A DNA stretch of 64,000 bases from a virus. Its lineage: Duplodnaviria > Caudoviricetes. Below are positions 1 through 64,000 of the stretch, one piece after another. The first letter of the stretch is position 1. Each line of letters begins with the position of its first letter. The notes beneath the pieces were generated by a model. That model did not search any database and was not told the DNA's origin. It saw only the letters and a list, made by a program, of their open reading frames with translations. Where the stretch lies: IMG/VR virus record IMGVR_UViG_3300011435_000017, positions 3,924 to 67,923 of that record. The stretch is one strand, 5' to 3'. The position numbers were made by a program, and so were the translations under genes.

Positions 1-63
1 GTGGCTGGAGGAGGAGAACGACCCGGCGGCGATGGGCTGGGTCGGGAAGGACGGGAGGCCCTG

Positions 64-351
64 ATGGAGACGATCTACAAGGCGTTCGACGGCACCGAGT
101 TCGCAACCGAGGACGCGTGCCTCGTGCACGAGCAGCGGCTGCGCAACCCGATGGCGTACCTCGCCTGCACCAACCCGAAGATGATCACGCACCACGACGT
201 GGGCGTGCCGCGCATCGTCGATGGGCTGTTCACGCTGCGCTTCGCGGACGGCTCGATCATCGAGATCACCCACAACGAGGTGAAGGTGTTCGACCAGTCG
301 GCGACGCGCTGCTTCCACGGCTACACGTACAACAGGAACTTGGAGAACTGA
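64..351 (+). CDS. Hypothetical early protein (METIYKAFDGTEF...)
   Basis: ATG at 64 follows GGGAGG and a TGATG overlap with an upstream gene truncated by the window edge. Confidence 0.7.
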   Translation: METIYKAFDGTEFATEDACLVHEQRLRNPMAYLACTNPKMITHHDVGVPRIVDGLFTLRFADGSIIEITHNEVKVFDQSATRCFHGYTYNRNLEN

Positions 352-352
352 G

Positions 353-589
353 ATGAAGATCGAATTCATCGGACCGGCTGCGGGCGAGGAGCTGGCGTTC
401 GTCAACGCCTGCAAGCGCATCTACCGGTGGGGGGCTGCGGACATCAGCGTCAAGGTCTACATGCACCCGCGCAACGCGAACGGCTGGCTCGAATGGATCA
501 TCGTGATCGCGGGCGAGCAGGGCGACCACCGCATCACCATCGGCATGATCCAGCGGGAGCCGGGAAAGGAGTACGAGTTCCACTCCTGA
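353..589 (+). CDS. Hypothetical protein, 78 aa
   Basis: Starts directly after the previous stop, with GGAG upstream. Confidence 0.7.
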   Translation: MKIEFIGPAAGEELAFVNACKRIYRWGAADISVKVYMHPRNANGWLEWIIVIAGEQGDHRITIGMIQREPGKEYEFHS

Positions 590-612
590 CCTGTTGTACA
601 CTGTTGTTGCCC

Positions 613-629
613 GTTTGACATTGTGTCAA
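613..629. promoter_or_regulatory. Palindromic early-region motif, copy 1 (GTTTGACATTGTGTCAA)
   Basis: Intergenic and matches seven other copies at 57.7-61.8 kb. Confidence 0.8.
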
Positions 630-651
630 TCAACCATAGGAGAACGTATAC

Positions 652-867
652 ATGGCAACAGCAATCAAGATCGACAAGAACGTCCCCCTACCCGAATCGC
701 AGGGCAGGGGGTTCTCGGCGGCGCTTCGCAAGATGAAGCCGGGCGAGAGCATCGTGATCCCCCTCGATGCGCGTTCGTCGATCCGTACCCTCGCCACCCG
801 GCTGGGGCTGCGCATCAACGTGCGCACGATCGACGCCGAACACATCCGTGTGTGGTTGGTGAAGTGA
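652..867 (+). CDS. Small basic protein, putative DNA-binding
   Basis: The pattern IDKNVPLP...M-x-PGES-x-VIP...R-x-W resembles a common family of small phage DNA-binding proteins. RBS AGGAGA is upstream. Confidence 0.6.
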   Translation: MATAIKIDKNVPLPESQGRGFSAALRKMKPGESIVIPLDARSSIRTLATRLGLRINVRTIDAEHIRVWLVK

Positions 868-873
868 AACCCC

Positions 874-891
874 GGCCCGCTTCGGCGGGCC
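874..891 (+). other. C(UUCG)G tetraloop hairpin
   Basis: GGCCCGC-TTCG-GCGGGCC between genes, with no U-tract. Confidence 0.6.
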
Positions 892-908
892 ACCTCAAGG
901 AGAAACGC

Positions 909-1280
909 ATGGCTTATTCCGTGCACAAGTGCACCGGGTCCGGCGCCACGCTGGACAACTTCCGGTTCCGCCCGACGTTCTGGTTCGAGCTGCGCTACGA
1001 CGACGACAACAAGGTGGCAGCGAGCACGCCGCACTACTTCGTCGATGGGCTCACGTCGCGGCAGATCAACGGCTATCGACTGTCGATGGCCAAGCTCGTG
1101 CGCCGCTACGAGTTCTACCTCCAGAAGCACGGCGTGCGCTTCGAGGTCGAGCAGGAGCAGAAGCGCGAGGTCGAGCGCGCGGCCAAGAAGAAGGAGCAGC
1201 GCATCAAGTGGCTGCAGACGAACATCCCGCTGCTCACCGCCGAGCTGGCCGAGTTGACGAAGGAAGAGGTGCCGGCATGA
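909..1280 (+). CDS. Hypothetical protein (MAYSVHKCTG...), C-terminal coiled coil
   Basis: RBS AAGGAG upstream; ATGA overlap with the next gene. Confidence 0.75.
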   Translation: MAYSVHKCTGSGATLDNFRFRPTFWFELRYDDDNKVAASTPHYFVDGLTSRQINGYRLSMAKLVRRYEFYLQKHGVRFEVEQEQKREVERAAKKKEQRIKWLQTNIPLLTAELAELTKEEVPA

Positions 1281-1441
1281 TCAGCGACGAGGAGTACATC
1301 GCGCAGATCGCCACGATGTCGGCACTGGAGTTGCTTGGTGAGGTGCTGGCCAACCCCAGCTACCTGACCGACAGCTACTACACCGCCTTCGGCCGCGCGA
1401 TCAGCGCCCGTTACCAGCAACTCTTGGGGAGCGCGAAGTGA
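1277..1441 (+). CDS. Hypothetical protein, 54 aa
   Basis: ATGA and GTGA overlaps on both sides. Confidence 0.6.
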   Translation: MISDEEYIAQIATMSALELLGEVLANPSYLTDSYYTAFGRAISARYQQLLGSAK

Positions 1442-1626
1442 ACGACGACAACATCGTGATGATCACCAAGGCCGAGCACCAGCGGCTCTTGGACTGCGAG
1501 AAGGCGTGGTGCGCCGTCGTCGATGCGCTGCACTCGGTCAACGTCGAAATCTTTGCCAAGCCCCTGACCGGCATCGAGTGCGCGCTCGTCGAGATCAAGC
1601 GGCTGCAGGCCGTGCGCGAGGGCTGA
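1438..1626 (+). CDS. Hypothetical protein, 62 aa
   Basis: GTGA translational coupling. Confidence 0.6.
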   Translation: MNDDNIVMITKAEHQRLLDCEKAWCAVVDALHSVNVEIFAKPLTGIECALVEIKRLQAVREG

Positions 1627-1627
1627 C

Positions 1628-1855
1628 ATGAACGTCGCCACACCCGAGGGCATGGCGTTCGCCATTGCGTGGACGAAGGCGCATCTCGCGCGCATCAACG
1701 AAGGAGGTATCTGGTTCGTGCCTCGGGTGTGCTCGGAGTACGAGATCAGTCACAAGAACAAGACTGCAACCCGGCGCGGACTCATGTCCGATCCGGCCAT
1801 CACCAAGGTCCTGACTGCAATGGGCTGGACCGTCATCGAGAAGGAGAACCCTTGA
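1628..1855 (+). CDS. Hypothetical protein, 75 aa
   Basis: GAGGG RBS; tight gene packing. Confidence 0.65.
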   Translation: MNVATPEGMAFAIAWTKAHLARINEGGIWFVPRVCSEYEISHKNKTATRRGLMSDPAITKVLTAMGWTVIEKENP

Positions 1856-2100
1856 AACTCATCGACATCAACCACACGCATGGGCTCGCGCTCGTGCAAG
1901 ACAAGGACGGCAGGCACACGCGCTACGTCGAGGTGGACGAGGCGCCGACTGAGCTGGATACCAGCTACACGAAGCAAATCTACCTCGGCCAGCTCCACTA
2001 CGTGGCGTCGCACACCGTCGTCGGCCTCGTCGTGCACGACCGGATCATCAACGGCAAGCGCTGTCCCAAGGACGGGTGGACCCGGTGGAAGCCGGTCTGA
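1852..2100 (+). CDS. Hypothetical protein, 82 aa (TTG start)
   Basis: AAGGAG RBS and a TTGA overlap with the previous stop. Confidence 0.6.
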   Translation: MKLIDINHTHGLALVQDKDGRHTRYVEVDEAPTELDTSYTKQIYLGQLHYVASHTVVGLVVHDRIINGKRCPKDGWTRWKPV

Positions 2101-2546
2101 TGAAACACTGGCGCGCGTACATCCGCAAGCGGATCAAGGTCGATCCGAAGACTGGGTGCTGGTTGTGGCAACTGCGCTGCGACAAGGATGGCTACGGCCA
2201 CACGACGCACGCCTATGTGCACGGGCTCGACTCGCAGGCGCATCGCCTGTCGTTCACTGCGTTCAAGGGGCGCATCCCCAAGGGCAAGGTGGTGCGGCAC
2301 AAGTGCCACACGCCGCCGTGCTGCAACCCCGAGCACCTGCTCAAGGGCACGCCTCAGGACAACACGAACGACAGCAGACGCGACGGGCGCAAGGTGGGCA
2401 AGCCGAAGCTGACGCATGCGCAAGTGGTGCGCATCAAGAAGCGGCTGGCACAAGGCACGCTGCAGTGCGTGATCGCTGCGCAGTTCAACGTGCATCCATC
2501 GGCGATCAGCAACATCAAGAGGGGCCGCAGATGGATGCAGGCATAA
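2100..2546 (+). CDS. HNH endonuclease with C-terminal HTH-like segment
   Basis: Contains CWLW...DGYG...AHRLS...VVRHKCHTPPCCNPEHL...T-x-QDN, the classic HNH/His-Cys motif. Confidence 0.9.
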   Translation: MKHWRAYIRKRIKVDPKTGCWLWQLRCDKDGYGHTTHAYVHGLDSQAHRLSFTAFKGRIPKGKVVRHKCHTPPCCNPEHLLKGTPQDNTNDSRRDGRKVGKPKLTHAQVVRIKKRLAQGTLQCVIAAQFNVHPSAISNIKRGRRWMQA

Positions 2547-2678
2547 GGTTTTATTTCAAAGGAAGGAGGTGGCACGTCACCAGTAGCAAGCGAGCAGTAC
2601 CCGCCCAGCAGTGGTGGGATGCAATCAATCAGGTCAAGTGCCTGAATCATCAACTGAGAATGAAAGAGAGAACGCAAC

Positions 2679-3251
2679 ATGGCACGAGCACACACCGCTA
2701 AGGCGGCGAAGGACTACCCCGAGCACGGCATCAAGAAGGGCGACACGTACTTCTACTGGGCGCACTTCCGCGGCCCGAAGCAGATGAGCAAGACGCCGCC
2801 CCGCCAGAGCCAACTCACCGGCAGCCCCAAGCTGTCGAACGTGTACGCCGCAGACGAGGCGTTGCAGGACGCGCTCGGCGATGCGACCTGCCCCGAGGAC
2901 GTGGCGACGGCGCTCGGAGAGGCGGCGCAGGCCGTCGAGGAGTGCATCAGCGAGTACGAGGAGGCTGTCTCCAATCTGGAGGAGGGCTTCCCCAACGGCT
3001 GCCCCCAGCTCGACGAGACGACCGAGGCGAAGGACAACCTCGAATCGTGGAAGGACGAGCTGGAGTCGGCGCAGTCGGACGTGGAAGGGCTCGACCCCAC
3101 CGACTTCGTGGACGAGGGCGCCGAGCCCGCCGAGGGCGAGGACAAGCGCGAGAAGGCGCCCGAGTCGTTCGACGATCTCTACCCGTCGGAGCAGGAGGCG
3201 ATGATGGAGGAGGCGCAGGCGCTCGCCAACAACGTGAGCTGCCCGTTGTGA
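2679..3251 (+). CDS. Hypothetical protein with basic N-terminus and very acidic helical C-terminal half
   Basis: 190-aa ORF with a strongly D/E-rich C-terminal region. Confidence 0.75.
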   Translation: MARAHTAKAAKDYPEHGIKKGDTYFYWAHFRGPKQMSKTPPRQSQLTGSPKLSNVYAADEALQDALGDATCPEDVATALGEAAQAVEECISEYEEAVSNLEEGFPNGCPQLDETTEAKDNLESWKDELESAQSDVEGLDPTDFVDEGAEPAEGEDKREKAPESFDDLYPSEQEAMMEEAQALANNVSCPL

Positions 3252-3391
3252 AGCGGACACCGCGCTCGCTTCGGGAAGCATTCCCGAAGGACTACGAGCC
3301 GGTGCTCAACACCGGCTCGCGTGCCCGCCTCGGCGGGCTTTACCTGCTCATCGTCGCGCTGATCGGCGCGGCGTTGTACTTCTGGAGCTGA
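3248..3391 (+). CDS. Small membrane protein, 47 aa
   Basis: GTGA overlap; C-terminal hydrophobic helix GLYLLIVALIGAALYFW. Confidence 0.6.
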   Translation: MKRTPRSLREAFPKDYEPVLNTGSRARLGGLYLLIVALIGAALYFWS

Positions 3392-3392
3392 C

Positions 3393-3656
3393 ATGGCAAG
3401 AGCAAAGCTCAAGCTGTTCCGCTGTGATCTCCAAGTCGCAGCCACTGCCTACATCAAGGCGTACACCAAGAAGGAGGCCACACGCCTGCTCGATGAGTTC
3501 ATCGAGGACGGCAGCGCGCTCGAAGTCGAAGGCCCGGAAATCTTCGGCGAGAGCTACCACCATCCGCGCATGCCCATCGTGAGCATGTCGCCGGCCATGA
3601 CGATCCACGGCCGCTTCCGCGGCAGCAAGATCGAGCACGCGGAGGACTTGGGATGA
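3393..3656 (+). CDS. Hypothetical protein, 87 aa
   Basis: Tight packing with GGAG upstream. Confidence 0.65.
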   Translation: MARAKLKLFRCDLQVAATAYIKAYTKKEATRLLDEFIEDGSALEVEGPEIFGESYHHPRMPIVSMSPAMTIHGRFRGSKIEHAEDLG

Positions 3657-4057
3657 CGACGGGCAACGAGTTCCTCGCTGCCGTGCGTGGCATCCCCACG
3701 CACCACGTTGCGATGGCGCTGAACGAGTTCACGTTCGGCCTCCGCTGGACGGGCTGCTCGAAGAAGTACATGGCCAAGGAGTTCGATCGACAGGCGCACA
3801 AGACGCTGCAGCGCGTCGAGCTGGCGCACCTCGCTGTCATGGCGCGGGCACGGGCCGACGGCTTCAACCGCTGGTGGGACCTGCCTCGTGCCACCAAGCA
3901 CCTCGTCGAGAAGGCTGCCCGCAACGGCGTGAACATCGACCCGGTGCACACCGCGCTCGGCGTGCTGGTCCTGACGCCGCACATCCGCAAGTACCTCGCA
4001 GAGAACGACCCGAAGGCCCTTAGGCAGGCCGAAGAGGCGTTCGCGAACAGCAAGTAG
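3653..4057 (+). CDS. Hypothetical protein, 134 aa
   Basis: ATGA overlap with the previous gene. Confidence 0.7.
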   Translation: MTTGNEFLAAVRGIPTHHVAMALNEFTFGLRWTGCSKKYMAKEFDRQAHKTLQRVELAHLAVMARARADGFNRWWDLPRATKHLVEKAARNGVNIDPVHTALGVLVLTPHIRKYLAENDPKALRQAEEAFANSK

Positions 4058-4065
4058 ACGCAGAA

Positions 4066-4087
4066 GGTGGGGCTGCATCTCCCCACC
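4066..4087 (+). other. Intergenic hairpin GGTGGGG-8nt-CCCCACC
   Basis: 7-bp stem upstream of the AAA ATPase gene. Confidence 0.4.
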
Positions 4088-4107
4088 ACATTCCTCAGAA
4101 GGAAGCT

Positions 4108-5232
4108 ATGAAACTCACTCTCAACCACAAGCAGATCGCCGAACTCATCAAGGCTGTCGGCAGCGACCGAACGGTGCTCGTGCAGGGCGAAGCCGGCACG
4201 GGCAAGACCACGCTGCTGTACGCGTTGGCGAAGGACCCGCACTTCGCCAGCTACCACGTTGTCGCTCCGATCGACTGCACGCAGTTGTCGGACGGCTCGA
4301 TCTGGGTGCCGGACATCGACCGTGAGGCCGGCGTCTCGCGCGAGCTGCCGAACGAGCGCTTCGGCATCAGCCGTGGCAACCACCACGGCATCGAGGGCGC
4401 GCAGCCGATCCTGCTGTGCTTCGACGAGATTGCGAAGGCGCGTCAGTACATCAAGGACGCGATTGCGCCGCTGCTGTACGAGCACCGCAGCGGCGACTAC
4501 CGCATGCCCAAGGGCAGCGTGGTGTTCGCTTGCACGAACCTCGGCGCGGAAGGGCTGGGCGACACGATGCAGGGCCACCTGCGCGACCGCATCATCGACG
4601 TGACGCTGCGCAAGCCGACCGCCGAGGAGTGGACGGAGAACTTCGCGATGCACCACGACCTGCACCCGGCGATCCTTGCCTGCGTGCAGGAGTACCCGCA
4701 GGTGTTCGAGTCGTTCACCGACTACGAGCCGGACGGTCCGAAGGCGGGGCGCGATCTGGCGCGCGACAACCCGTACATCTTCAACCCGAGGGCGACCCAA
4801 GACAAATGGGCAACGCCGCGTTCGCTGCACGCGGCGAGCGACATCCTGCACAAGGGCGGCGCGCTGGACAACGACACGATCACGGCCGCGCTCAACGGCA
4901 CCATCGGCCGCGCATACACCGCGCTGCTGATGGCGTACGTGCGCTTCGGCCAGTCGCTGCCGGCGTTCAGCATGGTCGTCTCCGATCCGAAGGGGACGGC
5001 GGTGCCGGTCAACCCCGGCGCGAAGGTGATGCTGGCCTTCCGCCTGATCCAGCAGGTGAAGGAGCGGCAGGAGGCGGAAGCGGTCAGCCAGTACATGGCG
5101 CGCTTCCCCAACGAGATGAAACTCCTCTTCGCTTCCAACGTGTCCCACAACACCAAGAAGATGGGACTCTTCTCACGGTCGGCGACGTTCACCACGGAGC
5201 TGGCCAAGAGCTTGAAGGTGCTCAATGCCTGA
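4108..5232 (+). CDS. AAA+ ATPase (MoxR/dynein-related AAA_5-like)
   Basis: Walker A GEAGTGKT, Walker B LLCFDE, sensor ACTN, and a PRS motif in the helical lid. Confidence 0.9.
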   Translation: MKLTLNHKQIAELIKAVGSDRTVLVQGEAGTGKTTLLYALAKDPHFASYHVVAPIDCTQLSDGSIWVPDIDREAGVSRELPNERFGISRGNHHGIEGAQPILLCFDEIAKARQYIKDAIAPLLYEHRSGDYRMPKGSVVFACTNLGAEGLGDTMQGHLRDRIIDVTLRKPTAEEWTENFAMHHDLHPAILACVQEYPQVFESFTDYEPDGPKAGRDLARDNPYIFNPRATQDKWATPRSLHAASDILHKGGALDNDTITAALNGTIGRAYTALLMAYVRFGQSLPAFSMVVSDPKGTAVPVNPGAKVMLAFRLIQQVKERQEAEAVSQYMARFPNEMKLLFASNVSHNTKKMGLFSRSATFTTELAKSLKVLNA

Positions 5233-5446
5233 AATGACCGAAGAGGAATACGTGAAGCTCAGAACGCTGGTCGGCAACGACCTGAAGCAACTGATGCACA
5301 TCCACGAGAAGCGCGCCGACCCCGAGGTTCTGGCACTCATCATGCTGGAGGTCGCAGTCGGGGCTGCGCACTACTTCGACAAGTCCGAGGACGTGGTTCA
5401 AACGATCGTGCACGACATCTACAAGGAAAGGAACAAGCCGAAATGA
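5225..5446 (+). CDS. Hypothetical protein, 73 aa
   Basis: Overlaps both neighbours in the operon. Confidence 0.65.
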   Translation: MPEMTEEEYVKLRTLVGNDLKQLMHIHEKRADPEVLALIMLEVAVGAAHYFDKSEDVVQTIVHDIYKERNKPK

Positions 5447-6663
5447 GCACCAACTACGACGGACTCAACGCGCGGGAGCGAATCTCCCGCATTCACCTCG
5501 ACCTGATGCAGGACCCCGAGTTCAGCCGCATCGGGCCGGTCACGCAGATCGGCGAGGTGCACATCGCGGGGCCTGACAAGCCCACGGCGTGCACCAACGG
5601 GCTCGACACTTGGTACAACGAGCAGTGGACGCTGAGCCTCAACCGGGGCCAGCTCCGCTACGTCGTGGCGCACGAGCAGTTGCACAAGCTGCTCATGCAC
5701 TGCACGCTGTACAACGCCGCGTTCAAGAAGCACCCGCGGGAAGCCGCGCAAGCGGTGGACTACGTGGTCAACCTCGTCGTCGAGGACATGGACGGCAAGC
5801 GTAGTTTCGTCGAACGACCGACCGACTACCCGCCGCTGATCGACGAGAAGTACCGGGACTGGTCCTGCATGGAGGTGCTGCAGGACTTGATCAACGGCGG
5901 CGACGGCGGCACGGGCGGCGGTGGCAAGGGCACCGGCAAGGGCGGCACTGCGCCTCCGATGGACGAGCACATGCAGCGCGAGCCCGGCGACGGCGATGCG
6001 CAGAAGGCGAAGGAGGAAGAGCAGATGCTGGAGGACGCGCACGCACAGGGGGAGATCACGAGTGCGCGCCTTCGGGGCACGAACGCAGGGGGCGCCTCGC
6101 TCAAGGGCTTCGAGAAGACCACCACCGAGTGGCGCGATCCGCTGCGTCAGTTCATGGTCGAGGCGATGGAGGGCGACGAGATGTCGCGCTGGTGCCCGCC
6201 CAACAAGCTGTTCCGTCCGCTCGGCATCATGCTGCCGTCGCACTTCGCGGAGGCAGTGGGCGGGCTCGTGGTCGCGTGCGACACGTCGGGCTCGATGCGT
6301 GCGTACTACGCACGCGTCTTCGGCGAGATCGGGCGCGTGTGCGAGCAGGTGCAGCCGCAGTGGGTCATCGTGATCTGGTGGGACACGAAGGTGCAGAGCA
6401 TCCAGCGCTTCGTGCCGGCCGACTACGCCACGCTGGACAAGCGGCTGCAGGCCAAGGGCGGCGGGGGCACCACGGTGACGTGCGTGGCGACGTACATGAA
6501 GGAGCACAAGATCAAGCCGAAGGCGACGATCATCCTCACGGACGGCGAGATCGAGTCGCAGTACGAGTGCCCGCCGGGGCCGCTGCTCTGGGGCATCGTG
6601 GGCAACCATCGCTTCCGTCCGCTGAAGGGGAAGATGCTGCGCATTGGAAAGGAGACGCTGTGA
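5443..6663 (+). CDS. DUF2201-type putative metallopeptidase plus C-terminal VWA-like domain
   Basis: ACTNG...HEQLH (HExxH) followed by the MIDAS motif DTSGS, GGGGT and LTDG; adjacent to the AAA ATPase. Confidence 0.88.
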   Translation: MSTNYDGLNARERISRIHLDLMQDPEFSRIGPVTQIGEVHIAGPDKPTACTNGLDTWYNEQWTLSLNRGQLRYVVAHEQLHKLLMHCTLYNAAFKKHPREAAQAVDYVVNLVVEDMDGKRSFVERPTDYPPLIDEKYRDWSCMEVLQDLINGGDGGTGGGGKGTGKGGTAPPMDEHMQREPGDGDAQKAKEEEQMLEDAHAQGEITSARLRGTNAGGASLKGFEKTTTEWRDPLRQFMVEAMEGDEMSRWCPPNKLFRPLGIMLPSHFAEAVGGLVVACDTSGSMRAYYARVFGEIGRVCEQVQPQWVIVIWWDTKVQSIQRFVPADYATLDKRLQAKGGGGTTVTCVATYMKEHKIKPKATIILTDGEIESQYECPPGPLLWGIVGNHRFRPLKGKMLRIGKETL

Positions 6664-7001
6664 CGCAGCTCGATGCGCGTGGTGCACGGACAGTGGCGGC
6701 GATGAACCCCATGACCCCCGTGCACCACGCCAACGGCGACATGCTCGACGATACGTGGACCGGCCACGAGCTGACCGAGTACCGCATCGTCGAGGGCAAG
6801 TTCAGCGGCCCGCACTACCTGATCCAGCTCGGCCACATCCTCGATGCGGGCGATCCGACCGCGGCCGCGTTCCGCGTGAAGTTCATCATCCACTACCCGA
6901 TGGAGATGATGGCTGGTAGCAACGAAGAGATGGAGCAAGCCAACCGCTGCGCACGCGCCATGATGGGCATGCTCAACCTGAGACGAAAGGAGTTCGCGTG
7001 A
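6660..7001 (+). CDS. Hypothetical protein, paralog of the next gene's C-terminal domain
   Basis: GTG start overlapping the previous stop; shares HYLIQLG...FR...MLNLRR with the next ORF. Confidence 0.7.
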   Translation: MTQLDARGARTVAAMNPMTPVHHANGDMLDDTWTGHELTEYRIVEGKFSGPHYLIQLGHILDAGDPTAAAFRVKFIIHYPMEMMAGSNEEMEQANRCARAMMGMLNLRRKEFA

Positions 7002-7546
7002 CAACCGAACGAGAGAAGTGGATGAAGATTTTCGAGGAGAAGGCGCGGCAGAAGCTGACCGCCACGCAGGTCATGGATCAGAAGCGAGCGGCTGAGCTGG
7101 CGCTGCGCAACAACCAGCAGGGCGTCAACGTGCCGCGCTCGCCGATGCGCTCCCCGCGCACGACACCGTTGGCCAACAGCAGCACCGCGGGCGCCGAGCC
7201 CTTCGTGCGACCGAACGAGGAGCGCAGCATCACATCGCTGCAGGCACTCGTGCCGATACGCGTGGCCACGAGCCGCCCGCTCGAAGGCAAGTGGTCGGGC
7301 AGGGCGCTGCACGCGCATCGGGTGCTGCCCAGCCTGTTCGGTGGCAAGCACTTCCTGCTGCAGCTCGGGTACATGGAGAACGTCGGCGTGATCACGGGCG
7401 AGGAGGTGGACACGTTCCGCCTTGTCTTCGTGGTCAACTTGCCTGTGGAGGACAAGCACTCCCTTGACGATCCGCTGCGCATCGCGGACGCTTCGCGCTC
7501 AGCAGAAGCCCTGATACACATGCTCAACTTGAGGAGGATTCCCTGA
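6998..7546 (+). CDS. Hypothetical protein, 182 aa
   Basis: GTGA overlap with AAGGAG RBS. Confidence 0.75.
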   Translation: MTTEREKWMKIFEEKARQKLTATQVMDQKRAAELALRNNQQGVNVPRSPMRSPRTTPLANSSTAGAEPFVRPNEERSITSLQALVPIRVATSRPLEGKWSGRALHAHRVLPSLFGGKHFLLQLGYMENVGVITGEEVDTFRLVFVVNLPVEDKHSLDDPLRIADASRSAEALIHMLNLRRIP

Positions 7547-7598
7547 CCCAGACTGGTTTATAATTCCACACTGTTACACCACCAACCTGAAAGACGTT

Positions 7599-8486
7599 AT
7601 GAACAACCACTTGAATCTAAATTCCTGCGGCATCCTCGTGACCCTCGCCATCTCCCAGTGGACCGCGCGCAAGCTCGACCGAGGCGTGTCCGACGAGGTG
7701 GAGGCACAGAAGGGCGCCAAGTCCAAGGGCGCCGCTCGTGTCAACAAGAACCTCCTTGCCGGACGCCCGGAGCTGGAAGAGATCGCGCAGATCGCGACGA
7801 AGGCTCGCAACTACGTGTACGACAACACCTTCCCGTGGACCGACAGCGGACAGCGCCTGCTGCCCACGCTCAAGCTCATGGAGTTCGACAAGACCGTGCG
7901 CGGCTACATGGCCGAGTTCAACGCCAAGGTGGATGGCTTCATCAGCATCTACCCGTCGTTGATCACGGCGCAGGCGATGGCGCTGGGCGAGATGTTCAAG
8001 CGCGACGACTTCCCGTCGGCCTCCGAGATCGCCGGCAAGTTCTCGATCGGCATGGACATCGAGCCCGTGCCGGCCGCGGGCGACTTCCGGGTGGACGTGG
8101 GCAACGAGGCGCTGGAGGAGCTGCAGAAGAGCCTGTCGAACACCAATGCCAAGCGCGAGGCGGCGATGCTGGCTGACATCAGCAAGCGCTTCGGCGAGCA
8201 TCTGGCGCGCATGTCCGACCGGCTGGTGTCCGAGACGGACGCCAAGACCGGCGACCCCAAGCAGAAGCGCTTCCATGACACGCTCGTGTCGAGCGCCTTC
8301 GAGCTGTGCTCGCTGGTCAAGTCTCTGCCGGCGTTGGCCGGACACGACATCGATCGGCTGGCCACGGCACTGGAGAAGGCGCTGGACGGCACCACGGCGC
8401 AGGTGCTGCGCGACGACCACGGCAAGCGGGAGGACGTGCGCAAGGCGGTGAACAAGCTGCGCGACCAGTTCGACTTGTCGGCCTGA
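7599..8486 (+). CDS. DUF3150-like protein
   Basis: N-terminal L-x-ISQWTARKLD and a 295-aa helical composition match the family that accompanies AAA/VWA pairs (recognised by eye). Confidence 0.6.
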   Translation: MNNHLNLNSCGILVTLAISQWTARKLDRGVSDEVEAQKGAKSKGAARVNKNLLAGRPELEEIAQIATKARNYVYDNTFPWTDSGQRLLPTLKLMEFDKTVRGYMAEFNAKVDGFISIYPSLITAQAMALGEMFKRDDFPSASEIAGKFSIGMDIEPVPAAGDFRVDVGNEALEELQKSLSNTNAKREAAMLADISKRFGEHLARMSDRLVSETDAKTGDPKQKRFHDTLVSSAFELCSLVKSLPALAGHDIDRLATALEKALDGTTAQVLRDDHGKREDVRKAVNKLRDQFDLSA

Positions 8487-8501
8487 CCGGGGAGGTGCAC
8501 C

Positions 8502-8729
8502 ATGCAGAAGTGGCACCGAGAGCTGGTGCACCGCCTCCGGGCGGTTGGCATCAGCGTCCCCGAGGTGAAGCAGGGAGCCAAGTCCACCCGGATACGTTGT
8601 ACCAAGGGGGCCTATGAATTTCTGTACTTTGCCTCCACGAGTGCCTCAGACTACCGGGCAATGGAGAACGCCGTGAAGGAAATCACCCGCAGCTTGCGGC
8701 AGAAGGAGCAGCATGCAGAGAACGCTTGA
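8502..8729 (+). CDS. HicA-like (dsRBD-fold) small protein
   Basis: Helix-beta-beta-beta-helix layout ending in ASTSASDYRAMENAVKEITR, similar to the S-T-P-S-D-x-R-x-x-x-N motif of phage HicA-like proteins. Confidence 0.5.
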   Translation: MQKWHRELVHRLRAVGISVPEVKQGAKSTRIRCTKGAYEFLYFASTSASDYRAMENAVKEITRSLRQKEQHAENA

Positions 8730-9102
8730 AATCCCGGTCAAGGAGCAGATCAGGAACGCACTCAACGCCCGGGCCGTGTACTTCACCATGCCCCCCGCCA
8801 ACGGCTACGGCCGAGCGGGGGGCTTCGATTTCACCTGCTGTGTCTCGGGCCAGTTCCTTGGCATCGAGGCGAAGCGCGACGACAAGGAGCAACCGACCAC
8901 GCTTCAGCACGACAACGCGGACAAGGCTCGCCAATCGGGCGGGATTGTCCTACTGATTCACAAGGGTAATGTTGAACTCGTGGCGCGCACGGTAGATGCC
9001 ATGCGGCAGCGCAACATCCGGGTGCCGAGCTACTGGCCGGCACGACGGATGCTTGTGGAGGACGACGTTCCCCAACCACGGCTGCGAAGGAAGCAACCAT
9101 GA
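8713..9102 (+). CDS. VRR-NUC / PD-(D/E)XK nuclease (Holliday junction resolvase-like)
   Basis: GRAGGFDF...FLGIEAK...PTTLQ. Confidence 0.85.
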   Translation: MQRTLEIPVKEQIRNALNARAVYFTMPPANGYGRAGGFDFTCCVSGQFLGIEAKRDDKEQPTTLQHDNADKARQSGGIVLLIHKGNVELVARTVDAMRQRNIRVPSYWPARRMLVEDDVPQPRLRRKQP

Positions 9103-9407
9103 GCGAAGAGATGAACGAACAGGAGCGCGCGGAGTTCGACGACTTCCACGAGCGCACGAAGCACTTCACCGACACGCAGCGGTACGCGCTGCGCAACTTC
9201 GTGAGCATCGCCATCGGCATCGTTGACTCGCCCGACAAGCCCGCCGTGCTGCTGCGCGCAGTCGAGGGCGACGACGGCATGCGGCGCGTGATGGTGCACT
9301 GCCTGACGCCGGACCACGACGAGGCGTCGGTGATGCTGCAGTACTACATGGAGGCACGCGCTTCGGTCATCAGCGCTGCGATGCAGAGCAACGAACAGAG
9401 GCATTGA
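9099..9407 (+). CDS. Hypothetical protein, 102 aa
   Basis: ATGA overlap with GGAAG upstream. Confidence 0.7.
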   Translation: MSEEMNEQERAEFDDFHERTKHFTDTQRYALRNFVSIAIGIVDSPDKPAVLLRAVEGDDGMRRVMVHCLTPDHDEASVMLQYYMEARASVISAAMQSNEQRH

Positions 9408-9420
9408 TCACTGAGGTCTA

Positions 9421-9447
9421 GTCCGAGCACCTCCAGAAAGCTCGGAC
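9421..9447 (+). promoter_or_regulatory. Inverted repeat upstream of the PEP-CTERM block
   Basis: GTCCGAGC-11nt-GCTCGGAC followed by ATTCTT and RBS AGGAG. Confidence 0.5.
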
Positions 9448-9464
9448 ATTCTTAGGAGTATGAG

Positions 9465-10070
9465 ATGAAGAAACTTTTCCTTGCGGCAGCAGCAGCGCTG
9501 GCGTTCTTCGCCGGACCTGCGAGCGCGGTCGTCGTCTGTGACGGCTGCGTCTACATCCCGGGCGAGCCGGCGACGTATCTCGGGGAGCACGACCCGAACA
9601 CGTTCGACAACAGCACGTTCGGCAACTCGACGACCGGGCAGAACGGGAACTTCAGCAATACGTGGGTCTTCGATGTCAACCCGACGGGCAACGCCACGCT
9701 CGACGTGATCTTCCTGCCGATCCAGAGCATCAGCAACTTCGCCGTCAACCTGTTCAGCGTGGACAGTGCGACGTGCGGCGCTGCCGGTGGCTCTTGCAGT
9801 GCGCTGGACTTGGGCGGGCTGCTGGCAACCAGCAACACGGTGCCCAACTACGCCTCGGTGCTGGACTTCACCTCGCTGCTGGCCGGGACCTACGCCTTCA
9901 CCGTGAGCGGCACGATCAGCGGCCTGTCCGCTGGTCAGCCCGCGTCCTACGTCGGCAACGTGCAGGTCGCTGCGATCCCCGAGCCGGAGACGTACGCGTT
10001 GTTCGGCATGGGCCTCGCCGCGGTCGCGTTCTTGAGCCGTCGTAAGAAGAAGGGGGGTGTGGCCGCTTAA
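9465..10070 (+). CDS. PEP-CTERM sorting-domain protein 1 (exosortase substrate)
   Basis: Signal peptide MKKLFLAAAAALAFFAGPASA; S/T/N/G-rich body; C-terminal IPEPETYALFGMGLAAVAFLSRRKKK (PEP motif, TM helix, basic tail). Confidence 0.93.
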   Translation: MKKLFLAAAAALAFFAGPASAVVVCDGCVYIPGEPATYLGEHDPNTFDNSTFGNSTTGQNGNFSNTWVFDVNPTGNATLDVIFLPIQSISNFAVNLFSVDSATCGAAGGSCSALDLGGLLATSNTVPNYASVLDFTSLLAGTYAFTVSGTISGLSAGQPASYVGNVQVAAIPEPETYALFGMGLAAVAFLSRRKKKGGVAA

Positions 10071-10088
10071 GCCTTGACCTCGCTCTGC

Positions 10089-10114
10089 ACCGCCGCCGAG
10101 GGCGGCGGTTTTCT
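10089..10114 (+). terminator. Rho-independent terminator after PEP-CTERM gene 1
   Basis: ACCGCCGCC-GAG-GGCGGCGGT followed by TTTCT. Confidence 0.75.
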
Positions 10115-10136
10115 ACCTCATACAGGAATCAACGTC

Positions 10137-10802
10137 ATGAAGAAATTCTTCCTCGCGATCGCCACGGCGCTCGCACTCATCCATGTACCCGCGCAAGCGG
10201 TGGACATCGGCTTCACCAACGAGTTCAGCGGTGGCACCGACTGCGCCATTCCCGCCACGGGTTGCTCGATCCTCACGGCGACTGCCATCGCTGGCGGGGT
10301 CCACTTCGAGTTCCAAGGCACGATGGTCGCAGGCGAGTTCGTCAGCGCGCTGTACGGGAACTTCAACGGTGGCGTGGCGCCGACGGTGGCGAACGTGGCT
10401 GGCAACACGGAGACGTTCATCGGCTTCGAGTTCGGCAGCAACGCGTTCAAGGCTGACGGCGACGGCTTCTTCGACTGGAAGCTGACGCTTGACAACGCGC
10501 CGCCGGGCAACCGCTTCAACGGCACGGACATGCTGTCGTGGGACTTCCTCGGCCTGCCCCTGTCGTTCTACAACAGCCTGAGCGTCAACGGTCCTGTTGG
10601 CAAGAACGGCTTCCTCTTCGCGACCCACGCGCAGGGGCTGGCTGATGGCGGCAGCGGCTGGTTCAACGGCGCAGTGCCCCCGGGCGGCACGCCGTTCGAC
10701 GTGACGCCGGTTCCCGAGCCGGAGACGTACGCGCTGTTCATGGCCGGCCTCGCGGCCGTGGCCTACATGCAGCGTCGTCGCAAGAAGCAAGAGCAAGCCT
10801 AA
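10137..10802 (+). CDS. PEP-CTERM sorting-domain protein 2 (exosortase substrate)
   Basis: ATG at 10137 after AGGAA; signal peptide MKKFFLAIATALALIHVPAQA; C-terminal VPEPETYALFMAGLAAVAYMQRRRKK. Confidence 0.93.
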   Translation: MKKFFLAIATALALIHVPAQAVDIGFTNEFSGGTDCAIPATGCSILTATAIAGGVHFEFQGTMVAGEFVSALYGNFNGGVAPTVANVAGNTETFIGFEFGSNAFKADGDGFFDWKLTLDNAPPGNRFNGTDMLSWDFLGLPLSFYNSLSVNGPVGKNGFLFATHAQGLADGGSGWFNGAVPPGGTPFDVTPVPEPETYALFMAGLAAVAYMQRRRKKQEQA

Positions 10803-10812
10803 GACTTGCCCC

Positions 10813-10842
10813 GCCCCCGGCGCAACGCCGGGGGCTTTTCTT
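10813..10842 (+). terminator. Rho-independent terminator after PEP-CTERM gene 2
   Basis: GCCCCCGGCG-CAA-CGCCGGGGGC followed by TTTTCTT. Confidence 0.85.
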
Positions 10843-10851
10843 GGAGCACCA

Positions 10852-12855
10852 ATGCCTCGTCCTTTCGACCATGTGATGGTCATCGACTTCGAGTCTGCGT
10901 GGGGCCGCGCAGTCAACCTTGGCTTCTCATGCCAAACAATGGAAGAGTACCTCCGCGATCCGCGCTTCAAGGCGTGGGGCCTGTCGTGGTCATTCATCGA
11001 TCTCAAGACCAACAAGCACATGCCCGTGTGGGTGCGCCGGTCTGGGCTCAAGTCATTCTTCGCCAGCCATGACTGGACACGCATCGCAGTAGTCGCGCAG
11101 AACGCGGCGTTCGATGTGTCGATCATGTTCTGGCACTACGGTGTCCACCCCGCCTTCATCCTCGACACGCTGAGCATGGGCCGCGCCCTTCACGGCGTCG
11201 AGGCGGGCAACAGCCTCAAGACACTGGCCGACCGCTATGAGCTGCCGGCCAAGATGCAGGGGCTGGAGTCGAGCGAGAACATCCTCGACGAGCTGCCCTT
11301 CAAGGTGGAGCAGGAGCTTGCGGTGTACTGCAAGCACGACTCGTGGCTGTGCGCCGAGCTGCTGATCCGCATGCTGCCGCACTTCCCTGTCTCCGAGCTG
11401 CAGCTCATCGACATGACGGTGAAGATGTACACCAGACCCGTCCTCGAATTCGACACGCCGATGCTGGAGGTGGCGCTCAAGGACGACGAAGACGCGCTGG
11501 CCAAGGCGCTGGCGCTGGTGAAGCGTACCGAGTCCGAGCTGGCCAGCAACGACACGTTCGCCGACGTGCTGCGCCTGCTGGGTGTCGATCCGCCGATGAA
11601 GCCCTCGCCGTCGGGCAAGGGCAAGGCCGAGGGCCGGATGATCTACGCCTTCGCCAAGAACGACGCCTTGTTCCAGCAGATGCAGAACGGCGACAACGAA
11701 GACGTTGCCCTGCTCTGCGAGGCACGGCTACGGGTGAAGTCCACGCAAGCTCGCACGCGGGCGCAGCGCTTCATCGACATCGGCGGGCGTGGTCCGCTGC
11801 CGGTGCCGCTCAACTACTGGGGCGCCGGGCCCGGCCGCTGGCAGGCATCGAAGGGCAGCAACGTCAACCTGCAGAACATGAAGCGCGGCAGCGCGCTGCG
11901 CAAGTCGATCAAGGCGCCTCCCGGCTACGTGGTGGTCGTCGGCGACCTGATGCAGATCGAGCCGCGGGTGCTGGCCGAGCTGACCGACTACACGGACCTG
12001 CAGAGCATCTTCCGCTCCGGGCAGGATGCGTACGCGCAGTTCGGCGCCGGCATGTTCGGCGTGCCGGGCATGACCAAGGAAAGCCACCCTGTGCTGCGCC
12101 AGAGCGCCAAGAGCGCGCTGCTGGGGGCTGGGTACATGCTGGGCTGGCCGAGCTTCGCCGGGCAGCTTCTTGCCGGCTTCCTTGGCGCTCCACCGAAGCG
12201 CTACACGGTGGCCGACGCCAAGCTCATGGGGATCACGGCGCAGCAGGTGATGAAGTTCACTGCCGACAAGTGGTGCATGGAGCGCGCTGCGCTCGTGCCA
12301 CACGCGTGCTCGGACGACGAGCTGCTGATCCACTGCATCGTGGCCAAGGAGATCATCGACCGCTACCGCGCCACGGCGCAGCCTGTCGTGAAGTTCTGGG
12401 GCTTCCTCAAGCAGATGCTGGAGGAGTGCCTGCACGGTGGTGCGACGCACACCTACAAGTGCCTGACCTTCGAGAAGGGCGCGATCCTCATGCCCAACGG
12501 CATGCGCATCCTGTACCCCGAGCTGACGAAGGGGCGCGACGAGCGCGGCCGCACTGCGTACATGTACCGCAAGGGAAAGAAGATCGAATACATCCACCCC
12601 GGCACGTTGTGCAACAACGTGACACAAGGGCTCGCACGCATCGTGATGAGTGATGGAATGCTTCGCGTCGCGAAGCGGCTGCCCGTGGTCCTCACGGTGC
12701 ACGACGAGCTGGCGGCGCTTGCTCGCCAGCAAGACTCTGCTAAGGCGAAGGTCTGGGTTCGCCAGCAGATGATCGTGGACCCGGTGTACCTGCCGGGCAT
12801 CCCGTTAGACGCCGATGTCGGCGCACACCAACGCTACGGAGAAGCAAAACAATGA
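10852..12855 (+). CDS. polA: Family A DNA polymerase with 3'-5' exonuclease domain
   Basis: ExoI VIDFES, ExoII QNAAFD, ExoIII YCKHD; motif A DLMQIEPR, motif B RQSAKSALLGAGY, motif C VHDE. Confidence 0.96.
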   Translation: MPRPFDHVMVIDFESAWGRAVNLGFSCQTMEEYLRDPRFKAWGLSWSFIDLKTNKHMPVWVRRSGLKSFFASHDWTRIAVVAQNAAFDVSIMFWHYGVHPAFILDTLSMGRALHGVEAGNSLKTLADRYELPAKMQGLESSENILDELPFKVEQELAVYCKHDSWLCAELLIRMLPHFPVSELQLIDMTVKMYTRPVLEFDTPMLEVALKDDEDALAKALALVKRTESELASNDTFADVLRLLGVDPPMKPSPSGKGKAEGRMIYAFAKNDALFQQMQNGDNEDVALLCEARLRVKSTQARTRAQRFIDIGGRGPLPVPLNYWGAGPGRWQASKGSNVNLQNMKRGSALRKSIKAPPGYVVVVGDLMQIEPRVLAELTDYTDLQSIFRSGQDAYAQFGAGMFGVPGMTKESHPVLRQSAKSALLGAGYMLGWPSFAGQLLAGFLGAPPKRYTVADAKLMGITAQQVMKFTADKWCMERAALVPHACSDDELLIHCIVAKEIIDRYRATAQPVVKFWGFLKQMLEECLHGGATHTYKCLTFEKGAILMPNGMRILYPELTKGRDERGRTAYMYRKGKKIEYIHPGTLCNNVTQGLARIVMSDGMLRVAKRLPVVLTVHDELAALARQQDSAKAKVWVRQQMIVDPVYLPGIPLDADVGAHQRYGEAKQ

Positions 12856-13166
12856 CGCATCCAATCCCGAGTTCGTTCCGCTTGCGTCGCCGCAAGTGGC
12901 TCGTCCGCAAGCTGGTCAGCAGCATGAGCGGCACACACGCGGGCCTGTGCGTGCCACCGCCGCCCAAGGAAATCCGCATCTACCAGATCGCCCGCAACAA
13001 GGCGCGCACGCCGCACCAGCAGCAGAAGACGTTCTGGCACGAGGGCACCCACGCCATCCTGATGACGATGGGCCACAAGCTCGCGCACAACGAGCCGTTC
13101 GTCACGCAGTTCTCTCTGCTGCTGGAGGAGCTGATCCGCACCTCGCGATTCGAGGAGAAGGCATGA
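12852..13166 (+). CDS. Small HExxH zincin-like protein
   Basis: TFWHEGTHAIL followed by NEPFV; ATGA-coupled to polA. Confidence 0.65.
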   Translation: MTHPIPSSFRLRRRKWLVRKLVSSMSGTHAGLCVPPPPKEIRIYQIARNKARTPHQQQKTFWHEGTHAILMTMGHKLAHNEPFVTQFSLLLEELIRTSRFEEKA

Positions 13167-13609
13167 GTGTCATTGCATGGGACGGCAGCACGCTCGCTGC
13201 CGACAAGCGCATCGTCAACGGCGGGATCGCCAAGACGTGCACGAAGATATTCCGCCACGAGAAGGAGCTGCTCGGCATCACGGGCGACTGGGACATCGGC
13301 GCCGAGCTGCGGGAGTGGTACAAGGCCGGCGCCGTGCCGGCCGACTTCCCCGACGAGGCGCGCAAGGATGACGGCAAGGCGGGGCTCAGCGTGTTCGACG
13401 GCAAGACCGTTCGCGTCTACAGCGCCGGGCCCTTCCCCTTGATCGTCGAGGACAAGTTCTTCGCAGCCGGCAGCGGCCGCGACTTCGCGTACGCGGCCAT
13501 GCACCTCGGCCGTGGCGCTGTCGAAGCCGTGCGCATCGCCTGCGTGTTCCAGACCGACTGCGGCAGCGGGTACGACGTGATGACGCTGCATGGAGGTGAG
13601 CCGACATGA
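13163..13609 (+). CDS. Ntn-hydrolase (HslV/proteasome beta-like) protein
   Basis: MSVIAWDG-x-LAADKR...KIFR...GITGD...AAGSGRDFAYAAM, the proteasome-fold pattern. Confidence 0.75.
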   Translation: MSVIAWDGSTLAADKRIVNGGIAKTCTKIFRHEKELLGITGDWDIGAELREWYKAGAVPADFPDEARKDDGKAGLSVFDGKTVRVYSAGPFPLIVEDKFFAAGSGRDFAYAAMHLGRGAVEAVRIACVFQTDCGSGYDVMTLHGGEPT

Positions 13610-14262
13610 AGTGGTCCTACTCAATGCTCAAGGACTTCGAGCAGTGCGCCCGCCGCTACAACGAGGTGCGTGTCCTGAAGCACTACCCACGAGAGGAGAC
13701 GGAGCAGCAGCGCTACGGCACGCGTCTCCACAAGGCAGCGGAGGACTTCATCCACGAGAAGGATGAGGTCACGCCCGAGTTCGGCTTCCTGCTCCCGGTG
13801 CTGGAGTCGATCGCGGCCATGCCGGGCACGAAGCTGTGCGAGCACGAGATGGGCGTGCGCATCGACCTGACCCCCTGCAAGTTCGATGCGCCGGACGTGT
13901 GGGGGCGCGGCATCGCCGACCTGATCGTGCTCTCGCCGGACGAGACGAAGGCCCGCTGCTTCGACTACAAGTCCGGCAACGACAAGTACCCGGACACCGA
14001 CCAGCTCATGCTGATGTCGCTGATGATCTTCAAGCACTTTCCCACTGTCCAAAGCGTCAGCGGCGGGCTACTATTTGTGCTGAAGGGCACGCTCGCGAAG
14101 TACAAGATCGAGCGAGAGAAGGCAGCGGAGGCTTGGTGGCGGTGGCGTGAACGCGTCACACGCCTCGAAGCCGCGCACGCCAACGGGGTGTGGAACCCCA
14201 AGAAGTCCGGGCTGTGCAGGAAGTACTGCCCGGTGAAGACGTGCGAGTTCTGCGGGGAGTGA
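13606..14262 (+). CDS. Cas4/RecB-like PD-(D/E)XK exonuclease
   Basis: WSYS...QC...GTRLH...GIADL...DYKSG...QL and C-terminal C-x-x-CPV-x-x-C Fe-S ligands. Confidence 0.9.
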   Translation: MKWSYSMLKDFEQCARRYNEVRVLKHYPREETEQQRYGTRLHKAAEDFIHEKDEVTPEFGFLLPVLESIAAMPGTKLCEHEMGVRIDLTPCKFDAPDVWGRGIADLIVLSPDETKARCFDYKSGNDKYPDTDQLMLMSLMIFKHFPTVQSVSGGLLFVLKGTLAKYKIEREKAAEAWWRWRERVTRLEAAHANGVWNPKKSGLCRKYCPVKTCEFCGE

Positions 14263-14263
14263 C

Positions 14264-14443
14264 ATGAATGAGAAGACCACGTTCGTGATCCAAGGCCCGC
14301 CGCCGGCTGTAGGTGCATGGGTTCTCGGTGGCGACCCCGGCCTCTACTTCCACATGCGCGTGCGCCCGCGCTGGCTCACACGCTGGGTGTGCCACTGGCT
14401 GATGGAGTGGCGCTGGGAAGACTTCGACAACAAGGGAGCGTGA
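14264..14443 (+). CDS. Small Trp-rich hypothetical protein, 59 aa (below the ORF-track cutoff)
   Basis: GGGGAG RBS; reads MNEKTTFVIQG...WLMEWRWEDFDNKGA and fills the gap between two genes exactly. Confidence 0.6.
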   Translation: MNEKTTFVIQGPPPAVGAWVLGGDPGLYFHMRVRPRWLTRWVCHWLMEWRWEDFDNKGA

Positions 14444-14444
14444 C

Positions 14445-14708
14445 ATGGCAACGAAAGCGAAGCTGGCCTATCAAGCGGCCTACAACAAGACGCCCGAGCA
14501 AGTGAAGAGACAGACCAAGCGCCGCGCTGCCGAGCGCGCTGCGGTCAAGTCGGGCGTATCCCCCATCGGCGACGGAAAGGATGTGATCCACAAGACAGCA
14601 CTCGACAACCGCGGCGGCAACGCACCCAGCAACCTCGGCGTCGCACCAGCGGGCAAGAACCGCGCGTGGCGCAAAGGTCAAAAAGGCTACAAGGTTCCCA
14701 ACGAGTAG
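14445..14708 (+). CDS. Minimal, possibly degenerate HNH-fold protein
   Basis: DGKDVIHK...GGN-x-x-SNL-x-V...KNR, compared with the typical D-V-D-H-K...SNL...NR. Confidence 0.65.
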   Translation: MATKAKLAYQAAYNKTPEQVKRQTKRRAAERAAVKSGVSPIGDGKDVIHKTALDNRGGNAPSNLGVAPAGKNRAWRKGQKGYKVPNE

Positions 14709-14717
14709 GAGATACGC

Positions 14718-15071
14718 ATGAGCAAGAAGCAAGACCCGAACACCTTCGACGATCTGCCGAAGGACCCGGTTCAGGAGCAGTACGAAGCCGATGCGCTCGC
14801 CGAGCAGCAGAAGCTCGATGAGGCGGCAGCGGCCGAAGCCGCAGCGAAGCCCGCGCCGCTGCCCGACGCCACGTACGAAGAGCCGGTCGAGGAGAACGAT
14901 GAGGTCGCGCAGCTCCGCAAGGCGCTGAAGGGGCTGCTCGTCAAGGGCGCCTCGTCCAGCTCGGGGCAATGGTCCACGCTCACCGTGCCGGCCGAAGCGG
15001 TCGCAGCGGCACGCGCGCTGGTGGGCCTCGGCAGCACGCCGAGCGACGACAACACGGCGAACCCGGTATGA
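14718..15071 (+). CDS. Acidic, Ala/Pro-rich hypothetical protein
   Basis: AGGAG RBS; ATGA overlap with acb2. Confidence 0.7.
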   Translation: MSKKQDPNTFDDLPKDPVQEQYEADALAEQQKLDEAAAAEAAAKPAPLPDATYEEPVEENDEVAQLRKALKGLLVKGASSSSGQWSTLTVPAEAVAAARALVGLGSTPSDDNTANPV

Positions 15072-15367
15072 GCGACCGCACCGCACCGGGGGAGATGTTT
15101 CTCCAGCCAAAGATCACCGGCTACCGTCAGCTCAGCAAGGACGAGACGGCGCTGATCAACGAGGGCAAGCTGCTCGCCGAGATGGTCGGGCAGTACGTCG
15201 AGAAGCTGCGCCTGCATCCGCAGACGCCGACCGGTGCGGTGCCCGTCGTGCCCGCCTTCGACGAGCTGTGCTCGATCGACCAGCGCTGGGTCAGCATCGG
15301 CGCAACCCAGCTCCAGCAGGGTTTCATGGCCGTGATCCGCGGCATCGCACAACCAACAACCTTCTAG
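15068..15367 (+). CDS. acb2: Anti-CBASS protein Acb2 (cyclic oligonucleotide sponge)
   Basis: QPKITGYRQLSKDETALINEGK...RWVSIGATQLQQGFMAVIRGIAQPTTF matches the Acb2 signature KI-x-GYR-x-LS...RW-x-x-IG-x-T-x-x-Q-x-G-x-MA-x-IR-x-IAQP-x-x-F. Confidence 0.88.
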   Translation: MSDRTAPGEMFLQPKITGYRQLSKDETALINEGKLLAEMVGQYVEKLRLHPQTPTGAVPVVPAFDELCSIDQRWVSIGATQLQQGFMAVIRGIAQPTTF

Positions 15368-15376
15368 AGAAAACCA

Positions 15377-15814
15377 ATGCCAACCGATTTTTCCGACGCG
15401 CTCCGTGAGCTGAAGAGATTCAAACGAATGCACCGCCTCAGTTGGAACGGCCCCAACCAGTTCGTCGAGATGCAGGTGCCTGACGCCAACAGCCTGATGA
15501 CGGTGCCGTACCTGTTCCTGATCAACACCGACGGCGATCGCGTGCCGTGGGTGCCATCGCAGGGCGACCTGATGGCCCATGACTGGGCGATGGCCGACAC
15601 GCCCAAGCACGAGTACCTGCCGCATCAGTACCGCGTGGTCGTCGAGAAGGCCAAGCTCGATGGCGACATCGAACGGCTGCGCGTCTTCATGGTGGGCGTT
15701 CCGTTCAGCAAGCTCTACGCGGCCGAGCAGGACCGGCTGAACTACCAGCTCTCCTGCATGACCGACTTCAGCAAGGTGCTCGGCGAGCGCATCGAAGCCT
15801 TCCACGATCACTGA
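15377..15814 (+). CDS. DUF2829 / Tad2-like domain fused to a crAss001_48-like helical domain
   Basis: N-terminal F-x-x-AL-x-x-LK...R-x-x-WNG...PY...VPW-x-PSQ-x-DL-x-A-x-DW (DUF2829); C-terminal HQYRVVVEK...EQDRL-x-x-Q...M...VLGERI. Confidence 0.8.
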   Translation: MPTDFSDALRELKRFKRMHRLSWNGPNQFVEMQVPDANSLMTVPYLFLINTDGDRVPWVPSQGDLMAHDWAMADTPKHEYLPHQYRVVVEKAKLDGDIERLRVFMVGVPFSKLYAAEQDRLNYQLSCMTDFSKVLGERIEAFHDH

Positions 15815-15815
15815 C

Positions 15816-17372
15816 ATGCAGATCATCGACAACAAGGCGGTGCACCTGCGGGTGCGAGACGCCGCCAAATTCGCCATCCTTCCCCACAAGCACATCGAGC
15901 CGATCGTAGGGGGCGGCTTCGACGTGTACGTGAAGTGGGGCCTCGACGAGGTGCGCGTCCTGCGCAACCTCGGCATCACCGTCCCCTCGCCGATCACGGG
16001 CCGATACAAGTGGCCCGGCCGGTTCAAGCCGATGTCGCACCAGCGCGATACGGCCGACTTCAGCACGATCCATCGCCGCTGCTTCATCTTCAACGATGCA
16101 GGCGTCGGCAAGACGATGAGCGCGCTGTGGGCGGCTGACTACTTGATCACGACGAAGCGCGTGCGGCGCGTGCTCATCGTCTGCCCCGTGTCGATCATGC
16201 ACGCCGCATGGATGAACGACTTCAACCAGAGCATCATCCACCGCAGCGCCGTCGTCGCCCACCACAGCGACGCGAAGCGCCGGGTCGCCGCGGTGCAGGG
16301 TGACTACGAGTTCGTGATCGTCAACTACGATGGGCTGCAGATCGTCGGGCATGCGATCCGCAGCGACGGCCGCTTCGACCTCGTGATCGTCGATGAGGCG
16401 AACGCCTACTCCAACGTGTCCACGCAGCGCTGGAAGGCGCTCAACTCGATCCTCACGCCGGAGACTCTCCTATGGATGATGACCGCCACCCCGGCAGCGC
16501 AATCGCCCGAGCATGCCTATGGGCTCGCGAGACTCGTGAATCCGAGCGGCGTGCCCGGCTACAAGGGAGCGTGGCGGGACAAGGTGATGGTCCGGCTGAC
16601 CCAGTTCAAATGGGCGCCGAAGATCAACGCCAAGGAGCTGGTGCACGAGGCGCTGCAGCCGGCGATCCGCTTCACCAAGGCGCAGTGCCTCGACCTGCCG
16701 CCCGTGATCGTGCAGACGCGCGACGTGGACATGACGCCGCAGCAGTCGAAGTACTACAAGCTGCTGAAGGACCAGATGGTGGCGATGGCTGCCGGCGAGA
16801 AGATCACCGCGGTCAACAAGGGGGTGATGATCAACAAGCTCCTGCAGGTGAGCGCGGGGAGCTGCCGGACTGACGACGGCGACATCATCGAGTTCGACGC
16901 GGCGCCTCGGCTCAACGTGCTGCGCGAGGTGCTGGAGGAGACGAAGAACAAGTTCCTCATCTTCACCATGTACACCGCGTCGATCGTTCGCCTGCACGAG
17001 TACCTGAACAAGATCGGCTACGTCGTGGACATCATCGACGGCAACGTGCCGATGAGCCAGCGCGGCGACATCATCAACCGGTTCCAGCATACGGATGAGA
17101 GTCAGGGCTTGGTGATCCAGCCGAAGGCGGCGGCGCACGGGTTGACCCTGACCCGGGCCGACAACGTGATCTTCTATGGCCCTCTCGACAGCGTGGAGCA
17201 TTACATCCAGTGCATCGCCCGCGCCGACCGGAAGGGACAGGTGGCCGACAAGGTGACGGTCACGCACATCCAGAACAGCCCCGTCGAGCGCGCTGCATTT
17301 CAGCGCTTGGCAGGACGGGTCAGTGAGAGTAATCTGCTCAGCCTCATGTTCGATGAGGTGGTCGCAAAGTAA
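15816..17372 (+). CDS. SNF2-like superfamily 2 helicase
   Basis: Motif I DAGVGKT, motif II DEAN, motif III MTATP, motif V HGLTL, motif VI QCIARADR-x-GQ. Confidence 0.92.
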   Translation: MQIIDNKAVHLRVRDAAKFAILPHKHIEPIVGGGFDVYVKWGLDEVRVLRNLGITVPSPITGRYKWPGRFKPMSHQRDTADFSTIHRRCFIFNDAGVGKTMSALWAADYLITTKRVRRVLIVCPVSIMHAAWMNDFNQSIIHRSAVVAHHSDAKRRVAAVQGDYEFVIVNYDGLQIVGHAIRSDGRFDLVIVDEANAYSNVSTQRWKALNSILTPETLLWMMTATPAAQSPEHAYGLARLVNPSGVPGYKGAWRDKVMVRLTQFKWAPKINAKELVHEALQPAIRFTKAQCLDLPPVIVQTRDVDMTPQQSKYYKLLKDQMVAMAAGEKITAVNKGVMINKLLQVSAGSCRTDDGDIIEFDAAPRLNVLREVLEETKNKFLIFTMYTASIVRLHEYLNKIGYVVDIIDGNVPMSQRGDIINRFQHTDESQGLVIQPKAAAHGLTLTRADNVIFYGPLDSVEHYIQCIARADRKGQVADKVTVTHIQNSPVERAAFQRLAGRVSESNLLSLMFDEVVAK

Positions 17373-17443
17373 AAAGGAGGACCCCCGAGCGCCGAACCTG
17401 CGCTTAATCATTTATAGTTCTACAAACCACAACGAGGAATCGC

Positions 17444-17878
17444 ATGAGCGAACCAACCACCGTTACGCCTGAAGAAGTGCCGCTTGAGCGGCTTGCGAAA
17501 ATGTACGTGAAGATGCGCGACAAGATTCAAGACCTGACGCGCGTCTATGAAGCAGAGGTCGAGGGCATCAAGGCCCAGCGCGATCTCGTGGCCAACGCCA
17601 TGAAGGATCGGGTGCTCGCGATGGGCGGGGGCATCAGCTCCGTCAAGACCGAGCACGGGACGATCATGCTTCGCACGGCCACGCGCTACTACGCGCAGGA
17701 CTGGGAGAGCTTCGGCAAGTTCGTCATCGAGCAGGCCGACATCAACCTCATGGAGAAGCGCATCGCCCAAGGCAACATGGGCGAGTACCTGAAGGCGCAT
17801 CCCGACGTGTCGGTCCCCGGCCTGTCGTCGATGTCCGAGATCGAAGTCACCGTTCGCCGTCCCACCGCTACCAAGTAG
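17444..17878 (+). CDS. Conserved phage replication-module protein (N-terminal coiled coil)
   Basis: Y-x-K-x-RD...SVKT-x-x-GT...DW-x-x-F-x-x-FV...LMEKRI...PG pattern, located upstream of the SSB-like gene. Confidence 0.7.
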   Translation: MSEPTTVTPEEVPLERLAKMYVKMRDKIQDLTRVYEAEVEGIKAQRDLVANAMKDRVLAMGGGISSVKTEHGTIMLRTATRYYAQDWESFGKFVIEQADINLMEKRIAQGNMGEYLKAHPDVSVPGLSSMSEIEVTVRRPTATK

Positions 17879-17901
17879 CACAACACACTCTGGAGAGAAT
17901 C

Positions 17902-18903
17902 TTGTCCAACGTCACTGTCTTTCAACCCTCTCAGCTTCCCGCGCACCTGCGTGGCGTGGCTATCTCCGAAACCGCCAAGGCTCTGGCCGGCGGTGGGCAG
18001 ACGGGCAATCGCCTGTCGATCAAGGGCGGCGTGTTCCGCCTCATCGTGGACGGCAAGGAGATCGCCGCCATCGAAGATCGCCACCTCGACGTGGTGATCG
18101 TTGCCGCAGCGGCCAAGGTCAGCCGCACGTTCTACCTCGCCAAGTACGACGCCGACAACCCGACGGCGCCGGACTGCTGGTCGCAGAACGGCGACATCCC
18201 CGACCCCACCTCGACCGCGAAGCAGGCGGCGACCTGCGCCTCGTGCCCGCAGAACGTCAAGGGCTCCGGCCAAGGCGACAGCCGCGCCTGCCGCTACGGG
18301 CAGCGCGTTGCCGTGGTGCTGGCCAACGATGTCGAGGGCGACGTGATGCAGCTCAGCCTGCCGGCGCTCAGCCTGTTCGGCAAGGCCGAGGGCGAGAACC
18401 GCCCGCTGCAGGAGTACGCCCGCTGGCTCACGGCGCAGGGGATCGACCCGACGATGCTCGTCACCCGGCTGAAGTTCGACACGAAGTCCGAGAGCCCCAA
18501 GCTCTTCTTCAAGGCCATGCGCTGGCTGGAGCAGGACGAGTTCGACATCTGCCGGGCGGCTGGCCAGTCGGCCGACGCCAAGAAGGCGATCACCATGAAC
18601 CCGGCCATGATGGACGGCGTGGGCCCGGCGGCTGCTCCGGTAGACGTTCCGGGGAACCGCCCGGCAGTAGCGGCGCCGGCACCCGCCCCGGCTGCGCCGG
18701 CCGAGGAGGTGGAGCCCCCGGCCCCGCCGCCCCGCCGGACGCGCGCAAAGGCCGCTGCAGCGCCCGCAGCGACCGCGGCGGCACCGGCACCTGCCCCGGC
18801 CGCTGCGGAGCCCGCTGAGCCCGTCCTGAAGGCCAATGGCTCGGCACCCCCGGCGGTGGCGACCGGAGCGCTGGCCGACGTGCTGGACGCTTGGGACGAC
18901 TAA
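17902..18903 (+). CDS. Putative ssDNA-binding / recombination protein
   Basis: TTG start after GGAGAG; RLSIKGGVF...PDCWS...CASCPQN-x-KGS...RAC; long Ala/Pro linker and acidic tip LDAWDD. Confidence 0.65.
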   Translation: MSNVTVFQPSQLPAHLRGVAISETAKALAGGGQTGNRLSIKGGVFRLIVDGKEIAAIEDRHLDVVIVAAAAKVSRTFYLAKYDADNPTAPDCWSQNGDIPDPTSTAKQAATCASCPQNVKGSGQGDSRACRYGQRVAVVLANDVEGDVMQLSLPALSLFGKAEGENRPLQEYARWLTAQGIDPTMLVTRLKFDTKSESPKLFFKAMRWLEQDEFDICRAAGQSADAKKAITMNPAMMDGVGPAAAPVDVPGNRPAVAAPAPAPAAPAEEVEPPAPPPRRTRAKAAAAPAATAAAPAPAPAAAEPAEPVLKANGSAPPAVATGALADVLDAWDD

Positions 18904-18911
18904 GACGGACC

Positions 18912-18935
18912 CCGGGCGCTGCTAGCAGCGCCCGG
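18912..18935. repeat. Perfect 24-bp palindrome CCGGGCGCTGCTAGCAGCGCCCGG
   Basis: The two 12-bp arms are exact reverse complements; the site is intergenic. Confidence 0.85.
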
Positions 18936-18946
18936 ACCGCCCTCCT

Positions 18947-19276
18947 ATGCAGCAGAACTACCAGAAACACGTACGGGACGCCGTGGCCACGAGCGGAGAC
19001 ACGCTCGGCCCACAGCTCGGACGCGCAGCGGTAAGGTTGGACTTTCCGGTGGCGAAGGTTGCCGCAGCTACGGGCGCCACACGCGCCACGATCTATAGCT
19101 GGTTCTACGGCAACCCCGTCTCGAATGCCTACCGCCACAACGTCACCCGCCTGATCAACATCCTCAACGACGCGCCCACCGCAGCCGTCGCTTGGAGCCG
19201 CGCATGCAAAGCCTTCCCTATCCAAACACCCTCACCGACAGTGAACTCGTCCGCATCGCCGACACCGTGCTCCTGA
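18947..19276 (+). CDS. Cro/XRE-like helix-turn-helix protein
   Basis: VAKVAAATGATRATIYSWF helix-turn-helix. Confidence 0.75.
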   Translation: MQQNYQKHVRDAVATSGDTLGPQLGRAAVRLDFPVAKVAAATGATRATIYSWFYGNPVSNAYRHNVTRLINILNDAPTAAVAWSRACKAFPIQTPSPTVNSSASPTPCS

Positions 19277-19380
19277 CCGACACGTCGCTGCCGCTGGACT
19301 GGCAGCGCGTTCTCGTCGATCGCATCGCCGACGCCGTGCCGCCTTTCAAGCCCGAGCAATCGCGCGATGGACGCTCATGA
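19204..19380 (+). CDS. Hypothetical protein (MQSLPYPNTLTDSELVR...)
   Basis: GGAG upstream, but overlaps the HTH gene by about 70 nt. Confidence 0.45.
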   Translation: MQSLPYPNTLTDSELVRIADTVLLTDTSLPLDWQRVLVDRIADAVPPFKPEQSRDGRS

Positions 19381-22213
19381 CTTCCTGACCGCAGTCCTCC
19401 CTCGCACTGGTGTCTACTGTGTCTTCGAGCTGCCGCACAGGCGGCAGGTGTTCGTCGATACGGTCGAGGCGGTGGCAGCCACCGCTGGGGGATTTGCAGC
19501 TAAGAAGCTCGACACGTACTTCGCACTCGCCTCCTTCAAGGAGAAGGGGACACGCGAAGCGGGCAACGCGCAGCTCATGCGCAGCCTGTTCATCGACATC
19601 GACATCGATCCCGACGAGGAGCAAGGGCTCTACACATCGAAGCGCGAAGCGGTCGTCGCGCTGAACACGTTCCTGCAGGAGACGCATCTCGACACGCTGG
19701 GTGCGCCGTGGCTCGTTGACTCCGGTGGCGGCGTGCACGCCTACTGGCCGCTCACCGACGACGTGCCGATCGACGAATGGAAGCCCGTCGCCGAGCGGCT
19801 GAAGCGCGCCGCGTTCGCGTGCAACTTCAAGATCGACATGAAGGTCACGGCCGACGCAGCGCGTGTGCTGCGCATGCCGGGCACGGTCAACTACAAGCAA
19901 CCGGTGCCCCGGCCGGCGGTCCTGAAGAATCGAGGCGCCACGTTCGAGCTTGCCGCGATCGCCAAGCTGCTGCCGGTAGGCGACGGGCCGACCAACGGCC
20001 ACCCGGCGTTGCCGATGCTCAACATCCCGGGCACGCGGCCGATCGTCACGGGCGCCACGCCATCGACGGCCGTGGCGCTGGCCCACCACATCGACTCCAG
20101 CTTCGATCTGCTGCTGGAGCGGTCGCTGGCAGGCACGGGTTGCCAACAGGTGAAGTGGTACTACGACCACGCCGAGCGCTCGAACATGGAGGGCGTGTGG
20201 CGCGCGATGCTGTCGATCGCGAAGTGCACCGACGAGGGCATCGACGCAGGACGCATGCTCAGCGAGTGGCATCCGTACGACGAGGAACGGCTGCAGAAGA
20301 AGTGGAAGGAGCTGAAGGGGCCGTACTCGTGCGGCGCCATCGAGTCGGAGAACCCCGGCGGCTGCGACGGTTGTCCGCACCGCGGCCAGATCACCAACCC
20401 GCTCAAGCTGGGCTGGGCGAGCGTGTCGATGCCGACGCCGGCCACGGCCACCACGCCCGCGCGCATGCCGCCCAAGGGCTTCTCGTTCGACGACGGCTGG
20501 GTGCTGCGCCTCGCTGACCGCAACGATCCGACCTCGCGGCCAATGGTGATCCTGAAGTACCAGTTCTTCCTCGAAGGCATCATGCACGAGGAGAAGAGCC
20601 ACTACGCGCGCTTCTGCAAGATCAAGACGACCAACGGCACCACCACGACCTCACGCATCAAGCTGCCGACAGCAGCAACAGCCTCACGGGAGAAGACGCT
20701 TCCGATACTTGCGGAGCAGCTCGTCACGCCGGAAGCAGGCGCCGGCCAGCACCTCTACAACTACGTGTGCGCTGCGGTGAAGCAGGTGGAGAACGACGGC
20801 AAGGTGCTGCAGGTCCCCGAGCGCTACGGCTGGCAACCCGACGCCGGCTTCGCGTTCAGTGATCGCGTCGTGTATGCGGACCCGAAGAACAACTACGTGT
20901 TCGCGTCCGAGAAGCTGAACAACATGATCGAAGGCATGGAGCCCGCGGGCACCTTCGACAACTGGCAGCGCGTGATGAAGCTGCTGTGCGACAAGGGCTA
21001 CTACGAGGTGGTGACGCTGGGGCTGATCGGCTTCGCGTCGCCGCTCATGTGGTGGGCTGCCGACAACGGCCCCAGCGCGATGGTCTTCCATGCCACCTCG
21101 TCGGCATCCGGTGTCGGCAAGACGTTGGCACTGCAGTTGGCGCGCAGCGTGTGGGGCAACGATCGGCTGGCGACATCACCGAAGACTTCCGAGACGACGA
21201 TCCTGCAGCGGGCGAGCTTCCTTGGCGGCTTGCCGACACTCATCGATGAGGTGACGACCAAGAATCGCGAGTCCGGCGGGACGTGGACGCCGAACTTCTG
21301 CTTCGATTTCTCGGAGGGGAAGCACAAGGTGAAGGGCTTCGCCAGCGGCCACCGCGAGCAAGCCAACGACCGGGGATGGCGCGGGCTGGCCTTCCTCACC
21401 AGCAACAGCCCCGTGCTTGAAGACATGCTCGCCAACCGCAAGGCCAGCGGCTACGGCGAGGTGCAGCGCTTCCTCGAATGGCGCACGGAGACGCGCCTCG
21501 AATTCACCGCTGACGAACGCGCTGTGTTGAAGCTCATCAACGGGAACTACGGGCACGCCGGGCCGCTCTTCGCCGAGTGGCTCGTGAAGAACCGCGACCT
21601 CGCGCGGAAGGTCTTCGACAAGGTGATGAAGGACTGGCACGCCGAGATCGACGCCGAAAGCGAAGAGCGCTTCTGGGTGGCGTCCGGCACGGCCATCATC
21701 ACCGCGGCGACACTGGTGGGGCCGGGCTACGCCAACATCTGCACGATCAACGTCGCGCGTGTGGTGGCGTTCCTGCGGACGCTGGTCGAAGAGTCACGCG
21801 GCATGATCATGGAGAACAGGCGCACCGCACGCGACCTGATCATCAGCTTCGTGAACGAGAACAACGGCCGGTTCGTCATGGTGGGCGCCGCCAGCAAGGT
21901 TGCCGCCCAGCTCGGAGGCACGAGCAACCTGCTCACGCCACTACCTAACACGGCCAAGGGGCCGGTGTTCGGCCGCATCGAGATCGACGTGACCCCCGGC
22001 CGCATCGACCAGTACATCACGGTGGAGGCGCTGAACAAGTTCTGCAGTGAGCGCACCAAGAGCTACAGGACGTTGAAGCAGGAGCTGGCCCAGTACGCGG
22101 CGGTGCGGGAGGTGAAGATGGACTTGTTCAAGGACACGCATGGCCCTCGCAGCCCGACGCGCTGCCTCCACATCTCGTATGCGACTGCGCCCGCCCCCGG
22201 CCCCAAGCCCTGA
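19367..22213 (+). CDS. Primase (RepB-like/AEP) fused to a DUF927-type helicase
   Basis: FIDIDID, VDSGGGVHAYW, RVLRMPGT-x-NYK; Cys cluster CGAI...CDGCPH; Walker A SGVGKT and Walker B LIDE. Confidence 0.9.
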   Translation: MDAHDFLTAVLPRTGVYCVFELPHRRQVFVDTVEAVAATAGGFAAKKLDTYFALASFKEKGTREAGNAQLMRSLFIDIDIDPDEEQGLYTSKREAVVALNTFLQETHLDTLGAPWLVDSGGGVHAYWPLTDDVPIDEWKPVAERLKRAAFACNFKIDMKVTADAARVLRMPGTVNYKQPVPRPAVLKNRGATFELAAIAKLLPVGDGPTNGHPALPMLNIPGTRPIVTGATPSTAVALAHHIDSSFDLLLERSLAGTGCQQVKWYYDHAERSNMEGVWRAMLSIAKCTDEGIDAGRMLSEWHPYDEERLQKKWKELKGPYSCGAIESENPGGCDGCPHRGQITNPLKLGWASVSMPTPATATTPARMPPKGFSFDDGWVLRLADRNDPTSRPMVILKYQFFLEGIMHEEKSHYARFCKIKTTNGTTTTSRIKLPTAATASREKTLPILAEQLVTPEAGAGQHLYNYVCAAVKQVENDGKVLQVPERYGWQPDAGFAFSDRVVYADPKNNYVFASEKLNNMIEGMEPAGTFDNWQRVMKLLCDKGYYEVVTLGLIGFASPLMWWAADNGPSAMVFHATSSASGVGKTLALQLARSVWGNDRLATSPKTSETTILQRASFLGGLPTLIDEVTTKNRESGGTWTPNFCFDFSEGKHKVKGFASGHREQANDRGWRGLAFLTSNSPVLEDMLANRKASGYGEVQRFLEWRTETRLEFTADERAVLKLINGNYGHAGPLFAEWLVKNRDLARKVFDKVMKDWHAEIDAESEERFWVASGTAIITAATLVGPGYANICTINVARVVAFLRTLVEESRGMIMENRRTARDLIISFVNENNGRFVMVGAASKVAAQLGGTSNLLTPLPNTAKGPVFGRIEIDVTPGRIDQYITVEALNKFCSERTKSYRTLKQELAQYAAVREVKMDLFKDTHGPRSPTRCLHISYATAPAPGPKP

Positions 22214-22412
22214 CACGTTCGACTGGAAGTGGGAGACGCGCCGGCCGGGCGCGTTTTTCGTTCCGAGCCTCGACCCCCACACGCTGGTGGCGCAGGGGCT
22301 CTATGCGGCCAAGCAGGCACGCGTCCGGGCCAGCGGACGCGTCTGCATCTACAAGGAAGCGCTCGGCGTGATGTTCACCGTGCGGCCACGATCGACTCAG
22401 CCGCCTTCGTGA
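22140..22412 (+). CDS. Small hypothetical protein after the primase (true start uncertain, probably near 22210)
   Basis: W...FFVPSLD...G-x-R pattern typical of a small gene following such primases; overlaps the convergent giant gene end by about 40 nt. Confidence 0.4.
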   Translation: MALAARRAASTSRMRLRPPPAPSPDTFDWKWETRRPGAFFVPSLDPHTLVAQGLYAAKQARVRASGRVCIYKEALGVMFTVRPRSTQPPS

Positions 22413-25400
22413 AGCGCATCGCCTGCGCGTTGCGCCACTTCGTGATGTAGTCGATGCGCTCGCGCTTCGCGTCGGCTGTCATGCTCGATGCCAGCACCTT
22501 CTCGCGCTCGGCCTTGGCCCGCGCCATGTCGGCACGGAAGCTGTCGTTGAGGCGCTCGGCCTGCAGGACGTTGAGGTTGTCCTCCATGTAGTCCTTCGCG
22601 GCCTTGACGCGGCCCTCCTTGACCAGCTTGTCGTACGTGTTGCCCGCCTGCTCGATCGCGTTGGCCTTCTCGTAGGCGCTCTCGACGGCGCCGCTGGCCA
22701 GCGGGTCGGCGATGAAGCCGCCCAGCAGCGGCGTCTGCGATCCGGTGCGCGTCGGCTGGCTCTTGTCGCTGAGCATCTCGTTGGCCAGCGATGCGGCCGC
22801 GATCGGCATGCCACTCAGGTAGCCGCGCACGAGGTGCTCGATCTTCAGCGGGCTCAGGCCGAACGTCTCGCCCGCCCACTTGGCCAGCTCGGTGGTGTGC
22901 TCGTTGTAGCGCAGCTCCGGCGCGAGCTTCTGCTGTGCATCTGTCTCGATGGCACGGCCCGTGTAGATGTTCTTGTTCATCATCAGCTCAAGCGCCGGCT
23001 TGACCGCCTGTGGCGCTCCGAGGCTGCTGGCGCCCGGGATCGTGTTGAACACCATCTTGCCCAGCGCCTTCATCTCCGCGTCGTCGAACCCGTGCACGGC
23101 CACCTCGGGGATCGCCTTGAAGAGCAAGCCGATCTCGAAGGGGATCGGCACCTTGAGCGTGCCCCACGGCGTCGGCACAAAGAAGTTGTTGATGCGATCG
23201 TGCGCCGTCGCGTTCTTGTACTCCTCGTTCTCCTCCATGCCCACTGCGTAGACCATCGAAAAGAGCGTCAGGCCCACCGCGTTCTTGATGAACTTCTCCC
23301 TGATCTTGAGCTGCTCCTCCATCGTCGCCTTGCCGCGCATCGCCTTGGCCAGCACGTTGAGGCCCTGAATCTGCGCGTTCATGAACGGGATCATCCGCGT
23401 GGCGTGCCGCACCGCGGGGTGGCTGCCGCGCTTGGTGAAGTTCATCATCTCGATCGCCGCCAGCTCGGCCTGCATCTCGGAGCCGGTGGCTTTGAGCGCG
23501 TCCTCATAGACCTGCACGCGCGTCGCCGCGTCGGCCCGCATCGCTGCGCGGTCGGCCATGCTGATGAACCGCGCGATCATGCCCTCGTTGCCGGTGGCGA
23601 GCTGGTGCACGATCACCGAGATGTCGTCAACGTCGCCGCTGAAAATCTGACTCTGCGTCACGCCCTTCTTCAGCAGCGCCTCGCCAGTGCGGGTCGAGCC
23701 CTTCGACTGATCGACGAACTCCTTCACCGACTTCAGCATCGCCGCCACCGGCCCGCGGTTCGCACCGCCAGTGAACGAGGCCGACATCGGATCGCGGATG
23801 AGCTGGCGGATCACGTACGCCGGGTTGCGCGTAACCCACTTGCGCAGCACGTCGCCGAAGTTGCTGGCGAGCTTGCCGAGGCCGGTCATCATCGTGTGCA
23901 CGCCCTCCAGCGACTGCACCAGCATCTCCGACGGGATGCCCTCGAACGGCGTGCCTTCGGAGGTGACGCGCACCCAGCGCTCGCCCGTGTCCTTGTCGTT
24001 GTCGGGATCGGGCTCTTGGTTGAACTTCACGATGTCGGCGCCGGCCGGCGCGTTGCCCCGCTTGATGGCGTTGACACCGGGAGGGCTCATGTTCTGCAGC
24101 CCGTACGCGACTTCCTTGGTGGCAAGGTTCGTGAGCCCCTTGTCCATCAGGAGCATCGTGTTGCGCATGATCGCTTCGTTGAGCGGCAGCAGCTTGCCCT
24201 CGTCGCCCTTGAGCGCCTGCAGGTACGGCTGCTTCCTGATGTCGCCGACACGGATGTGCGTGTTCTCGCCCATCACCAGCTCGGCGACGCCGCTGCCACC
24301 GACGCGATAGAACGGCACGTAGTCGCCGTCCTGCAGCAGCGTGGCTGCCATCTTCTTCGGGATCGCTCCGGTGTCCGCGAGGAACTGCACCATGCCCGCG
24401 TTGTAGTCGTTGTAGACCTTGCGCACGGCTTCGAGCTGCGCCTTGAGCTGCGGGCTGGCGTTGACCTCGGCCAGCATCGCCTCGCCAAGCTGGCGCGTCT
24501 GGTCGGTCGTCGCCCAGCCCAGCTTGTGCCAGCCCTTGTTGGCCGCGCGCTGCGCGACCATGTACGCCTGCGCCTTGGAGAACTTCTCGGCAGACGTGGC
24601 GCCGGGCAGCTTGTCGATCGCCGCGAACACGTCCTTGGCCGACGGACCGTGGCCCGCCTCGACCGTGTGGAAGCCCTTGGCATCCTTCTTCAGCTTCGGC
24701 CCGCCATGCACGAGCACCGCGTGGACCTGTGCCATGCGCGCGTCGGCCTTGCGCACGTAGTACTGAGACTGCTGAAACGCGTGCTTGTCGCCCTTGCTCA
24801 GCGCCTTCAGGATCGGCGCCCGCTGATCGACGGCCAGCATCTCGGCATAGAGGCCGGCGTTGATGTCCGTGACCGCCTGCTTGAGGCCGGTCTTGGTCGC
24901 CTTCGCGTTGAGCTGCGCGCTGAACGCATCCATCGCGTTCGCAGGTGCGCGTGCGGCAGCCGCTGGCGTGGTCGTTCCAATCAGGTCGTTGAGCGCTGCA
25001 GCTTCCGCCGCGGTGAACTTGCGCGCCGGCTGGAACAGGCGCTCGACATCGGCCAGCGCCTTCGCACTGCCGGTCTTCACGCCGAAGAACTGCAGCACCG
25101 CCTGCTTGATGCGGTTCCACAGGCCGGGCTTGCGCGCATCGATCTTGTCGCGCAGCTCCTTGTTCGACAGCACCTCCGAGGCCAGCTCGGCGATGTTCGT
25201 CGTGCCGTACTCGCGCTTGAAGCTGGGGTCGTTCTTGAGCTGCGTGAGCAACCCTTCCAGTCCCTTGAGCGCGTTGCGTTGCTCGCGCGTCAGCGATGAC
25301 GGAGGCGTCACCATCGACTTCATCGTGACGCCGTGACCCAGCTCGTGGATCAGGTTCTCCTCGCTCAGCATGAGCGGATGGATCGTGACGGTGTTCGACT

Positions 25401-28400
25401 CCGCGTCGTAGACGGCAGCGGCCGGCTTGCCGTTGTCGTTCACGTCCGCATCGACCTTGAGCCGAACGCCCTCGGTCAACGTGCGCAGCTTCGCCGCCAG
25501 CTCCCGCACGTACGGCGTCGAGCCGTTCTTGGCCAGCGAGTCGAGCACGCCAGCGAGGTTGCCGTCGTGCACGAGGTTCATGTCCCGCTCGGACAGCGGC
25601 GTGAAGGACGCTTGGTCGTACAGGTTGCTGATGAGGCGTGGCAGCACGCGCCCGCCCTCGCCCTCCATCGTGTCGATGGGCTCTTCGCGTGCCGGCGCAT
25701 CGGTGGCCTTGCGCTCGCGCTTCGCCTTGCGCGCCATCGCTTGGTTCAGCTCCACATAGAGCCGCTTGCGCTCAGCCCCCTGCGGCGCAGCGTTGTACTC
25801 GGCGCGCAGACGATCCACCAGCGCCGCGTCTTCGCTGATCGTCTGCGGCGGTGCCTCCGCGGGTTGTGTCTTCTGCGCTTTCTGTGCCTTCTTCGCCGCC
25901 TTCGCCTCGGCTTTCGGCGGCGTCGTCACCACATCGTCGAGCGCTTTCAGCAGCACCTCGGCCTGACGCTTGTCCGTCGCGGCTGCCTTCTTGTCGCTGG
26001 CGCTTGCGTTCTCGTCGTTGATGACTGCATCAGCCTCGTTGACGATCGCGTCCTGCTTGGCGCGGAACTGTCCGTGCGTCGGCACCGGGTCCATCGCCTG
26101 CACGGCCGTCTTCAGCAGCTCGTAGCGCGCTTGCCGGGCGACGTACTCCCGCTCCTCGGCCACCGCCTGCGCACGCGCGTCCGGCGGCAACACGATCGCT
26201 TCCCCGCGGATGGACTCCTGCCGGCGACGCTCGGCCTTCGCACTGAGGCGCTTCTCGCCGGGGAACAAGAACGACTCCTCCGTGGACTCGCCGCGAGCAG
26301 CACGCGCCTCGGCCTTCGCCTCGTTCGTCTCGGCAGCACGCTGCGCTTGGCGCCGTGCGACAGCAAGCTGCGCCTCCAGCACGCCCTCGGGCGTGTGCGC
26401 CTCGGGCCGGAGCTGCTCCTTGCCGGGCTCCGTCTCGGGCCGGTTCTCACGGATGATCTTGTGCGCTGTCTTGCCTTCGCTCGTCTTGACTTCGCGCAGC
26501 GTCTCGCCGCTGACGGCGTGAGCTTGACGCGACGCCTCTTCGGCTGCGATCCGTTCCTGTGCTGCCGTGACCCCCTCGAAGCGCCGGCCCTTGTAGCCGA
26601 ACGCCGACTTCTCCGCGTTCTGCTCCGCGATGTCCATGCGCGTGAGCCGCTCACCGCTCGTCACCGACGCAGGCTCAACGTCATAGGGCCGGTGCTCGCG
26701 CGCCGCGCGCTTGGGCGCCACGTACTTCCGGTCCGCGCCCAGCGGCTGGTAGTCCGCCGCCTCGGCGATGGACTGCTGCATGTCGAGCACCTTGGACTCG
26801 AACGTGGCCAGCGCATGGCGCCGCTGCAGCGCGTGCATCTCGGGCACCCCTGTCAGCGCCAACGGCGCCAGCGGCGTCTGCATGCGGGCGAGCTTCTTGT
26901 TGCGCGCCTCGGGCATCGCCAACGGCACCCGCTTGCTGTCGAGGTACTTGATGCGTGCCTCGGTGCCAGCCATCCAGCGCAGCCGCTTGGCGCGCTCGTC
27001 GGCGCTCTCGGTTTCGCTGACCGCTGCCTGCCTTTTCGCCAGCGCTTCTGTCGCTGCCACGTACGCATCATTGAGCCGCTTCGGCAGCACGCCCTTCGGG
27101 TGCTGAGCACGCAGCGCACGCATCTCTGCCAAGACCTCGCTGATCTCGGTGTCCAGCTCGCCTTGGCGCGAGGGGAACGCGTTCTTCTTGTGCAGCCCGG
27201 CCACGCGATCGACGATCGTCTGCAGCTCCGTCTTGTCAATGCCGCGCACATGCATCGCCTCTGCGATGGCATCCTGCACGCCCTCGGCCTGCATCTCGAC
27301 GGACATCGTGACGCCCGCCGGCCGCGACTGCGCCGTGATGCGCTCGGCCTGCACGTTGGGCGACGAGACGGCAAGCTGCTTCTGCTTGGCCGCGAGCGCG
27401 TCGCGCTCCTCGCGCTCTGCCATGCGCTTGGCCTTGGCGTTCTTCGCTGCCTGCTCGCGAGCACTCGACACCGTGGGGAACTTCGCCTCGCCCATCGTGC
27501 CGACTTCGCCGGACTTGGACTTCTCGATCGCAGCGGCCTTCGCTTCACGCTCGGCCTTCGCCTCGGCGCCGGCATCGAGCCGCGCCTGCAGCAGCTTGTT
27601 GGGGATCGTCGCGAGTTTCTTCTCGATCTTGGTCAGGTCCTTCCTGAGCGTGGCGCCCTCGTCTGCCAGCGCCGTCAGCGCCGCCGCCGCGTCCCGGTCG
27701 GTCAGCAGCTTGATCTCGTGCTTGTAGGCATCCACGCGGTCGGCGTGGCGCCGGGCCGTGCGCCCGGCCTGCGCCGCACGCATCCGCAGGTCGTACCCGC
27801 TGCCCTCCTCGGCTGCCTCCGCTTCATGCGCCTCCTTGATGAGCGTGCGCGCGGCAGTCGAGGCGTCCTCGGCGGCGACCGTGGCCTGCAGCAGCTTGGG
27901 CCGCAGCGCCGCGATCATGCTCTGGCGGTCCATCTCCCGGTCGTTCAGCCGCTCACCGAGCTTGTGGAGCCGGCGTGCTGCGTCGCGCGCAGCCGCAAGC
28001 CGCTGGTTCAGGCTCGTGGCGTGGAACGCGAGCACGCGGCCCTCGAACTGCACCTGCTTGACGCGCTGCACCGCGGTCGCCGGCTCGGTGAACAGCGACG
28101 CCTGCTCGTCGCTCTCGTCCAGCCCCGTGACGGCCGGCGTCTCCTTCTCCAGCTCCAGCCGCTGCGGCTTCACCCGCTTGGCGGCGGGCAGATCGCCCAC
28201 TGCCCGCTCGCCCTTCTTGTCCCCCTCCTCGATCTCGCCCTCCGTCCGGCGATCGCGGAGTTCCACCCGGCCCTTGCGGACCGAGGCTTCAGCGGGGTAG
28301 ACGCCGAATCCCGTTGGCGGGGCGGTCTTGCCGACCGGGCGCCCTCCGATGTACGTCTCCGTGGGAGCCGTCTCACGGGCCGGGGCTTCTGCCGTCGGCG

Positions 28401-31371
28401 CCGGGCCCGCCCGCAGGGTGCCCTCCAGCCGGCGGGGCGGGATTGGGGCGTTCGGATCGCGGATGCGCACCGATGCACCCTCCAGCGCCGTTGTGTCCCT
28501 CTTGCCCCCTTCTGGCGTCACCTTGACGGGTTCCAGTGCCCCGCCTCCGACGCCGCGCTCGGCGTTGCGGACCATCTCCTCGACGTGCTCCAGAACACGT
28601 TCCGAAATAGGGCGCTTGGTGAGCACCTCGTCGGCGTGCTCCAGCGTCCCCCGGGCCTGCCGGGTCAGGTTCGGCCGAGCCAGCACGCCCGCGATCCGCT
28701 GGCGCAGCAGCGACGCCCTGTCGGTCGCCGGGCCCGCCTCGGGCTGGAAGAGCATGCCCTGCCCCTCCTCGTCCACGAGGCGCTCGCGGCGGGGCATCGT
28801 GCCGGGCGGAACCTGCCGGCCGGGCTTCGGCACCTCGCCGATCGTCTCGCCTTCGGCTGCAACCTCCTCCATCGCTCCGGTGACGCGGGGATCGATCACA
28901 CCCTGCAGGCGCTGCGCCCGCTCTGCCATCAGCGCACGCTCTCGCGCACTGTCCACGGTCGGGCCGAGCCCCACCACCCTACGGGCGGCTTCCGTCATGC
29001 CCGGCACCAGTGGCTCGGCGAGGCGGTAGAACTCGGGCTCGTAGTGGGCCCGGCCGGGGTTGTCCGGCCGCTGCTCCAGCGCGGTGATGCCACGAATCGC
29101 TTCGCTGAACGCCTGCTCGCGCTCAGTGTCGCCGGCCTTGCGCGCCGCGTCACGGCCGGCATGCAGCGCCTGCTTCACGCCCTTGCCATAGTCCTGCAGC
29201 TCGCGCGCAACCTCCGCGCGCCGCTCGACCGGCATGCGCTGCAGCCGGTCGCTGATCAACGCAGCCGTGTCGGGCCCCGTGTCGCTCTCCATGCCGGCCA
29301 GCGATTCGAGCGTGCCCGAGCGCTCGCGCGTGGCGAACGTCCGGTTCAGCGCGAGTTCGGCAGTCTCGCCCGCGAGCTTCGGCAGGTCCGAGAAAAGGTC
29401 CGCGTCTTCGGCCGCGAGCTGGCGACCGAACGCATCGCTCTGGCGCGCGGCACGACGACCGACGACATCCTGCGTACGCGCTGCGCGTTGCTGCACCGCC
29501 TCCTCGCCCGCAAGCCGGTCGCCCAGCGCGTACAGGTCTTCAGCAGGCACTGCCTGCCGCTGCTCGTGCTCCTGCAGCAAGGACTCCAACCGCTCGCGCT
29601 GCGCGGCCCAGCCGGTAGCTGCCTTGAGTTCGCTGGGGTCGCCCGTGCGGGCGCCGTCGATCTTCGCCTGCAGCGCCGCGATCTGCTTCTTGACCGCGAT
29701 CGGCTTGAGCGTCTTCAGTGCCTTCTCACGCGCATCGGCTTCTGCGGCAGCCGCCCGCTCCTTGCGTGCTTCCGGCGTGAGCAGTCCCTCCAGCTCCTGC
29801 TTCGCTGCTTGGTACGTCTGGTCCTGAAGCTGTTGCCGTTCGAGCGTCGCGGCCATCACATGGCTCTTGCCCGTGCCGATCGCAGCCGCCACCTGCTTGG
29901 CGCTCGCGTCCATGCCAGCTTCGTGCTCGTCGATCAGCGCCTGCAGCTCCTCGACACGCGCTGCGTTGCGTGCGTCGCTGGTGCCCTTCTCTTGGCCGAA
30001 CATCGTGGCCTGCGGCGCCTTCTCGGTTGCCGGCGTGCCGACAGCAGGACCGTAGCGCTTCGCGCGCTCTGCCTCTTCCGCGGCCGCGCGCAGCTTCGCT
30101 TCCTTGATCGCGGGCCGGGCGAAGGTGTTGAATTCCTTGAGGAGGTCCACGCTCTCCTTCTTGAACGCAGCGATCTCCTTCAGCTTGTCGGTGAACGCAG
30201 CCTTGCCGGAATCGGTGCCTTCCTTCTTCAGCTCTGCCGCCTCGGCGTGCATCGCCTTCACCGTCGCTTCGTACTCCGCGTGCCTGTTCGCAACGTCCTG
30301 CACGTAGCCCGGATCGGCCATCTTGCGAGCGCGCTCTGCCGCCGCTGCTTCTGCCGCCTCGGCTGCCTGAATGGCTGCGAGGTTGGCGTCCGTCTCACGC
30401 GCGACCGCCTCCCGATCCGCGACCTCGGCCTTCGCACCGCTGCGGTTGTAGGCCCCGCCAGCGCCACTCAGGATGCCGCCGGGCAGTGCGCCGCCATAGG
30501 CCGAGTCGGCATAGCTGCTCAGCGCCTCCGCATCGAGCAGGTTCTGGCCAGCCTGCAGCCGGGTGAGCATGTCCTGCACGACCTCGGTGCCCGCTTCGCC
30601 GGCCGCACCGACAACGCCGTGTCGCGACACGGTAGACAGCAGGCTGCGTTTGGCGACCTCCTCGGCTGCTTCCGGCCCGAGCCGCTTGATGAGCGCGGCC
30701 GCGTCCACGCCGAGCACCTTCGACGCAACACGGGTGCCCATGAGCGCGAGCGGCAGCACCTGTTCGAGCGCTGCCTGTCCGGCGCCCGCCGCAGCGGCCT
30801 TGCCGATGCTGACCTCGCCCGGCGTCTCCCGTTGCTGCTCCGCGAGGTTGCGGCCGGTGTTGGGCAGGATGCCACCGAGAATGCCGCCGCCGATACCGCC
30901 GATGAGCGCACCGGGCGCACCGAACGCGCGGCCCGCCATCGAGCCCAACTTCGCACCGCCGAGCATCGTGCCCATCTCGGGCGCCGACTGCGCGATCCCG
31001 CGCATGCCCTGCCCGACCATCTCCTTGCCCGCGGCCATGATGCCGCTCTTCTCGTAGACATCCTGCAGGCGCGCGAGCCCGAGCTGCGGGTCGTACTTCT
31101 TCCCTTGCTCCGCTTCGGCCGCTGCAGCTTCCTCTGCCGCTTCCTGCGTATCGCCGAACATGCCTTTCACGCCGGCCTTGCCGGACGAGATCATGTTCTC
31201 CAGCCCGGACTGGAACGCGGCGCCCATGCCGGTCTTCGGCGGCGGCGGCGCGATGCCGGCTTCCGGTGCGAGCTTGAGGACGTGCTCGATCAGGTCGTCC
31301 TGCGTCATCCCCGGAGGGCCCTGCATCCGATACGTCTTGCCGTTCGGTGCAGTGATGCTGTAGCTGGGCAT
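22375..31371 (-). CDS. Giant (~2998 aa) virion/ejection polyvalent protein with HExxH metallopeptidase-like motif and C-terminal LPD38-like domain
   Basis: Start set at ATG 31371 (AGGA RBS, after the upstream stop). Gly-rich hydrophobic N-terminal segments, long coiled coils, IHELGH at about 25333-25350, and C-terminal NFTKRG...KVPIPFEIGLLFKAIPE. Confidence 0.8.
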   Translation of the reverse strand: MPSYSITAPNGKTYRMQGPPGMTQDDLIEHVLKLAPEAGIAPPPPKTGMGAAFQSGLENMISSGKAGVKGMFGDTQEAAEEAAAAEAEQGKKYDPQLGLARLQDVYEKSGIMAAGKEMVGQGMRGIAQSAPEMGTMLGGAKLGSMAGRAFGAPGALIGGIGGGILGGILPNTGRNLAEQQRETPGEVSIGKAAAAGAGQAALEQVLPLALMGTRVASKVLGVDAAALIKRLGPEAAEEVAKRSLLSTVSRHGVVGAAGEAGTEVVQDMLTRLQAGQNLLDAEALSSYADSAYGGALPGGILSGAGGAYNRSGAKAEVADREAVARETDANLAAIQAAEAAEAAAAERARKMADPGYVQDVANRHAEYEATVKAMHAEAAELKKEGTDSGKAAFTDKLKEIAAFKKESVDLLKEFNTFARPAIKEAKLRAAAEEAERAKRYGPAVGTPATEKAPQATMFGQEKGTSDARNAARVEELQALIDEHEAGMDASAKQVAAAIGTGKSHVMAATLERQQLQDQTYQAAKQELEGLLTPEARKERAAAAEADAREKALKTLKPIAVKKQIAALQAKIDGARTGDPSELKAATGWAAQRERLESLLQEHEQRQAVPAEDLYALGDRLAGEEAVQQRAARTQDVVGRRAARQSDAFGRQLAAEDADLFSDLPKLAGETAELALNRTFATRERSGTLESLAGMESDTGPDTAALISDRLQRMPVERRAEVARELQDYGKGVKQALHAGRDAARKAGDTEREQAFSEAIRGITALEQRPDNPGRAHYEPEFYRLAEPLVPGMTEAARRVVGLGPTVDSARERALMAERAQRLQGVIDPRVTGAMEEVAAEGETIGEVPKPGRQVPPGTMPRRERLVDEEGQGMLFQPEAGPATDRASLLRQRIAGVLARPNLTRQARGTLEHADEVLTKRPISERVLEHVEEMVRNAERGVGGGALEPVKVTPEGGKRDTTALEGASVRIRDPNAPIPPRRLEGTLRAGPAPTAEAPARETAPTETYIGGRPVGKTAPPTGFGVYPAEASVRKGRVELRDRRTEGEIEEGDKKGERAVGDLPAAKRVKPQRLELEKETPAVTGLDESDEQASLFTEPATAVQRVKQVQFEGRVLAFHATSLNQRLAAARDAARRLHKLGERLNDREMDRQSMIAALRPKLLQATVAAEDASTAARTLIKEAHEAEAAEEGSGYDLRMRAAQAGRTARRHADRVDAYKHEIKLLTDRDAAAALTALADEGATLRKDLTKIEKKLATIPNKLLQARLDAGAEAKAEREAKAAAIEKSKSGEVGTMGEAKFPTVSSAREQAAKNAKAKRMAEREERDALAAKQKQLAVSSPNVQAERITAQSRPAGVTMSVEMQAEGVQDAIAEAMHVRGIDKTELQTIVDRVAGLHKKNAFPSRQGELDTEISEVLAEMRALRAQHPKGVLPKRLNDAYVAATEALAKRQAAVSETESADERAKRLRWMAGTEARIKYLDSKRVPLAMPEARNKKLARMQTPLAPLALTGVPEMHALQRRHALATFESKVLDMQQSIAEAADYQPLGADRKYVAPKRAAREHRPYDVEPASVTSGERLTRMDIAEQNAEKSAFGYKGRRFEGVTAAQERIAAEEASRQAHAVSGETLREVKTSEGKTAHKIIRENRPETEPGKEQLRPEAHTPEGVLEAQLAVARRQAQRAAETNEAKAEARAARGESTEESFLFPGEKRLSAKAERRRQESIRGEAIVLPPDARAQAVAEEREYVARQARYELLKTAVQAMDPVPTHGQFRAKQDAIVNEADAVINDENASASDKKAAATDKRQAEVLLKALDDVVTTPPKAEAKAAKKAQKAQKTQPAEAPPQTISEDAALVDRLRAEYNAAPQGAERKRLYVELNQAMARKAKRERKATDAPAREEPIDTMEGEGGRVLPRLISNLYDQASFTPLSERDMNLVHDGNLAGVLDSLAKNGSTPYVRELAAKLRTLTEGVRLKVDADVNDNGKPAAAVYDAESNTVTIHPLMLSEENLIHELGHGVTMKSMVTPPSSLTREQRNALKGLEGLLTQLKNDPSFKREYGTTNIAELASEVLSNKELRDKIDARKPGLWNRIKQAVLQFFGVKTGSAKALADVERLFQPARKFTAAEAAALNDLIGTTTPAAAARAPANAMDAFSAQLNAKATKTGLKQAVTDINAGLYAEMLAVDQRAPILKALSKGDKHAFQQSQYYVRKADARMAQVHAVLVHGGPKLKKDAKGFHTVEAGHGPSAKDVFAAIDKLPGATSAEKFSKAQAYMVAQRAANKGWHKLGWATTDQTRQLGEAMLAEVNASPQLKAQLEAVRKVYNDYNAGMVQFLADTGAIPKKMAATLLQDGDYVPFYRVGGSGVAELVMGENTHIRVGDIRKQPYLQALKGDEGKLLPLNEAIMRNTMLLMDKGLTNLATKEVAYGLQNMSPPGVNAIKRGNAPAGADIVKFNQEPDPDNDKDTGERWVRVTSEGTPFEGIPSEMLVQSLEGVHTMMTGLGKLASNFGDVLRKWVTRNPAYVIRQLIRDPMSASFTGGANRGPVAAMLKSVKEFVDQSKGSTRTGEALLKKGVTQSQIFSGDVDDISVIVHQLATGNEGMIARFISMADRAAMRADAATRVQVYEDALKATGSEMQAELAAIEMMNFTKRGSHPAVRHATRMIPFMNAQIQGLNVLAKAMRGKATMEEQLKIREKFIKNAVGLTLFSMVYAVGMEENEEYKNATAHDRINNFFVPTPWGTLKVPIPFEIGLLFKAIPEVAVHGFDDAEMKALGKMVFNTIPGASSLGAPQAVKPALELMMNKNIYTGRAIETDAQQKLAPELRYNEHTTELAKWAGETFGLSPLKIEHLVRGYLSGMPIAAASLANEMLSDKSQPTRTGSQTPLLGGFIADPLASGAVESAYEKANAIEQAGNTYDKLVKEGRVKAAKDYMEDNLNVLQAERLNDSFRADMARAKAEREKVLASSMTADAKRERIDYITKWRNAQAMRFTKAAESIVAAR

Positions 31372-31379
31372 GTGCGTTC

Positions 31380-34061
31380 CTACTTGCCGACTTGCGGCTG
31401 GCCCCAACCCGTGGTTGCCTGCGGCATGGCTTGACCGCCAAGGTTGGCCTTGACGTAATCAATGGCGCGCTTGCGTGCCTCTTCGACCGACATGCCGAGG
31501 TTGTTCTTCACGAGGTCGTCGGTCAAGGCGTTGATCGAACGCTCCATCTCGCCGGCCTTCATGCCGGCGAAGCGACTGCCAGCACCGCCTGCAGCAGACA
31601 GCCGCGCGTTGGCCACGGCCAGCGCCGTCTTGTCCGACGAGTTGTGAATCTGCGCTTGGATGTCCCGGGTCAGGTAGTTGTCGTAGTTCGACTCCCACGC
31701 CTTGAACAGGTCGTTGGCTGCGTCGGCCTTCTTCAGACCGAACACCTGCGTGAAGTTGACCATCGCCTTCTTCGCGTCGATCTCGGCGCGACGCACCGCG
31801 GCATCCGCTGCGCTGATCTCCTTCGCATCGGCGTTCTCGCGCTCCTTGCGCGCTTCACGTAGCGTGAGCATCGTGTCGTCCACCTTCTCGCGCTCGACAC
31901 GCAGCTTCTCCTCACCAGCGCGAAGCTGACCCAGACCCTGCTTCGCGCCCGCAGCGATCGGAGCGATCGCACCGCGCCAGCCCTTGCCGCCCGGAGGCGC
32001 CATGAGGATCGCGAGGCCCGCGTTGATGTACGCGTCCTTCTCGTTGCTCTTCCCGCGGCCCTCGAACTCGCCGAGCCTCTCGTTGAGCTTCTTCTCGCGC
32101 TCCTCGCCATATACGCCCTGCTTGGCGAGACGATCCTTCGTCGCCTGTGCGGCCGCTTCGGCGTCGGCCTTCTCGGCGCTGCCGACATCCTTGATCCCCG
32201 TACCGACTTCCTGCTCCAGCTTTTCGAGGTTGAAGCCAGTCTGCGCACGCCGACGCTCCAACTCCTCCATCGTGAGCGGTCCCTTCGCCACGATGCTCGG
32301 ACCGCCAGTGATCGACGCGATGCCGCCACCGCCAGCCGGCGGGGTCTTCGCTGCCATCGCCACCAAGTCCTCGACATCCTTCTTCGCAGCCGCTGCCTTC
32401 GTCGGCCCTGCCGGTGCCTTCTCCTGCTCCATGTCGCGGAACAGGTACTTGCCCGCGAGGCCACCGGTCAACGTGTTGCCGAGATCGGATGCAGCGCCAA
32501 GACCACGCACAGCGATGTCGCTCACGAGGCCCGGCTCGCGACCTTCGAGGCCGAAGCGCTTGTCGTACTGCTCGGTCGGCGTGTTGTAGGTGTCGATCGC
32601 CGTCAGCCCAATCCCCACGGGCGCCGCCACCTTGCCCACGGCACCCGCAGCCTTGCCGAACTTGCCGACGGGCTTGATGACCGACTGCGCATCGGTGCCG
32701 TAGTTCGCCAAGATTTTCGCGTCTTGGATCGCGCGCTTGGTGGCGCCGATCGCTTTGCCGGGCACGGCCATGCCACCGAACACGGTGGCAGCCGAATCGT
32801 CCCCGCGCCACTCCTCGGGCGCGAAGTCTTCCTTGCTCGTCTTGCCGCCCTTCTCGTAGCCGACGATGCCGCCGTCGGCGAAGTCGCTGTCCGGTGCGAC
32901 ACGCGCGAGGCCGCGATCGATCGCGCTCAGCTTCTTGACCGTGCCGCCCTCGGCCTTGCTGAGCCCGGCGAAGATCGAGCCGAGGCCAGCGAGCGTCTGC
33001 ATGTTCGATGGCTGCGGCTGCGTCTCGAACGAGGACTTCACCGAGCCCTGCGTGCCGCCCAAGATGTCCGACATGAAGCTCAGCTTGCGGTACGGGTCCT
33101 GCTCCTGTTCCCTGAAGTCGTTGTACTGCTGGTCGAGCACCTTCTGGCCCTGCTCCTGCTCGGCAGTGCCGGCCGCGAGCTGCGCGCCCGTGGTCTTCAG
33201 GTTCTGGCCATAGATGTCGCTGCCGATGCCGCCCAGCGTGCTCGCTGCCGTGTTCGCTGCGTTGAGCCCACGGATGCCGAGGTCGGCGCCGAACTGGCGC
33301 GACGCCTCACCCGCCTTCTGGCGTTCGAGGTCTTGCGCGTTGAACGTGAGGCCGGCGCTTTGGTTCGCCTTCTGCGAGTCGAGCCCGAGCCCTTGCTCCT
33401 GATTGAACTGCGCCTGCGCCGCCTTGAACGCAGCATCCGAGCCCTGCTGCTGGATGTCGCCGAGGCGCTGCTGCAGGTTGCGGTTCGCTTCCGCTTCGAC
33501 GATCGCCTGACGGCTGCCGCCGAACGCGCCGGCACCGACCGCGGCCGCGTTGCGCTGCGTGCGCGCGATGTCGTCCTGCCGCGTCGCCTCGCGCTTGCCG
33601 ATGTCCACGACACCCTGCATGTACGGGTTCATGTACTTGTCGGTCGTGCCGGGCTGCGTGAACGACTGGGTGCTCGTCTGCTGCGGCCCGCCCGGCAGTG
33701 TGCTGGTCATCGTGGCCGGGTCGTACGCGCCCGCGCCCAGCGCCTTGTCGCCGACGGTCTGCGCCATCGTGCCGGCCGCTGTCGATTGCGCCGACGGCCC
33801 GAGGTTCTTGACGCCCTCGAACCCCTGCTCCTGCAGGTCGGTGAACTGCGCGACGCGATCGCCCGCGTACGGCACGTTCGGCTGCTGGATCAGGTCCTGC
33901 GCGGTCTGCACGACATCACGCAGCGGCTGCTCGGTGAACGCAGGCCGGTTGCTGACGTACGTCGTGGCAGGCGCACCGCCCGAGGCGTACTTCGGCACGC
34001 GCTTCTTGGGCGCCTTGCGAGCCTTCTTGAAGGCGGGCACGAGAGATTGCAGACCGTTCAT
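31380..34061 (-). CDS. DNA-transfer/ejection-type virion protein, 893 aa, apparently two modules
   Basis: Q/A/G-rich N-terminal module (PY-x-G-x-RVA-x-F...YMNPY-x-Q-x-V...GAFGGSRQA...EANR); the second half is a K/E/A coiled coil. Confidence 0.7.
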   Translation of the reverse strand: MNGLQSLVPAFKKARKAPKKRVPKYASGGAPATTYVSNRPAFTEQPLRDVVQTAQDLIQQPNVPYAGDRVAQFTDLQEQGFEGVKNLGPSAQSTAAGTMAQTVGDKALGAGAYDPATMTSTLPGGPQQTSTQSFTQPGTTDKYMNPYMQGVVDIGKREATRQDDIARTQRNAAAVGAGAFGGSRQAIVEAEANRNLQQRLGDIQQQGSDAAFKAAQAQFNQEQGLGLDSQKANQSAGLTFNAQDLERQKAGEASRQFGADLGIRGLNAANTAASTLGGIGSDIYGQNLKTTGAQLAAGTAEQEQGQKVLDQQYNDFREQEQDPYRKLSFMSDILGGTQGSVKSSFETQPQPSNMQTLAGLGSIFAGLSKAEGGTVKKLSAIDRGLARVAPDSDFADGGIVGYEKGGKTSKEDFAPEEWRGDDSAATVFGGMAVPGKAIGATKRAIQDAKILANYGTDAQSVIKPVGKFGKAAGAVGKVAAPVGIGLTAIDTYNTPTEQYDKRFGLEGREPGLVSDIAVRGLGAASDLGNTLTGGLAGKYLFRDMEQEKAPAGPTKAAAAKKDVEDLVAMAAKTPPAGGGGIASITGGPSIVAKGPLTMEELERRRAQTGFNLEKLEQEVGTGIKDVGSAEKADAEAAAQATKDRLAKQGVYGEEREKKLNERLGEFEGRGKSNEKDAYINAGLAILMAPPGGKGWRGAIAPIAAGAKQGLGQLRAGEEKLRVEREKVDDTMLTLREARKERENADAKEISAADAAVRRAEIDAKKAMVNFTQVFGLKKADAANDLFKAWESNYDNYLTRDIQAQIHNSSDKTALAVANARLSAAGGAGSRFAGMKAGEMERSINALTDDLVKNNLGMSVEEARKRAIDYVKANLGGQAMPQATTGWGQPQVGK

Positions 34062-36328
34062 GCCAACTCCTTCAGCTTGACGGGACGCATCTGCCGCGTG
34101 TGTCCCATCGATTGTTTGCGCACCCGCTTCATCAACGCGTACAGCTTCTTGGCGCCCTTCTTCGGATCGCCACCACCGATCGCTGCCACCTGATCCTTGC
34201 CGAGGATCGCTTCGTCACGCGCCACACGCGCCGGCTGCTCACCGTCGATCAGCGCACGCACGTCGTCGCTCTGGCCGTGGCCCTTGCCACTGACCGGCTG
34301 CGCGCCGAACTTCTTCATGAGCACTTCCAGCCCGGCGCTGCTTGAGCCCGCGCCGATCGCCGACACCACGTCGGCCGGGAAGACAAAGCCACCGCTCTGC
34401 AGCCCCACCACGCCACCCGCGGCCTTCTTCGGTGGCCTGCCGAGATTCATCACCCGGCCACCGTAAGTGCCCACCGCGTCGGCGGGTGCGACGTAGGGGT
34501 CGCCTGCGTAGTCACCACCTCCGCCGCCACCTGTCTGCTTCGGCGCACCCTTCAGCGAGTTGAGCAGACCGAGCCCTGTCTGCCCATACTTCAGCATCTG
34601 ACCGGTCGTCAGCCCACTGGTGCCAGCGGTGGTGGCTGCGGTGCCAGCCGCGGTGCCGCCGGCAGTTGCACCCGTACCGCCCATCAGCGCCCCCGCCTCG
34701 GCCGCTGTCAGACCCGCAGCACTGCTCGTGGTGCCTGCAGTGCCGCCCATCAGCGCCGCTGCTTCGGCCGATGTCAGGCCCGCAGCGCCACTCGTGCCAG
34801 CGGCAACCGCTGGTGCGGCTTGCGCAGCCCCAAGCGCGGCGCCACCGACACCGACTGTCGCCATGACAGCGGCCATCTTGGCGAGATCACGACCGTAGTC
34901 CACCCAATCGCTCGCCTCGTACGTGCTGTTCGCGTTGATCGGCACGGCCGTGCCGGTCTTCGGGTCGAGCTTGTAGGTCGGCGTGATGCGATCGTGGCCG
35001 CTGCCCGTGACATTGCCGAAGCCTTCATCGCCCGGATGCCAGTACTTCAGATAGACGTTGCCGTCGCCCTTTTCTTGGTAGACGTTGAAGCTCTGGCCGT
35101 ACTTGTCTTTGTACCGACCGAGGCTGGGCTCCATGTAGTAGTCACCGCCACCTTCACCCATCTGCTGCTGCCACCCGCCCGCGTAACCCTTTTCGGATTG
35201 CACGAGCCCCTCGATCGGCAAGAGCGCTTCCTTCCAGTCCTTGTCCTTGAGGACCGTGCGACCGTCCTTGCCCGGCGCCGTGCGCGCCAGCGCCTCCTTG
35301 ATCTTCTCAGGGTCGTAGTAGCGGCCGGCTTGCTTGTCCTTCTCCATCGCCTTGATCGTCTTGGGATTAACGTCGTAGGTCTTCGCCACTTCCGCCGCAG
35401 TGATGGGCGGCGGCTTCACGGTCTGACGCGGCGCACCACCGGAGTCATCGGTCGGCGGCGTGCCAACGCCATCCGTCGGCGCCTCGTCGATGTCGAGATC
35501 GCTGCCAGCCGGCTTGTCGAGCTTGCCGCGACGATGCAGGTAGTCGTATGCCTTCTGCGACGTGGGCAGGTTGCTGACCTCGCCACCTTCTGCGCCAGTC
35601 TTGACGAGGCCCGTGGGTTCGTACACGTCCCTGAACCATTGACGCTCGCTGCTCTCACCAGTGGCCCCCGGCGTCTTGGCACCGCCCATGTACATGCGCT
35701 TCAGCCGATACGAGGCTGGCGCGTTCGGGTCCTGCATGATCGAGCTGGCGCTGGGGGCGCTCTTGCCGCCGCCACCATCGCTACCACCGCCCATCAGCAG
35801 CGGCACGCCGATGCCGAGGCCACCCGCTTGCAGCGCGCCACCCCAGCCGCCGAGGCCGGTAGCCTTTTGCGCAGCGATGGGGTTGCCCGCTGCGTCTTTG
35901 CCGGCCGGCGTCGCCGCGGTGCCGAGCAGCTTGCTCCAGCCTTCTGCGTTGGCGAGCGAAGCGATGCCTTGATCGGCCAGCGCTGCACCGAGCTGCCCAC
36001 CGCCGTAGCCCTGCAACCCGCCAGTGATGGCACCTTCCATCCGGTTGCCCTTGTTCGTCGCCGCACCCGTCGCTGCGCCTGCAGCCGCACCCGCCGCCGA
36101 GCTGCCGGTGTAGTAGCTCACCGCACCACCGACGATCGTCGGCAGCAGGCTCTTCAACCAGCCCGCTTCCACGAGGCCCGTCTCGGGATTGATCGGCAGC
36201 TTCTGGCCATAGACCGAGCGCGCGAGCTTGTGCAGGCCCGCGACCTCGCCCTTCGTCATGTGGACGAGTTCGGTGTCGGGCCCGCGACCTTTGGCCTTGA
36301 GCTGCTTGGCGAGATGTTGAAGACTCAT
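34058..36328 (-). CDS. Internal virion/ejection protein, 756 aa
   Basis: N-terminal GRGPDTELVH...INPETGL-x-EA, Gly/Ala hydrophobic stretches, and a C-terminal GGFVFPADVVS...G-x-G-x-GQSDD module. Confidence 0.7.
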   Translation of the reverse strand: MSLQHLAKQLKAKGRGPDTELVHMTKGEVAGLHKLARSVYGQKLPINPETGLVEAGWLKSLLPTIVGGAVSYYTGSSAAGAAAGAATGAATNKGNRMEGAITGGLQGYGGGQLGAALADQGIASLANAEGWSKLLGTAATPAGKDAAGNPIAAQKATGLGGWGGALQAGGLGIGVPLLMGGGSDGGGGKSAPSASSIMQDPNAPASYRLKRMYMGGAKTPGATGESSERQWFRDVYEPTGLVKTGAEGGEVSNLPTSQKAYDYLHRRGKLDKPAGSDLDIDEAPTDGVGTPPTDDSGGAPRQTVKPPPITAAEVAKTYDVNPKTIKAMEKDKQAGRYYDPEKIKEALARTAPGKDGRTVLKDKDWKEALLPIEGLVQSEKGYAGGWQQQMGEGGGDYYMEPSLGRYKDKYGQSFNVYQEKGDGNVYLKYWHPGDEGFGNVTGSGHDRITPTYKLDPKTGTAVPINANSTYEASDWVDYGRDLAKMAAVMATVGVGGAALGAAQAAPAVAAGTSGAAGLTSAEAAALMGGTAGTTSSAAGLTAAEAGALMGGTGATAGGTAAGTAATTAGTSGLTTGQMLKYGQTGLGLLNSLKGAPKQTGGGGGGDYAGDPYVAPADAVGTYGGRVMNLGRPPKKAAGGVVGLQSGGFVFPADVVSAIGAGSSSAGLEVLMKKFGAQPVSGKGHGQSDDVRALIDGEQPARVARDEAILGKDQVAAIGGGDPKKGAKKLYALMKRVRKQSMGHTRQMRPVKLKELA

Positions 36329-36336
36329 GGCGGCTC

Positions 36337-37008
36337 CTACGGCGGCGGATCGAATTTCTGCTTCTTGAGGCGGAAGCCCGGCGGCGTAATGCTAGCCGTG
36401 CTGTCGTTCGAGATCAGGAAGATGTTCATCCTGCACGAGGCTCCACGCGGTGCCGGCGCGGCCGCACCCGGTGAATGCAGCTCGGTGTTGCCGAGCGCGC
36501 AGTACGCGAAGATCGTGAGCACGTCCGTCGGCAGCAGGTCGATGATGTAGTTGAGCGAGATCGTCTGGATGTCGTTGCTCGGTATCGTGATCTCGATCAA
36601 CGTGGTGGGAATGTCCGTGCCGTTCTTGCTGATCCAAGCGCTCACCAACCGATCGGCGCCACCGATGTTCGCGTAGTTGAGCGTGGCCTGAAAGTAGTAC
36701 GTGCCGGCGAGGTCCGGCGAAACTTGCGAGACGGTCGGCTGCGTGAAGCCCTGCAGGCTCGTGAAGAGCGGGAACCGCACCGGCAGCGGCGATCCACCGA
36801 GGATCGTCTGGTTCAGGTCGTTGTAGATGCTCGCCGTCGGCGTCTCCAGAAACTGCACGCCGTTGCGACCGAGCAGCGCCTGAAAGACGGCATCGAGCTG
36901 CGAGAAGTAGAGGCGCAGCACCAGCAGCAACTGGCGCCACTGCGTCGGGCTGAGCTGCTCCTCCGGGTCAGGCAGCCGGGGCGGGACAGGGACGCGCAGG
37001 AAGCTCAC
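36337..37008 (-). CDS. Tail-associated structural protein (C1q/jelly-roll-like C-terminus), 223 aa
   Basis: GTG start overlapping the previous TGA; P-x-LP...L-x-LYFSQLD N-terminus and a beta-rich C-terminus. Confidence 0.6.
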   Translation of the reverse strand: MSFLRVPVPPRLPDPEEQLSPTQWRQLLLVLRLYFSQLDAVFQALLGRNGVQFLETPTASIYNDLNQTILGGSPLPVRFPLFTSLQGFTQPTVSQVSPDLAGTYYFQATLNYANIGGADRLVSAWISKNGTDIPTTLIEITIPSNDIQTISLNYIIDLLPTDVLTIFAYCALGNTELHSPGAAAPAPRGASCRMNIFLISNDSTASITPPGFRLKKQKFDPPP

Positions 37009-38939
37009 TTGCGTCCATCCGCGCGGCTGTCGATGCGCATGACGCCGAGCTGCCACGCCACGCCGACGCCGGCCGACTCGATCTTGAACTGCACCTGCTG
37101 GCCGCGAAGCCGCGGATAAATCTCGTTCGTGAACGTCTCCACCAGATGCCGCTGGCCACCGCTGTAGTCCTGATTGCTCGTCACCGCGTTCGCCTCCGCT
37201 GGCCTGCTGTTCGGCAAGCCGTAGGCTGCGCCCGGTGCAGTGCGCGCGATGAGGCTCAGCGTGACGGCCGGCGCGTTGGCTTGCGAGCCCGTGAACGACA
37301 CGTCCGGCTGCATGCGCCGGATGAACTGCCAGTGCTGACCCGACTCGATGTCCATCGGCGACGACTCGACATAGGACGGGAGCGCCACGCCGTTGTCGTC
37401 CGTGCCGATCTCGTGATACATGAGCAGGTTGGTGTCGCTGGTAGCGATCGGGTTGTTGCGCAGGTTGTTGCCGAGCCATGCCGTGCGCGACAGCTCACCG
37501 ACGCTCCACGTCTGCTCCAAGTAGTTGTAGATGACGTAGCGATCGACCTCGCTGGCATTCGCCGAGCAGTAGAACCACCAGACCTCGTGGAACGCCGAGT
37601 TGTGCCCTGCATGCACGAGGAAGCGCTGGTCGAGGTTCACGTCGCTGAAGACGTAGCGCAGCACCGAGCACGGCAGCGTGTCGATGCGGCCGTTGTAGAT
37701 GTAGAACTTGTCCACCCCCATCCAGTAGGCCACGTTGTCGTTCGCGACCGTCGCGTTCGGACCCATGATCGTGATCTTGTCGCCGAGGATGTTCGTGCTC
37801 CACACGAACGGCGGGCCTTGGTACTGCATCGAGTAGAGCGCGGCGTCGGTCCACACCAGCACCTCCTGCCGCGTCTGCAGCGCGGAGAAGATCACCGAGC
37901 CCCGGCTGAGCCGGTAGCTGCCGGCCTGATTCGTCGCCGAGGGCGTCCAGTCGGTGTACGACTCCTGATCGGACCAGCGGACCAGCATCGGGTCCTGCTC
38001 CGTCTCGCCGTAGTCGTTGACACCGAAGGCGAGCACGAAGCGCGACGCGTCTGACACGAGTACGTGGTTGGCGACGGTCGGCGTGTCACCGCCCGTGAGC
38101 AGCACCATGCGATCGACGATGGACGGATCGACGTTCGGCGTCCACAGATAGAGGCCATAGCCCCGCGGGTTGGCGATGAGGCGCTCGCCGAAGTTCGATG
38201 CCGACCACAGGCGCGGCTGCTGGCCCGCTGTCGTGCCCACGGTGACGATCGAGCCCCAGCCCGACAGCGAGGCACCTGTGATGCCGCCCCAGCCGCCTGC
38301 GCCCCAGCCACCGCCCGGAACGAAAGCCACGAGGCCACTGGGCAGCTCGTACGATGCCACCACGGCAGCGCCACCGTTGCCGATGTCGAGCGCGTTGGCC
38401 GCGAGCGGCAACGTCACCGTGTAGCTGTTGACGCCAACGATCGTGTCGATCACGAACTCAGTGTTGAGGATCGCCGCCGTGATGTTGCCGCCGAGGCTCA
38501 CCGCGCCGCTGAAGATCACGAAGTCGCCTACGTTCGCGGGGTGCCCTGCGTCGGTCACGGTCAGCACCGTGCTGGTGTCCGTGGCCGCGAAGGTCACATC
38601 GCCGGCCAGCGTCACGGACAGGATCGGCGTCACGTCATAGAGCGTGCCGCCGTAGCCGTTCTGGATGTAGTACTTGCTGCTGGTGCCGATGCCCAGCATG
38701 TTGTAGCGGGCCAGCGTGAGCCAGTTGAAGAGGTGGCGCGCAGTGCCCCAAAAGCTGCCCACGATCGGCGCCACGCCACCGACACCCGGCACGGGCGTAT
38801 CCGCCTGCCAGCCGCCGAGCTTCTCCGGCGTGCCGCCACGGAAGCGCACCTTGTCCGCGTAGACCCACGTTCCCTCGACAGCCGTGGGCGTGTTCTCCCG
38901 GTCGATGCCGGGGCGCAGCTTCACGTCATTCAGCGGCAT
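37005..38939 (-). CDS. Tail nozzle / tubular protein B (P22 gp10-like DNA stabilisation protein)
   Basis: PGIDRE-x-T...W-x-x-ADKVRFR-x-G-x-PEKLGGW N-terminus, beta-propeller-like repeats, RWSDQE, and C-terminal W-x-LG-x-x-RID. Confidence 0.75.
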   Translation of the reverse strand: MPLNDVKLRPGIDRENTPTAVEGTWVYADKVRFRGGTPEKLGGWQADTPVPGVGGVAPIVGSFWGTARHLFNWLTLARYNMLGIGTSSKYYIQNGYGGTLYDVTPILSVTLAGDVTFAATDTSTVLTVTDAGHPANVGDFVIFSGAVSLGGNITAAILNTEFVIDTIVGVNSYTVTLPLAANALDIGNGGAAVVASYELPSGLVAFVPGGGWGAGGWGGITGASLSGWGSIVTVGTTAGQQPRLWSASNFGERLIANPRGYGLYLWTPNVDPSIVDRMVLLTGGDTPTVANHVLVSDASRFVLAFGVNDYGETEQDPMLVRWSDQESYTDWTPSATNQAGSYRLSRGSVIFSALQTRQEVLVWTDAALYSMQYQGPPFVWSTNILGDKITIMGPNATVANDNVAYWMGVDKFYIYNGRIDTLPCSVLRYVFSDVNLDQRFLVHAGHNSAFHEVWWFYCSANASEVDRYVIYNYLEQTWSVGELSRTAWLGNNLRNNPIATSDTNLLMYHEIGTDDNGVALPSYVESSPMDIESGQHWQFIRRMQPDVSFTGSQANAPAVTLSLIARTAPGAAYGLPNSRPAEANAVTSNQDYSGGQRHLVETFTNEIYPRLRGQQVQFKIESAGVGVAWQLGVMRIDSRADGRK

Positions 38940-38947
38940 GCCGGCTC

Positions 38948-39133
38948 CTACTTCTTGCGTTCGAGTTCGAGCAGGCGCTGCTCCAGCGCTGCGACCCTAG
39001 CTACTAGCGCCTCCAACTGGAGCAGCGCCACGGCGCGCACGCGGTAGCCCTCATAGACGTAGCCGGCGACGAACATGACGGCGCTCGTGATGAGCGACGC
39101 GATGATCGCCGGCCAGAGCTGTTGGTTCTGCAT
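38948..39133 (-). CDS. Small membrane protein with C-terminal coiled coil
   Basis: One TM helix followed by a heptad pattern (LEALVARVAALEQRLLELE). Confidence 0.6.
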   Translation of the reverse strand: MQNQQLWPAIIASLITSAVMFVAGYVYEGYRVRAVALLQLEALVARVAALEQRLLELERKK

Positions 39134-39139
39134 GGCGCA

Positions 39140-39754
39140 TCACGCAAACCGGTAGATCGACAGGTACGCAGCGGGCACCGGGTTGAGGAACGAAAGCCCC
39201 CCTCCCAACGGCTGCGGTCCGAGATCACCAGCGTTGGTGCCACTGCCCGATCGTGCGAAGCGCACGCGGTACTGCTCGCCGATCGAAACACGCACAGGCG
39301 CCACGTCGTAGAACGCCGCGATGTCAGCCGCTGCGTTCAGGCTGACGGTCCCCACGTTCGCGAGCTGGCTCCAGCTCGCGCCGCCATCGACCGACTTCTC
39401 GCCCCAGATGACGAGCACTGCCACGCCGGCCGCGCCCGAGCGCTGCGCCCGCAACCGCACCACGAACACGAGGGCCGCGTCCTTCAGGATCGTGACCACG
39501 CCGTTGGCATCGACGCTGGCGATGCCCGTCATCGTCAAGCCTCCGGGGCCGAAGAGCACGTTGCGCGGCGTCTCGACAGCAGGGCCACCGAGTTGAATCG
39601 CGTTGTCGCGGAACTCGCCCTCGACGGGCAGCGACATCTCCAGTGCCGGGTAGACGATCGGAATCTGGCCGACGAGTTCGCCGGTCGTCAGGTCTTGCGT
39701 GACGACAGGACGCCCCTCGCTGTAGACGGGGCCGGCGAAGCTCGTACGTGCCAT
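39140..39754 (-). CDS. Virion fibre/decoration protein, 204 aa
   Basis: N-terminus MARTSFAGPVYSE is shared with the 48511-48762 protein; the rest is beta-rich. Confidence 0.6.
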   Translation of the reverse strand: MARTSFAGPVYSEGRPVVTQDLTTGELVGQIPIVYPALEMSLPVEGEFRDNAIQLGGPAVETPRNVLFGPGGLTMTGIASVDANGVVTILKDAALVFVVRLRAQRSGAAGVAVLVIWGEKSVDGGASWSQLANVGTVSLNAAADIAAFYDVAPVRVSIGEQYRVRFARSGSGTNAGDLGPQPLGGGLSFLNPVPAAYLSIYRFA

Positions 39755-39763
39755 GTGGAACTC

Positions 39764-39949
39764 CTACTGGACGACTGTGGTCGCTTCGCCGCCGTTGAGC
39801 GGGGTTCCGGGGGGCGGCATTGCCGGCTGCTTCTGCTTCTGAATCTGCTGCACCAGCTCGTTGATGATGGGCGCCGAATCCCTGAAAGGCAGGGCCGCGA
39901 GCGCGTTCATGATTTGATCGGCTTGCTGGTCGGTGACGTTGAAGATCAT
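39764..39949 (-). CDS. Small hypothetical protein of the tail region
   Basis: I-x-x-AL-x-x-LPF-x-x-x-A-x-x-I-x-x-L-x-x-Q pattern; GGAG RBS. Confidence 0.65.
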   Translation of the reverse strand: MIFNVTDQQADQIMNALAALPFRDSAPIINELVQQIQKQKQPAMPPPGTPLNGGEATTVVQ

Positions 39950-39988
39950 GTGGTACTCCGTGTTGTGCGCCTGTTGCGCCTCGGTAGT

Positions 39989-40384
39989 CTAGACGACCTT
40001 CCCGCGCGTCTTGCCCCGCTGGGCGCAGCCGTCGATGCTGCCGCCCTTGGCGAAGGTCGCGTGCCGCCGCAGCATCTCCTCCGGCGGTCCCTTGGCGCGC
40101 TTCGCCTTCTCCGCAGGCGTCAGCCCTTCCTTGGCCAGCGAACCCGGCGGCAGCTCCTTCTTCGCCAGTGCCCGGCGCTGCGCGTTCTCGCCCGTCGCCT
40201 CGTCGATGGCCGACTCGATGTAGGCGGTGTTGCCGCCCTTCCGCGGCTTCTCGACCTCGCCGCCGTCGGCCATGCCGACGAACTCCTTGCCGACCTTCTG
40301 CTTCACCCCGACCTTCTTGGCGAACTTCGGGTTGTGCGCGACGGCTTGCATGAAGCGCTCTTGCTTGTCTGACGTTGCAGGCAT
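39989..40384 (-). CDS. Small basic virion protein with the C-terminal DG-x-A-x-RGKTRGK tag, 131 aa
   Basis: ATG at 40384 gives MPATSDKQERFMQAVAHNPKFAKKVG; ends FAKGGSIDGCAQRGKTRGKVV. Confidence 0.75.
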   Translation of the reverse strand: MPATSDKQERFMQAVAHNPKFAKKVGVKQKVGKEFVGMADGGEVEKPRKGGNTAYIESAIDEATGENAQRRALAKKELPPGSLAKEGLTPAEKAKRAKGPPEEMLRRHATFAKGGSIDGCAQRGKTRGKVV

Positions 40385-40386
40385 GA

Positions 40387-40581
40387 CTATTTCCCCCGGA
40401 TGAGTGGCAGGTGGTAGCCGCCGAAGAAGATGCTGATGAACATCAGCAGCAGGATCAGGATGATGATCACGTAGGCGACCTTGTTGAAGGGCGCCGGCAG
40501 CGGCACGAGACTGGTGAAGACCCACCAGAGCACTCCGCACACGAGCACCAAGATCAGGAAGGTGATGAGCTGGTCGATCAT
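40387..40581 (-). CDS. Two-TM small membrane protein (holin candidate)
   Basis: Two hydrophobic helices separated by P-x-P-x-P-F-x-K, with a basic C-terminus. Confidence 0.55.
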   Translation of the reverse strand: MIDQLITFLILVLVCGVLWWVFTSLVPLPAPFNKVAYVIIILILLLMFISIFFGGYHLPLIRGK

Positions 40582-40590
40582 GACGATCTC

Positions 40591-40878
40591 CTAGAGTTGC
40601 GGGGGTGGGGGCGGGGGCGGTGGCGGCGGTGTCGGCGTCGGAAGGTCCACGACCGGCGGCGGGTCCGTATCCAACTCATCTTCGAGCGCAGTGATGAACG
40701 CCGCTCCGAGCGCAGTCTTGGCCGCTTGGATCGTCGCCGCCTCATCGGGGAAGGGCGGGACCGGTGCGATGTTGACGGTGCCGGTGCGCTGCCGACCGTT
40801 GTGCCGCAGGCTCCAGTACAGAACCTTGACCTCGCCCGTGGCCGGGTCTGTCACCAGTGCGTTTGCGTTGTAGAGCAT
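40591..40878 (-). CDS. Hypothetical protein with poly-proline C-terminus, 95 aa
   Basis: ATG at 40878 after AGGAG; ends PTPTPPPPPPPPPPQL. Confidence 0.7.
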   Translation of the reverse strand: MLYNANALVTDPATGEVKVLYWSLRHNGRQRTGTVNIAPVPPFPDEAATIQAAKTALGAAFITALEDELDTDPPPVVDLPTPTPPPPPPPPPPQL

Positions 40879-40879
40879 G

Positions 40880-41302
40880 TCAACTCCTGTCGCTTTCGAG
40901 CTGTATCGAACCGCTGCCGACGATGACCGAGCCACCCGAGTCGCTGCTGAGCTGGTAGGTGAGGGCGCGAGTCCGCACCTGACCGGCCGGCGCAGCGAGG
41001 ATTCCGTAGCCCTGCGACGATGCCGAGAGCGAGAGCCACACGCCGAGCGCACTGGACGTGCCTGTCGCTGTGCCGTTGCCGGCGCCCAGCACCAGCTTGA
41101 GCCAATAATTCGCGCCGATGCCGGTGGTCGTCGGCGTCGCCCAGTTAGTGGTGGCGCTGGCGTTCCCGCGAGTGGTAGTGCCATTGGTCTGAAGATTGAT
41201 TGCCGGGTTCGTGGCGACGCCAAGGTAGGAGTCGCTGTAGTTGTTGCTGTTGATGACGACGCTGCCGCCGCTGCTCATCAGGCATTGCAGGACACCGGTC
41301 AT
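40880..41302 (-). CDS. Small tail-tip/fibre-associated beta protein
   Basis: S/G/T/N-rich; ATGA-coupled to the tail fibre gene. Confidence 0.65.
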   Translation of the reverse strand: MTGVLQCLMSSGGSVVINSNNYSDSYLGVATNPAINLQTNGTTTRGNASATTNWATPTTTGIGANYWLKLVLGAGNGTATGTSSALGVWLSLSASSQGYGILAAPAGQVRTRALTYQLSSDSGGSVIVGSGSIQLESDRS

Positions 41303-43173
41303 GTGATGTTCCCGGTGATGACGGCAGAGTTGGCTGTCTCGAAGAGGACCGTCGCGATGCCCACACCGAGGATCGTGCGGTTGCCGGTGCTCACGCTGCC
41401 GCCCTTGTACATGCCGAGGCCCACGCCTTGGACGACCGTCATGTTCGCCCCGCTCCAGTTGAGGATGACGACGGTATCGCCTCCCGCGAAGGTGCCGGCA
41501 GGGACCGTGACCTGCGTCGCGTCGGTCTTGTAGTGCGTCTTGCCCCTGTCAGCGAGAAGGAGGGTCGTGGCACCCGTATAGCCATTGAGCGGCGAGCCAC
41601 GGAAGCCAAACTCAATCCCGTTGAGGTTGGTGACGGCGCCCGATTCAGCGACTGTGAGCAGCGCCAGCGTGTAGGCGTCACTGATGACCTGAAACTCGCC
41701 GGCTGCCACGCGAAGGAACTTCTTCGGCGTCGTGGCACCGTTGCCGGTCATCTTGATGTTCATGCCGGCCGCGCCGGTATCCGAGAGCGCCAGCGTGCCG
41801 TTGCTCGTCGCGGTCCCCGTGATGACCACGCCACCGCTGCCGGTGTTCATCGAGATCAAGCCGACCCCGCCACCGGTAGCGGTCAGGTAGATCGCGGTGG
41901 TGCCCGTGCTCTGTCCACCGTTCACTTGAAGCCACTGCGTGGCCGCACTCAGGTCATCACTGATCCACAGGCCATACAGCGAAGCTGCGTCCTTGTACCA
42001 CTCGTGAATCTTGGTGTTGGCTGCTGCAGTCGCGTTGCAGATGCCGAGTGCGATGTTGTAGGCGTATGTCTGCGACTCGGGGACTGCGCCCGACCACGGA
42101 CGGCCAACGCCGACGACTTGCCAGCCGCAGTTGGCGAACCGAATAGCGATACCACTGGAGTCGGCGATGGTCGGGTTGGCGTTGAGTGCGCCACCAACGA
42201 CCATGTAGCGGTTGGCACTGGCGGCAGGGCTGATGACGAACTGCGCGAGCGCGCCGCCGTAGTGACTCCAGAAAGCGAGGGCGCCCATGCCCTTGCTGAT
42301 GAAATTGATGCCGATGTTGGTATCGGACCCTTGGGCTGCGAAGCCGATCGCGGCTGCCGCTACGTTGTGCTGCAGCTCGAAGTAGTTGACCGCGCCCACC
42401 GTGCGCAAGAGGTTGATCGCCAGCCCGCCACCGGTGTACAGATTCAACCCGCCGGCGCCGGCAGAAGAGTTTCCCCAGTAGACGGTCGAGGCTCCGAGGC
42501 CGCCCGAGATACCAACCGTGCCCGCGGCACCGGCCGTCTCGCCGACCCAGAAGTTCGGCGCCGAAACCTGCGTGTTGCCGTAGACGTTGCCCGTGAAGGT
42601 CGAACCCGCCGTCGCGATAGTGAGCCTGAGCGCACCATTCGTCGCGAACCCCATCGAATCCGCACCGATCCGGTACAGGCCCGTGTCGGTGTCGCTGATG
42701 AACGCAAGGCCGGGCGCCCCCACCGCGCCATCGCCGATGAGCGACACGCCGGTCCCCACCACCGTCGAGATCGCAGGAGAAACAGTGCCGGTAGCAGGAC
42801 TGACCCAGAGCAGCATCGCTTGACCATTCGGCACAACGGTGCCAGCGGCTGCAGCCGTCTTGACGTTGAGGCCAAAGCCGCCCGTCGTGGCGTTGCGAAC
42901 GAAGTAAATCTTGCTCGAATTCGGAACGATGATGTCGCGCTGCGCGGTGAGCGCACCCGTGAACAGCAGCGTCATGTTCCGCGCTTCGTCCGTGGCGCCG
43001 TTCGCGGTGGTGAGCGTGCGGTTCGCATCCGCCAGCGCGATCGACACCGTGCCTGCGATCGCCGTCTCTTCCAGCGTCGTGATGCCGTTGTTGACGACCT
43101 GACCCCATGTGCCGATCAGCTCGCCGTCGGCCGGCAGCGTCAGCCGCAGCAGTGAGGTATAGGTACTCGGCAT
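41299..43173 (-). CDS. Tail fibre protein
   Basis: N-terminal MPSTYT-x-x-L-x-L...GE-x-x-GTWG-x-x-x-N, a DG-x-x-x-APGL-x-F-x-x-D-x-DTG-x-Y repeat, and a G/A/T/N-rich beta body with lower GC. Confidence 0.85.
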   Translation of the reverse strand: MPSTYTSLLRLTLPADGELIGTWGQVVNNGITTLEETAIAGTVSIALADANRTLTTANGATDEARNMTLLFTGALTAQRDIIVPNSSKIYFVRNATTGGFGLNVKTAAAAGTVVPNGQAMLLWVSPATGTVSPAISTVVGTGVSLIGDGAVGAPGLAFISDTDTGLYRIGADSMGFATNGALRLTIATAGSTFTGNVYGNTQVSAPNFWVGETAGAAGTVGISGGLGASTVYWGNSSAGAGGLNLYTGGGLAINLLRTVGAVNYFELQHNVAAAAIGFAAQGSDTNIGINFISKGMGALAFWSHYGGALAQFVISPAASANRYMVVGGALNANPTIADSSGIAIRFANCGWQVVGVGRPWSGAVPESQTYAYNIALGICNATAAANTKIHEWYKDAASLYGLWISDDLSAATQWLQVNGGQSTGTTAIYLTATGGGVGLISMNTGSGGVVITGTATSNGTLALSDTGAAGMNIKMTGNGATTPKKFLRVAAGEFQVISDAYTLALLTVAESGAVTNLNGIEFGFRGSPLNGYTGATTLLLADRGKTHYKTDATQVTVPAGTFAGGDTVVILNWSGANMTVVQGVGLGMYKGGSVSTGNRTILGVGIATVLFETANSAVITGNIT

Positions 43174-43182
43174 GTCTGCTCC

Positions 43183-44280
43183 TTAAGGCGTTACGACGGG
43201 CGTCCAAGCGCCCGGCTGCGTGTCATCTACGTCGGTCCACAACCCCGTCTGTGCATCGACGACCGGTACCCACGGTCCTGCGGGCGCAGCGGCAACCGGT
43301 GTCCAGCCGGGGGGCTGCGCGTCATCGACCGGCGTCCACGACCCGCCTTGATTGTCGTCCACGGGCTCCCACAGGAACCGCGCACTGAGGATGTCGATCA
43401 CCTCGGCGATCTCGACGATCTCGACCGACAGCACCAACCCGGCACCGTGCGCGTCGATGGCGCTCGCCTGCTCGTGCACGGCCATCGACAGCTCTTGCAC
43501 AAGCTCGGCGATGTCCTGCGCGCTCGCGCCCTCCAGCACGTCGAGCGGCAGAACGACCGAAGCAGACGACACGTCGGTGACGCTCGCCAGCTCTGTCAGG
43601 AACACCTCGTAGAACGCACCGCTGGTGAGGAAGTCCTGCCCGCTCGCCGTCTCGATGACGACGGCCGCGTAAGTCGGCGTGGCGCTGAACAGGTCCGCGA
43701 CCGCGGCCGCTTCGATGATGCTGGTCAGGAAGCTGACCACGCTGCTCGGGAAGTCCTGCACGCTGGCGCGCTCGACTGCGAGCGCTGCGAACGCTGCGAC
43801 GGCGCTGGTGATGTCCACCGCGCTCGCCGTCTCAAGGATCGACATCGGCAGCGTCAGCGCGGCGCTCGTGGTGTCGAGGCCGCTGGCGAGTTCCCTGACG
43901 GACATCGACAGCACGAGCGCGGCGCCGGGCACATCGACGATGGATGCGCGCTCGATCGCATCGACGTTGTACGTGCCGAACAGGCTCGTGAAGTCGAGGC
44001 CGCTGGCGCGCTCGATGGCGCTGCTCTGGAAGGTGGCGAGGGCGCTTGCGGTGTCGAGCCCGCTGGCACGTTCGAGGACCGCCGGGCTCGCGTACGTGGC
44101 GCTGGCCGTCGCCGTGTTGAGGATGCTCGCCTGTTCGAGGACCGCCGGGCTCGCGAACGTGCTGGGGCCTACGGCCGTGAGGTCGCGGCCGCTCGCCAGC
44201 TCGGTAGCCGCACCGTCATAGAGCCCCATGCTCCATCCGGTCTGCCCCCAGCCACCTGATCCCCAGCCACCCGATGCCAT
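43183..44280 (-). CDS. Repeat-rich structural protein (about 14 x 20-aa plus 6 x 11-aa repeats)
   Basis: x-E-x-AS-x-x-D recurs every ~20 aa; the C-terminus has W-x-PV-x-D repeats with period 11. Confidence 0.75.
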   Translation of the reverse strand: MASGGWGSGGWGQTGWSMGLYDGAATELASGRDLTAVGPSTFASPAVLEQASILNTATASATYASPAVLERASGLDTASALATFQSSAIERASGLDFTSLFGTYNVDAIERASIVDVPGAALVLSMSVRELASGLDTTSAALTLPMSILETASAVDITSAVAAFAALAVERASVQDFPSSVVSFLTSIIEAAAVADLFSATPTYAAVVIETASGQDFLTSGAFYEVFLTELASVTDVSSASVVLPLDVLEGASAQDIAELVQELSMAVHEQASAIDAHGAGLVLSVEIVEIAEVIDILSARFLWEPVDDNQGGSWTPVDDAQPPGWTPVAAAPAGPWVPVVDAQTGLWTDVDDTQPGAWTPVVTP

Positions 44281-44290
44281 GACAGCGTGC

Positions 44291-44866
44291 TCAAGTTGCC
44301 GTCAGCTCGAAGCGGTAGGTGACGTTGATGATGTCGCCGCTCGCCACGTTGCGATCGCCCGGAGCCTGCAGGTCCGATGCGGAGAACAGGATGCCGGTCG
44401 TGCCGCTCTTGGTGCTGTTCGAGATCAGGAACGCGCCACCAACGATGCTGCTGGCGTTGATGTTGAACACCGCAGGAGACGCGGCGTTGGTGATGACCGA
44501 GGGGTTCGCCGTCGTCGCAGCCGCGAAGGTCGCCGCCACGCGCGTCGCGTTGCTGTACGGCACCACCTCGGTCCAGCCTGCGTGCGAGGCCGACGTGTCG
44601 CCGGCAGCGGGCGTGTTCGATGCTGCCGCACCGTACAGCCCGATGAACCACGTCGCCGTGTACGCAGCACCGCTGAAGTACTTGTCGCACATGTCCTTGA
44701 GGCCGACATTGACGACGAGGTTCTCGGAGCGCAGCCCCCACTTGAGGTTGCCCTCAGAGTCGAAGCACTCCATCACGTAGTGGCCCTTCGCCGAAGCGAA
44801 GTCGTGCTCTCGTGCCCCCATGATCATCGCGGCCGCGACGACATCGTTGGCCTTGGAATTGTTCAT
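44291..44866 (-). CDS. Tail/collar structural protein, 191 aa
   Basis: W...NLVVNVG...W-x-IGL...GW-x-E...R-x-x-x-x-F...GAFL...G-x-LFSA, a common tail-protein pattern. Confidence 0.65.
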   Translation of the reverse strand: MNNSKANDVVAAAMIMGAREHDFASAKGHYVMECFDSEGNLKWGLRSENLVVNVGLKDMCDKYFSGAAYTATWFIGLYGAAASNTPAAGDTSASHAGWTEVVPYSNATRVAATFAAATTANPSVITNAASPAVFNINASSIVGGAFLISNSTKSGTTGILFSASDLQAPGDRNVASGDIINVTYRFELTAT

Positions 44867-45495
44867 CGCACCGTGTCCTTCACTTGTGGTGTGCGGAAGG
44901 TGTCTTGCCGCAGCTTGCCGTCACCGAGCTGCTTGAGCAGCACCATCGAATCCGTGAACATCTGCTGGTAGATCGCGATCACGTCCTGCTCTTCCTTGAT
45001 GAAGCGCGCAGCCTCCATCAGCACGCCGTTGAACAGCGCTCCCTCGAAGTTGTCGCCGAGCCATGACGTGCCTGCCGTGGAGATCGACTCCGGGTAGAAG
45101 CCGTAGTGCAGCTCGACCTCGTAGGGGAAGTCCGGCGTCGGCGCAAGGATGAACGTGTCCGCATCGAACTGCGCGTAGGCCCGCGGCCGGCCCTGCTCCG
45201 TCGGATTCGGGAACATGTCGCGCAGGTAGTTCACGTCCTTGTTGAGCGCGTAGAAGTACTCGCCCGTGACCGGCTCGACGACCGCCAGCGAATAGTTGTA
45301 GAGGAAGTCCGTCGGCAGCGAGAGGTATGGGTTGGCCATCGTCAGCACACCCATCTGGTTCTTGCGCAACGCGGGAATCTGCACGGCGTTGTAAATCTTC
45401 TCCTCGGCCTGCACCGTGAAGTTGATCATGTCGGTCGGCGCGAACGGATTCCCGATCGTGCTCTCAACCGCAGCAGTGAGTTCCGCGTAGTTCAC
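44863..45495 (-). CDS. Head-tail adaptor / tail tubular protein A-like
   Basis: MNY-x-EL...AE-x-x-IY...LP-x-DF...G-x-P-x-x-YA...APTPD-x-x-Y-x-VELHY...WL...L-x-x-G-x-L-x-EA. Confidence 0.7.
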   Translation of the reverse strand: MNYAELTAAVESTIGNPFAPTDMINFTVQAEEKIYNAVQIPALRKNQMGVLTMANPYLSLPTDFLYNYSLAVVEPVTGEYFYALNKDVNYLRDMFPNPTEQGRPRAYAQFDADTFILAPTPDFPYEVELHYGFYPESISTAGTSWLGDNFEGALFNGVLMEAARFIKEEQDVIAIYQQMFTDSMVLLKQLGDGKLRQDTFRTPQVKDTVR

Positions 45496-45498
45496 GGC

Positions 45499-45771
45499 TC
45501 AGAACGTCCCTTGGAAGTGCTTGCCCTTGGTGGCCGCGCCAGCGCCGCGCATCGTGCCGCCGCCCGTGGGCTTGACCTTGCGGCCCGCCTTCGGCAGCGC
45601 ACCCGGCGTGGCTTCCTTGCCGGAGCCCACCGTGATCGCACCGCCCTCGGCGAACTTGGGCTTCGCCTTGTTCGCCTTCGCGAACGGATTCGGGTTGTCG
45701 GAGCCCATCGCCGCCGGCTTCTTTGCGAAGGGCGTCATCGACTTGGGCAGGGACGAACGAGACGTGGCCAT
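45499..45771 (-). CDS. Small basic virion protein, 90 aa
   Basis: Lys/Pro/Gly-rich; contains FAEGG and ends RGAGAATKGKHFQGTF. Confidence 0.7.
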   Translation of the reverse strand: MATSRSSLPKSMTPFAKKPAAMGSDNPNPFAKANKAKPKFAEGGAITVGSGKEATPGALPKAGRKVKPTGGGTMRGAGAATKGKHFQGTF

Positions 45772-45780
45772 GTGGCTCTC

Positions 45781-46083
45781 CTAGGGGTTGTGCTCGGGCG
45801 CAGTGATCGGCGGCACCGGGTTGGGCACCGGGTCGGGGTTGAGCACGCGCGACGCGGCCATCGAAGGGTCGGGGCGGGGATCACGCAGCGCCTGCGGATC
45901 GAACACGGGCACTCGCCCCTGCCAGTTCTGCGGATGGTCAGGGTCCCAGCACGTCGGACACACGAGCACGCTGGTCTTGCGACCACCGACGTACTCGCTC
46001 TGGAGCTGTCCGAGCCGGTAGCGAAAGTTGCAGCGGTCGCAGAACCCGATCGCGTTCTTGCCGGAGGCGTAGGGGATGCTCAT
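45781..46083 (-). CDS. Zinc-finger structural-region protein
   Basis: CDRC...VCPTCWDPDHPQ...DPQALRDPRPD. Confidence 0.75.
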   Translation of the reverse strand: MSIPYASGKNAIGFCDRCNFRYRLGQLQSEYVGGRKTSVLVCPTCWDPDHPQNWQGRVPVFDPQALRDPRPDPSMAASRVLNPDPVPNPVPPITAPEHNP

Positions 46084-46760
46084 ATCGGCATCATCCTCGG
46101 CACGAAGCGCACGGGCGCCTTCTCGCGGTCTTCATCCGACGCGAAGCCCCACGCCTCGTCGTACTGCTCCTTGAGCATCTGGATGCGCGGCAGCGCCTCA
46201 GGGAACTTCATCGCCATCTGGTAGGCGAGCCCTGCGATCAGCGCCGGCACGAAGCGGAAGGGCACGTCCTCGGTGTTCAGGCCCGTGCCAGCGTCCTGCA
46301 GGCGACGCAGGCGCCAGTAGACCATCGTGTAGGGGATCGATGCGTCCGGCACCGGCCACAGCACGATCTTCTGCTGAATCTGCCGATCGACCCAGAGCTG
46401 GTACGGCCGACCCTGCGCCGTCTTGTTGGGGATCGTCATGTAGACCGACCCGCTGATGCGGTTGAGCACGAGGTCCGTCTCGTTGATACCCGTGCCCGTG
46501 CGGATCACTGCCTCGAACACGTCCACCGTGTCGAGGGCCATCAGGTACTCGGCAGTGCCTGCGACCAGCAGTTCCTCGACCTTCTCCAGCGTCCACAGGT
46601 TCAGACCGCGGTTCGCCCACTCCATGAGGAGCAGGTTCAGGCTCCGACGCGCGGTGCGGACCTGATGGCCCGCACGAATCTCAACGCCGCAACGCTCCCC
46701 GGCTTCCTCGATGATGTCGATTAGCTCGAAGTTCGCGATCGCGGTGCCGGAGGTGGCCAT
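46080..46760 (-). CDS. Head-tail connector / adaptor protein
   Basis: IIEEA-x-ERCG...TARRSLNLL-x-x-EWANRGLNLW...G-x-P-x-Q...LWPVPD...F-x-PAL-x-AGLAY. Confidence 0.7.
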   Translation of the reverse strand: MATSGTAIANFELIDIIEEAGERCGVEIRAGHQVRTARRSLNLLLMEWANRGLNLWTLEKVEELLVAGTAEYLMALDTVDVFEAVIRTGTGINETDLVLNRISGSVYMTIPNKTAQGRPYQLWVDRQIQQKIVLWPVPDASIPYTMVYWRLRRLQDAGTGLNTEDVPFRFVPALIAGLAYQMAMKFPEALPRIQMLKEQYDEAWGFASDEDREKAPVRFVPRMMPI

Positions 46761-46765
46761 CGGCC

Positions 46766-47413
46766 CTAGACCATCTTCCCGCGCGTCTTGCCGCGCTGCG
46801 CGATGCCGTCACCGCGGCCACCCACGCTGCCGCCCTTGGCGTACTTCTCGGGCACCTTGCCGCCCTTCTTCATCGCCATGCCGCCAGCGCGCGGGATCGG
46901 CGCACCGGGCATCACGCGGCCCGTGTTTCCGGCCGGCTGCGGCAGCATGCCGCTCGCGGGCGCACCCGGCATCACCGGAAGGCCCGGCCGCGGGCCCATC
47001 GAAGCGCTGCCGCCCATCGGACCGCCACCGGGAGGCATCGGGCCTGCCGGTGGCATCGGCCGAGCCGGCATTGCGCCCATCGATTGCGGACCGCCCATCG
47101 GCTGGAATGACTGCATGCCACCGGGCTGCGGTGCGCCCATCGGCACGCCCATCGCTGCCTGCTGCGCGGCGCCCTGCTTCCACTGCTCGAACCCTGCGGG
47201 GTTCGCGGCGACAGCACGCGGGTCGATGCCCGGCGGCAAGCCGCCGGCTGCCGACTTCATCGCAGCCATCTGAGAGAGCTGGGGGCCCGCCGGAGCGGCA
47301 CCGGGAGCCGCACCCATCGCCTGCGGGCGACCGGGCGGCATCGGCGTTGCTGGCCGGGCAGCAGGGGGCGCTGACCTTGCAGCGGGGACCGGGGTGGGTT
47401 TCCTGAGGGCCAT
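46766..47413 (-). CDS. Pro/Met/Gly-rich low-complexity protein with the C-terminal tag, 215 aa
   Basis: ATG at 47413 gives MALRKPTPVP; ends YAKGGSVGGRGDGIAQRGKTRGKMV. Confidence 0.75.
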   Translation of the reverse strand: MALRKPTPVPAARSAPPAARPATPMPPGRPQAMGAAPGAAPAGPQLSQMAAMKSAAGGLPPGIDPRAVAANPAGFEQWKQGAAQQAAMGVPMGAPQPGGMQSFQPMGGPQSMGAMPARPMPPAGPMPPGGGPMGGSASMGPRPGLPVMPGAPASGMLPQPAGNTGRVMPGAPIPRAGGMAMKKGGKVPEKYAKGGSVGGRGDGIAQRGKTRGKMV

Positions 47414-47414
47414 G

Positions 47415-48218
47415 TCACACCACCTTTCCGCGAGTCTTGCCCTTGCGGGCGCAGCCGTCGATCGAGCCGCCGCCGGCATAGCGCGCCGTCTTGGTGAAGT
47501 TCCGGTTGAAGTCTTCCGTGATCTCCGCGTCGCTCTTCGCCGCCGGCTTCCTGCGGCCCTCGTTGCCGTAGTCCGGCGCGGGCTCGGGCTTCGTCGCCGC
47601 GATCCGCTTCGCCGACTCCTCGCGCGCCGCCCGCTGGATGCCGCGCGCAGCGCCGTGCTCCGACGAAGAGCCGGCCCCGCCGCCGCGCAGCGCGTTAAAG
47701 GCCATCTCCGCGAAGCCGGTCGTGTCGCGGGGCTTCGCCGCTGCCGATGCCGCCTTGCCCTTGCCTTCGTTGCTGTAGATCGTCGTGGTCTTCTGTTCGA
47801 GCACGGGCTTGGGTGCCGCAGCAGCGGCCGCAGGAGCCCGACGGCGGGCCGGAACCGCAGCCGGTGAGGCTTCGGCCGCACTCGCGTCGCCAGCGCCTTC
47901 AGCGTCCTGCTGTGCCCGCCGCTTCGCGACCCACGCCATCGCACGCTCGCGCGTCGCGTCGTCGATCGATCCGCCCTCGGCGAACGGCTTGGCCTTCTTC
48001 TTGCCAAAGTTGAACGCACCGTGACCGACGAAGCGGCTCTTGCCGGCAGTGCCGGCTGAGCCACCACCCGATGAGCCGCCACCTGCAAGACCGTGCTCCT
48101 TCTTCTCGGCAGCGATCATCGACTTGGGCGCACCCTTGTCCTTCATGAACTTCAGCTCTTTGGCGACCTCGCCGCCCTTCGCGAAGGCCGGGCCGAGCTG
48201 ATCGAATTTCTTGCGCAT
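47415..48218 (-). CDS. Basic Ala/Lys-rich low-complexity protein with the C-terminal tag, 267 aa
   Basis: AGGAG RBS; four hydrophobic-A-x-GG motifs; ends YAGGGSIDGCARKGKTRGKVV. Confidence 0.8.
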   Translation of the reverse strand: MRKKFDQLGPAFAKGGEVAKELKFMKDKGAPKSMIAAEKKEHGLAGGGSSGGGSAGTAGKSRFVGHGAFNFGKKKAKPFAEGGSIDDATRERAMAWVAKRRAQQDAEGAGDASAAEASPAAVPARRRAPAAAAAAPKPVLEQKTTTIYSNEGKGKAASAAAKPRDTTGFAEMAFNALRGGGAGSSSEHGAARGIQRAAREESAKRIAATKPEPAPDYGNEGRRKPAAKSDAEITEDFNRNFTKTARYAGGGSIDGCARKGKTRGKVV

Positions 48219-48227
48219 GGTTGTCTC

Positions 48228-48500
48228 CTAGCCGACGAACATCGTGACACCGCTGATGGTGCCCGTGATCACGACGTAGATGCCTGCCGGGAACAGGATG
48301 CCGCCGCCGGGGATGACCACGTTCGACCCGCCGGCAGCCGCCGCGTCGAGCATCAGCAGCAGCGTGCCGCCGACTAGGCCGTTGCGGAACTCGACGCTGC
48401 CGACACCGCCCGCGGCCATGTAGACGCCGCGCAGCCGCACGCGGTTCGTGGTTGCTGCCCCCGAGGCTGCGACCCGGAGAAACGAGACATCGGAGTCCAT
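48228..48500 (-). CDS. Small Gly-rich virion protein
   Basis: R-x-RG-x-Y...IPGGGILF-x-x-GIYV pattern, located downstream of the capsid gene. Confidence 0.7.
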   Translation of the reverse strand: MDSDVSFLRVAASGAATTNRVRLRGVYMAAGGVGSVEFRNGLVGGTLLLMLDAAAAGGSNVVIPGGGILFPAGIYVVITGTISGVTMFVG

Positions 48501-48510
48501 GTCGGACCCC

Positions 48511-48762
48511 TTACGTCAGCGCTGCGCCGATGGCCGTGACCCATGCCACTCCGGTACTGACCACGAGGCAGAACTCGTTGTTGCCAGCGCCGTTGTCGTT
48601 GACCACTGCGACGGCGCCCGCGTTGGCCGGAGCCGCCGCGGGCAGCGACGAGGTGGAGATCGGGGTGAAGATGGCGCCGTAGCCGACGGCAACCGGGGGG
48701 ACGAGGACGCCGATGAATCCGTTCTCGGAAACGACCGGACCGTTGAAGGTGGTGCGTGCCAT
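48511..48762 (-). CDS. Head fibre/decoration-like protein, 83 aa
   Basis: MARTTFNGPVVSENGF N-terminus; C-terminal S-x-G-x-x-W. Confidence 0.65.
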   Translation of the reverse strand: MARTTFNGPVVSENGFIGVLVPPVAVGYGAIFTPISTSSLPAAAPANAGAVAVVNDNGAGNNEFCLVVSTGVAWVTAIGAALT

Positions 48763-48866
48763 AAAGCCTCACATGCGAGTAATGCGCGCTGTGTCTGCAT
48801 GTCGTCTGCCGGGCCAGTCGCAGCGCGAAGGGGATGAGTTCCCGGGGGCAGTCGTAGTCTGCCATG

Positions 48867-48894
48867 AAAAGGGGCCCCGCAGGGCCCCTTTTTT
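48867..48894. terminator. Bidirectional rho-independent terminator downstream of the major capsid gene
   Basis: AAAAGGGGCCC-CGCA-GGGCCCCTTTTTT. Confidence 0.9.
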
Positions 48895-48913
48895 GTGCAG
48901 CTTCGGACGCAGC

Positions 48914-49846
48914 TCAGGTCGCGCCGGCCGAGCCCCACATGCCGAGCGCATCGCTCCACCCGAACGAGTAGCGCTCGCGGGCCTTGTACCGGCAGTTGCC
49001 GGTGTCGAAGTCCTCGTCCATGCCGGTCTTGAGGGCGACACGGTTGAAGTGCTTCAGGCCGTTCGGCACGTCGGTCTTGATGAACCAAGCGTTCGTGTCG
49101 GTGAGGTAGTGATTCACCGTGTAGCCGCCCGGGATCGCCGACATGTTGCGGATCGCGTTGATGTCGTTGTCGGCAGTCGCGGTGCGACCCTCCGACTGCA
49201 ACAGACGCACCGCAACGAACTGGTACGACGGAGGCACGACCAGCTTGCGCGGCTGCGCCGCGATCAGCAGGCCGCGCTCATCGGTCCACGCCGCGATCTG
49301 GATGATCGCCGCCTCCAGCGATGTCTCGTTCATGTCCACGCCCGTGGGCGGGGAGTTGAAGTTGACGCCGCCGCCGACCAGCGGGTGTCCGACGCGGGTT
49401 GCCGCGGCATTGACGCCGAACAGCGACACGCCGTCGCCGCCGAGGAAGGCGCCGTTGAACCCGTTGTTGAGAATCGCCGCACCCTTCACCTGCTTGGTGT
49501 AGGCCATCGCTCGCGCGAGGGCCTTGGTGTAGCGCGCCGAGAGCGAGTCGTAGAGGTTGTCCTCGACGGCTTCCTCGGTGACGCTGAACCCGAGCGCGAT
49601 CGTCTCGTGGATGTAGCGCGAGGTGAACGCTTCCTGCGCGGTGTCGTAGCTGAGAGCGTCGCCCTCGGCCTTGACCGGTGCGGCGCCGAAGCCCGAGAGC
49701 TTCACCTCTTCCTCGAACGAGCGCTCGGAGTTCTCCGTCTCGAAGATGTCCTTGTGCTCTTCCGGGTACTGCTTGTATTCCAGACCGAACAGTGCGTTCA
49801 GCCCGGGAAGCAGCTCCTTCATCAGTTGTGCGCGTGAGATGGCCAT
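48914..49846 (-). CDS. Major capsid protein
   Basis: 310 aa starting MAISRAQLMKELLPGLNALFGLEY; lies after scaffold/decoration genes and before a strong terminator; ends RERYSFGWSD...GS-x-G. Confidence 0.88.
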   Translation of the reverse strand: MAISRAQLMKELLPGLNALFGLEYKQYPEEHKDIFETENSERSFEEEVKLSGFGAAPVKAEGDALSYDTAQEAFTSRYIHETIALGFSVTEEAVEDNLYDSLSARYTKALARAMAYTKQVKGAAILNNGFNGAFLGGDGVSLFGVNAAATRVGHPLVGGGVNFNSPPTGVDMNETSLEAAIIQIAAWTDERGLLIAAQPRKLVVPPSYQFVAVRLLQSEGRTATADNDINAIRNMSAIPGGYTVNHYLTDTNAWFIKTDVPNGLKHFNRVALKTGMDEDFDTGNCRYKARERYSFGWSDALGMWGSAGAT

Positions 49847-49876
49847 TTCGTTTGCTCCTTGTTGCTGACGGCTGGG

Positions 49877-50482
49877 TCAGATACCGACAGCGTTGAGGTA
49901 GCTGTGATGACCCGGGTTGAACTTCACGAGCACGTCGGCGAACAGATCGCCGACGGGCGAGACGAGCGCCACGACGCGAAGGGCTGCGTTCGTCGCGACC
50001 ACCGTCGATTCCAGCGCCGACGTGGAGTTGCCCGTCGTCGTGCTGCCCGTGCTGGTGGACTGCACCGCCGCCATGAAGGTGTTGGCACCGATCATCGCCT
50101 GCGCAGCCACGCCGTCCATCTGTGCTTGGAAGAGCACATCAGGATCGGTGACGACCTTGGCCTTGATCTTCGTGCCGGTGGGGGCGACATACCCGCTGGG
50201 GTAGTACTGCGAGAAGATGAGCTGGCCCTGCGCGTTGACGAACGAGCAGCCCACGAAGACACCGATGGTGCCCGCCGGGAACGCATTCGTGGTGCCGTCG
50301 GCGCCAGTGGCCGTGACGATGTTGATGTAGCCCGTGGTGATAAGGGCGACGATCGAGCCGTTGTAGATGTTCGCCGCGTAACCCGCAGGGTCGATCTCCA
50401 ACTCGGTGACGGCGCCCGCATAGGGCAGGCCGTCCATACGCTTGACGGGGCGAAGCCCGTACGGGGTAGCCGTTGCTGACAT
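49877..50482 (-). CDS. Capsid decoration/cement-like protein
   Basis: PYGLRPV...I-x-x-G-x-x-V...GVF-x-GC...V-x-x-DPD-x-x-F-x-x-Q; immediately upstream of the major capsid gene. Confidence 0.65.
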   Translation of the reverse strand: MSATATPYGLRPVKRMDGLPYAGAVTELEIDPAGYAANIYNGSIVALITTGYINIVTATGADGTTNAFPAGTIGVFVGCSFVNAQGQLIFSQYYPSGYVAPTGTKIKAKVVTDPDVLFQAQMDGVAAQAMIGANTFMAAVQSTSTGSTTTGNSTSALESTVVATNAALRVVALVSPVGDLFADVLVKFNPGHHSYLNAVGI

Positions 50483-50491
50483 GGTTGTTCC

Positions 50492-50956
50492 TTAAGTTCC
50501 GTTGCCGAAAGAGCTGCCGCGGGTCGTCTTGCTCTTGCGCTGGACGAACAGTGGCATCCGGGGGTCGTTGTTGCGCATGAGAGCCGCGTCCACCGACTGC
50601 ATCTGCTTGCGGGCCTGATCGGCGAAGTACGCTTGGCGCGCAACCACCTTGGCCGTGGGCATCTTGCAGAGCATCAGGCCACCGATCTCGACGTTGCCTG
50701 ACGGACCAGCCGGCAGCTCCATCTCGGGGTGGTCCACCGCCTTGACCGGAATCCAGCCCTCGCGAAGCCTCTTGCTCACGTTGGTCGGATCGGCCACCCC
50801 AAGGACGTGCGTGGCCACCCAGTGAAAGGTGAACCCCGCCTCGGGATTGGGGACAGGCAGCGTGCTCGGGGGCACGTAGGACTCTTCACGAACTTCTTCA
50901 GCGCGTGTCTCGGTTTCACGCGGGTTACGAGGGGCTGCGGACGGTGTTGCGCTCAT
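50492..50956 (-). CDS. Conserved head-region protein, 154 aa
   Basis: LP-x-P...F-x-W...D-x-x-NVSKRLREGW-x-PV...GGL-x-LCKMP. Confidence 0.7.
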   Translation of the reverse strand: MSATPSAAPRNPRETETRAEEVREESYVPPSTLPVPNPEAGFTFHWVATHVLGVADPTNVSKRLREGWIPVKAVDHPEMELPAGPSGNVEIGGLMLCKMPTAKVVARQAYFADQARKQMQSVDAALMRNNDPRMPLFVQRKSKTTRGSSFGNGT

Positions 50957-51933
50957 TTCTGCTCCAGACGCACGACTTCGAGTGCGTATTGCTGCGGGGT
51001 GAGGCCGAACTTCTTCGCCAACGCGATCTGCGTCTGCGTGAGCTTGACCTTGGTGACGCCACCGACGGTGCGGGAAGCCGGAGCTACCGGACTCGTGGGG
51101 CGCGTGCGCTGCGTGGAGCGAGTGTCGTCACCGGTGGGTGCGGCCCCGAAGAAATCGGGAAACACCTCGCGAAGCCGGCCATCGACCTTTTCGTAGTACT
51201 CATCCGAGCGAGGATCAACGCCCGACTTCACCAGCTTCTGGTGGAAGCCCAGCGCGAAGCTGGTCATGTCCTCGTTCCCGTCTGAGCCGAACCACTGGTT
51301 TTTTGCCTGCCAGCGCAGGGTCTTTTGATCGACAGGTTCTTCAGCCGGGCCGCTTACTGCCGGCAGTTGTACCTCAGTTTCTTCCGGCTGTACAGCCCGC
51401 GGCCGGTACCGCTCGATTTCCCTGAGTTGAATTTTCGCTTCGAGGAGCTTCTCCTGTGCCGCCATCTCGGCGTCGGGATCGAACGCCTCCTTGGCCGCGA
51501 GCACCTCCTTGCGCGCGGCCGCGAGCGCCGCCTCGGCGTTGGCCTTCGACGCGGCGACGAGGTGCGTCTCGCCATCGACCGTGCGCTGCTGCAGGGCCCG
51601 GTTCTGCGTGAGCAGGGCCTGCGCTGCGCGTGTCGCCTCGTCGCGCTCGCGCTCCGCAGTCTCGCGGGCCCGGCGCTCATCGTGGCGTGCGTGCGTCAGC
51701 TCGCTGAAGCGCGCCTTGACGCCGGCCGAATACGTGGACAGCTCGTCGTCGGTCGGGTCCTTGACCTCGCGGCCGAGCGGCTTGCGGCCCCGGTCCTTCT
51801 CCGGCGTGTCGTCGATGATTTCAACGTCGTCGAGGTTCACGTCCTTGTCATGGCCGTTGGCCTTCGACTTGACTGCACCACCTTCAGCGGCGCCGTCGAT
51901 CGTGACTTCTTCGTCACTTGCATCAGTGTCCAT
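50953..51933 (-). CDS. Scaffolding protein
   Basis: Acidic N-terminus, long coiled coil, W-x-x-x-N-x-WFG, and C-terminal L-T-x-x-Q-x-x-x-A-x-x-x-G-x-x-x-x-x-YA; lies between portal and capsid genes. Confidence 0.7.
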   Translation of the reverse strand: MDTDASDEEVTIDGAAEGGAVKSKANGHDKDVNLDDVEIIDDTPEKDRGRKPLGREVKDPTDDELSTYSAGVKARFSELTHARHDERRARETAERERDEATRAAQALLTQNRALQQRTVDGETHLVAASKANAEAALAAARKEVLAAKEAFDPDAEMAAQEKLLEAKIQLREIERYRPRAVQPEETEVQLPAVSGPAEEPVDQKTLRWQAKNQWFGSDGNEDMTSFALGFHQKLVKSGVDPRSDEYYEKVDGRLREVFPDFFGAAPTGDDTRSTQRTRPTSPVAPASRTVGGVTKVKLTQTQIALAKKFGLTPQQYALEVVRLEQK

Positions 51934-51944
51934 CTACCTCTCCT

Positions 51945-52364
51945 TCAGGCTTGCACGCGGAGAATGCCGCGAGGGTCATCGACGACAGCTTCAACTTGGT
52001 CGTCGTTCAAGATGCGGAACTCCTGCCCAAAAATCTTGAAGCGGGTTCCGGCATAGGTACGGACAACGATGAAGTCGCCCTTCTTGCACCACGGCCCGCT
52101 CGGGAAGCGCGCCTTGTCGCTGTACGCGTCGGGACCGAGGTCGAGCACGAAGAGGATGGTCGTCGCCGCTTCCTCGTCTGCCATCGTCTTCGCGGCCTTG
52201 ACCAGCACCGACTGCTCGAACGCCTCCTTCGCCTTCGGGATCGCGCAGAGGATGTGGTAGCCCGCAGGCTTGGGCAGCATCTTCGATGCGGGCTCGGGCT
52301 CTTCGCCCGCAACGTGTTTCGGCAGTACCAGTCCGGGGTCAGGTGTCAGAATCGTCGATGTCAT
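51945..52364 (-). CDS. GroES-like co-chaperonin
   Basis: P-x-GYHIL...V-x-x-LGPDAY...PWC-x-x-GD-x-V...YAG...EFRILNDD-x-V-x-AVV. Confidence 0.8.
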   Translation of the reverse strand: MTSTILTPDPGLVLPKHVAGEEPEPASKMLPKPAGYHILCAIPKAKEAFEQSVLVKAAKTMADEEAATTILFVLDLGPDAYSDKARFPSGPWCKKGDFIVVRTYAGTRFKIFGQEFRILNDDQVEAVVDDPRGILRVQA

Positions 52365-52551
52365 CGATATGGTCCAGCAGGGCTTTGATGAGCTGCTCGG
52401 CGAGGGTCAGCCCCGAGATGACCCCCACGAGGTTTTGGTAAGCGGCGTAGTCCACCGGAGCGCCTCGCGCGAGCGCATCGCCGCGCACGCGAATCTCCGT
52501 CTGGACCTTCTTCAGCAGATCGTCGGCGTCCCGCGGTGCGTCGCCCTTCAC
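52339..52551 (-). CDS. Small helical protein following the portal gene
   Basis: DY-x-x-YQ-x-x-VG-x-I-x-GL pattern; GTGA overlap with the portal stop. Confidence 0.7.
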   Translation of the reverse strand: MKGDAPRDADDLLKKVQTEIRVRGDALARGAPVDYAAYQNLVGVISGLTLAEQLIKALLDHIDDIDDSDT

Positions 52552-55199
52552 TGCGGCATCCCTTCAGGGGGCACAGGCGGCGAGGCCGGCACTGCCGGCT
52601 GCTCCGGCTGAGCCTGCGGAACAGCCGGCTGTGGTTGCGGCTCAGGCACCTGCGGTGCCGGCCCCGCCGCCTCTGCCTGATCGTCCGACGGGTCCTCCGT
52701 CTTGCTCAAGCCGATCTCGTTGGCCTCGTGCTCGGCCGCGAGCCGGTCCACGTCGGCCTGCGCGTTCGCGCGGTCCTGCGCCAGCAGCTCCTGATCCTGC
52801 GCGCGGCCCATCATGCCGACCTGCAGCGCCTTGACCTCGATCTGCTGCTCGCCCAGCTCGCCGGCTTGGATGAGCTTGTCGCGTGCGAGGTCGATCTTGT
52901 CGGCCTTGTCTGCCGCCTCGATGCCGACCTTCTTCTCGGCCAGCGCTGCCTTGTCCTCCAAGTCCGCGGCCTTCACCCGCAGCTCGTTCTCCTTGATGCC
53001 CAGCTCGCGATCGCGCTGATCGAGGGCACGGGTCTGGAGCTTGAGCATCGGGTCCTGCGCGGCCTGCTGAGCGGCCTGCGCGGCGGCTTGCTGCGCGTGC
53101 TCCTGCGCGACCTGCTGGCCGGCGGTGGCCATCGCCTGCGCGAGCGCCTGCGACTGCTGCTCGTCCATCGGCTGTGCCGGGTCCGGCAGCGGCTGCCCCA
53201 TCGCCGTCTGCATCTGCGCGCGGTACTGGTAGGCCATGTGCTCGGCGATGTGCGCCTGCATCGCGCCCATCATCATGGGCGCCTGCGGATTCTGACCAAG
53301 GCTCTGCATCACGATCGGGTCCTGCATGAACGCTTGGTGGACCTTCAGGTGCGCGTCGTGATCCTGCTGCACGAACGCCTTGATGGGCTTGGCCATCAGC
53401 ACGTTCATGTTCTCCGTCACCGGGTCGGCGGGGATCGCCTCCGGCTTCAGCGGCACGAGCTTGGCGGCGTTCTTGATGCCCAGCACCTCCAGCATGCCCC
53501 GATGCAGCTCCGCGAGGTCGTAGACCTGCGGAGCGGTCGAGGAGAGCTGGATCGCTGCTTGGTACTGCACCACGCGCTGGCTCATCGTCGCAGCGCTCGG
53601 ATCGCTGACCGGGATGATGTCCACGAGCGCGAAGTCGGCCTGCTTGGTGCCCGGCTTGTTGTCGGTCGTCTCGTAGCTGTAGTTGTCGTCTCCGCTGTCG
53701 CGGATGACCTCCTTCAACAGCTTGAACTCGTGCTTCAGGCTGTTGTGGGTCCGGGCCTGCACCGCGGACATCACCTTGAGCTGGCGTTCGAGCAGCGCGA
53801 GCGTGGTGCCGACCGGCGCCTGCGCGCTCATATCGCTGATCTTCATGTCGGCCGTGCCGGGTATGCGCCGGCCGTCCTCGATGATCTTGTCCAAGAGGGC
53901 TGCCAGCGTGGCATCCGCACCCTTGTACGGCAGCGGCAGGAGGTTGTCGCGCAGCGTGCCCGAGAGCACGTCCACGTCGCGCCATTCGCCCGGGCTGATG
54001 GGCGTGTCGTCGCCCTTGATGCGCAGCCCCTTGCTCTTCAGGCCACCCGGCAGGTTCGCGAGCGTGCCCGCGTCGATGAGCATACGGATGATGCTCGTCG
54101 CGCTCTTCGCGTACCCGCCGATCAGGTGGAAGAGCCCGTAGCCGTAGGGCCCGAAGCCCGGCACGTAGTCGTACTGGACGAAGTGCTGGCGGCGCATGAA
54201 GAGCGGGTCGCCCTCGTTCCAGTTCCTGCGGATCGACAGCATCTCGCCGCCGTGCAGTTTCGTGATGACGTAGGGCCGCGGTGTCGCGTCGCCCTCCATC
54301 GCCGGGAACGACATGCTCACCTGCACCTCGTAGACCGTGAACGACTCGTCGGTGATGTCGCTGAAGCCGGTCTGGTCGTCCTTCGCTTCCTTGATGTCGT
54401 CGTGGAGCCTGTAGGGGGTGCCGAGCTGCACCTCGGCGTAGAAGCCCGCGGCCATCAGCGCCTCAAGCTCCTGCTCCGTCTTCCGCATGACGTGGGTCAC
54501 GCGCTCCGCGGAGTAGATGTTCGAGGAGCTGTACGGCATCACGATGTCTTCGGCCGGCACGAAGATGCTCGTCTGACGCTTCCAGCGCGGGTCCTCGTAG
54601 ACCTTCTTGAACGCACAGCCCACCGGAGAGAGGTTCCACAGCATCTTCTCGTGCTCGCTGCGGTACTCGATCATCTTCTCGGTGAGCTGGTAGTTCATCT
54701 CGGCCTTCACCCGGGCCGCTGCGTCCTTCTTGGGCTGCGTCTCCTCGCCGATGATCTTGGTGCTCACCGGACCGGCTGCCGGGAACGTCTCCATGATCGT
54801 TTCCGACTGGAAGCGGACCACCGCCTCCGTGATCATGGGGTGCGTGACCCCGCACGCGCCGCTCCACGGCTCGGTGCGGTCCTCGTACTTCAGCCCGAGG
54901 AGCTTCAAGCCTTCGCGGTACGTCTGTTCCCAGTCGTCGCGCGAGCGCTTGTCCTCGTCTACCCAGTGATCGATGTCGTGCGAGAGCGTCGCAAGGACCC
55001 TCTCATCCGCCATGTCGAGCAGGTTGTCGCCGAAAGCCAGCGGAACGGCCGCTGCAGCGGCCGCAAGGGCTTCGTCGTCCGGGTCGTCGCTCTCGCCGTC
55101 ACCGACGATCTCGATCTCGATTTCCGGCTCGTTGGCGGCTTCGGGAACGAGCGCGCCGAGCCCCATCGGAGCCGGCGAAAGGGATTTGACGACAGCCAT
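52548..55199 (-). CDS. Portal protein (P22-like, long Gln/Ala-rich C-terminal barrel)
   Basis: 883 aa directly after terL; SR-x-x-WE...EPW-x-GACGV-x-HP-x-I-x-EAVVRFQ...PGFG-x-YG-x-GL...DAGTLANLPGG. Confidence 0.9.
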   Translation of the reverse strand: MAVVKSLSPAPMGLGALVPEAANEPEIEIEIVGDGESDDPDDEALAAAAAAVPLAFGDNLLDMADERVLATLSHDIDHWVDEDKRSRDDWEQTYREGLKLLGLKYEDRTEPWSGACGVTHPMITEAVVRFQSETIMETFPAAGPVSTKIIGEETQPKKDAAARVKAEMNYQLTEKMIEYRSEHEKMLWNLSPVGCAFKKVYEDPRWKRQTSIFVPAEDIVMPYSSSNIYSAERVTHVMRKTEQELEALMAAGFYAEVQLGTPYRLHDDIKEAKDDQTGFSDITDESFTVYEVQVSMSFPAMEGDATPRPYVITKLHGGEMLSIRRNWNEGDPLFMRRQHFVQYDYVPGFGPYGYGLFHLIGGYAKSATSIIRMLIDAGTLANLPGGLKSKGLRIKGDDTPISPGEWRDVDVLSGTLRDNLLPLPYKGADATLAALLDKIIEDGRRIPGTADMKISDMSAQAPVGTTLALLERQLKVMSAVQARTHNSLKHEFKLLKEVIRDSGDDNYSYETTDNKPGTKQADFALVDIIPVSDPSAATMSQRVVQYQAAIQLSSTAPQVYDLAELHRGMLEVLGIKNAAKLVPLKPEAIPADPVTENMNVLMAKPIKAFVQQDHDAHLKVHQAFMQDPIVMQSLGQNPQAPMMMGAMQAHIAEHMAYQYRAQMQTAMGQPLPDPAQPMDEQQSQALAQAMATAGQQVAQEHAQQAAAQAAQQAAQDPMLKLQTRALDQRDRELGIKENELRVKAADLEDKAALAEKKVGIEAADKADKIDLARDKLIQAGELGEQQIEVKALQVGMMGRAQDQELLAQDRANAQADVDRLAAEHEANEIGLSKTEDPSDDQAEAAGPAPQVPEPQPQPAVPQAQPEQPAVPASPPVPPEGMPQ

Positions 55200-55215
55200 A
55201 GGGCCTCCTATGGGG

Positions 55216-56787
55216 TCAGTAGTATGCGCGACGTGGCCGGCGGCGGGCGATTTCGTCCTCCTCCGGGTCTGTCTGCACGTCGGTCTTCAGCGACAGGAAG
55301 CCGCCGCGCCGGAAGCGATCGAGGGCCAGTTGAACGCAGTCCACAAAGTCATCGTGCTCGCCGTTGGGGTAGTCCGCGCACTCATCGACGACCTCGTATG
55401 CCCAGCGCCGGTCGGGGTGCCACACGACCCCGCCCTGCAGGACTGGAGCTACGGCGTTGACCCGCGCTCTCTTGTCCTTGGAGACGCCAACCTTGCCACG
55501 GCTTGGGGATACCTCGGCTATTAGCAGCCCGGATTGACGGAGTTCTTGGATCAAGGGGGCACCCGCGGCCTTCTTCTCGATGATCACGTCGTCGGGCTCC
55601 CAGTCCTTGTACAACTGGAACGCCTTCTCCTTGAGCTGCGGGAACTCCCAGCGGCCGCGCAACGCGTTCAACATGATGATGTGGTGCTTCTCGTCGTCCT
55701 CGTCGTACCACACGCCCCATGTGATGCACGCCGAGTAGTCATTGTGGCTCTTCGTGTCGTGCGCGGTGTCCCAGACTTGCAGGATGTACTCGCAGGTCGG
55801 TGGCGTGTCCTTCGGCCAAACACGCCACCATTCCCGCTTCAGGAGCTGGCCCGCGGCCGATGAGGGCTCCTGCTGGTACTGCGCGGCCCAGTACTGGGGC
55901 AGCATGCCGGCCTGCTTCGCTTCGAGCTGCTCCAGCGGCCACTGCTCGGGCCACAGCGACTTGCCGCTGGGCATGATCGCCGGGAAGCGCACCTCGTTCC
56001 AAGGGATCGAGGAGGGGTTCTCCAAGGCCCATGCAAGCGCTCGGCCGATCGGGTCCTTCTTCCCCCACCGCGTGCCGATCTGGATGATCCTGCCGCCCGG
56101 CATGAGGCGCTGGAGCGGGCCCACCTGCATGTAGGTCCACGCCGTCTCGAAGGCAACGTCGGGGTTGGCCAGCACCGCCTGCTCGGATACGAGGTCATCG
56201 GCGAGGAGCAGGTGCGCGCCGTAGCCGGCAACCGAGCCACCGACGCCAACCGCGAGGTACTTGCCGCCGACAGTGGTCGTCCAGTCATCGGCTGCCGACT
56301 TGTCCTTCGAGACGATCGTTCCGGGGAAGATCGCTTGGTAGTCCGGCGTCGCCAGCATGTTGCGAACGAGGCGCCCGAACGACGAGGAGAGGTCCGCGGT
56401 GTGCGTGACCATGATGATGTGGTGCTCGGGGTGGTGCCCGAGATACCACGCCACGAACAGGTAGGCGATCGTGACGGATTTGCCGAATCGAGGCGGGAGG
56501 GACACCGTGAGGCGCAGCTCCAGACCGATGCAGACGTTGTGCAGCAGCGGCTCAAGGAACCGGTGATGCGGTCCCTCCTTGAAGCCCGGGTACATGCGGG
56601 CGCAGAAGTGGAGAAAAGACACCCTGCACCGTTCGAGCATCAAGCTCTCTTCGAGTGCAGTTAAATCGGCCATGAGCTGCTCGGCGTCCTTCCTCGGAAG
56701 GGTCGGCAGCGTCTCCTCGATGCGCTCGATCTCCTCTGGCGCCAGCGGCGACAAGGCTGCGGCGTCAGCGTACGGGAGGAGATTCAT
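55216..56787 (-). CDS. terL: Terminase large subunit
   Basis: Walker A-like PPRFGKS, GYGAHLLLADDL, IQIGTRW, QYQQEP, and RNase H-like nuclease motifs WDTA...NDYSA and HDDFVD. Confidence 0.95.
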   Translation of the reverse strand: MNLLPYADAAALSPLAPEEIERIEETLPTLPRKDAEQLMADLTALEESLMLERCRVSFLHFCARMYPGFKEGPHHRFLEPLLHNVCIGLELRLTVSLPPRFGKSVTIAYLFVAWYLGHHPEHHIIMVTHTADLSSSFGRLVRNMLATPDYQAIFPGTIVSKDKSAADDWTTTVGGKYLAVGVGGSVAGYGAHLLLADDLVSEQAVLANPDVAFETAWTYMQVGPLQRLMPGGRIIQIGTRWGKKDPIGRALAWALENPSSIPWNEVRFPAIMPSGKSLWPEQWPLEQLEAKQAGMLPQYWAAQYQQEPSSAAGQLLKREWWRVWPKDTPPTCEYILQVWDTAHDTKSHNDYSACITWGVWYDEDDEKHHIIMLNALRGRWEFPQLKEKAFQLYKDWEPDDVIIEKKAAGAPLIQELRQSGLLIAEVSPSRGKVGVSKDKRARVNAVAPVLQGGVVWHPDRRWAYEVVDECADYPNGEHDDFVDCVQLALDRFRRGGFLSLKTDVQTDPEEDEIARRRPRRAYY

Positions 56788-56814
56788 CCGCTCATCGGCG
56801 AACGCCGGGGGCGT

Positions 56815-57501
56815 TCATGCCTCCGGGGAGGGAGCGTCGGGCTCGACGCGCTCGACGAAGGGCACGTCGGTCACACCGCTTGCGGATTCGAGTTCGGTCC
56901 TCGTCTTCGGCCGGAGCCCGGCAAGTTTTCCGCGGATCGCGTCTGCGAGGGCGTGCGGCGTCGCTTCTGCCGGCGGTCGCGAGATTTCGACGCGCTCGGT
57001 GTACGCGCCGACCTCAGTGACGGTGCCAAGGGTGCGAAGGGCCTGCAGGCTGATCTTCGGATCAGCGTTTTTCGCGTGCTCGACGAGCCGCGCGACGATG
57101 TAGCCGCGAATTTCCTTGGCCTGCTTGACGTATTCCCAGTCGTACTCACTCAGCATGCCTGCCAAGTGGCGCACTGCCAGCGGCGTGGAGAGCGCCATGA
57201 GGCGGCTCTTTTGCGTCATCGGGTCCACGTAGGGGTTCGTGGTCGCGGCAAACGCGTCTCTGACCCCCTGTTTCTGGTCTTCCGAGAGCTGCGGAGGCCC
57301 GTCCTCGCCTGTATACGCCCCGATTTCTTCGAGCCAGTGCGCCGTGCGCGCTTGGGCGCTCAGCAGCTCCTGTGACGTGGCTTCTTCGAGCGTTTTGAGG
57401 TCTTTTTCGTCGGAAACGGGGATTTCCGACGCCACGGGCTCGTGCACGGCGGGTTCCAGCACCTCCGTGTCAGGTTCCAACGCGATCAAGTCATCGAACA
57501 T
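56815..57501 (-). CDS. Putative terminase small subunit (start at 57501 or 57507)
   Basis: Directly upstream of terL; helical, with IRGYIVARL...ISLQALRTLG...VGAYTERVEI. Confidence 0.6.
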   Translation of the reverse strand: MFDDLIALEPDTEVLEPAVHEPVASEIPVSDEKDLKTLEEATSQELLSAQARTAHWLEEIGAYTGEDGPPQLSEDQKQGVRDAFAATTNPYVDPMTQKSRLMALSTPLAVRHLAGMLSEYDWEYVKQAKEIRGYIVARLVEHAKNADPKISLQALRTLGTVTEVGAYTERVEISRPPAEATPHALADAIRGKLAGLRPKTRTELESASGVTDVPFVERVEPDAPSPEA

Positions 57502-57746
57502 GCACATCACTATAAGAGATTCGTGTGTTATGTTCACGTTTCAGGCGTTGGTGCTGGGCCGGGGACTGCTGGAGGCAACCCCGGCCATTTTTTTTGCCCA
57601 AAATTTTGGTGTTTCACCTGTTTTTAGTGACTTCGGGCCGGTTTTTTCAAATTTTGATAGGGATAAGAGACAAACACTGTTCATAAAGGTCGCCGGAGTC
57701 CCACACAGCCATTGGGGGTACCACCACCGTACCCTTCACACCCCCC

Positions 57747-57765
57747 GTTTGACACTGGGTCAAAC
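57747..57765. promoter_or_regulatory. Palindromic motif copy 2 (GTTTGACACTGGGTCAAAC)
   Basis: Intergenic, between the divergent late and early blocks. Confidence 0.8.
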
Positions 57766-57870
57766 AGGTACTGGATAGGGGTTCATACAATAGAGGTAGC
57801 GGATAGGGGATCACACCCCACCGCTGACACCGACACGTCGTCGGTGTCCACTCTCCGTTGAAAGGTTCGT

Positions 57871-58416
57871 ATGAACTTCGCATCCATCCTCTCCACTACC
57901 CACTCCACCATCGTCAAGGGTGGCGACAACGACGCCGCGGTCAAGGCCGCGTACGTTGCGCTGAAGGGCTCGAAGCAGACGCTGGCCACGCTGCTGGCAC
58001 AGGAGCGCGAGCACGGCAACGTGAAGCGCGGCGTCGAGACGGCGTACCGAGCGCTCGTCGGCTCGATGCGTGCCATCCTCGTCAGCAACGCGTTGGATGT
58101 CACCTCGGCCTCGGTCGTGCGTGACGCGATCCGCTTCAACGTGTGGCTCGATGAGGGCTACAAGGTGGCGCTCGTGAACAGCAAGACCGACGGCGTGTCG
58201 GACCTGAGCGAGGCGCAGATCACGGTGTACGACCGAGTGGCGAAGCGCATCAGCCGGCTGGCCAAGGACATCGTGGGCGAGACGAAGCCGACGCCCGAGG
58301 TCGTGCCCGTCGTGATCCCGCGTGCGCTGCGTGCCTCGATGAAGGCGAGCACCCTCGACGCGGGCGTGGACTTCAAGGTGGCACTCGCTGCGCTGAAGTC
58401 GATCTACGGCAAGTGA
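57871..58416 (+). CDS. Hypothetical early protein, 181 aa
   Basis: AAAGG RBS; first gene of the right-hand + strand block. Confidence 0.75.
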   Translation: MNFASILSTTHSTIVKGGDNDAAVKAAYVALKGSKQTLATLLAQEREHGNVKRGVETAYRALVGSMRAILVSNALDVTSASVVRDAIRFNVWLDEGYKVALVNSKTDGVSDLSEAQITVYDRVAKRISRLAKDIVGETKPTPEVVPVVIPRALRASMKASTLDAGVDFKVALAALKSIYGK

Positions 58417-58421
58417 TCCTT

Positions 58422-58440
58422 GTTTGACCTAGTGTCAAAC
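58422..58440. promoter_or_regulatory. Palindromic motif copy 3 (GTTTGACCTAGTGTCAAAC)
   Basis: Lies 5 nt after the stop codon. Confidence 0.8.
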
Positions 58441-58446
58441 ACGTTC

Positions 58447-58478
58447 AGCCCACGTTGTAATGACGTGGGCTTTTTCTT
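58447..58478 (+). terminator. Rho-independent terminator
   Basis: AGCCCACGT-7nt-ACGTGGGCT followed by TTTTCTT. Confidence 0.8.
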
Positions 58479-58565
58479 GCGCGACTGGTGTGAACCGAGG
58501 GATTGAAACCCTGTTTGGTTCGTGTTCGTCCGCGAGACAAAGCCCATCACTCACAGGAGATCGAC

Positions 58566-58742
58566 ATGAACACCCTCATCCATCAGCTCTACATCGTTCG
58601 CGAGTTCCGCAAGCAGCGCGCGTCTGACCCCGGCCTGCGCTACGCCCTGCGCCTCGCTGAGCGCAACCTCATGCGTCGCCTGCGGCGCGAGGCGGCGAAG
58701 GGCATGTACGAACTGCCGCGTGAGCGCGCTCGCTCGATCTGA
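58566..58742 (+). CDS. Small Arg-rich protein, 58 aa
   Basis: ATG at 58566 after AGGAG. Confidence 0.65.
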   Translation: MNTLIHQLYIVREFRKQRASDPGLRYALRLAERNLMRRLRREAAKGMYELPRERARSI

Positions 58743-58790
58743 GTCCAGCGTCATGCCCGTGCGGGCATGGCAGTGCGGCTTAGCCCACTC

Positions 58791-58810
58791 GTTTGACAGC
58801 TCTGTCAAAT
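58791..58810. promoter_or_regulatory. Palindromic motif copy 4 (GTTTGACAGCTCTGTCAAAT)
   Basis: Intergenic. Confidence 0.8.
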
Positions 58811-58828
58811 GCATCCCTTGGAGTACCT

Positions 58829-58990
58829 ATGAACCCCGACTCGATCCACGTCATCGTTCGCAGCTACGGCTCGAACTTCTACTTCACCGCCGAGACGCGC
58901 GCTGCTGCCGAACTGCTGCGCTCGTGCGTGCAAAGCGCCTCGCCCGCCTCCATCGTGGAGGTGTGGCGCGGTGACACCAAGCTCGTTTGA
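58829..58990 (+). CDS. Small hypothetical protein, 53 aa
   Basis: ATG at 58829 after GGAG. Confidence 0.6.
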   Translation: MNPDSIHVIVRSYGSNFYFTAETRAAAELLRSCVQSASPASIVEVWRGDTKLV

Positions 58991-59004
58991 CATCGGAGTC
59001 AAAC
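58985..59004. promoter_or_regulatory. Palindromic motif copy 5 (GTTTGACATCGGAGTCAAAC)
   Basis: Overlaps the upstream stop codon and abuts the next ATG; its spacer supplies a GGAG RBS. Confidence 0.8.
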
Positions 59005-59271
59005 ATGCGTCGCTTCTCTACCAACATCCTCGGCGTCCTGCTCGCTGCATCGATCGCCCTCACCCTCGTGCTCTCGTCGCAGGACGCACTCGCTGCCGGC
59101 CCGAGCTACACGCTCTACCGCAACAGCTTGGCCATTGCCAATGCACGCATCGAAGTGGCTGTGTTCAACAGGCAAGACGATTGCTTCGCGGCTGCGGACA
59201 TGTTCACCGAAAGCGCACACAGCATAGGTCTGCGTCGATACCGCTACTGGTGCGAGAAGTTCCTCCCTTGA
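59005..59271 (+). CDS. Small secreted/periplasmic protein, 88 aa
   Basis: Signal peptide MRRFSTNILGVLLAASIALTLVLSSQDALA; two Cys in the mature part. Confidence 0.7.
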   Translation: MRRFSTNILGVLLAASIALTLVLSSQDALAAGPSYTLYRNSLAIANARIEVAVFNRQDDCFAAADMFTESAHSIGLRRYRYWCEKFLP

Positions 59272-59337
59272 GCCCGCGACCACTCGACAAACGTAGCCGC
59301 TTGCCCCGCGTGCGGGGCTTGCGGGTGCGACCCACCC

Positions 59338-59356
59338 GTTTGACATGGTGTCAAAC
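59338..59356. promoter_or_regulatory. Palindromic motif copy 6 (GTTTGACATGGTGTCAAAC)
   Basis: Intergenic, just upstream of an AGGAG RBS. Confidence 0.85.
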
Positions 59357-59370
59357 GCATAGGAGTTCTC

Positions 59371-59724
59371 ATGAATCTCGTCATCACCGACACCGACTAC
59401 CTGCGCCCCGCGCTCGATCGCTTCTTCAAGGACAAGCACGCGCTCATGAACGCGTTCCAGTACGTGGGCGAGCGCAACGCCGACGCGCGCAGGCTGATCG
59501 CCGATCTGGAGTGGAAGACCTACCTGCACGGCGCGATGGTCGGCACGCTGAAGAGCATGCCGCGCGAGATGCGCTACTCGATCCACCTCGCCATGCGCGA
59601 GGGCGGCATCCGACCGGGTGCGCCGGCCGGCACGGGTGACTTCTACCGCCCCGACGTGAGCGCGCCGCTCCTCTTCGAGGACATCGTGCAGCCCATCGCC
59701 TTCATCCTCGCGACCAACTGGTAG
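59371..59724 (+). CDS. Hypothetical protein, 117 aa
   Basis: AGGAG RBS. Confidence 0.75.
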   Translation: MNLVITDTDYLRPALDRFFKDKHALMNAFQYVGERNADARRLIADLEWKTYLHGAMVGTLKSMPREMRYSIHLAMREGGIRPGAPAGTGDFYRPDVSAPLLFEDIVQPIAFILATNW

Positions 59725-59732
59725 GAGTTGCC

Positions 59733-59891
59733 ATGCGCATCACTGAAGACTCGACGAACGGCGCCGTGCTGTTCACCATCGTCGGCACGCTCGTCGCGCT
59801 GATCGCTCCCATCGCCACCGTCTTCGGTGGCCTCTTCGTCGGCGGCATCACCCTGCTCGCCGGTCTTTCCGTAGCCATCCTTTGGAGGTAA
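59733..59891 (+). CDS. Small two-TM membrane protein, 52 aa (below the ORF-track cutoff)
   Basis: AGGAG RBS; reads MRITEDSTNGAVLFTIVGTLVALIAPIATVFGGLFVGGITLLAGLSVAILWR. Confidence 0.65.
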   Translation: MRITEDSTNGAVLFTIVGTLVALIAPIATVFGGLFVGGITLLAGLSVAILWR

Positions 59892-59893
59892 AC

Positions 59894-60262
59894 ATGGCTG
59901 ACAAGAAGCATCTAGTGAACACGCGTGTCAACCTGATACACGCGTACAACAACCTGATCGACGCCCTCGGGCGCCTCGGTGCCTCGGGCTCCGAGCAGGC
60001 CGCGCTCGTCTGGGACTTGCTGCCTTCCGCAGCACCTGTCGGAAGCCCGACCACGCTGCGCCGCGCATGGGTCGTCAGCCAAGGGATCATGCCGCCCGTC
60101 GATGCACTGCCTGAGTGGTCACGCTACCAGTCTTGCTTGGCCGAGTTCAAGGCCGCTGCCCTGTTCGGCCCTGCGCCCATGCCCTACCCCGGCGGTGCGC
60201 TCGCGTCCTTCATCGATGCCGACGGTGAGCGCGCGGTGCTGTTCAAGCGCGGGGAGGGCTGA
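59894..60262 (+). CDS. Hypothetical protein, 122 aa
   Basis: ATG at 59894 after GGAGG. Confidence 0.7.
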   Translation: MADKKHLVNTRVNLIHAYNNLIDALGRLGASGSEQAALVWDLLPSAAPVGSPTTLRRAWVVSQGIMPPVDALPEWSRYQSCLAEFKAAALFGPAPMPYPGGALASFIDADGERAVLFKRGEG

Positions 60263-60291
60263 GCAGCACTCGACAACGCTACGCACAACAC

Positions 60292-60311
60292 GTTTGACAG
60301 AGATGTCAAAC
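60292..60311. promoter_or_regulatory. Palindromic motif copy 7 (GTTTGACAGAGATGTCAAAC)
   Basis: At the start of a ~300-bp non-coding region. Confidence 0.85.
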
Positions 60312-60561
60312 AAGGGTGGCGCTATTCAACCGCCCTAATGGCGTCGGCAAGCCATTGATAAGGCTTGCGCGGCTCTCCACTGCTCTACCTCTCTCTCCTC
60401 TATACCTATATATAGAGATACGTGTGAGAGAGTTTTCTTTTTGGGTGTATATCCCCCGTCGTTTTTCATAGGCGTCTTAAGACATGCTTATGTTTTTGGC
60501 CTACCTCGTCTGAGCACCGAGGGCATAGGCAGTCCCGCTCAATCAAACCAAGGAGATAGAC

Positions 60562-61212
60562 GTGGGTAGACCCCGGTTGATAACGACGAAGCCGATCGGC
60601 TTCGAGATGACATGGAACGCCTTCGATGCGTGCCTGAGCACCATCGCCAAGGAATTCCCCGTCACACCCAAGTTCCGCGCCGCGCTGTGGCGTGCCCTCA
60701 ACGGCGTGGAGCCCGAGCGGCTCCCGCCCATCCGCTTCGATCACTGGACCCGCGAGGCACTGGCGTTGCTCGAACCGCTGCGCCTTGAGCAGGAGACGTG
60801 CAAGCAAAGCCAGCGCAAGGGCACGATCGACCGGCGCTACCTCGGCATCACGGCCACCCTGCCCGGCGGCGGGCGCGGCCGCAGGCCCGAGGTCGTCGTT
60901 GTCCTCGAAGAGTTCGACGCCTACTGCATCGAGCTGCTTCGCATCGAAGAGGCGATGGAGGACGCGCTCACCGAGGGCAACCACAGGCGCTTCGCCGGGA
61001 TCGCTGGCCAACCCGAGCCCGAGCCCCTCGACATCATCGTGGAGAACGAACGCACTGCGAACCGGCACGCGGGCACGGTCCACTGGACCCAGTGGGCCCT
61101 CCCCAACGTGAAGGCTCGCATCACCGAGGTCTTCGAGCAGGCCCGCAAGCAGACACCGCAGCGCGGCCGCTCGTGGGTCCCGTATCCCCTCACCCTCAAG
61201 GAGCAACCATGA
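60562..61212 (+). CDS. Hypothetical protein, 216 aa
   Basis: GTG start after AAGGAG. Confidence 0.7.
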   Translation: MGRPRLITTKPIGFEMTWNAFDACLSTIAKEFPVTPKFRAALWRALNGVEPERLPPIRFDHWTREALALLEPLRLEQETCKQSQRKGTIDRRYLGITATLPGGGRGRRPEVVVVLEEFDAYCIELLRIEEAMEDALTEGNHRRFAGIAGQPEPEPLDIIVENERTANRHAGTVHWTQWALPNVKARITEVFEQARKQTPQRGRSWVPYPLTLKEQP

Positions 61213-61793
61213 CCCAGAAGAAGTACCCACCCCTGCGCGAGATGTTCGCTGCGCTGCCCGAGGGCACGCTCTCCGATGGCGACAACGCGATCCTGAAGAC
61301 CTTGAGCGCCTCGATGCACGCGCTGCGCGAGCCTGTGCACCCCACGAGCGCTTTCACGGTGGAGCTGCGCGGCATCATCCTGTCACGCCTCAAGCAGTGC
61401 GTTGCCGAGGTGCTGGACCCGCACATCCCTCGCCAAGTCGGGCGCCCTCGTACGCCCCTGAAGCGCGAGATCGAGGTGTTCAAGGAGAAACTCGCCCTGC
61501 TGTCCATCGACATCAACGAGCACTGGCACAAGCCCGCGGGTGAACGCCCGCTTGCCGGGTCACGAGCAGCACTCGACAACGCCTTCACCACGCTGCTGAA
61601 GCAGGCACAGGCCCTCGGCCTCGACACCGACTCGCTCACGGATACGTGGTCGCGCTTGGTCGATGGCATCGATGCCTACGCCACGCGCACGTTCTCGGAG
61701 GCGCCCATCGCACTCGTCAAGAGCACGGCCGGCGCGCAGATGAACCTCGTGCTGAAGATTCTCCTGCGCGACGCCGCCGGCAAGCGCATCTAG
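61209..61793 (+). CDS. Hypothetical protein, 194 aa (MTQKKYPPL...)
   Basis: AAGGAG RBS; ATGA overlap. Confidence 0.75.
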   Translation: MTQKKYPPLREMFAALPEGTLSDGDNAILKTLSASMHALREPVHPTSAFTVELRGIILSRLKQCVAEVLDPHIPRQVGRPRTPLKREIEVFKEKLALLSIDINEHWHKPAGERPLAGSRAALDNAFTTLLKQAQALGLDTDSLTDTWSRLVDGIDAYATRTFSEAPIALVKSTAGAQMNLVLKILLRDAAGKRI

Positions 61794-61803
61794 TTCCCCA
61801 ACC

Positions 61804-61822
61804 GTTTGACACTCTGTCAAAC
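61804..61822. promoter_or_regulatory. Palindromic motif copy 8 (GTTTGACACTCTGTCAAAC)
   Basis: Intergenic, with perfect 8-bp arms. Confidence 0.85.
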
Positions 61823-61844
61823 ACAACCCTGAAGGAAGACCGCT

Positions 61845-62387
61845 ATGAACACCAACCCCCCTGTGTCCGGCTACGACGAGGCGCCCGCGGAGGGCGAAGG
61901 CGAGAAGGCCGACCGCATGGCGTACGCCAAGACGCTGCGCGAGGCCACCGGCGACAACTGGCAGCCCATGCCGAAGGACTACGAGGCGTCCCCCTGCGTG
62001 CTCGACCCGGACAACTACTGGGTCGATGACGAGACGGGCGAGCGCATCTACGCCCTCAACGGCGAGCGCACGCCGGCCGTGGTCTATGGCGTGCTGCTCG
62101 GCGCCAAGATCGTCGAGCTGCAGGCCAGCAACGAGCGCCTCGAAACGATGCGCCACGCGGTGTACCACTCCGACTGCGAGATCAAGATCAACGACAACAG
62201 GCCGACGTTCGACGACGCCATCACCCTCTGGAAGATCAGGGGCGTGCCACGCACGCTGTACCCCACCAAGATGGCCGCGGAGGTGGCCGCGCGTGCGCAC
62301 TTCCCGCACGACAACCCGACGGTGCGCTACTCGCGCATCACGTTCATCGAGATCGACTACGACTTCAACTTCGGAGAGGAGGTGTGA
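61845..62387 (+). CDS. Hypothetical protein, 180 aa
   Basis: GAAGGAA RBS. Confidence 0.7.
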   Translation: MNTNPPVSGYDEAPAEGEGEKADRMAYAKTLREATGDNWQPMPKDYEASPCVLDPDNYWVDDETGERIYALNGERTPAVVYGVLLGAKIVELQASNERLETMRHAVYHSDCEIKINDNRPTFDDAITLWKIRGVPRTLYPTKMAAEVAARAHFPHDNPTVRYSRITFIEIDYDFNFGEEV

Positions 62388-62509
62388 AGCGCCTCGCCAA
62401 GCTGGTGTTCTTCACCATCGTCGGGCTCGTGTGCACGGTCATGGTGGGTTACGCCCTCGTTGACATGTTCGTGAGCCTCTCTGCCGTCATCTGGGTGCAT
62501 CAGCAATGA
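62384..62509 (+). CDS. Small membrane peptide, 41 aa
   Basis: GGAGAGGAGG RBS; GTGA/ATGA overlaps on both sides; hydrophobic. Confidence 0.55.
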   Translation: MKRLAKLVFFTIVGLVCTVMVGYALVDMFVSLSAVIWVHQQ

Positions 62510-62865
62510 GAACCTACTACCGTGCCACTGGGGGCGTCGATGGCGCCATCCAGACGCTGCTCTTCTGGGCAGTGATCCTCACCGCGCCGATCTGGGTGCC
62601 CGTGATCGGCCTGATCGTCCTCTACGAGGCGCTGTTCCCGAAGAAGTACGAGCAGGTGCCGGTGCCCACGCCTGCGCCCATCGTCTACACGACGCCGGCA
62701 TCGATCCCGCAAGGCCCCGCACTAGCGGGATCGACATCAGCGATCTGTCGCTCGTACATCAAGCTGGAGGCTCTCGGACGCGCACACATCGCCGAGGGCC
62801 AAACCGCTCGCGGCACCGACAACATCAAGTACGCACGCAAGCGTCTGCAAGAGAACGGCTGCTGA
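62506..62865 (+). CDS. Membrane-anchored hypothetical protein, 119 aa
   Basis: N-terminal TM helix, Pro/Thr linker, and a small domain with two Cys. Confidence 0.65.
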   Translation: MRTYYRATGGVDGAIQTLLFWAVILTAPIWVPVIGLIVLYEALFPKKYEQVPVPTPAPIVYTTPASIPQGPALAGSTSAICRSYIKLEALGRAHIAEGQTARGTDNIKYARKRLQENGC

Positions 62866-62895
62866 ACCAGTTCCCCAACCCCTGAAAGGAAAGCC

Positions 62896-63153
62896 ATGAA
62901 AGCCATTGACTGTCGAACGGGCGTGCGCGTGCATTACCTGCACGCGTCGCACTCCAAGCCCGGACGCTACAAGGTGCACATCGATGCGTTCCCCCCGCGC
63001 ATCTATTCCGAGCACCTCGCGCCGGACACGATGGACTACACCGCGAAGCCCCAGTTCTTCGCGCAGCGCCGGCTCGACGAGCTGAAGCTGAGCTGGAAGC
63101 TGGCCGGCGCCTGCTACATGCTGGGCACCGGCTTCATCTTCACGACGAAATGA
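62896..63153 (+). CDS. Hypothetical protein, 85 aa
   Basis: AAAGGAAA RBS. Confidence 0.7.
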   Translation: MKAIDCRTGVRVHYLHASHSKPGRYKVHIDAFPPRIYSEHLAPDTMDYTAKPQFFAQRRLDELKLSWKLAGACYMLGTGFIFTTK

Positions 63154-63395
63154 ACGTGCTGCTCACGCGAGAGCGGCGCCTCGTCAACACCGACCCGCAA
63201 CGCCGTTGCTACAACGGCTGCAACTTCAGCGAGGAGCTGCAGTGGCAGCCGTGGGTCGTGCTCGATCGGTTCCCTGCCGAGCAGACAGAGGCCAAGCTGA
63301 AGTTCTGGACCGAGCTGAACGACTACGCCGTGAGTCAACGCGGCGAAGGCGCGAAGCGCGAATTCAAGATCGAAACCACCAAGGAGAACCCGTGA
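63150..63395 (+). CDS. Hypothetical protein, 81 aa
   Basis: ATGA overlap; contains PQRRCYNGC. Confidence 0.7.
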   Translation: MNVLLTRERRLVNTDPQRRCYNGCNFSEELQWQPWVVLDRFPAEQTEAKLKFWTELNDYAVSQRGEGAKREFKIETTKENP

Positions 63396-63580
63396 ACTAC
63401 CAAGACCAAGACAACCTCATCCATTACCGGTTCGCGCGCCGGCTCGGCGAGCTGCACCCGGATGCGCAGTACGCCAACCCGTTCGAGCTGCCCCCGCGCA
63501 GCAACCTGCGCATCAGCAAGCGAGCAATCGTCATCGTGCTCGTCGTCGCCATCCTCGCAACTCTGGGAGTCCTCTCGTGA
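63392..63580 (+). CDS. Small protein with C-terminal TM helix, 62 aa
   Basis: GTG start after AAGGAG. Confidence 0.6.
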   Translation: MNYQDQDNLIHYRFARRLGELHPDAQYANPFELPPRSNLRISKRAIVIVLVVAILATLGVLS

Positions 63581-64000
63581 AAGAAACCATCCTCAACGAA
63601 CTGCTCGACGAGAACCTCGTCGCACGCATCAACGCGTACCTCGACCAGCGCAGCGACAACGAGAAGGTCACGCTGCGTGCCAGCGTCACGATCAACGTGC
63701 CCGTGCGCCTGCCGGTCTACAAGGACGGCGCCTACTCCGGCTCGAACATCTACGAGGACATGCTCGACTGCGCGGCCGAGAACCTCGAAGGCGCCAGCCT
63801 GCGCCGCATCACGCAGGGCATCCTCATCCACGCGATCGAGACGGAGACGCTGCCGATCGATGCGCCGGTGCCCGAGGAGTTCGCATCCATCAGCACCACG
63901 ATGGCGTTCCTCAATTTCAGCAGCGTGGAGTGGGACGCCACGCTCCCCAGTGTGCAGCACAAGCTGCGCAAGTACGTCTACACGCAACTCGTGCAGGAGG
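63577..64000 (+). CDS. Hypothetical protein, truncated by the window edge (MKETILNELL...)
   Basis: GTGA overlap; the frame stays open to the end of the window. Confidence 0.65.
   Translation, partial: MKETILNELLDENLVARINAYLDQRSDNEKVTLRASVTINVPVRLPVYKDGAYSGSNIYEDMLDCAAENLEGASLRRITQGILIHAIETETLPIDAPVPEEFASISTTMAFLNFSSVEWDATLPSVQHKLRKYVYTQLVQE

Follow-up and report, generated by a model that had tools for sequence, protein, structure and literature searches.

What are two tandem genes for PEP-CTERM proteins doing in a tailed phage that encodes no exosortase? The genes lie in IMG/VR record IMGVR_UViG_3300011435_000017, of which we analyzed a window of 64,000 nt (positions 3,924 to 67,923 of the record; coordinates below are those of the window). 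The record of 67,923 bp (~68 kb) encodes TerL, portal, and head proteins, a primase/helicase, and PolA, supporting a real and complete genome of an uncultured tailed phage. No tRNA genes were found within the window. The polA product was at most 30% identical to those of Pseudomonas KPP25-like and Rhizobium phages, and TerL was ~40% identical to those of Synechococcus MinM2, Planktothrix, and Pelagibacter HTVC027P-type phages; these relatives are too distant for the host to be named from them.

ORF1 (9465-10070, + strand) encodes a predicted secreted FxDxF-family PEP-CTERM protein of 201 aa, and ORF2 (10137-10802, + strand; start ATG 10137, MKKFFLAIATALALIHVPAQA...) encodes a predicted secreted PEP-CTERM protein of 221 aa. 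The range first given for ORF1 stands, whereas that for ORF2 had begun at TTG 10074; ATG 10137 is almost certainly the real start, since it is preceded by a hairpin resembling a terminator and by an AGGA ribosome site. Both N-termini, read by eye, have the features of the Sec signal peptides noted in the preliminary description: MKK (n-region KK) followed by a hydrophobic core that leads to an AxA site (ASA/AQA) at residue 21. These features are conserved in the family alignments A1 (ORF1) and A2 (ORF2). The signal peptides cover residues 1-21 of ORF1 (nt 9465-9527, + strand) and nt 10137-10199 (+ strand) of ORF2. Both C-termini run from [IV]PEPETYAL through a helix to RRKKK/RRRKK. A six-frame HMM search of the whole record found exactly two PEP-CTERM domains (31.0 and 32.1 bits), and the same search found none in 14 control genomes. 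The domains lie at nt 9972-10055 in ORF1 and nt 10707-10790 in ORF2, both on the + strand. Both ORFs scored above the cut-offs of PF07589 (20.7 bits; ORF1, 26.9; ORF2, 29.2) and TIGR02595 (16 bits; 23.5 and 23.8, respectively), bearing out their earlier description as tandem PEP-CTERM proteins. ORF1 is a member of the FxDxF family NF038126 (77.4 bits over residues 41-194; cut-off, 50); ORF2 matched that model in its tail only, at 39.6 bits, below the 50-bit cut-off, and is not a member. Neither belongs to NF035944 (PEPxxWA-CTERM), for which ORF1 scored 11.1 and ORF2 21.5 bits against a 35-bit cut-off. The sorting signal is among the best-conserved parts of both protein families, with P172, E173, and P174 of ORF1 and V192-P195 of ORF2 invariant or nearly so in A1 and A2, a conservation that fits recognition of the motif rather than mere anchoring.

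The bodies that precede these tails are also constrained. Four cysteines of ORF1 (C25, C28, C104, and C111) are invariant in A1, which fits an extracytoplasmic protein, and the ORF2 loop AFKADGDGFFD is invariant in A2. AF2 models gave a beta-sandwich for each (pLDDT 84 for ORF1 and 87 for ORF2), that of ORF2 being generic and CBM/adhesin-like. At a Foldseek E of 7e-7 (TMt 0.5-0.7), the ORF1 model resembles the ColG collagen-binding/PPC domain and the C-terminal domain of C. perfringens enterotoxin, and no specific solved structural relative was found for ORF2 (Foldseek E at least 6e-3; VIA Z at most 7.4). Sequence-profile searches of the PDB gave no match for either family, and matches in the protein atlas were limited to other PEP-CTERM clusters of Pseudomonadota. 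The structural matches are generic beta-sandwiches that point to no ligand.

PEP-CTERM genes are typical of bacteria. Neither ORF1, ORF2, nor the ORF2 tail matched any of 50,697 cultured-phage records by tblastn, and neither ORF matched any PHROG. Such a pattern would be expected of host DNA mis-assembled onto a phage, or of a recent, non-functional pick-up. Two other assemblies, independent metagenomes, share the same gene order over both cassette junctions, however, and the pair resembles its surroundings: its GC3 (0.87) is similar to that of polA, and dS values of 0.30 for ORF1 and 0.42 for ORF2 compare with 0.18-0.34 for flanking phage genes. Both ORFs are under purifying selection (dN/dS 0.39 for ORF1 and 0.21 for ORF2). 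Nor was a close bacterial counterpart found: 185,579 species genomes held no close relative of ORF1, bacterial FxDxF proteins were 25-34% identical to it, and bacterial relatives of ORF2 were at most 38% identical. With the family present on many viral contigs as well (see below), we rejected chimera and host contamination, the former having been raised as a caveat in the preliminary description. An artefact or passenger is refuted so far as sequence data can show, and we regard it as extremely improbable; the comparisons support ORF1 and ORF2 as long-standing phage genes, inherited with the phage.

The family was carried by ~20 viral contigs and 18 metagenome contigs. Every informative metagenome locus had phage neighbours, and all 33 relatives of ORF1 were metagenomic. 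By these searches the family appears phage-restricted, with the ORF1 subfamily found only in phage contexts. Its contigs fall into two unrelated backbones, of ~68 kb (A) and ~40 kb (B), and the site of the cassette varies: the 68-kb type has it between g9099 and polA, the 40-kb type after an SNF2 helicase gene, and contig G003 between exonuclease and helicase genes. Whether such genes sit beside polA in other viral genomes had been left as a question by the preliminary description; they do in the 68-kb type, and the 40-kb type and G003 have them at the other sites just given. In the ORF1 tree, forcing the backbone-A sequences into one clade was rejected (lnL difference 114.6, p-AU 1e-184, at least 4 changes), and a 744-nt stretch shared by contigs L126 (backbone A) and L003 (backbone B) shows 96.4% identity. 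Unrelated PEP-CTERM bodies can occupy the second slot, whether ORF2-like, a 239-aa protein in L133, or a 271-aa protein in G003. Judged by these comparisons, the gene pair is a mobile cassette swapped between unrelated phages, an addition to the first reading that is not visible from a single window. The tails of related phages also differ, mirroring the bacterial tail classes PEPETYAL, PEPSEWAL, and PEPGSLAL. Relatives of ORF1 lie on contigs of 41-68% GC, some with other tail types, which suggests a broad host range for the family.

The carriers are virulent-looking phages; the genome studied here lacks an integrase, and PF00589 had no match in G000, G003, or G005. ORF1 and ORF2 have the same orientation as the surrounding replication-module genes. 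Their position had been described as between a resolvase and polA, which holds on the polA side (polA starts at 10852, downstream of ORF2). On the other side, the gene directly 5' of ORF1 is g9099 (9099-9407), a 102-aa gene of no assigned function, and the "resolvase" (8713-9102), a phrog_93 endonuclease by PHROG match, lies two genes upstream. The gaps upstream of ORF1 and ORF2 are 57 and 66 nt. The first holds, by sequence and fold, a hairpin at 9421-9447 (+ strand; 8-bp stem GTCCGAGC/GCTCGGAC, 11-nt loop) and, 3' of it, the AGGAG ribosome site of ORF1 (9453-9457, + strand); one compensatory change, U-A to C-G, keeps the stem in the relative L001. This hairpin may terminate transcription of the genes upstream, or it may serve in processing or as part of a promoter. 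Between the ORFs is a terminator-like GC hairpin (10090-10114, + strand; CCGCCGCC-GAG-GGCGGCGG, then TTTTCT) whose stem is identical in L001. A strong intrinsic-terminator-like hairpin (10813-10842, + strand; 10 G-C pairs, 3-nt loop, then TTTTCTT) ends 10 nt before the polA start, and in L001 its stem is conserved and its T-run degraded. The hairpins before and between the ORFs could reduce the transcription that reaches them from the replication operon.

A search of 8400-11200 yielded no σ70-like promoter, and 9201-10140 held no σ54-like site or TTTACA (PrsR site). According to Haft 2006 (PMC1569441), proteobacterial PEP-CTERM genes form single-gene operons with >200 nt upstream, where a σ54 -24/-12 site and a PrsR site (...TTTACA) lie, whereas the phage pair has gaps of ~60 nt and no σ54/PrsR region. 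Expression during infection, which the preliminary description had argued from position, fits the replication-module setting, the shared orientation, and the absence of such a region.

The earlier observation that the window holds no exosortase extends to the whole 67.9-kb record, which had no PF09721 match and no ORF with four or more hydrophobic segments; five related phage records likewise had no PF09721 match. We surveyed bacterial genomes for the tail motif, sampling 401 genomes of the order holding Nitrosomonas (Betaproteobacteria-type) and 159 others (81, 61, and 17). [VI]PEPETYAL occurred in 37 of the 401, in up to 14 copies (reverse control, 0), and in none of the 159 (0/81, 0/61, and 0/17). 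The five genomes richest in the motif all had an exosortase, XrtB, and tandem FxDxF genes, and XrtB was the sole exosortase in three of them. XrtB (TIGR03113 systems) was found in 27 of 36 motif-positive and 11 of 40 motif-negative genomes (nominal Fisher p 7e-5, for genomes that are related to each other); nine motif-positive genomes had no XrtB match. The tail type thus associates with XrtB rather than XrtA, as a correlation among related genomes. From this co-occurrence XrtB is more likely to be the matching exosortase than XrtA/EpsH, the enzyme named at first, and the tail type suggests a high-GC, Betaproteobacteria-type host with an XrtB-type enzyme.

Taken with the anatomy of the two proteins, these data make it probable that the gene pair is phage cargo destined for the surface or slime layer of infected cells. 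Both products would be small, one-domain beta-sandwich proteins exported by the host Sec system and held in the inner membrane by the PEP-CTERM helix. Exosortase is the one enzyme known to process PEP-CTERM tags; the host's own, presumably of the XrtB type, would then recognize the PEP motif and release each protein or transfer it to the outer surface or to the exopolysaccharide layer. The proposal that the phage feeds its own cargo into this host pathway has gained from the genuine PEP-CTERM signals, the absence of a phage exosortase, the conserved PEP motif, and a tail type of exosortase-bearing genomes; we infer the route with good support from these features. If the cassette is transcribed with the phage replication genes, free of host σ54/PrsR control, the surface or matrix of the cell would be changed during infection. 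The likeliest use would be to mask a receptor or exclude competing phages and to prevent progeny from attaching to infected cells or debris, with an altered floc matrix a close second. By analogy, a use like that of T5 Llp seems most likely. We consider this explanation as a whole, a mobile cargo cassette that takes the host exosortase route and changes the infected-cell surface or matrix, to be reasonably probable. More tentatively, and with considerably less confidence, the genes may be "exosortase hijackers," a phage-specific cassette of surface-displayed binding modules traded by unrelated virulent phages of the same XrtB-bearing soil Betaproteobacteria, delivered by the host exosortase, and masking the receptor or excluding rivals.

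Two other readings accept the sorting signal and differ on its use. The proteins could be decoy substrates whose tails, in bulk, jam the host exosortase, so that host PEP-CTERM proteins fail to mature, floc or slime loosens, and progeny escape. A constant tail and signal peptide on unrelated second-slot bodies would suit such a role, and expression could be high without host σ54 control. This idea, put forward in the preliminary description as saturation of the host sortase, is weakened because the bodies of ORF1 and ORF2 are both under purifying selection; the invariant cysteines and loop, kept across distant phages, would be needless in a pure decoy, and two genes seem unnecessary for jamming. 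We judge it distinctly unlikely. Inner-membrane exclusion proteins of other phages block DNA entry by rival phages, and the tail might instead be an unprocessed C-terminal anchor that leaves both products as periplasmic inner-membrane proteins with, for example, that function. The predicted pre-cleavage topology (Sec signal, periplasmic domain, C-terminal helix, and cytoplasmic basic cluster) fits an anchor, as does a phage that encodes no exosortase. Yet a plain anchor needs no PEP motif, and the motif is nearly invariant; the tails of related phages mirror bacterial tail classes, and exosortase-bearing genomes have the tail type seen in ORF1 and ORF2. An anchor of this kind is, in our view, unlikely.

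Delivery by the host exosortase, the reading that we prefer, has partial parallels among known systems. Bacterial PEP-CTERM substrates (Haft et al. 2006, PMC1569441; TIGR02595 and PF07589) are built alike: a signal peptide precedes a small body of diverse type, and the PEP motif, helix, and basic cluster come after it. The FxDxF proteins (NF038126) of XrtB-bearing Betaproteobacteria come closest: ORF1 passes their model, their genes are also tandem, and [VI]PEPETYAL is the tail used in their genomes. The phage pair differs in sitting in virulent-looking phages without an exosortase and in its identity of only 25-38% to bacterial members. T5 Llp and Cor of phi80/N15 are phage lipoproteins that reach the envelope by host sorting and there mask the receptor. 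The proposed principle is the same, an infection-expressed secreted protein bearing a host sorting tag and delivered to the envelope by host machinery, but their tag is a lipobox (Lgt/LspA/Lol) rather than PEP-CTERM (exosortase), and there is no relation in sequence or fold; receptor masking is proven for T5 Llp and proposed for the phage pair. SasX of Staphylococcus aureus, a prophage-borne LPXTG surface protein, likewise depends on the host, whose transpeptidase (sortase) reads its C-terminal sorting signal; the phage has no such enzyme. There, LPXTG/sortase, a temperate phage, and lysogenic conversion stand against a pair with no integrase and a place in the replication module. Our literature search found no paper on PEP-CTERM proteins of tailed phages and only one PEP-CTERM domain in a virus-like element, that of HOG10 in the Dehalococcoides IME1 mobile element/virus lineage (bioRxiv 10.64898/2026.09.15.751708). 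IME1 is an integrative element with filamentous/budding-virus features whose Chloroflexota host lacks an outer membrane; HOG10 is unrelated to the ORF1 and ORF2 families, and the passage that describes it draws no link to exosortase.

The exosortase/PEP-CTERM system is widespread in bacteria of soil, sediment, and sludge, and Zoogloea requires it to form flocs. To our knowledge, the fate and binding partners of PEP-CTERM substrates are largely unknown. Being small, single-domain, σ54-free, under selection, and exchanged, the phage proteins would be handy probes of the pathway, and if they altered adsorption, that would tie it to phage defence or competition. The pair would be a Gram-negative, environmental counterpart to the phage cargo that rides host sorting as T5 Llp lipoproteins and prophage LPXTG proteins. 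If these genes do prove to be exosortase hijackers, the exosortase pathway would be a battleground of phage-phage competition, and PEP-CTERM proteins would have a first defined molecular role.

Two adjacent + strand genes, ORF1 (9465-10070, 201 aa) and ORF2 (ATG 10137 to 10802, 221 aa), form the PEP-CTERM cassette. Both passed PF07589 and TIGR02595 in profile searches, confirming the preliminary description of two ORFs with a full sorting signal. Its range for the pair was right for ORF1, but ORF2 almost certainly starts at ATG 10137 and not at TTG 10074, which falls within a terminator-like hairpin. ORF1 also passed the model of the FxDxF PEP-CTERM family (NF038126; 77.4 bits versus a cut-off of 50), and ORF2 did not pass it. 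In six-frame searches, the whole record and the complete related phage genomes G003 and G005 each yielded just two PEP-CTERM domains, and 14 control genomes yielded none. The claim that the phage lacks an exosortase, the host enzyme that reads the PEP-CTERM tail, holds for the whole 67.9-kb record and for five related records, and no multi-pass membrane ORF was seen in the phage record.

Judged by eye, both proteins begin with a signal peptide (MKK, a hydrophobic stretch, and AxA), which is followed by one beta-sandwich domain, [IV]PEPETYAL, a helix of ~17 residues, and RRKKK or RRRKK. AF2 models built from family alignments were confident (pLDDT 84 for ORF1 and 87 for ORF2). Foldseek matched the ORF1 model (E 7e-7, TMt 0.5-0.7) to the ColG collagen-binding/pre-peptidase C-terminal domain and to the C-terminal domain of C. 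perfringens enterotoxin; the predicted fold of ORF1 is a generic ligand-binding sandwich. Structure comparison gave no specific match for ORF2. Four Cys are invariant in the ORF1 family alignment, as is an AFKADGDGFFD loop in that of ORF2.

The source record (67,923 bp, 100% complete by CheckV, with the window at bases 3924-67923) is a true tailed-phage genome. The pair lies inside a + strand replication module (about 600-22,200), in the same orientation, with genes for an ATPase, an HNH endonuclease, a small PD-(D/E)XK-like endonuclease, a family-A DNA polymerase (polA), an HslV-like peptidase, a PD-(D/E)XK exonuclease, an SNF2 helicase, and a primase/helicase. A second module, on the - strand, encodes the large terminase, portal, and head protein. 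No integrase or tRNA genes were found in the phage record. The HslV-like peptidase ORF (12815-13609) matches phrog_1040 over residues 113-262 and has a 110-residue N-terminal extension overlapping the end of polA; its true start is probably an internal Met near 13170. The large terminase (55216-56787) is about 40% identical to terminases of 57-65-kb phages of Synechococcus/Planktothrix (MinM2, Pag-Yong1) and Pelagibacter (HTVC027P, HTVC023P), and the nearest relatives of polA, at about 30% identity, are from Pseudomonas KPP25-like and Rhizobium phages. By these two comparisons, the phage has no close cultured relative.

A chimeric assembly, raised in the preliminary description, can be dismissed on the sequence data. 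The order of g9099 (a 102-aa gene, 9099-9407), ORF1, ORF2, and polA is identical in two independent assemblies (IMG 3300009678 and 3300027573), GC3 of the cassette (0.87) equals that of polA, and its dS is like that of the phage flanks. Relative to the related contig L001, ORF1 has a dS of 0.30, a dN/dS of 0.39, and 82% amino-acid identity, and ORF2 has 0.42, 0.21, and 84%, respectively; dS of flanking genes is 0.18-0.34, and polA is 94% identical. On these values, the cassette is inherited with the backbone; purifying selection acts on it, and it changes more quickly than core genes.

The pair is carried by two unrelated backbones, the 68-kb type of the window and a 40-kb type represented by G005 (99% complete), in which polA is followed by primase/helicase, SNF2 helicase, the PEP pair, a terminator, and convergent late genes. 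Between the types, backbone proteins are <32% identical, whereas cassette proteins are 60-78% identical. The two types are intermixed in the ORF1 tree, which requires at least four backbone changes. Forcing the four backbone-A rows together cost 114.6 log-likelihood units (p-AU 1e-184), with groups set by neighbouring genes rather than by the tree, and the tree inspected before the test. Contigs of backbones A (L126:297-1040) and B (L003:4621-5364) have 96.4% identical DNA across 744 nt, and the left edge of this stretch, about 30 nt into ORF1 within the signal-peptide coding region, may be a recombination boundary. L001 and another contig, L122, are 90% identical across ORF1 but only 77% across ORF2. 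Together, these two comparisons point to recent and mosaic exchange.

Site and partner gene both vary. G003 (complete, with terminal repeats and a polA 73% identical to that of the window) has no cassette before polA; an ORF1-like gene and an unrelated PEP-CTERM gene (L004:8643-9458, IMGVR_UViG_3300046461_000123; 271 aa, tail VPEPGSLAL) lie between its exonuclease and SNF2 helicase genes. As to the survey suggested earlier, PEP-CTERM genes do occur in other IMG/VR contigs, and they do not always stand next to polA. In L133, a metagenome contig with a polA 90% identical to the window's, ORF1 is followed by an unrelated 239-aa PEP-CTERM protein (L133:394-1113) in place of ORF2, and the second position is therefore swappable. 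The related phage G004 has one PEP-CTERM gene only.

All 33 database relatives of ORF1 are metagenomic, and their longest contigs are phage-sized (about 40, 65, and 68 kb). A search restricted to the two most conserved body motifs found no ORF1 relative in 185,579 species-representative genomes, and ORF1 shares only 25-34% identity with FxDxF proteins of bacteria. The ORF2 family has bacterial members (identity <=38%) in Planctomycetota, Verrucomicrobiota, Acidobacteriota, Desulfobacterota, and a few Proteobacteria. Among IMG/VR contigs, the [VI]PEPETYAL motif is present in 19 and ORF2-family genes in 18; among 18 JGI metagenome contigs with ORF1-family genes, all loci long enough to judge have phage neighbours. 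By these searches, the cassette appears phage-restricted, and by the backbone comparisons it is mobile. An ORF1-family gene (59% identical, tail VPEPATLAI) at 4325-4921 of an 11-kb contig of 41% GC (L129, Ga0164309_10001559) indicates that the family reaches phages of very different hosts. PEP-CTERM genes unrelated to the cassette occupy classic moron sites about 1 kb from an integrase gene in a 39.5-kb IMG/VR contig (L018:440-3179) and about 2.6 kb from a tail-fibre J-like gene in an isolate-genome prophage (L010:129-6050).

Searched as a degenerate DNA pattern, [VI]PEPETYAL occurred in 37/401 genomes of the order holding Nitrosomonas nitrosa (36/400 without one unpublished genome, G215, on which no other result depends), 0/81 Planctomycetota, 0/61 of the class of Desertibaculum, and 0/17 of the order of a Chromatiaceae MAG (nominal Fisher p 5e-6, the genomes being related and not independent). 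From its genome sizes, we infer that the first order is GTDB Burkholderiales, i.e., the former Betaproteobacteria. Positive genomes had up to 14 copies, and a reversed-pattern control found none. Each of the five motif-richest genomes encodes an exosortase along with several FxDxF genes, frequently arranged in tandem; in all five the exosortase passes the XrtB model (313-381 bits versus a cut-off of 275), and only two also have XrtA. XrtB was present in 27/36 motif-positive versus 11/40 motif-negative genomes of similar size (nominal p 7e-5, related genomes). The proposed use of the host exosortase pathway (EpsH/XrtA) thus agrees with the tail type, but XrtB is likelier than XrtA. Tandem arrays of two to four FxDxF genes in XrtB-bearing genomes (G015:C1:2578321-2581006 and G370:C1:2859826-2861140) resemble the phage pair, and in another bacterial genome, G172, about 6 kb separates xrtB from an FxDxF gene. 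Tails among related phages, on contigs of 41-68% GC, include PEPETYAL, PEPSEWAL, PEPGSLAL/PEPGSLLL, PEPSSLAF, and PEPATLAI; such variety would be expected if phages track different hosts, and shared body and tail descent explains part of it.

Hairpins lie before ORF1 (9421-9447, its stem kept in L001 through one compensatory change), between the ORFs (10090-10114, GC with a T-run), and just before polA (10813-10842, 10 bp, all GC, with a T-run). The gaps between genes around the cassette are 57, 66, and 49 nt. Most proteobacterial PEP-CTERM genes have >200 nt upstream with σ54/PrsR sites (Haft et al. 2006, PMC1569441), in contrast to the phage pair, with gaps of 57 and 66 nt and no σ54 or PrsR-type site around it.

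PEP-CTERM proteins and exosortases are well known, as is phage cargo that uses host sorting routes for lipoproteins and LPXTG proteins. Our literature search turned up no account of PEP-CTERM proteins in tailed phages; the sole virus-like case found is a PEP-CTERM domain noted in a Dehalococcoides element (bioRxiv 10.64898/2026.09.15.751708). In the best-supported reading, the phage would make two Sec-exported proteins; a host exosortase, probably XrtB, would recognise their tails and, while infection proceeds, hand the proteins on to the cell surface or the exopolysaccharide layer, free of host σ54/PrsR control. A live rival is that they stay unprocessed as periplasmic anchors. The sortase saturation suggested earlier, a pure decoy in which phage tails jam the host exosortase, is argued against by the conserved bodies of ORF1 and ORF2. 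Because these bodies are conserved, the domains themselves, and not only the tails, probably act as binding modules. For the exported and sorted proteins, an effect on the floc matrix is one candidate role. Involvement in conflict between phages, or between phage and receptor, with Llp of T5 as a working analogue, would fit, because the cassette evolves fast and appears to be traded between co-infecting phages.

Follow-up and report, generated by a model that had tools for sequence, protein, structure and literature searches.

An Acb2 gene and a Tad2–Sequestin fusion gene form a predicted immune-signal sponge cassette in the replication block of an uncultured phage

The described systems closest to the locus reported here are three families of phage sponge proteins, Acb2, Tad2 and Sequestin, which act against nucleotide-signalling immunity. 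Mutagenesis of Acb2 showed that Y11 and K26 are essential for the binding of cyclic dinucleotides, and R67 and T74 for that of cyclic trinucleotides; the latter two residues differ across Acb2 homologues and predict cA3 binding (PMC10312549). The Acb2 proteins of PaMx33 and JBD67 (PDB 8h2j, 8ixz-8iy2) are dual binders, and Acb2 acts as a homohexamer that takes up cyclic oligonucleotides and releases them intact. The ligand of certain Acb2 homologues is 3'cADPR instead of cGAMP; the variant that binds it has additional beta-strands at both termini and uses different residues. In SPO1 Tad2 (PDB 8sme, 8smf, 8smg, 8wje), the main gcADPR contacts are W25, N26, W73 and D79, with further contacts made by T78, which forms a hydrogen bond to the adenine, by I63 and T65, and by the water-coordinating D67, H71 and S76 (bioRxiv 10.1101/2023.05.01.538930). 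The ligand contacts of HgmTad2 are W21, N22, S90, T92 and D93, and its 41-residue insertion forms a cyclic-dinucleotide pocket (bioRxiv 10.1101/2023.11.15.567273); such a long-insertion pocket is the mark of the HgmTad2/SptTad2 subtype and not of Tad2 in general. His-ADPR, N7-cADPR or cUMP is the ligand of some Tad2 homologues, and of the 84 Acb2, Tad1 and Tad2 proteins in a published screen, 19 failed to block any of the seven systems included.

Sequestin was described in 2025 in a preprint (bioRxiv 10.1101/2025.07.12.664507) that reports it from 639 of about 25,000 phage genomes. PF21825 was singled out there because no other Pfam family is found as often in fusions with Tad2 (60 instances) and with Acb4 (91 instances). 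According to the same source, type I Thoeris was blocked by 10 of 13 tested Sequestins, the other three being inactive, and one purified Sequestin bound 3'cADPR and released the ligand intact. The pocket given there consists of R7, E11, Q45 and R59 in SequestinB, equivalent to R8, E12, Q47 and R61 in SequestinA, and mutation of the pocket E, Q or R abolished activity. A Tad2-PF21825 fusion encoded on a mobile element of Comamonas sp. 26 is shown there as a model (Tal et al., Fig. 1B). More recently, a 2026 preprint on Pseudomonas N4-like phages (bioRxiv 10.64898/2026.06.04.730250) described the Sequestin crystal structure as an antiparallel dimer, an Acb4-Sequestin fusion (gp59), and a hot spot between the primase and virion RNA polymerase genes that groups several anti-signalling genes amid those for replication.

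The window analysed here is a stretch of 64,000 nucleotides from a 67.9-kb IMG/VR virus record, which is rated complete and has a G+C content of 65%. Two adjacent genes, ORF1 and ORF2, together take up 747 bases and contain three modules of sponge families. The features of the pair and its surroundings are as follows:

15068..15367, + strand: ORF1, 99 aa, gene of the Acb2-family putative sponge; its start ATG overlaps the upstream stop (ATGA, 15068-15071)
15377..15814, + strand: ORF2, 145 aa, Tad2-Sequestin fusion gene; a single base separates its stop from the helicase ATG at 15816
15386..15589, + strand: Tad2-like (DUF2829) domain, ORF2 residues 4-71, PF11195
15620..15796, + strand: Sequestin domain (PF21825), ORF2 residues 82-140, helical hairpin
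15368..15610, + strand: segment swapped among relatives, comprising the intergenic spacer and the ORF2 N-terminal module, from DNA alignment
10852-12855: family-A DNA polymerase, first in order in the replication block
13163-13609: HslV-like peptidase, replication block, after the DNA polymerase
13606-14262: PD-(D/E)XK nuclease, replication block, after the HslV-like peptidase
between the PD-(D/E)XK nuclease and ORF1: three small ORFs without assigned function
15816-17372: SNF2 helicase, directly after ORF2
19367-22213: DUF927 primase, after further genes downstream of the helicase

An earlier note on this DNA, made from the letters alone, had placed both open reading frames exactly where they were found, on the + strand and with the motifs it quoted, and its description of the pair as embedded in the replication operon upstream of the helicase agrees with the gene order, in which the polymerase, the HslV-like peptidase and the nuclease come before and the SNF2 helicase directly after. 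The start of ORF1 at 15068 is favoured over an internal ATG at 15095, because in a relative (L008) the only usable start codon, a GTG, likewise overlaps the upstream stop at this position. Third-position G+C is 0.82 for the longer open reading frame that contains ORF1 and 0.88 for ORF2, matching the bias of real genes in this genome. The two genes are separated by 9 nt, and the intergenic gaps in the cassette stretch are 0-9 nt. A simple scan found no promoter-like or terminator-like site on the + strand between 12800 and 17386, which makes co-transcription of the pair with the replication genes likely; a terminator-like hairpin is present at 17387-17405, 3' of the helicase gene.

The source phage has no close cultured relative, since blastn of positions 14400-17400 against 50,697 phage records returned no match, and its TerL is nearest, with about 40% identity, to those of Pelagibacter and Planktothrix phages. 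An N4-like label, suggested by a 3,010-aa open reading frame on the minus strand, was dropped because this frame matches only LPD38 and an unnamed PHROG. The frame has no match to a virion RNA polymerase, and the phage is not N4-like.

ORF1 is an Acb2-family protein by sequence, as the earlier note had proposed for the first gene. It matches Pfam PF24729 (Acb2_Tad1_hairpin) with an E value of 4.3e-13 and 49.7 bits, well above the curated cut-off of 27 bits, and in a phmmer search its residues 14-99 match the solved PaMx33 Acb2 (8h2j, 8ixz) with an E value of 9e-9. A check of the ligand-contact residues, which had been suggested at the same time, found them kept: the HMMER alignment pairs PaMx33 Y11, K26, R67 and T74 with ORF1 Y19, K34, R73 and T80, as well as the hydrophobic adenine contacts L14 and P90 with L22 and P96, and none of these six ORF1 residues varies among 45 aligned relatives. 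A word-indexed search recovered 1,696 homologues of ORF1. ORF1 shares its length class and helical-hairpin family with the PaMx33 and JBD67 proteins, together with their residues for cyclic dinucleotides (Y, K) and for cyclic trinucleotides (R, T), so that its sequence points to a dual binder of their kind. The extra terminal beta-strands of the 3'cADPR-binding variant are absent. ORF1 differs from PaMx33 Acb2 in its divergent sequence, in small indels in the inter-helix loop of the alignment and in an N-terminus that is eight residues longer, and its uncultured phage is unrelated to PaMx33 and JBD67.

The N-terminal half of ORF2 is a Tad2/DUF2829 domain, an assignment based on sequence matches and a structural model. 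Residues 4-71 match PF11195 (Tad2-like) with an E value of 3e-19 and 69.8 bits, the curated cut-off being 25 bits, and ORF2 also matches the solved SPO1 Tad2, MoTad2 and HgmTad2 by sequence, with E values from 2e-6 to 1e-4. The AlphaFold2 model, built on a 75-sequence alignment, has a mean pLDDT of 94 and consists of an N-terminal helix and a small beta-sheet followed by two long helices, 82-106 and 115-144. In a Foldseek search its first half matched SPO1 Tad2 (8wje, 8smf; for 8wje_B an E value of 1.5e-7, a TM score of 0.83 on the target and an rmsd of 2.3 A), and the N-terminal helix and antiparallel beta-sheet of SPO1 Tad2 are seen in the model. The sequence alignment places SPO1 W25, N26, W73 and D79 at ORF2 W23, N24, W58 and D64, all of which are kept, and D67 and S76 at D52 and S61, both kept as well; the counterparts of HgmTad2 W21, N22 and D93 are W23, N24 and D64. 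The 75-sequence alignment shows no variation at W23 and a conservation of 90% or more at N24, W58, S61 and D64. The structural and contact-residue comparison once proposed for this domain is consequently borne out for the fold and the four core contacts and fails at two secondary contacts, SPO1 T78 (HgmTad2 T92), which is Gly63, and SPO1 H71, which is Val56. These two positions are not family-defining, but the changes may shift specificity.

A further difference lies in the insertion between beta2 and beta3, which is about 11 residues long in ORF2, compared with 24 in SPO1 Tad2 and 41 in HgmTad2. The suggestion that this homologue, like some others, could bind cyclic dinucleotides was not upheld, since the pocket in question is unexpected with an insertion of only about 11 residues. 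A Tad2-type homotetramer, whose ligand pockets form where protomers meet, is likewise not assured for ORF2, because the insertion that carries the dimer-packing helix in SPO1 is the part that has been shortened. Moreover, SPO1 Tad2 stands alone, while the Tad2 domain of ORF2 carries a Sequestin domain at its C-terminal side.

This C-terminal half of ORF2, by profile match and model, is a Sequestin domain and represents the third sponge family in the cassette. The description of ORF2 as a DUF2829/Tad2-like protein hence holds for residues 4-71 and had missed the domain at residues 82-140, which match PF21825 with an E value of 3.7e-11 and 43.2 bits in the whole protein, and with 45.7 bits when the C-terminal 70 aa are taken in isolation, above the curated cut-off of 24.8 bits; the family is named "crAss001_48" in the local Pfam copy and Sequestin in the newer labels of public contigs. 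Both helices of the hairpin were modelled at a pLDDT above 90, and the hairpin resembles stand-alone 65-67-aa phage proteins in BFVD with TM scores of 0.90-0.96, while Foldseek found no solved Sequestin chain in the PDB copy searched. The pocket residues R7, E11, Q45 and R59 of SequestinB correspond to ORF2 R86, E90, Q124 and R138 with identical spacing (+4, +38, +52), a mapping based on this spacing, the published residue numbers and primer-encoded N-termini and not on structural superposition. Among Tad2-Sequestin homologues these residues are conserved in 17/18, 18/18, 18/18 and 18/18 sequences, respectively. A kinship of this hairpin with the Acb2/Tad1 hairpin was also considered and was not detected, as BLASTP was empty and hhalign gave probabilities of 0.6-2%.

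Comparison with related loci showed how the cassette varies. In one relative (L012), which also has the pair of Acb2 and Tad2-Sequestin genes, Acb2 is 98% identical to ORF1, and the pN/pS ratio against it is 0.08 for ORF1 and 0.13 for ORF2, the differences in both genes being mostly synonymous; among close relatives the ORF1 ratio ranges from 0.08 to 0.18. Four others (L004, L008, L009 and L013) encode an Acb2 that is 81-92% identical to ORF1, followed by a gene with a closely similar Sequestin domain and an unrelated N-terminal module without a Pfam match. In the DNA alignment, identity is high through Acb2, nothing is alignable at about 15368-15610, and identity is then high again into the helicase gene; it resumes at GAGTACCTGCCGCA (E79-Y80-L81-P82-H83) and continues through the Sequestin domain. 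One domain has thus been cleanly exchanged inside a gene, with the fusion partner and the genes on either side retained in place. Between the Tad2-fused and X-fused versions, X being the replacing module, the Sequestin domain has a pN/pS of 0.65 with the pocket residues kept, a ratio that is only suggestive because it is derived from about 66 codons.

Module X, which lies outside the window, is an unannotated domain of about 75 aa that replaces Tad2 in front of Sequestin in the closest relatives and has the consensus ..GTK..KA.PMTR.EYN..RGW..P..ED..DEGYLVEY.DGGK.NH...GYISWSPK.VFE..Y. It had no match in Pfam up to an E value of 10 and none in the PDB, and Atlas look-ups returned only unnamed viral clusters with no structure; NCBIfam gave no match for X, ORF1, ORF2 or the upstream small proteins. 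Its detected homologues number 2,134 and are 78-249 aa long. Among the best 120 of these, all but about 10 also contain PF11195, PF21825, PF13876, or PF11195 together with PF21825, and the remaining ones, of which the shortest have 94-104 aa, contain no Pfam domain. The view of X as a divergent Acb4 (PF13876) was rejected, as BLASTP shows no similarity to the PF13876 protein of phage KP8 or to Ab09 gp59; this lack of similarity, and the occurrence of X together with a PF13876 annotation within one protein (P0330), indicate that X is a domain distinct from Acb4. The guilt-by-fusion logic that uncovered Sequestin makes X a candidate sponge family. By this analogy it is conceivable, though somewhat against the odds, that the slot before Sequestin is a site of ongoing whole-domain exchange in which X is a further family of immune-signal sponges, or else a shared oligomerisation or adaptor module.

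The combination of these domains recurs elsewhere. About 17 of the best 150 representative homologues cover both domains of ORF2, a Tad2-Sequestin fusion is present in Cronobacter phage JK004, and Klebsiella phage KP8 has Tad2 and Sequestin as adjacent separate genes beside an Acb4 gene, just before the virion RNA polymerase gene. In a survey of 80 Acb2-bearing IMG/VR loci with home-made HMMs, Tad2, Sequestin or both lay within 2.5 kb of Acb2 in 10, mostly directly adjacent to it, although these counts are not independent because the loci are mutually related. Acb2 was seen downstream of Tad2, upstream of Sequestin and upstream of X-Sequestin. ORF2 shares the order of PF11195 then PF21825 with the Comamonas fusion, and it differs from the Tad2-PF21825 fusions of that preprint (bioRxiv 10.1101/2025.07.12.664507) in that its insertion is short, no additional domain lies at its N-terminus, and it sits immediately 3' of an Acb2 gene. 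Similarly, gp59 and ORF2 both join Sequestin to another sponge, the partner being Acb4 in the former and Tad2 in the latter, and the N4-like hot spot and the present cassette both gather anti-signalling genes among replication genes, the position here being from nuclease to SNF2 helicase; in the present genome only about 160 nt separate the end of the primase gene from the next large gene. As such fusions and clusters have already been published, the cassette is not new in kind.

Taken as a whole, the two genes probably constitute a counter-defence cassette of three modules against nucleotide-signalling immunity. The compact two-gene cassette of the earlier note is retained in its family memberships, its Tad2 fold and its contact residues, and amended in the number of modules, which is three and not two. 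Family membership, the ORF2 fold, the conservation of contact residues, the mostly synonymous differences and the operon-like packing are established, and the oligomeric states, the actual ligands and the host systems blocked are what we infer. The cassette would probably be co-transcribed with the phage replication genes. By analogy with the solved homologue, which is a hexamer, ORF1 is expected to assemble as a homo-oligomer, and its conserved residues suggest that the Y19/K34 pockets would sequester CBASS cyclic dinucleotides and the R73/T80 pockets cyclic trinucleotides. ORF2 would combine in one chain a Tad2 domain with a gcADPR-type pocket (W23, N24, W58, D64) and a Sequestin hairpin with a pocket of R86, E90, Q124 and R138, and it would be expected to sequester TIR-made, ADP-ribose-derived Thoeris signals, chiefly 3'cADPR. 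Two of the three modules would thus be expected to be aimed at Thoeris signals.

Ligand specificity within these families cannot be read from sequence, and the probability left beside this proposal belongs mostly to a different ligand range. In such a case the folds and the sponge mechanism would be the same, and Acb2 would bind 3'cADPR, or Tad2 would bind His-ADPR, N7-cADPR or cUMP, so that, for example, Thoeris types II/IV or Pycsar would be covered. Specificity shifts are documented inside both families, the Tad2 pocket contains the changes from Thr to Gly63 and from His to Val56, and two modules for one ligand in one protein would be redundant, which makes differing specificities sensible. 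However, the 3'cADPR-binding Acb2 variant has its additional terminal strands and its own residues, ORF1 has the cGAMP-type Y and K together with the cA3-type R and T, all four of them invariant, and the core gcADPR contacts are kept in the Tad2 domain of ORF2, leaving other ligands a rather unlikely alternative, yet the one with the most weight.

It is considerably less probable that the Tad2-like domain no longer binds a ligand and only serves the Sequestin hairpin as a scaffold for oligomerisation, or that the two domains have the opposite roles. The truncated beta2-beta3 insertion with the two changed secondary contacts, and the substitution of an unrelated module for Tad2 in close relatives, would fit a scaffold; W23, N24, W58, S61 and D64, which vary little or not at all among 75 relatives, and the mostly synonymous differences of ORF2 from L012 over the whole gene (pN/pS 0.13) argue against it. 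Hardly any probability is given to ORF2 being an anti-CRISPR, as was first claimed for AcrIIA7, or to both genes serving phage replication, notwithstanding that the DUF2829 protein AcrIIA7 is among the PDB matches of ORF2 and that both genes are located in the replication block. Attempts to reproduce the anti-Cas9 activity of AcrIIA7/HgmTad2 failed (bioRxiv 10.1101/2023.11.15.567273), and all three modules come from families with demonstrated sponge activity and have conserved pocket residues, in keeping with the sponge cassette proposed above.

All three families are experimentally characterised, so the cassette adds an example and leaves existing knowledge unchanged. It is a natural example of a phage stacking sponges, by which the di- and trinucleotides of CBASS and the ADP-ribose signals of Thoeris are perhaps covered together, and it extends the known cases to an uncultured high-GC phage lineage and to a new genomic position, in the replication block before the SNF2 helicase. 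Module X, which keeps the company of Tad2, Sequestin and Acb4, is a candidate for a further anti-signalling family and may be a more useful lead than the family assignments themselves.

In the closest relatives of this phage, the place of the Tad2 domain before Sequestin (PF21825) is occupied by an unannotated module of about 75 aa, here called module X, which was located, in these relatives and also in Klebsiella phage KP8, at the following positions, all outside the window:

L008 605-830, module X in a relative with X-Sequestin after Acb2
L004 4395-4620, module X in a second such relative
L013, module X in a third such relative
L003 (Klebsiella phage KP8) 3252-3490, module X
L003 2675-3958, KP8 gene row of an Acb4 gene (PF13876), a 51-aa ORF, a gene for X fused to Tad2 and a gene for Sequestin alone

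Searches of Pfam, NCBIfam and PDB returned no match for module X. A total of 2,134 homologues were detected, and among the best 120 of these, all but about 10 had a Pfam domain assigned to Tad2, Sequestin or Acb4; module X is, therefore, regarded here as a candidate for a further sponge or adaptor module. In KP8, the gene row directly precedes the virion RNA polymerase gene, and the existing annotation of its members is limited to hypothetical or DUF2829. Between the Tad2-fused Sequestin domain of the window (15611-15811) and the X-fused one of L004, pN/pS was 0.65 in a small sample, compared with 0.08-0.18 for Acb2, and the domain may have been adapting to the change of partner in the fusion.

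The genes upstream of Acb2 and other genes of the replication region were as follows:

13163-13609, HslV-family peptidase-like gene (phrog_1040, E 1e-29)
14445-14708, very basic 87-aa protein (pI 10.6; match to phrog_4590, a family without known function)
14718-15071, acidic 117-aa protein (pI 4.2; D+E 21 versus K+R 10)
17902-18903, 333-aa protein (phrog_27714, a family without known function)

The acidic protein had no family match, and the stop of its gene overlaps the Acb2 start. Such a gene is retained ahead of Acb2 in relatives, encoding 104 aa in L004 and L009, with a 142-aa ORF in the near-identical L012; as speculation, it could likewise serve in counter-defence, perhaps by encoding a DNA mimic. 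The position of the very basic protein is also conserved in relatives. The peptidase-like gene, flanked by DNA polymerase and PD-(D/E)XK nuclease genes, is an unusual component for a replication block. As well, the C-terminal region of the 333-aa protein is rich in Ala and Pro, and the acidic tail with which it closes, ...DAWDD, recalls the tails of single-strand-binding proteins.

Two minus-strand genes were also considered:

22375-31407, minus strand, ORF of 3,010 aa
55216-56787, minus strand, large terminase

Matches of the 3,010-aa ORF were limited to a C-terminal LPD38 domain and one unnamed PHROG, and an N4-type virion RNA polymerase identity was not recognisable. The large terminase is nearest, at about 40% identity, to those of Pelagibacter phages HTVC023P and HTVC027P and of Planktothrix and Synechococcus phages, and the phage is outside every cultured genus in the collection compared.
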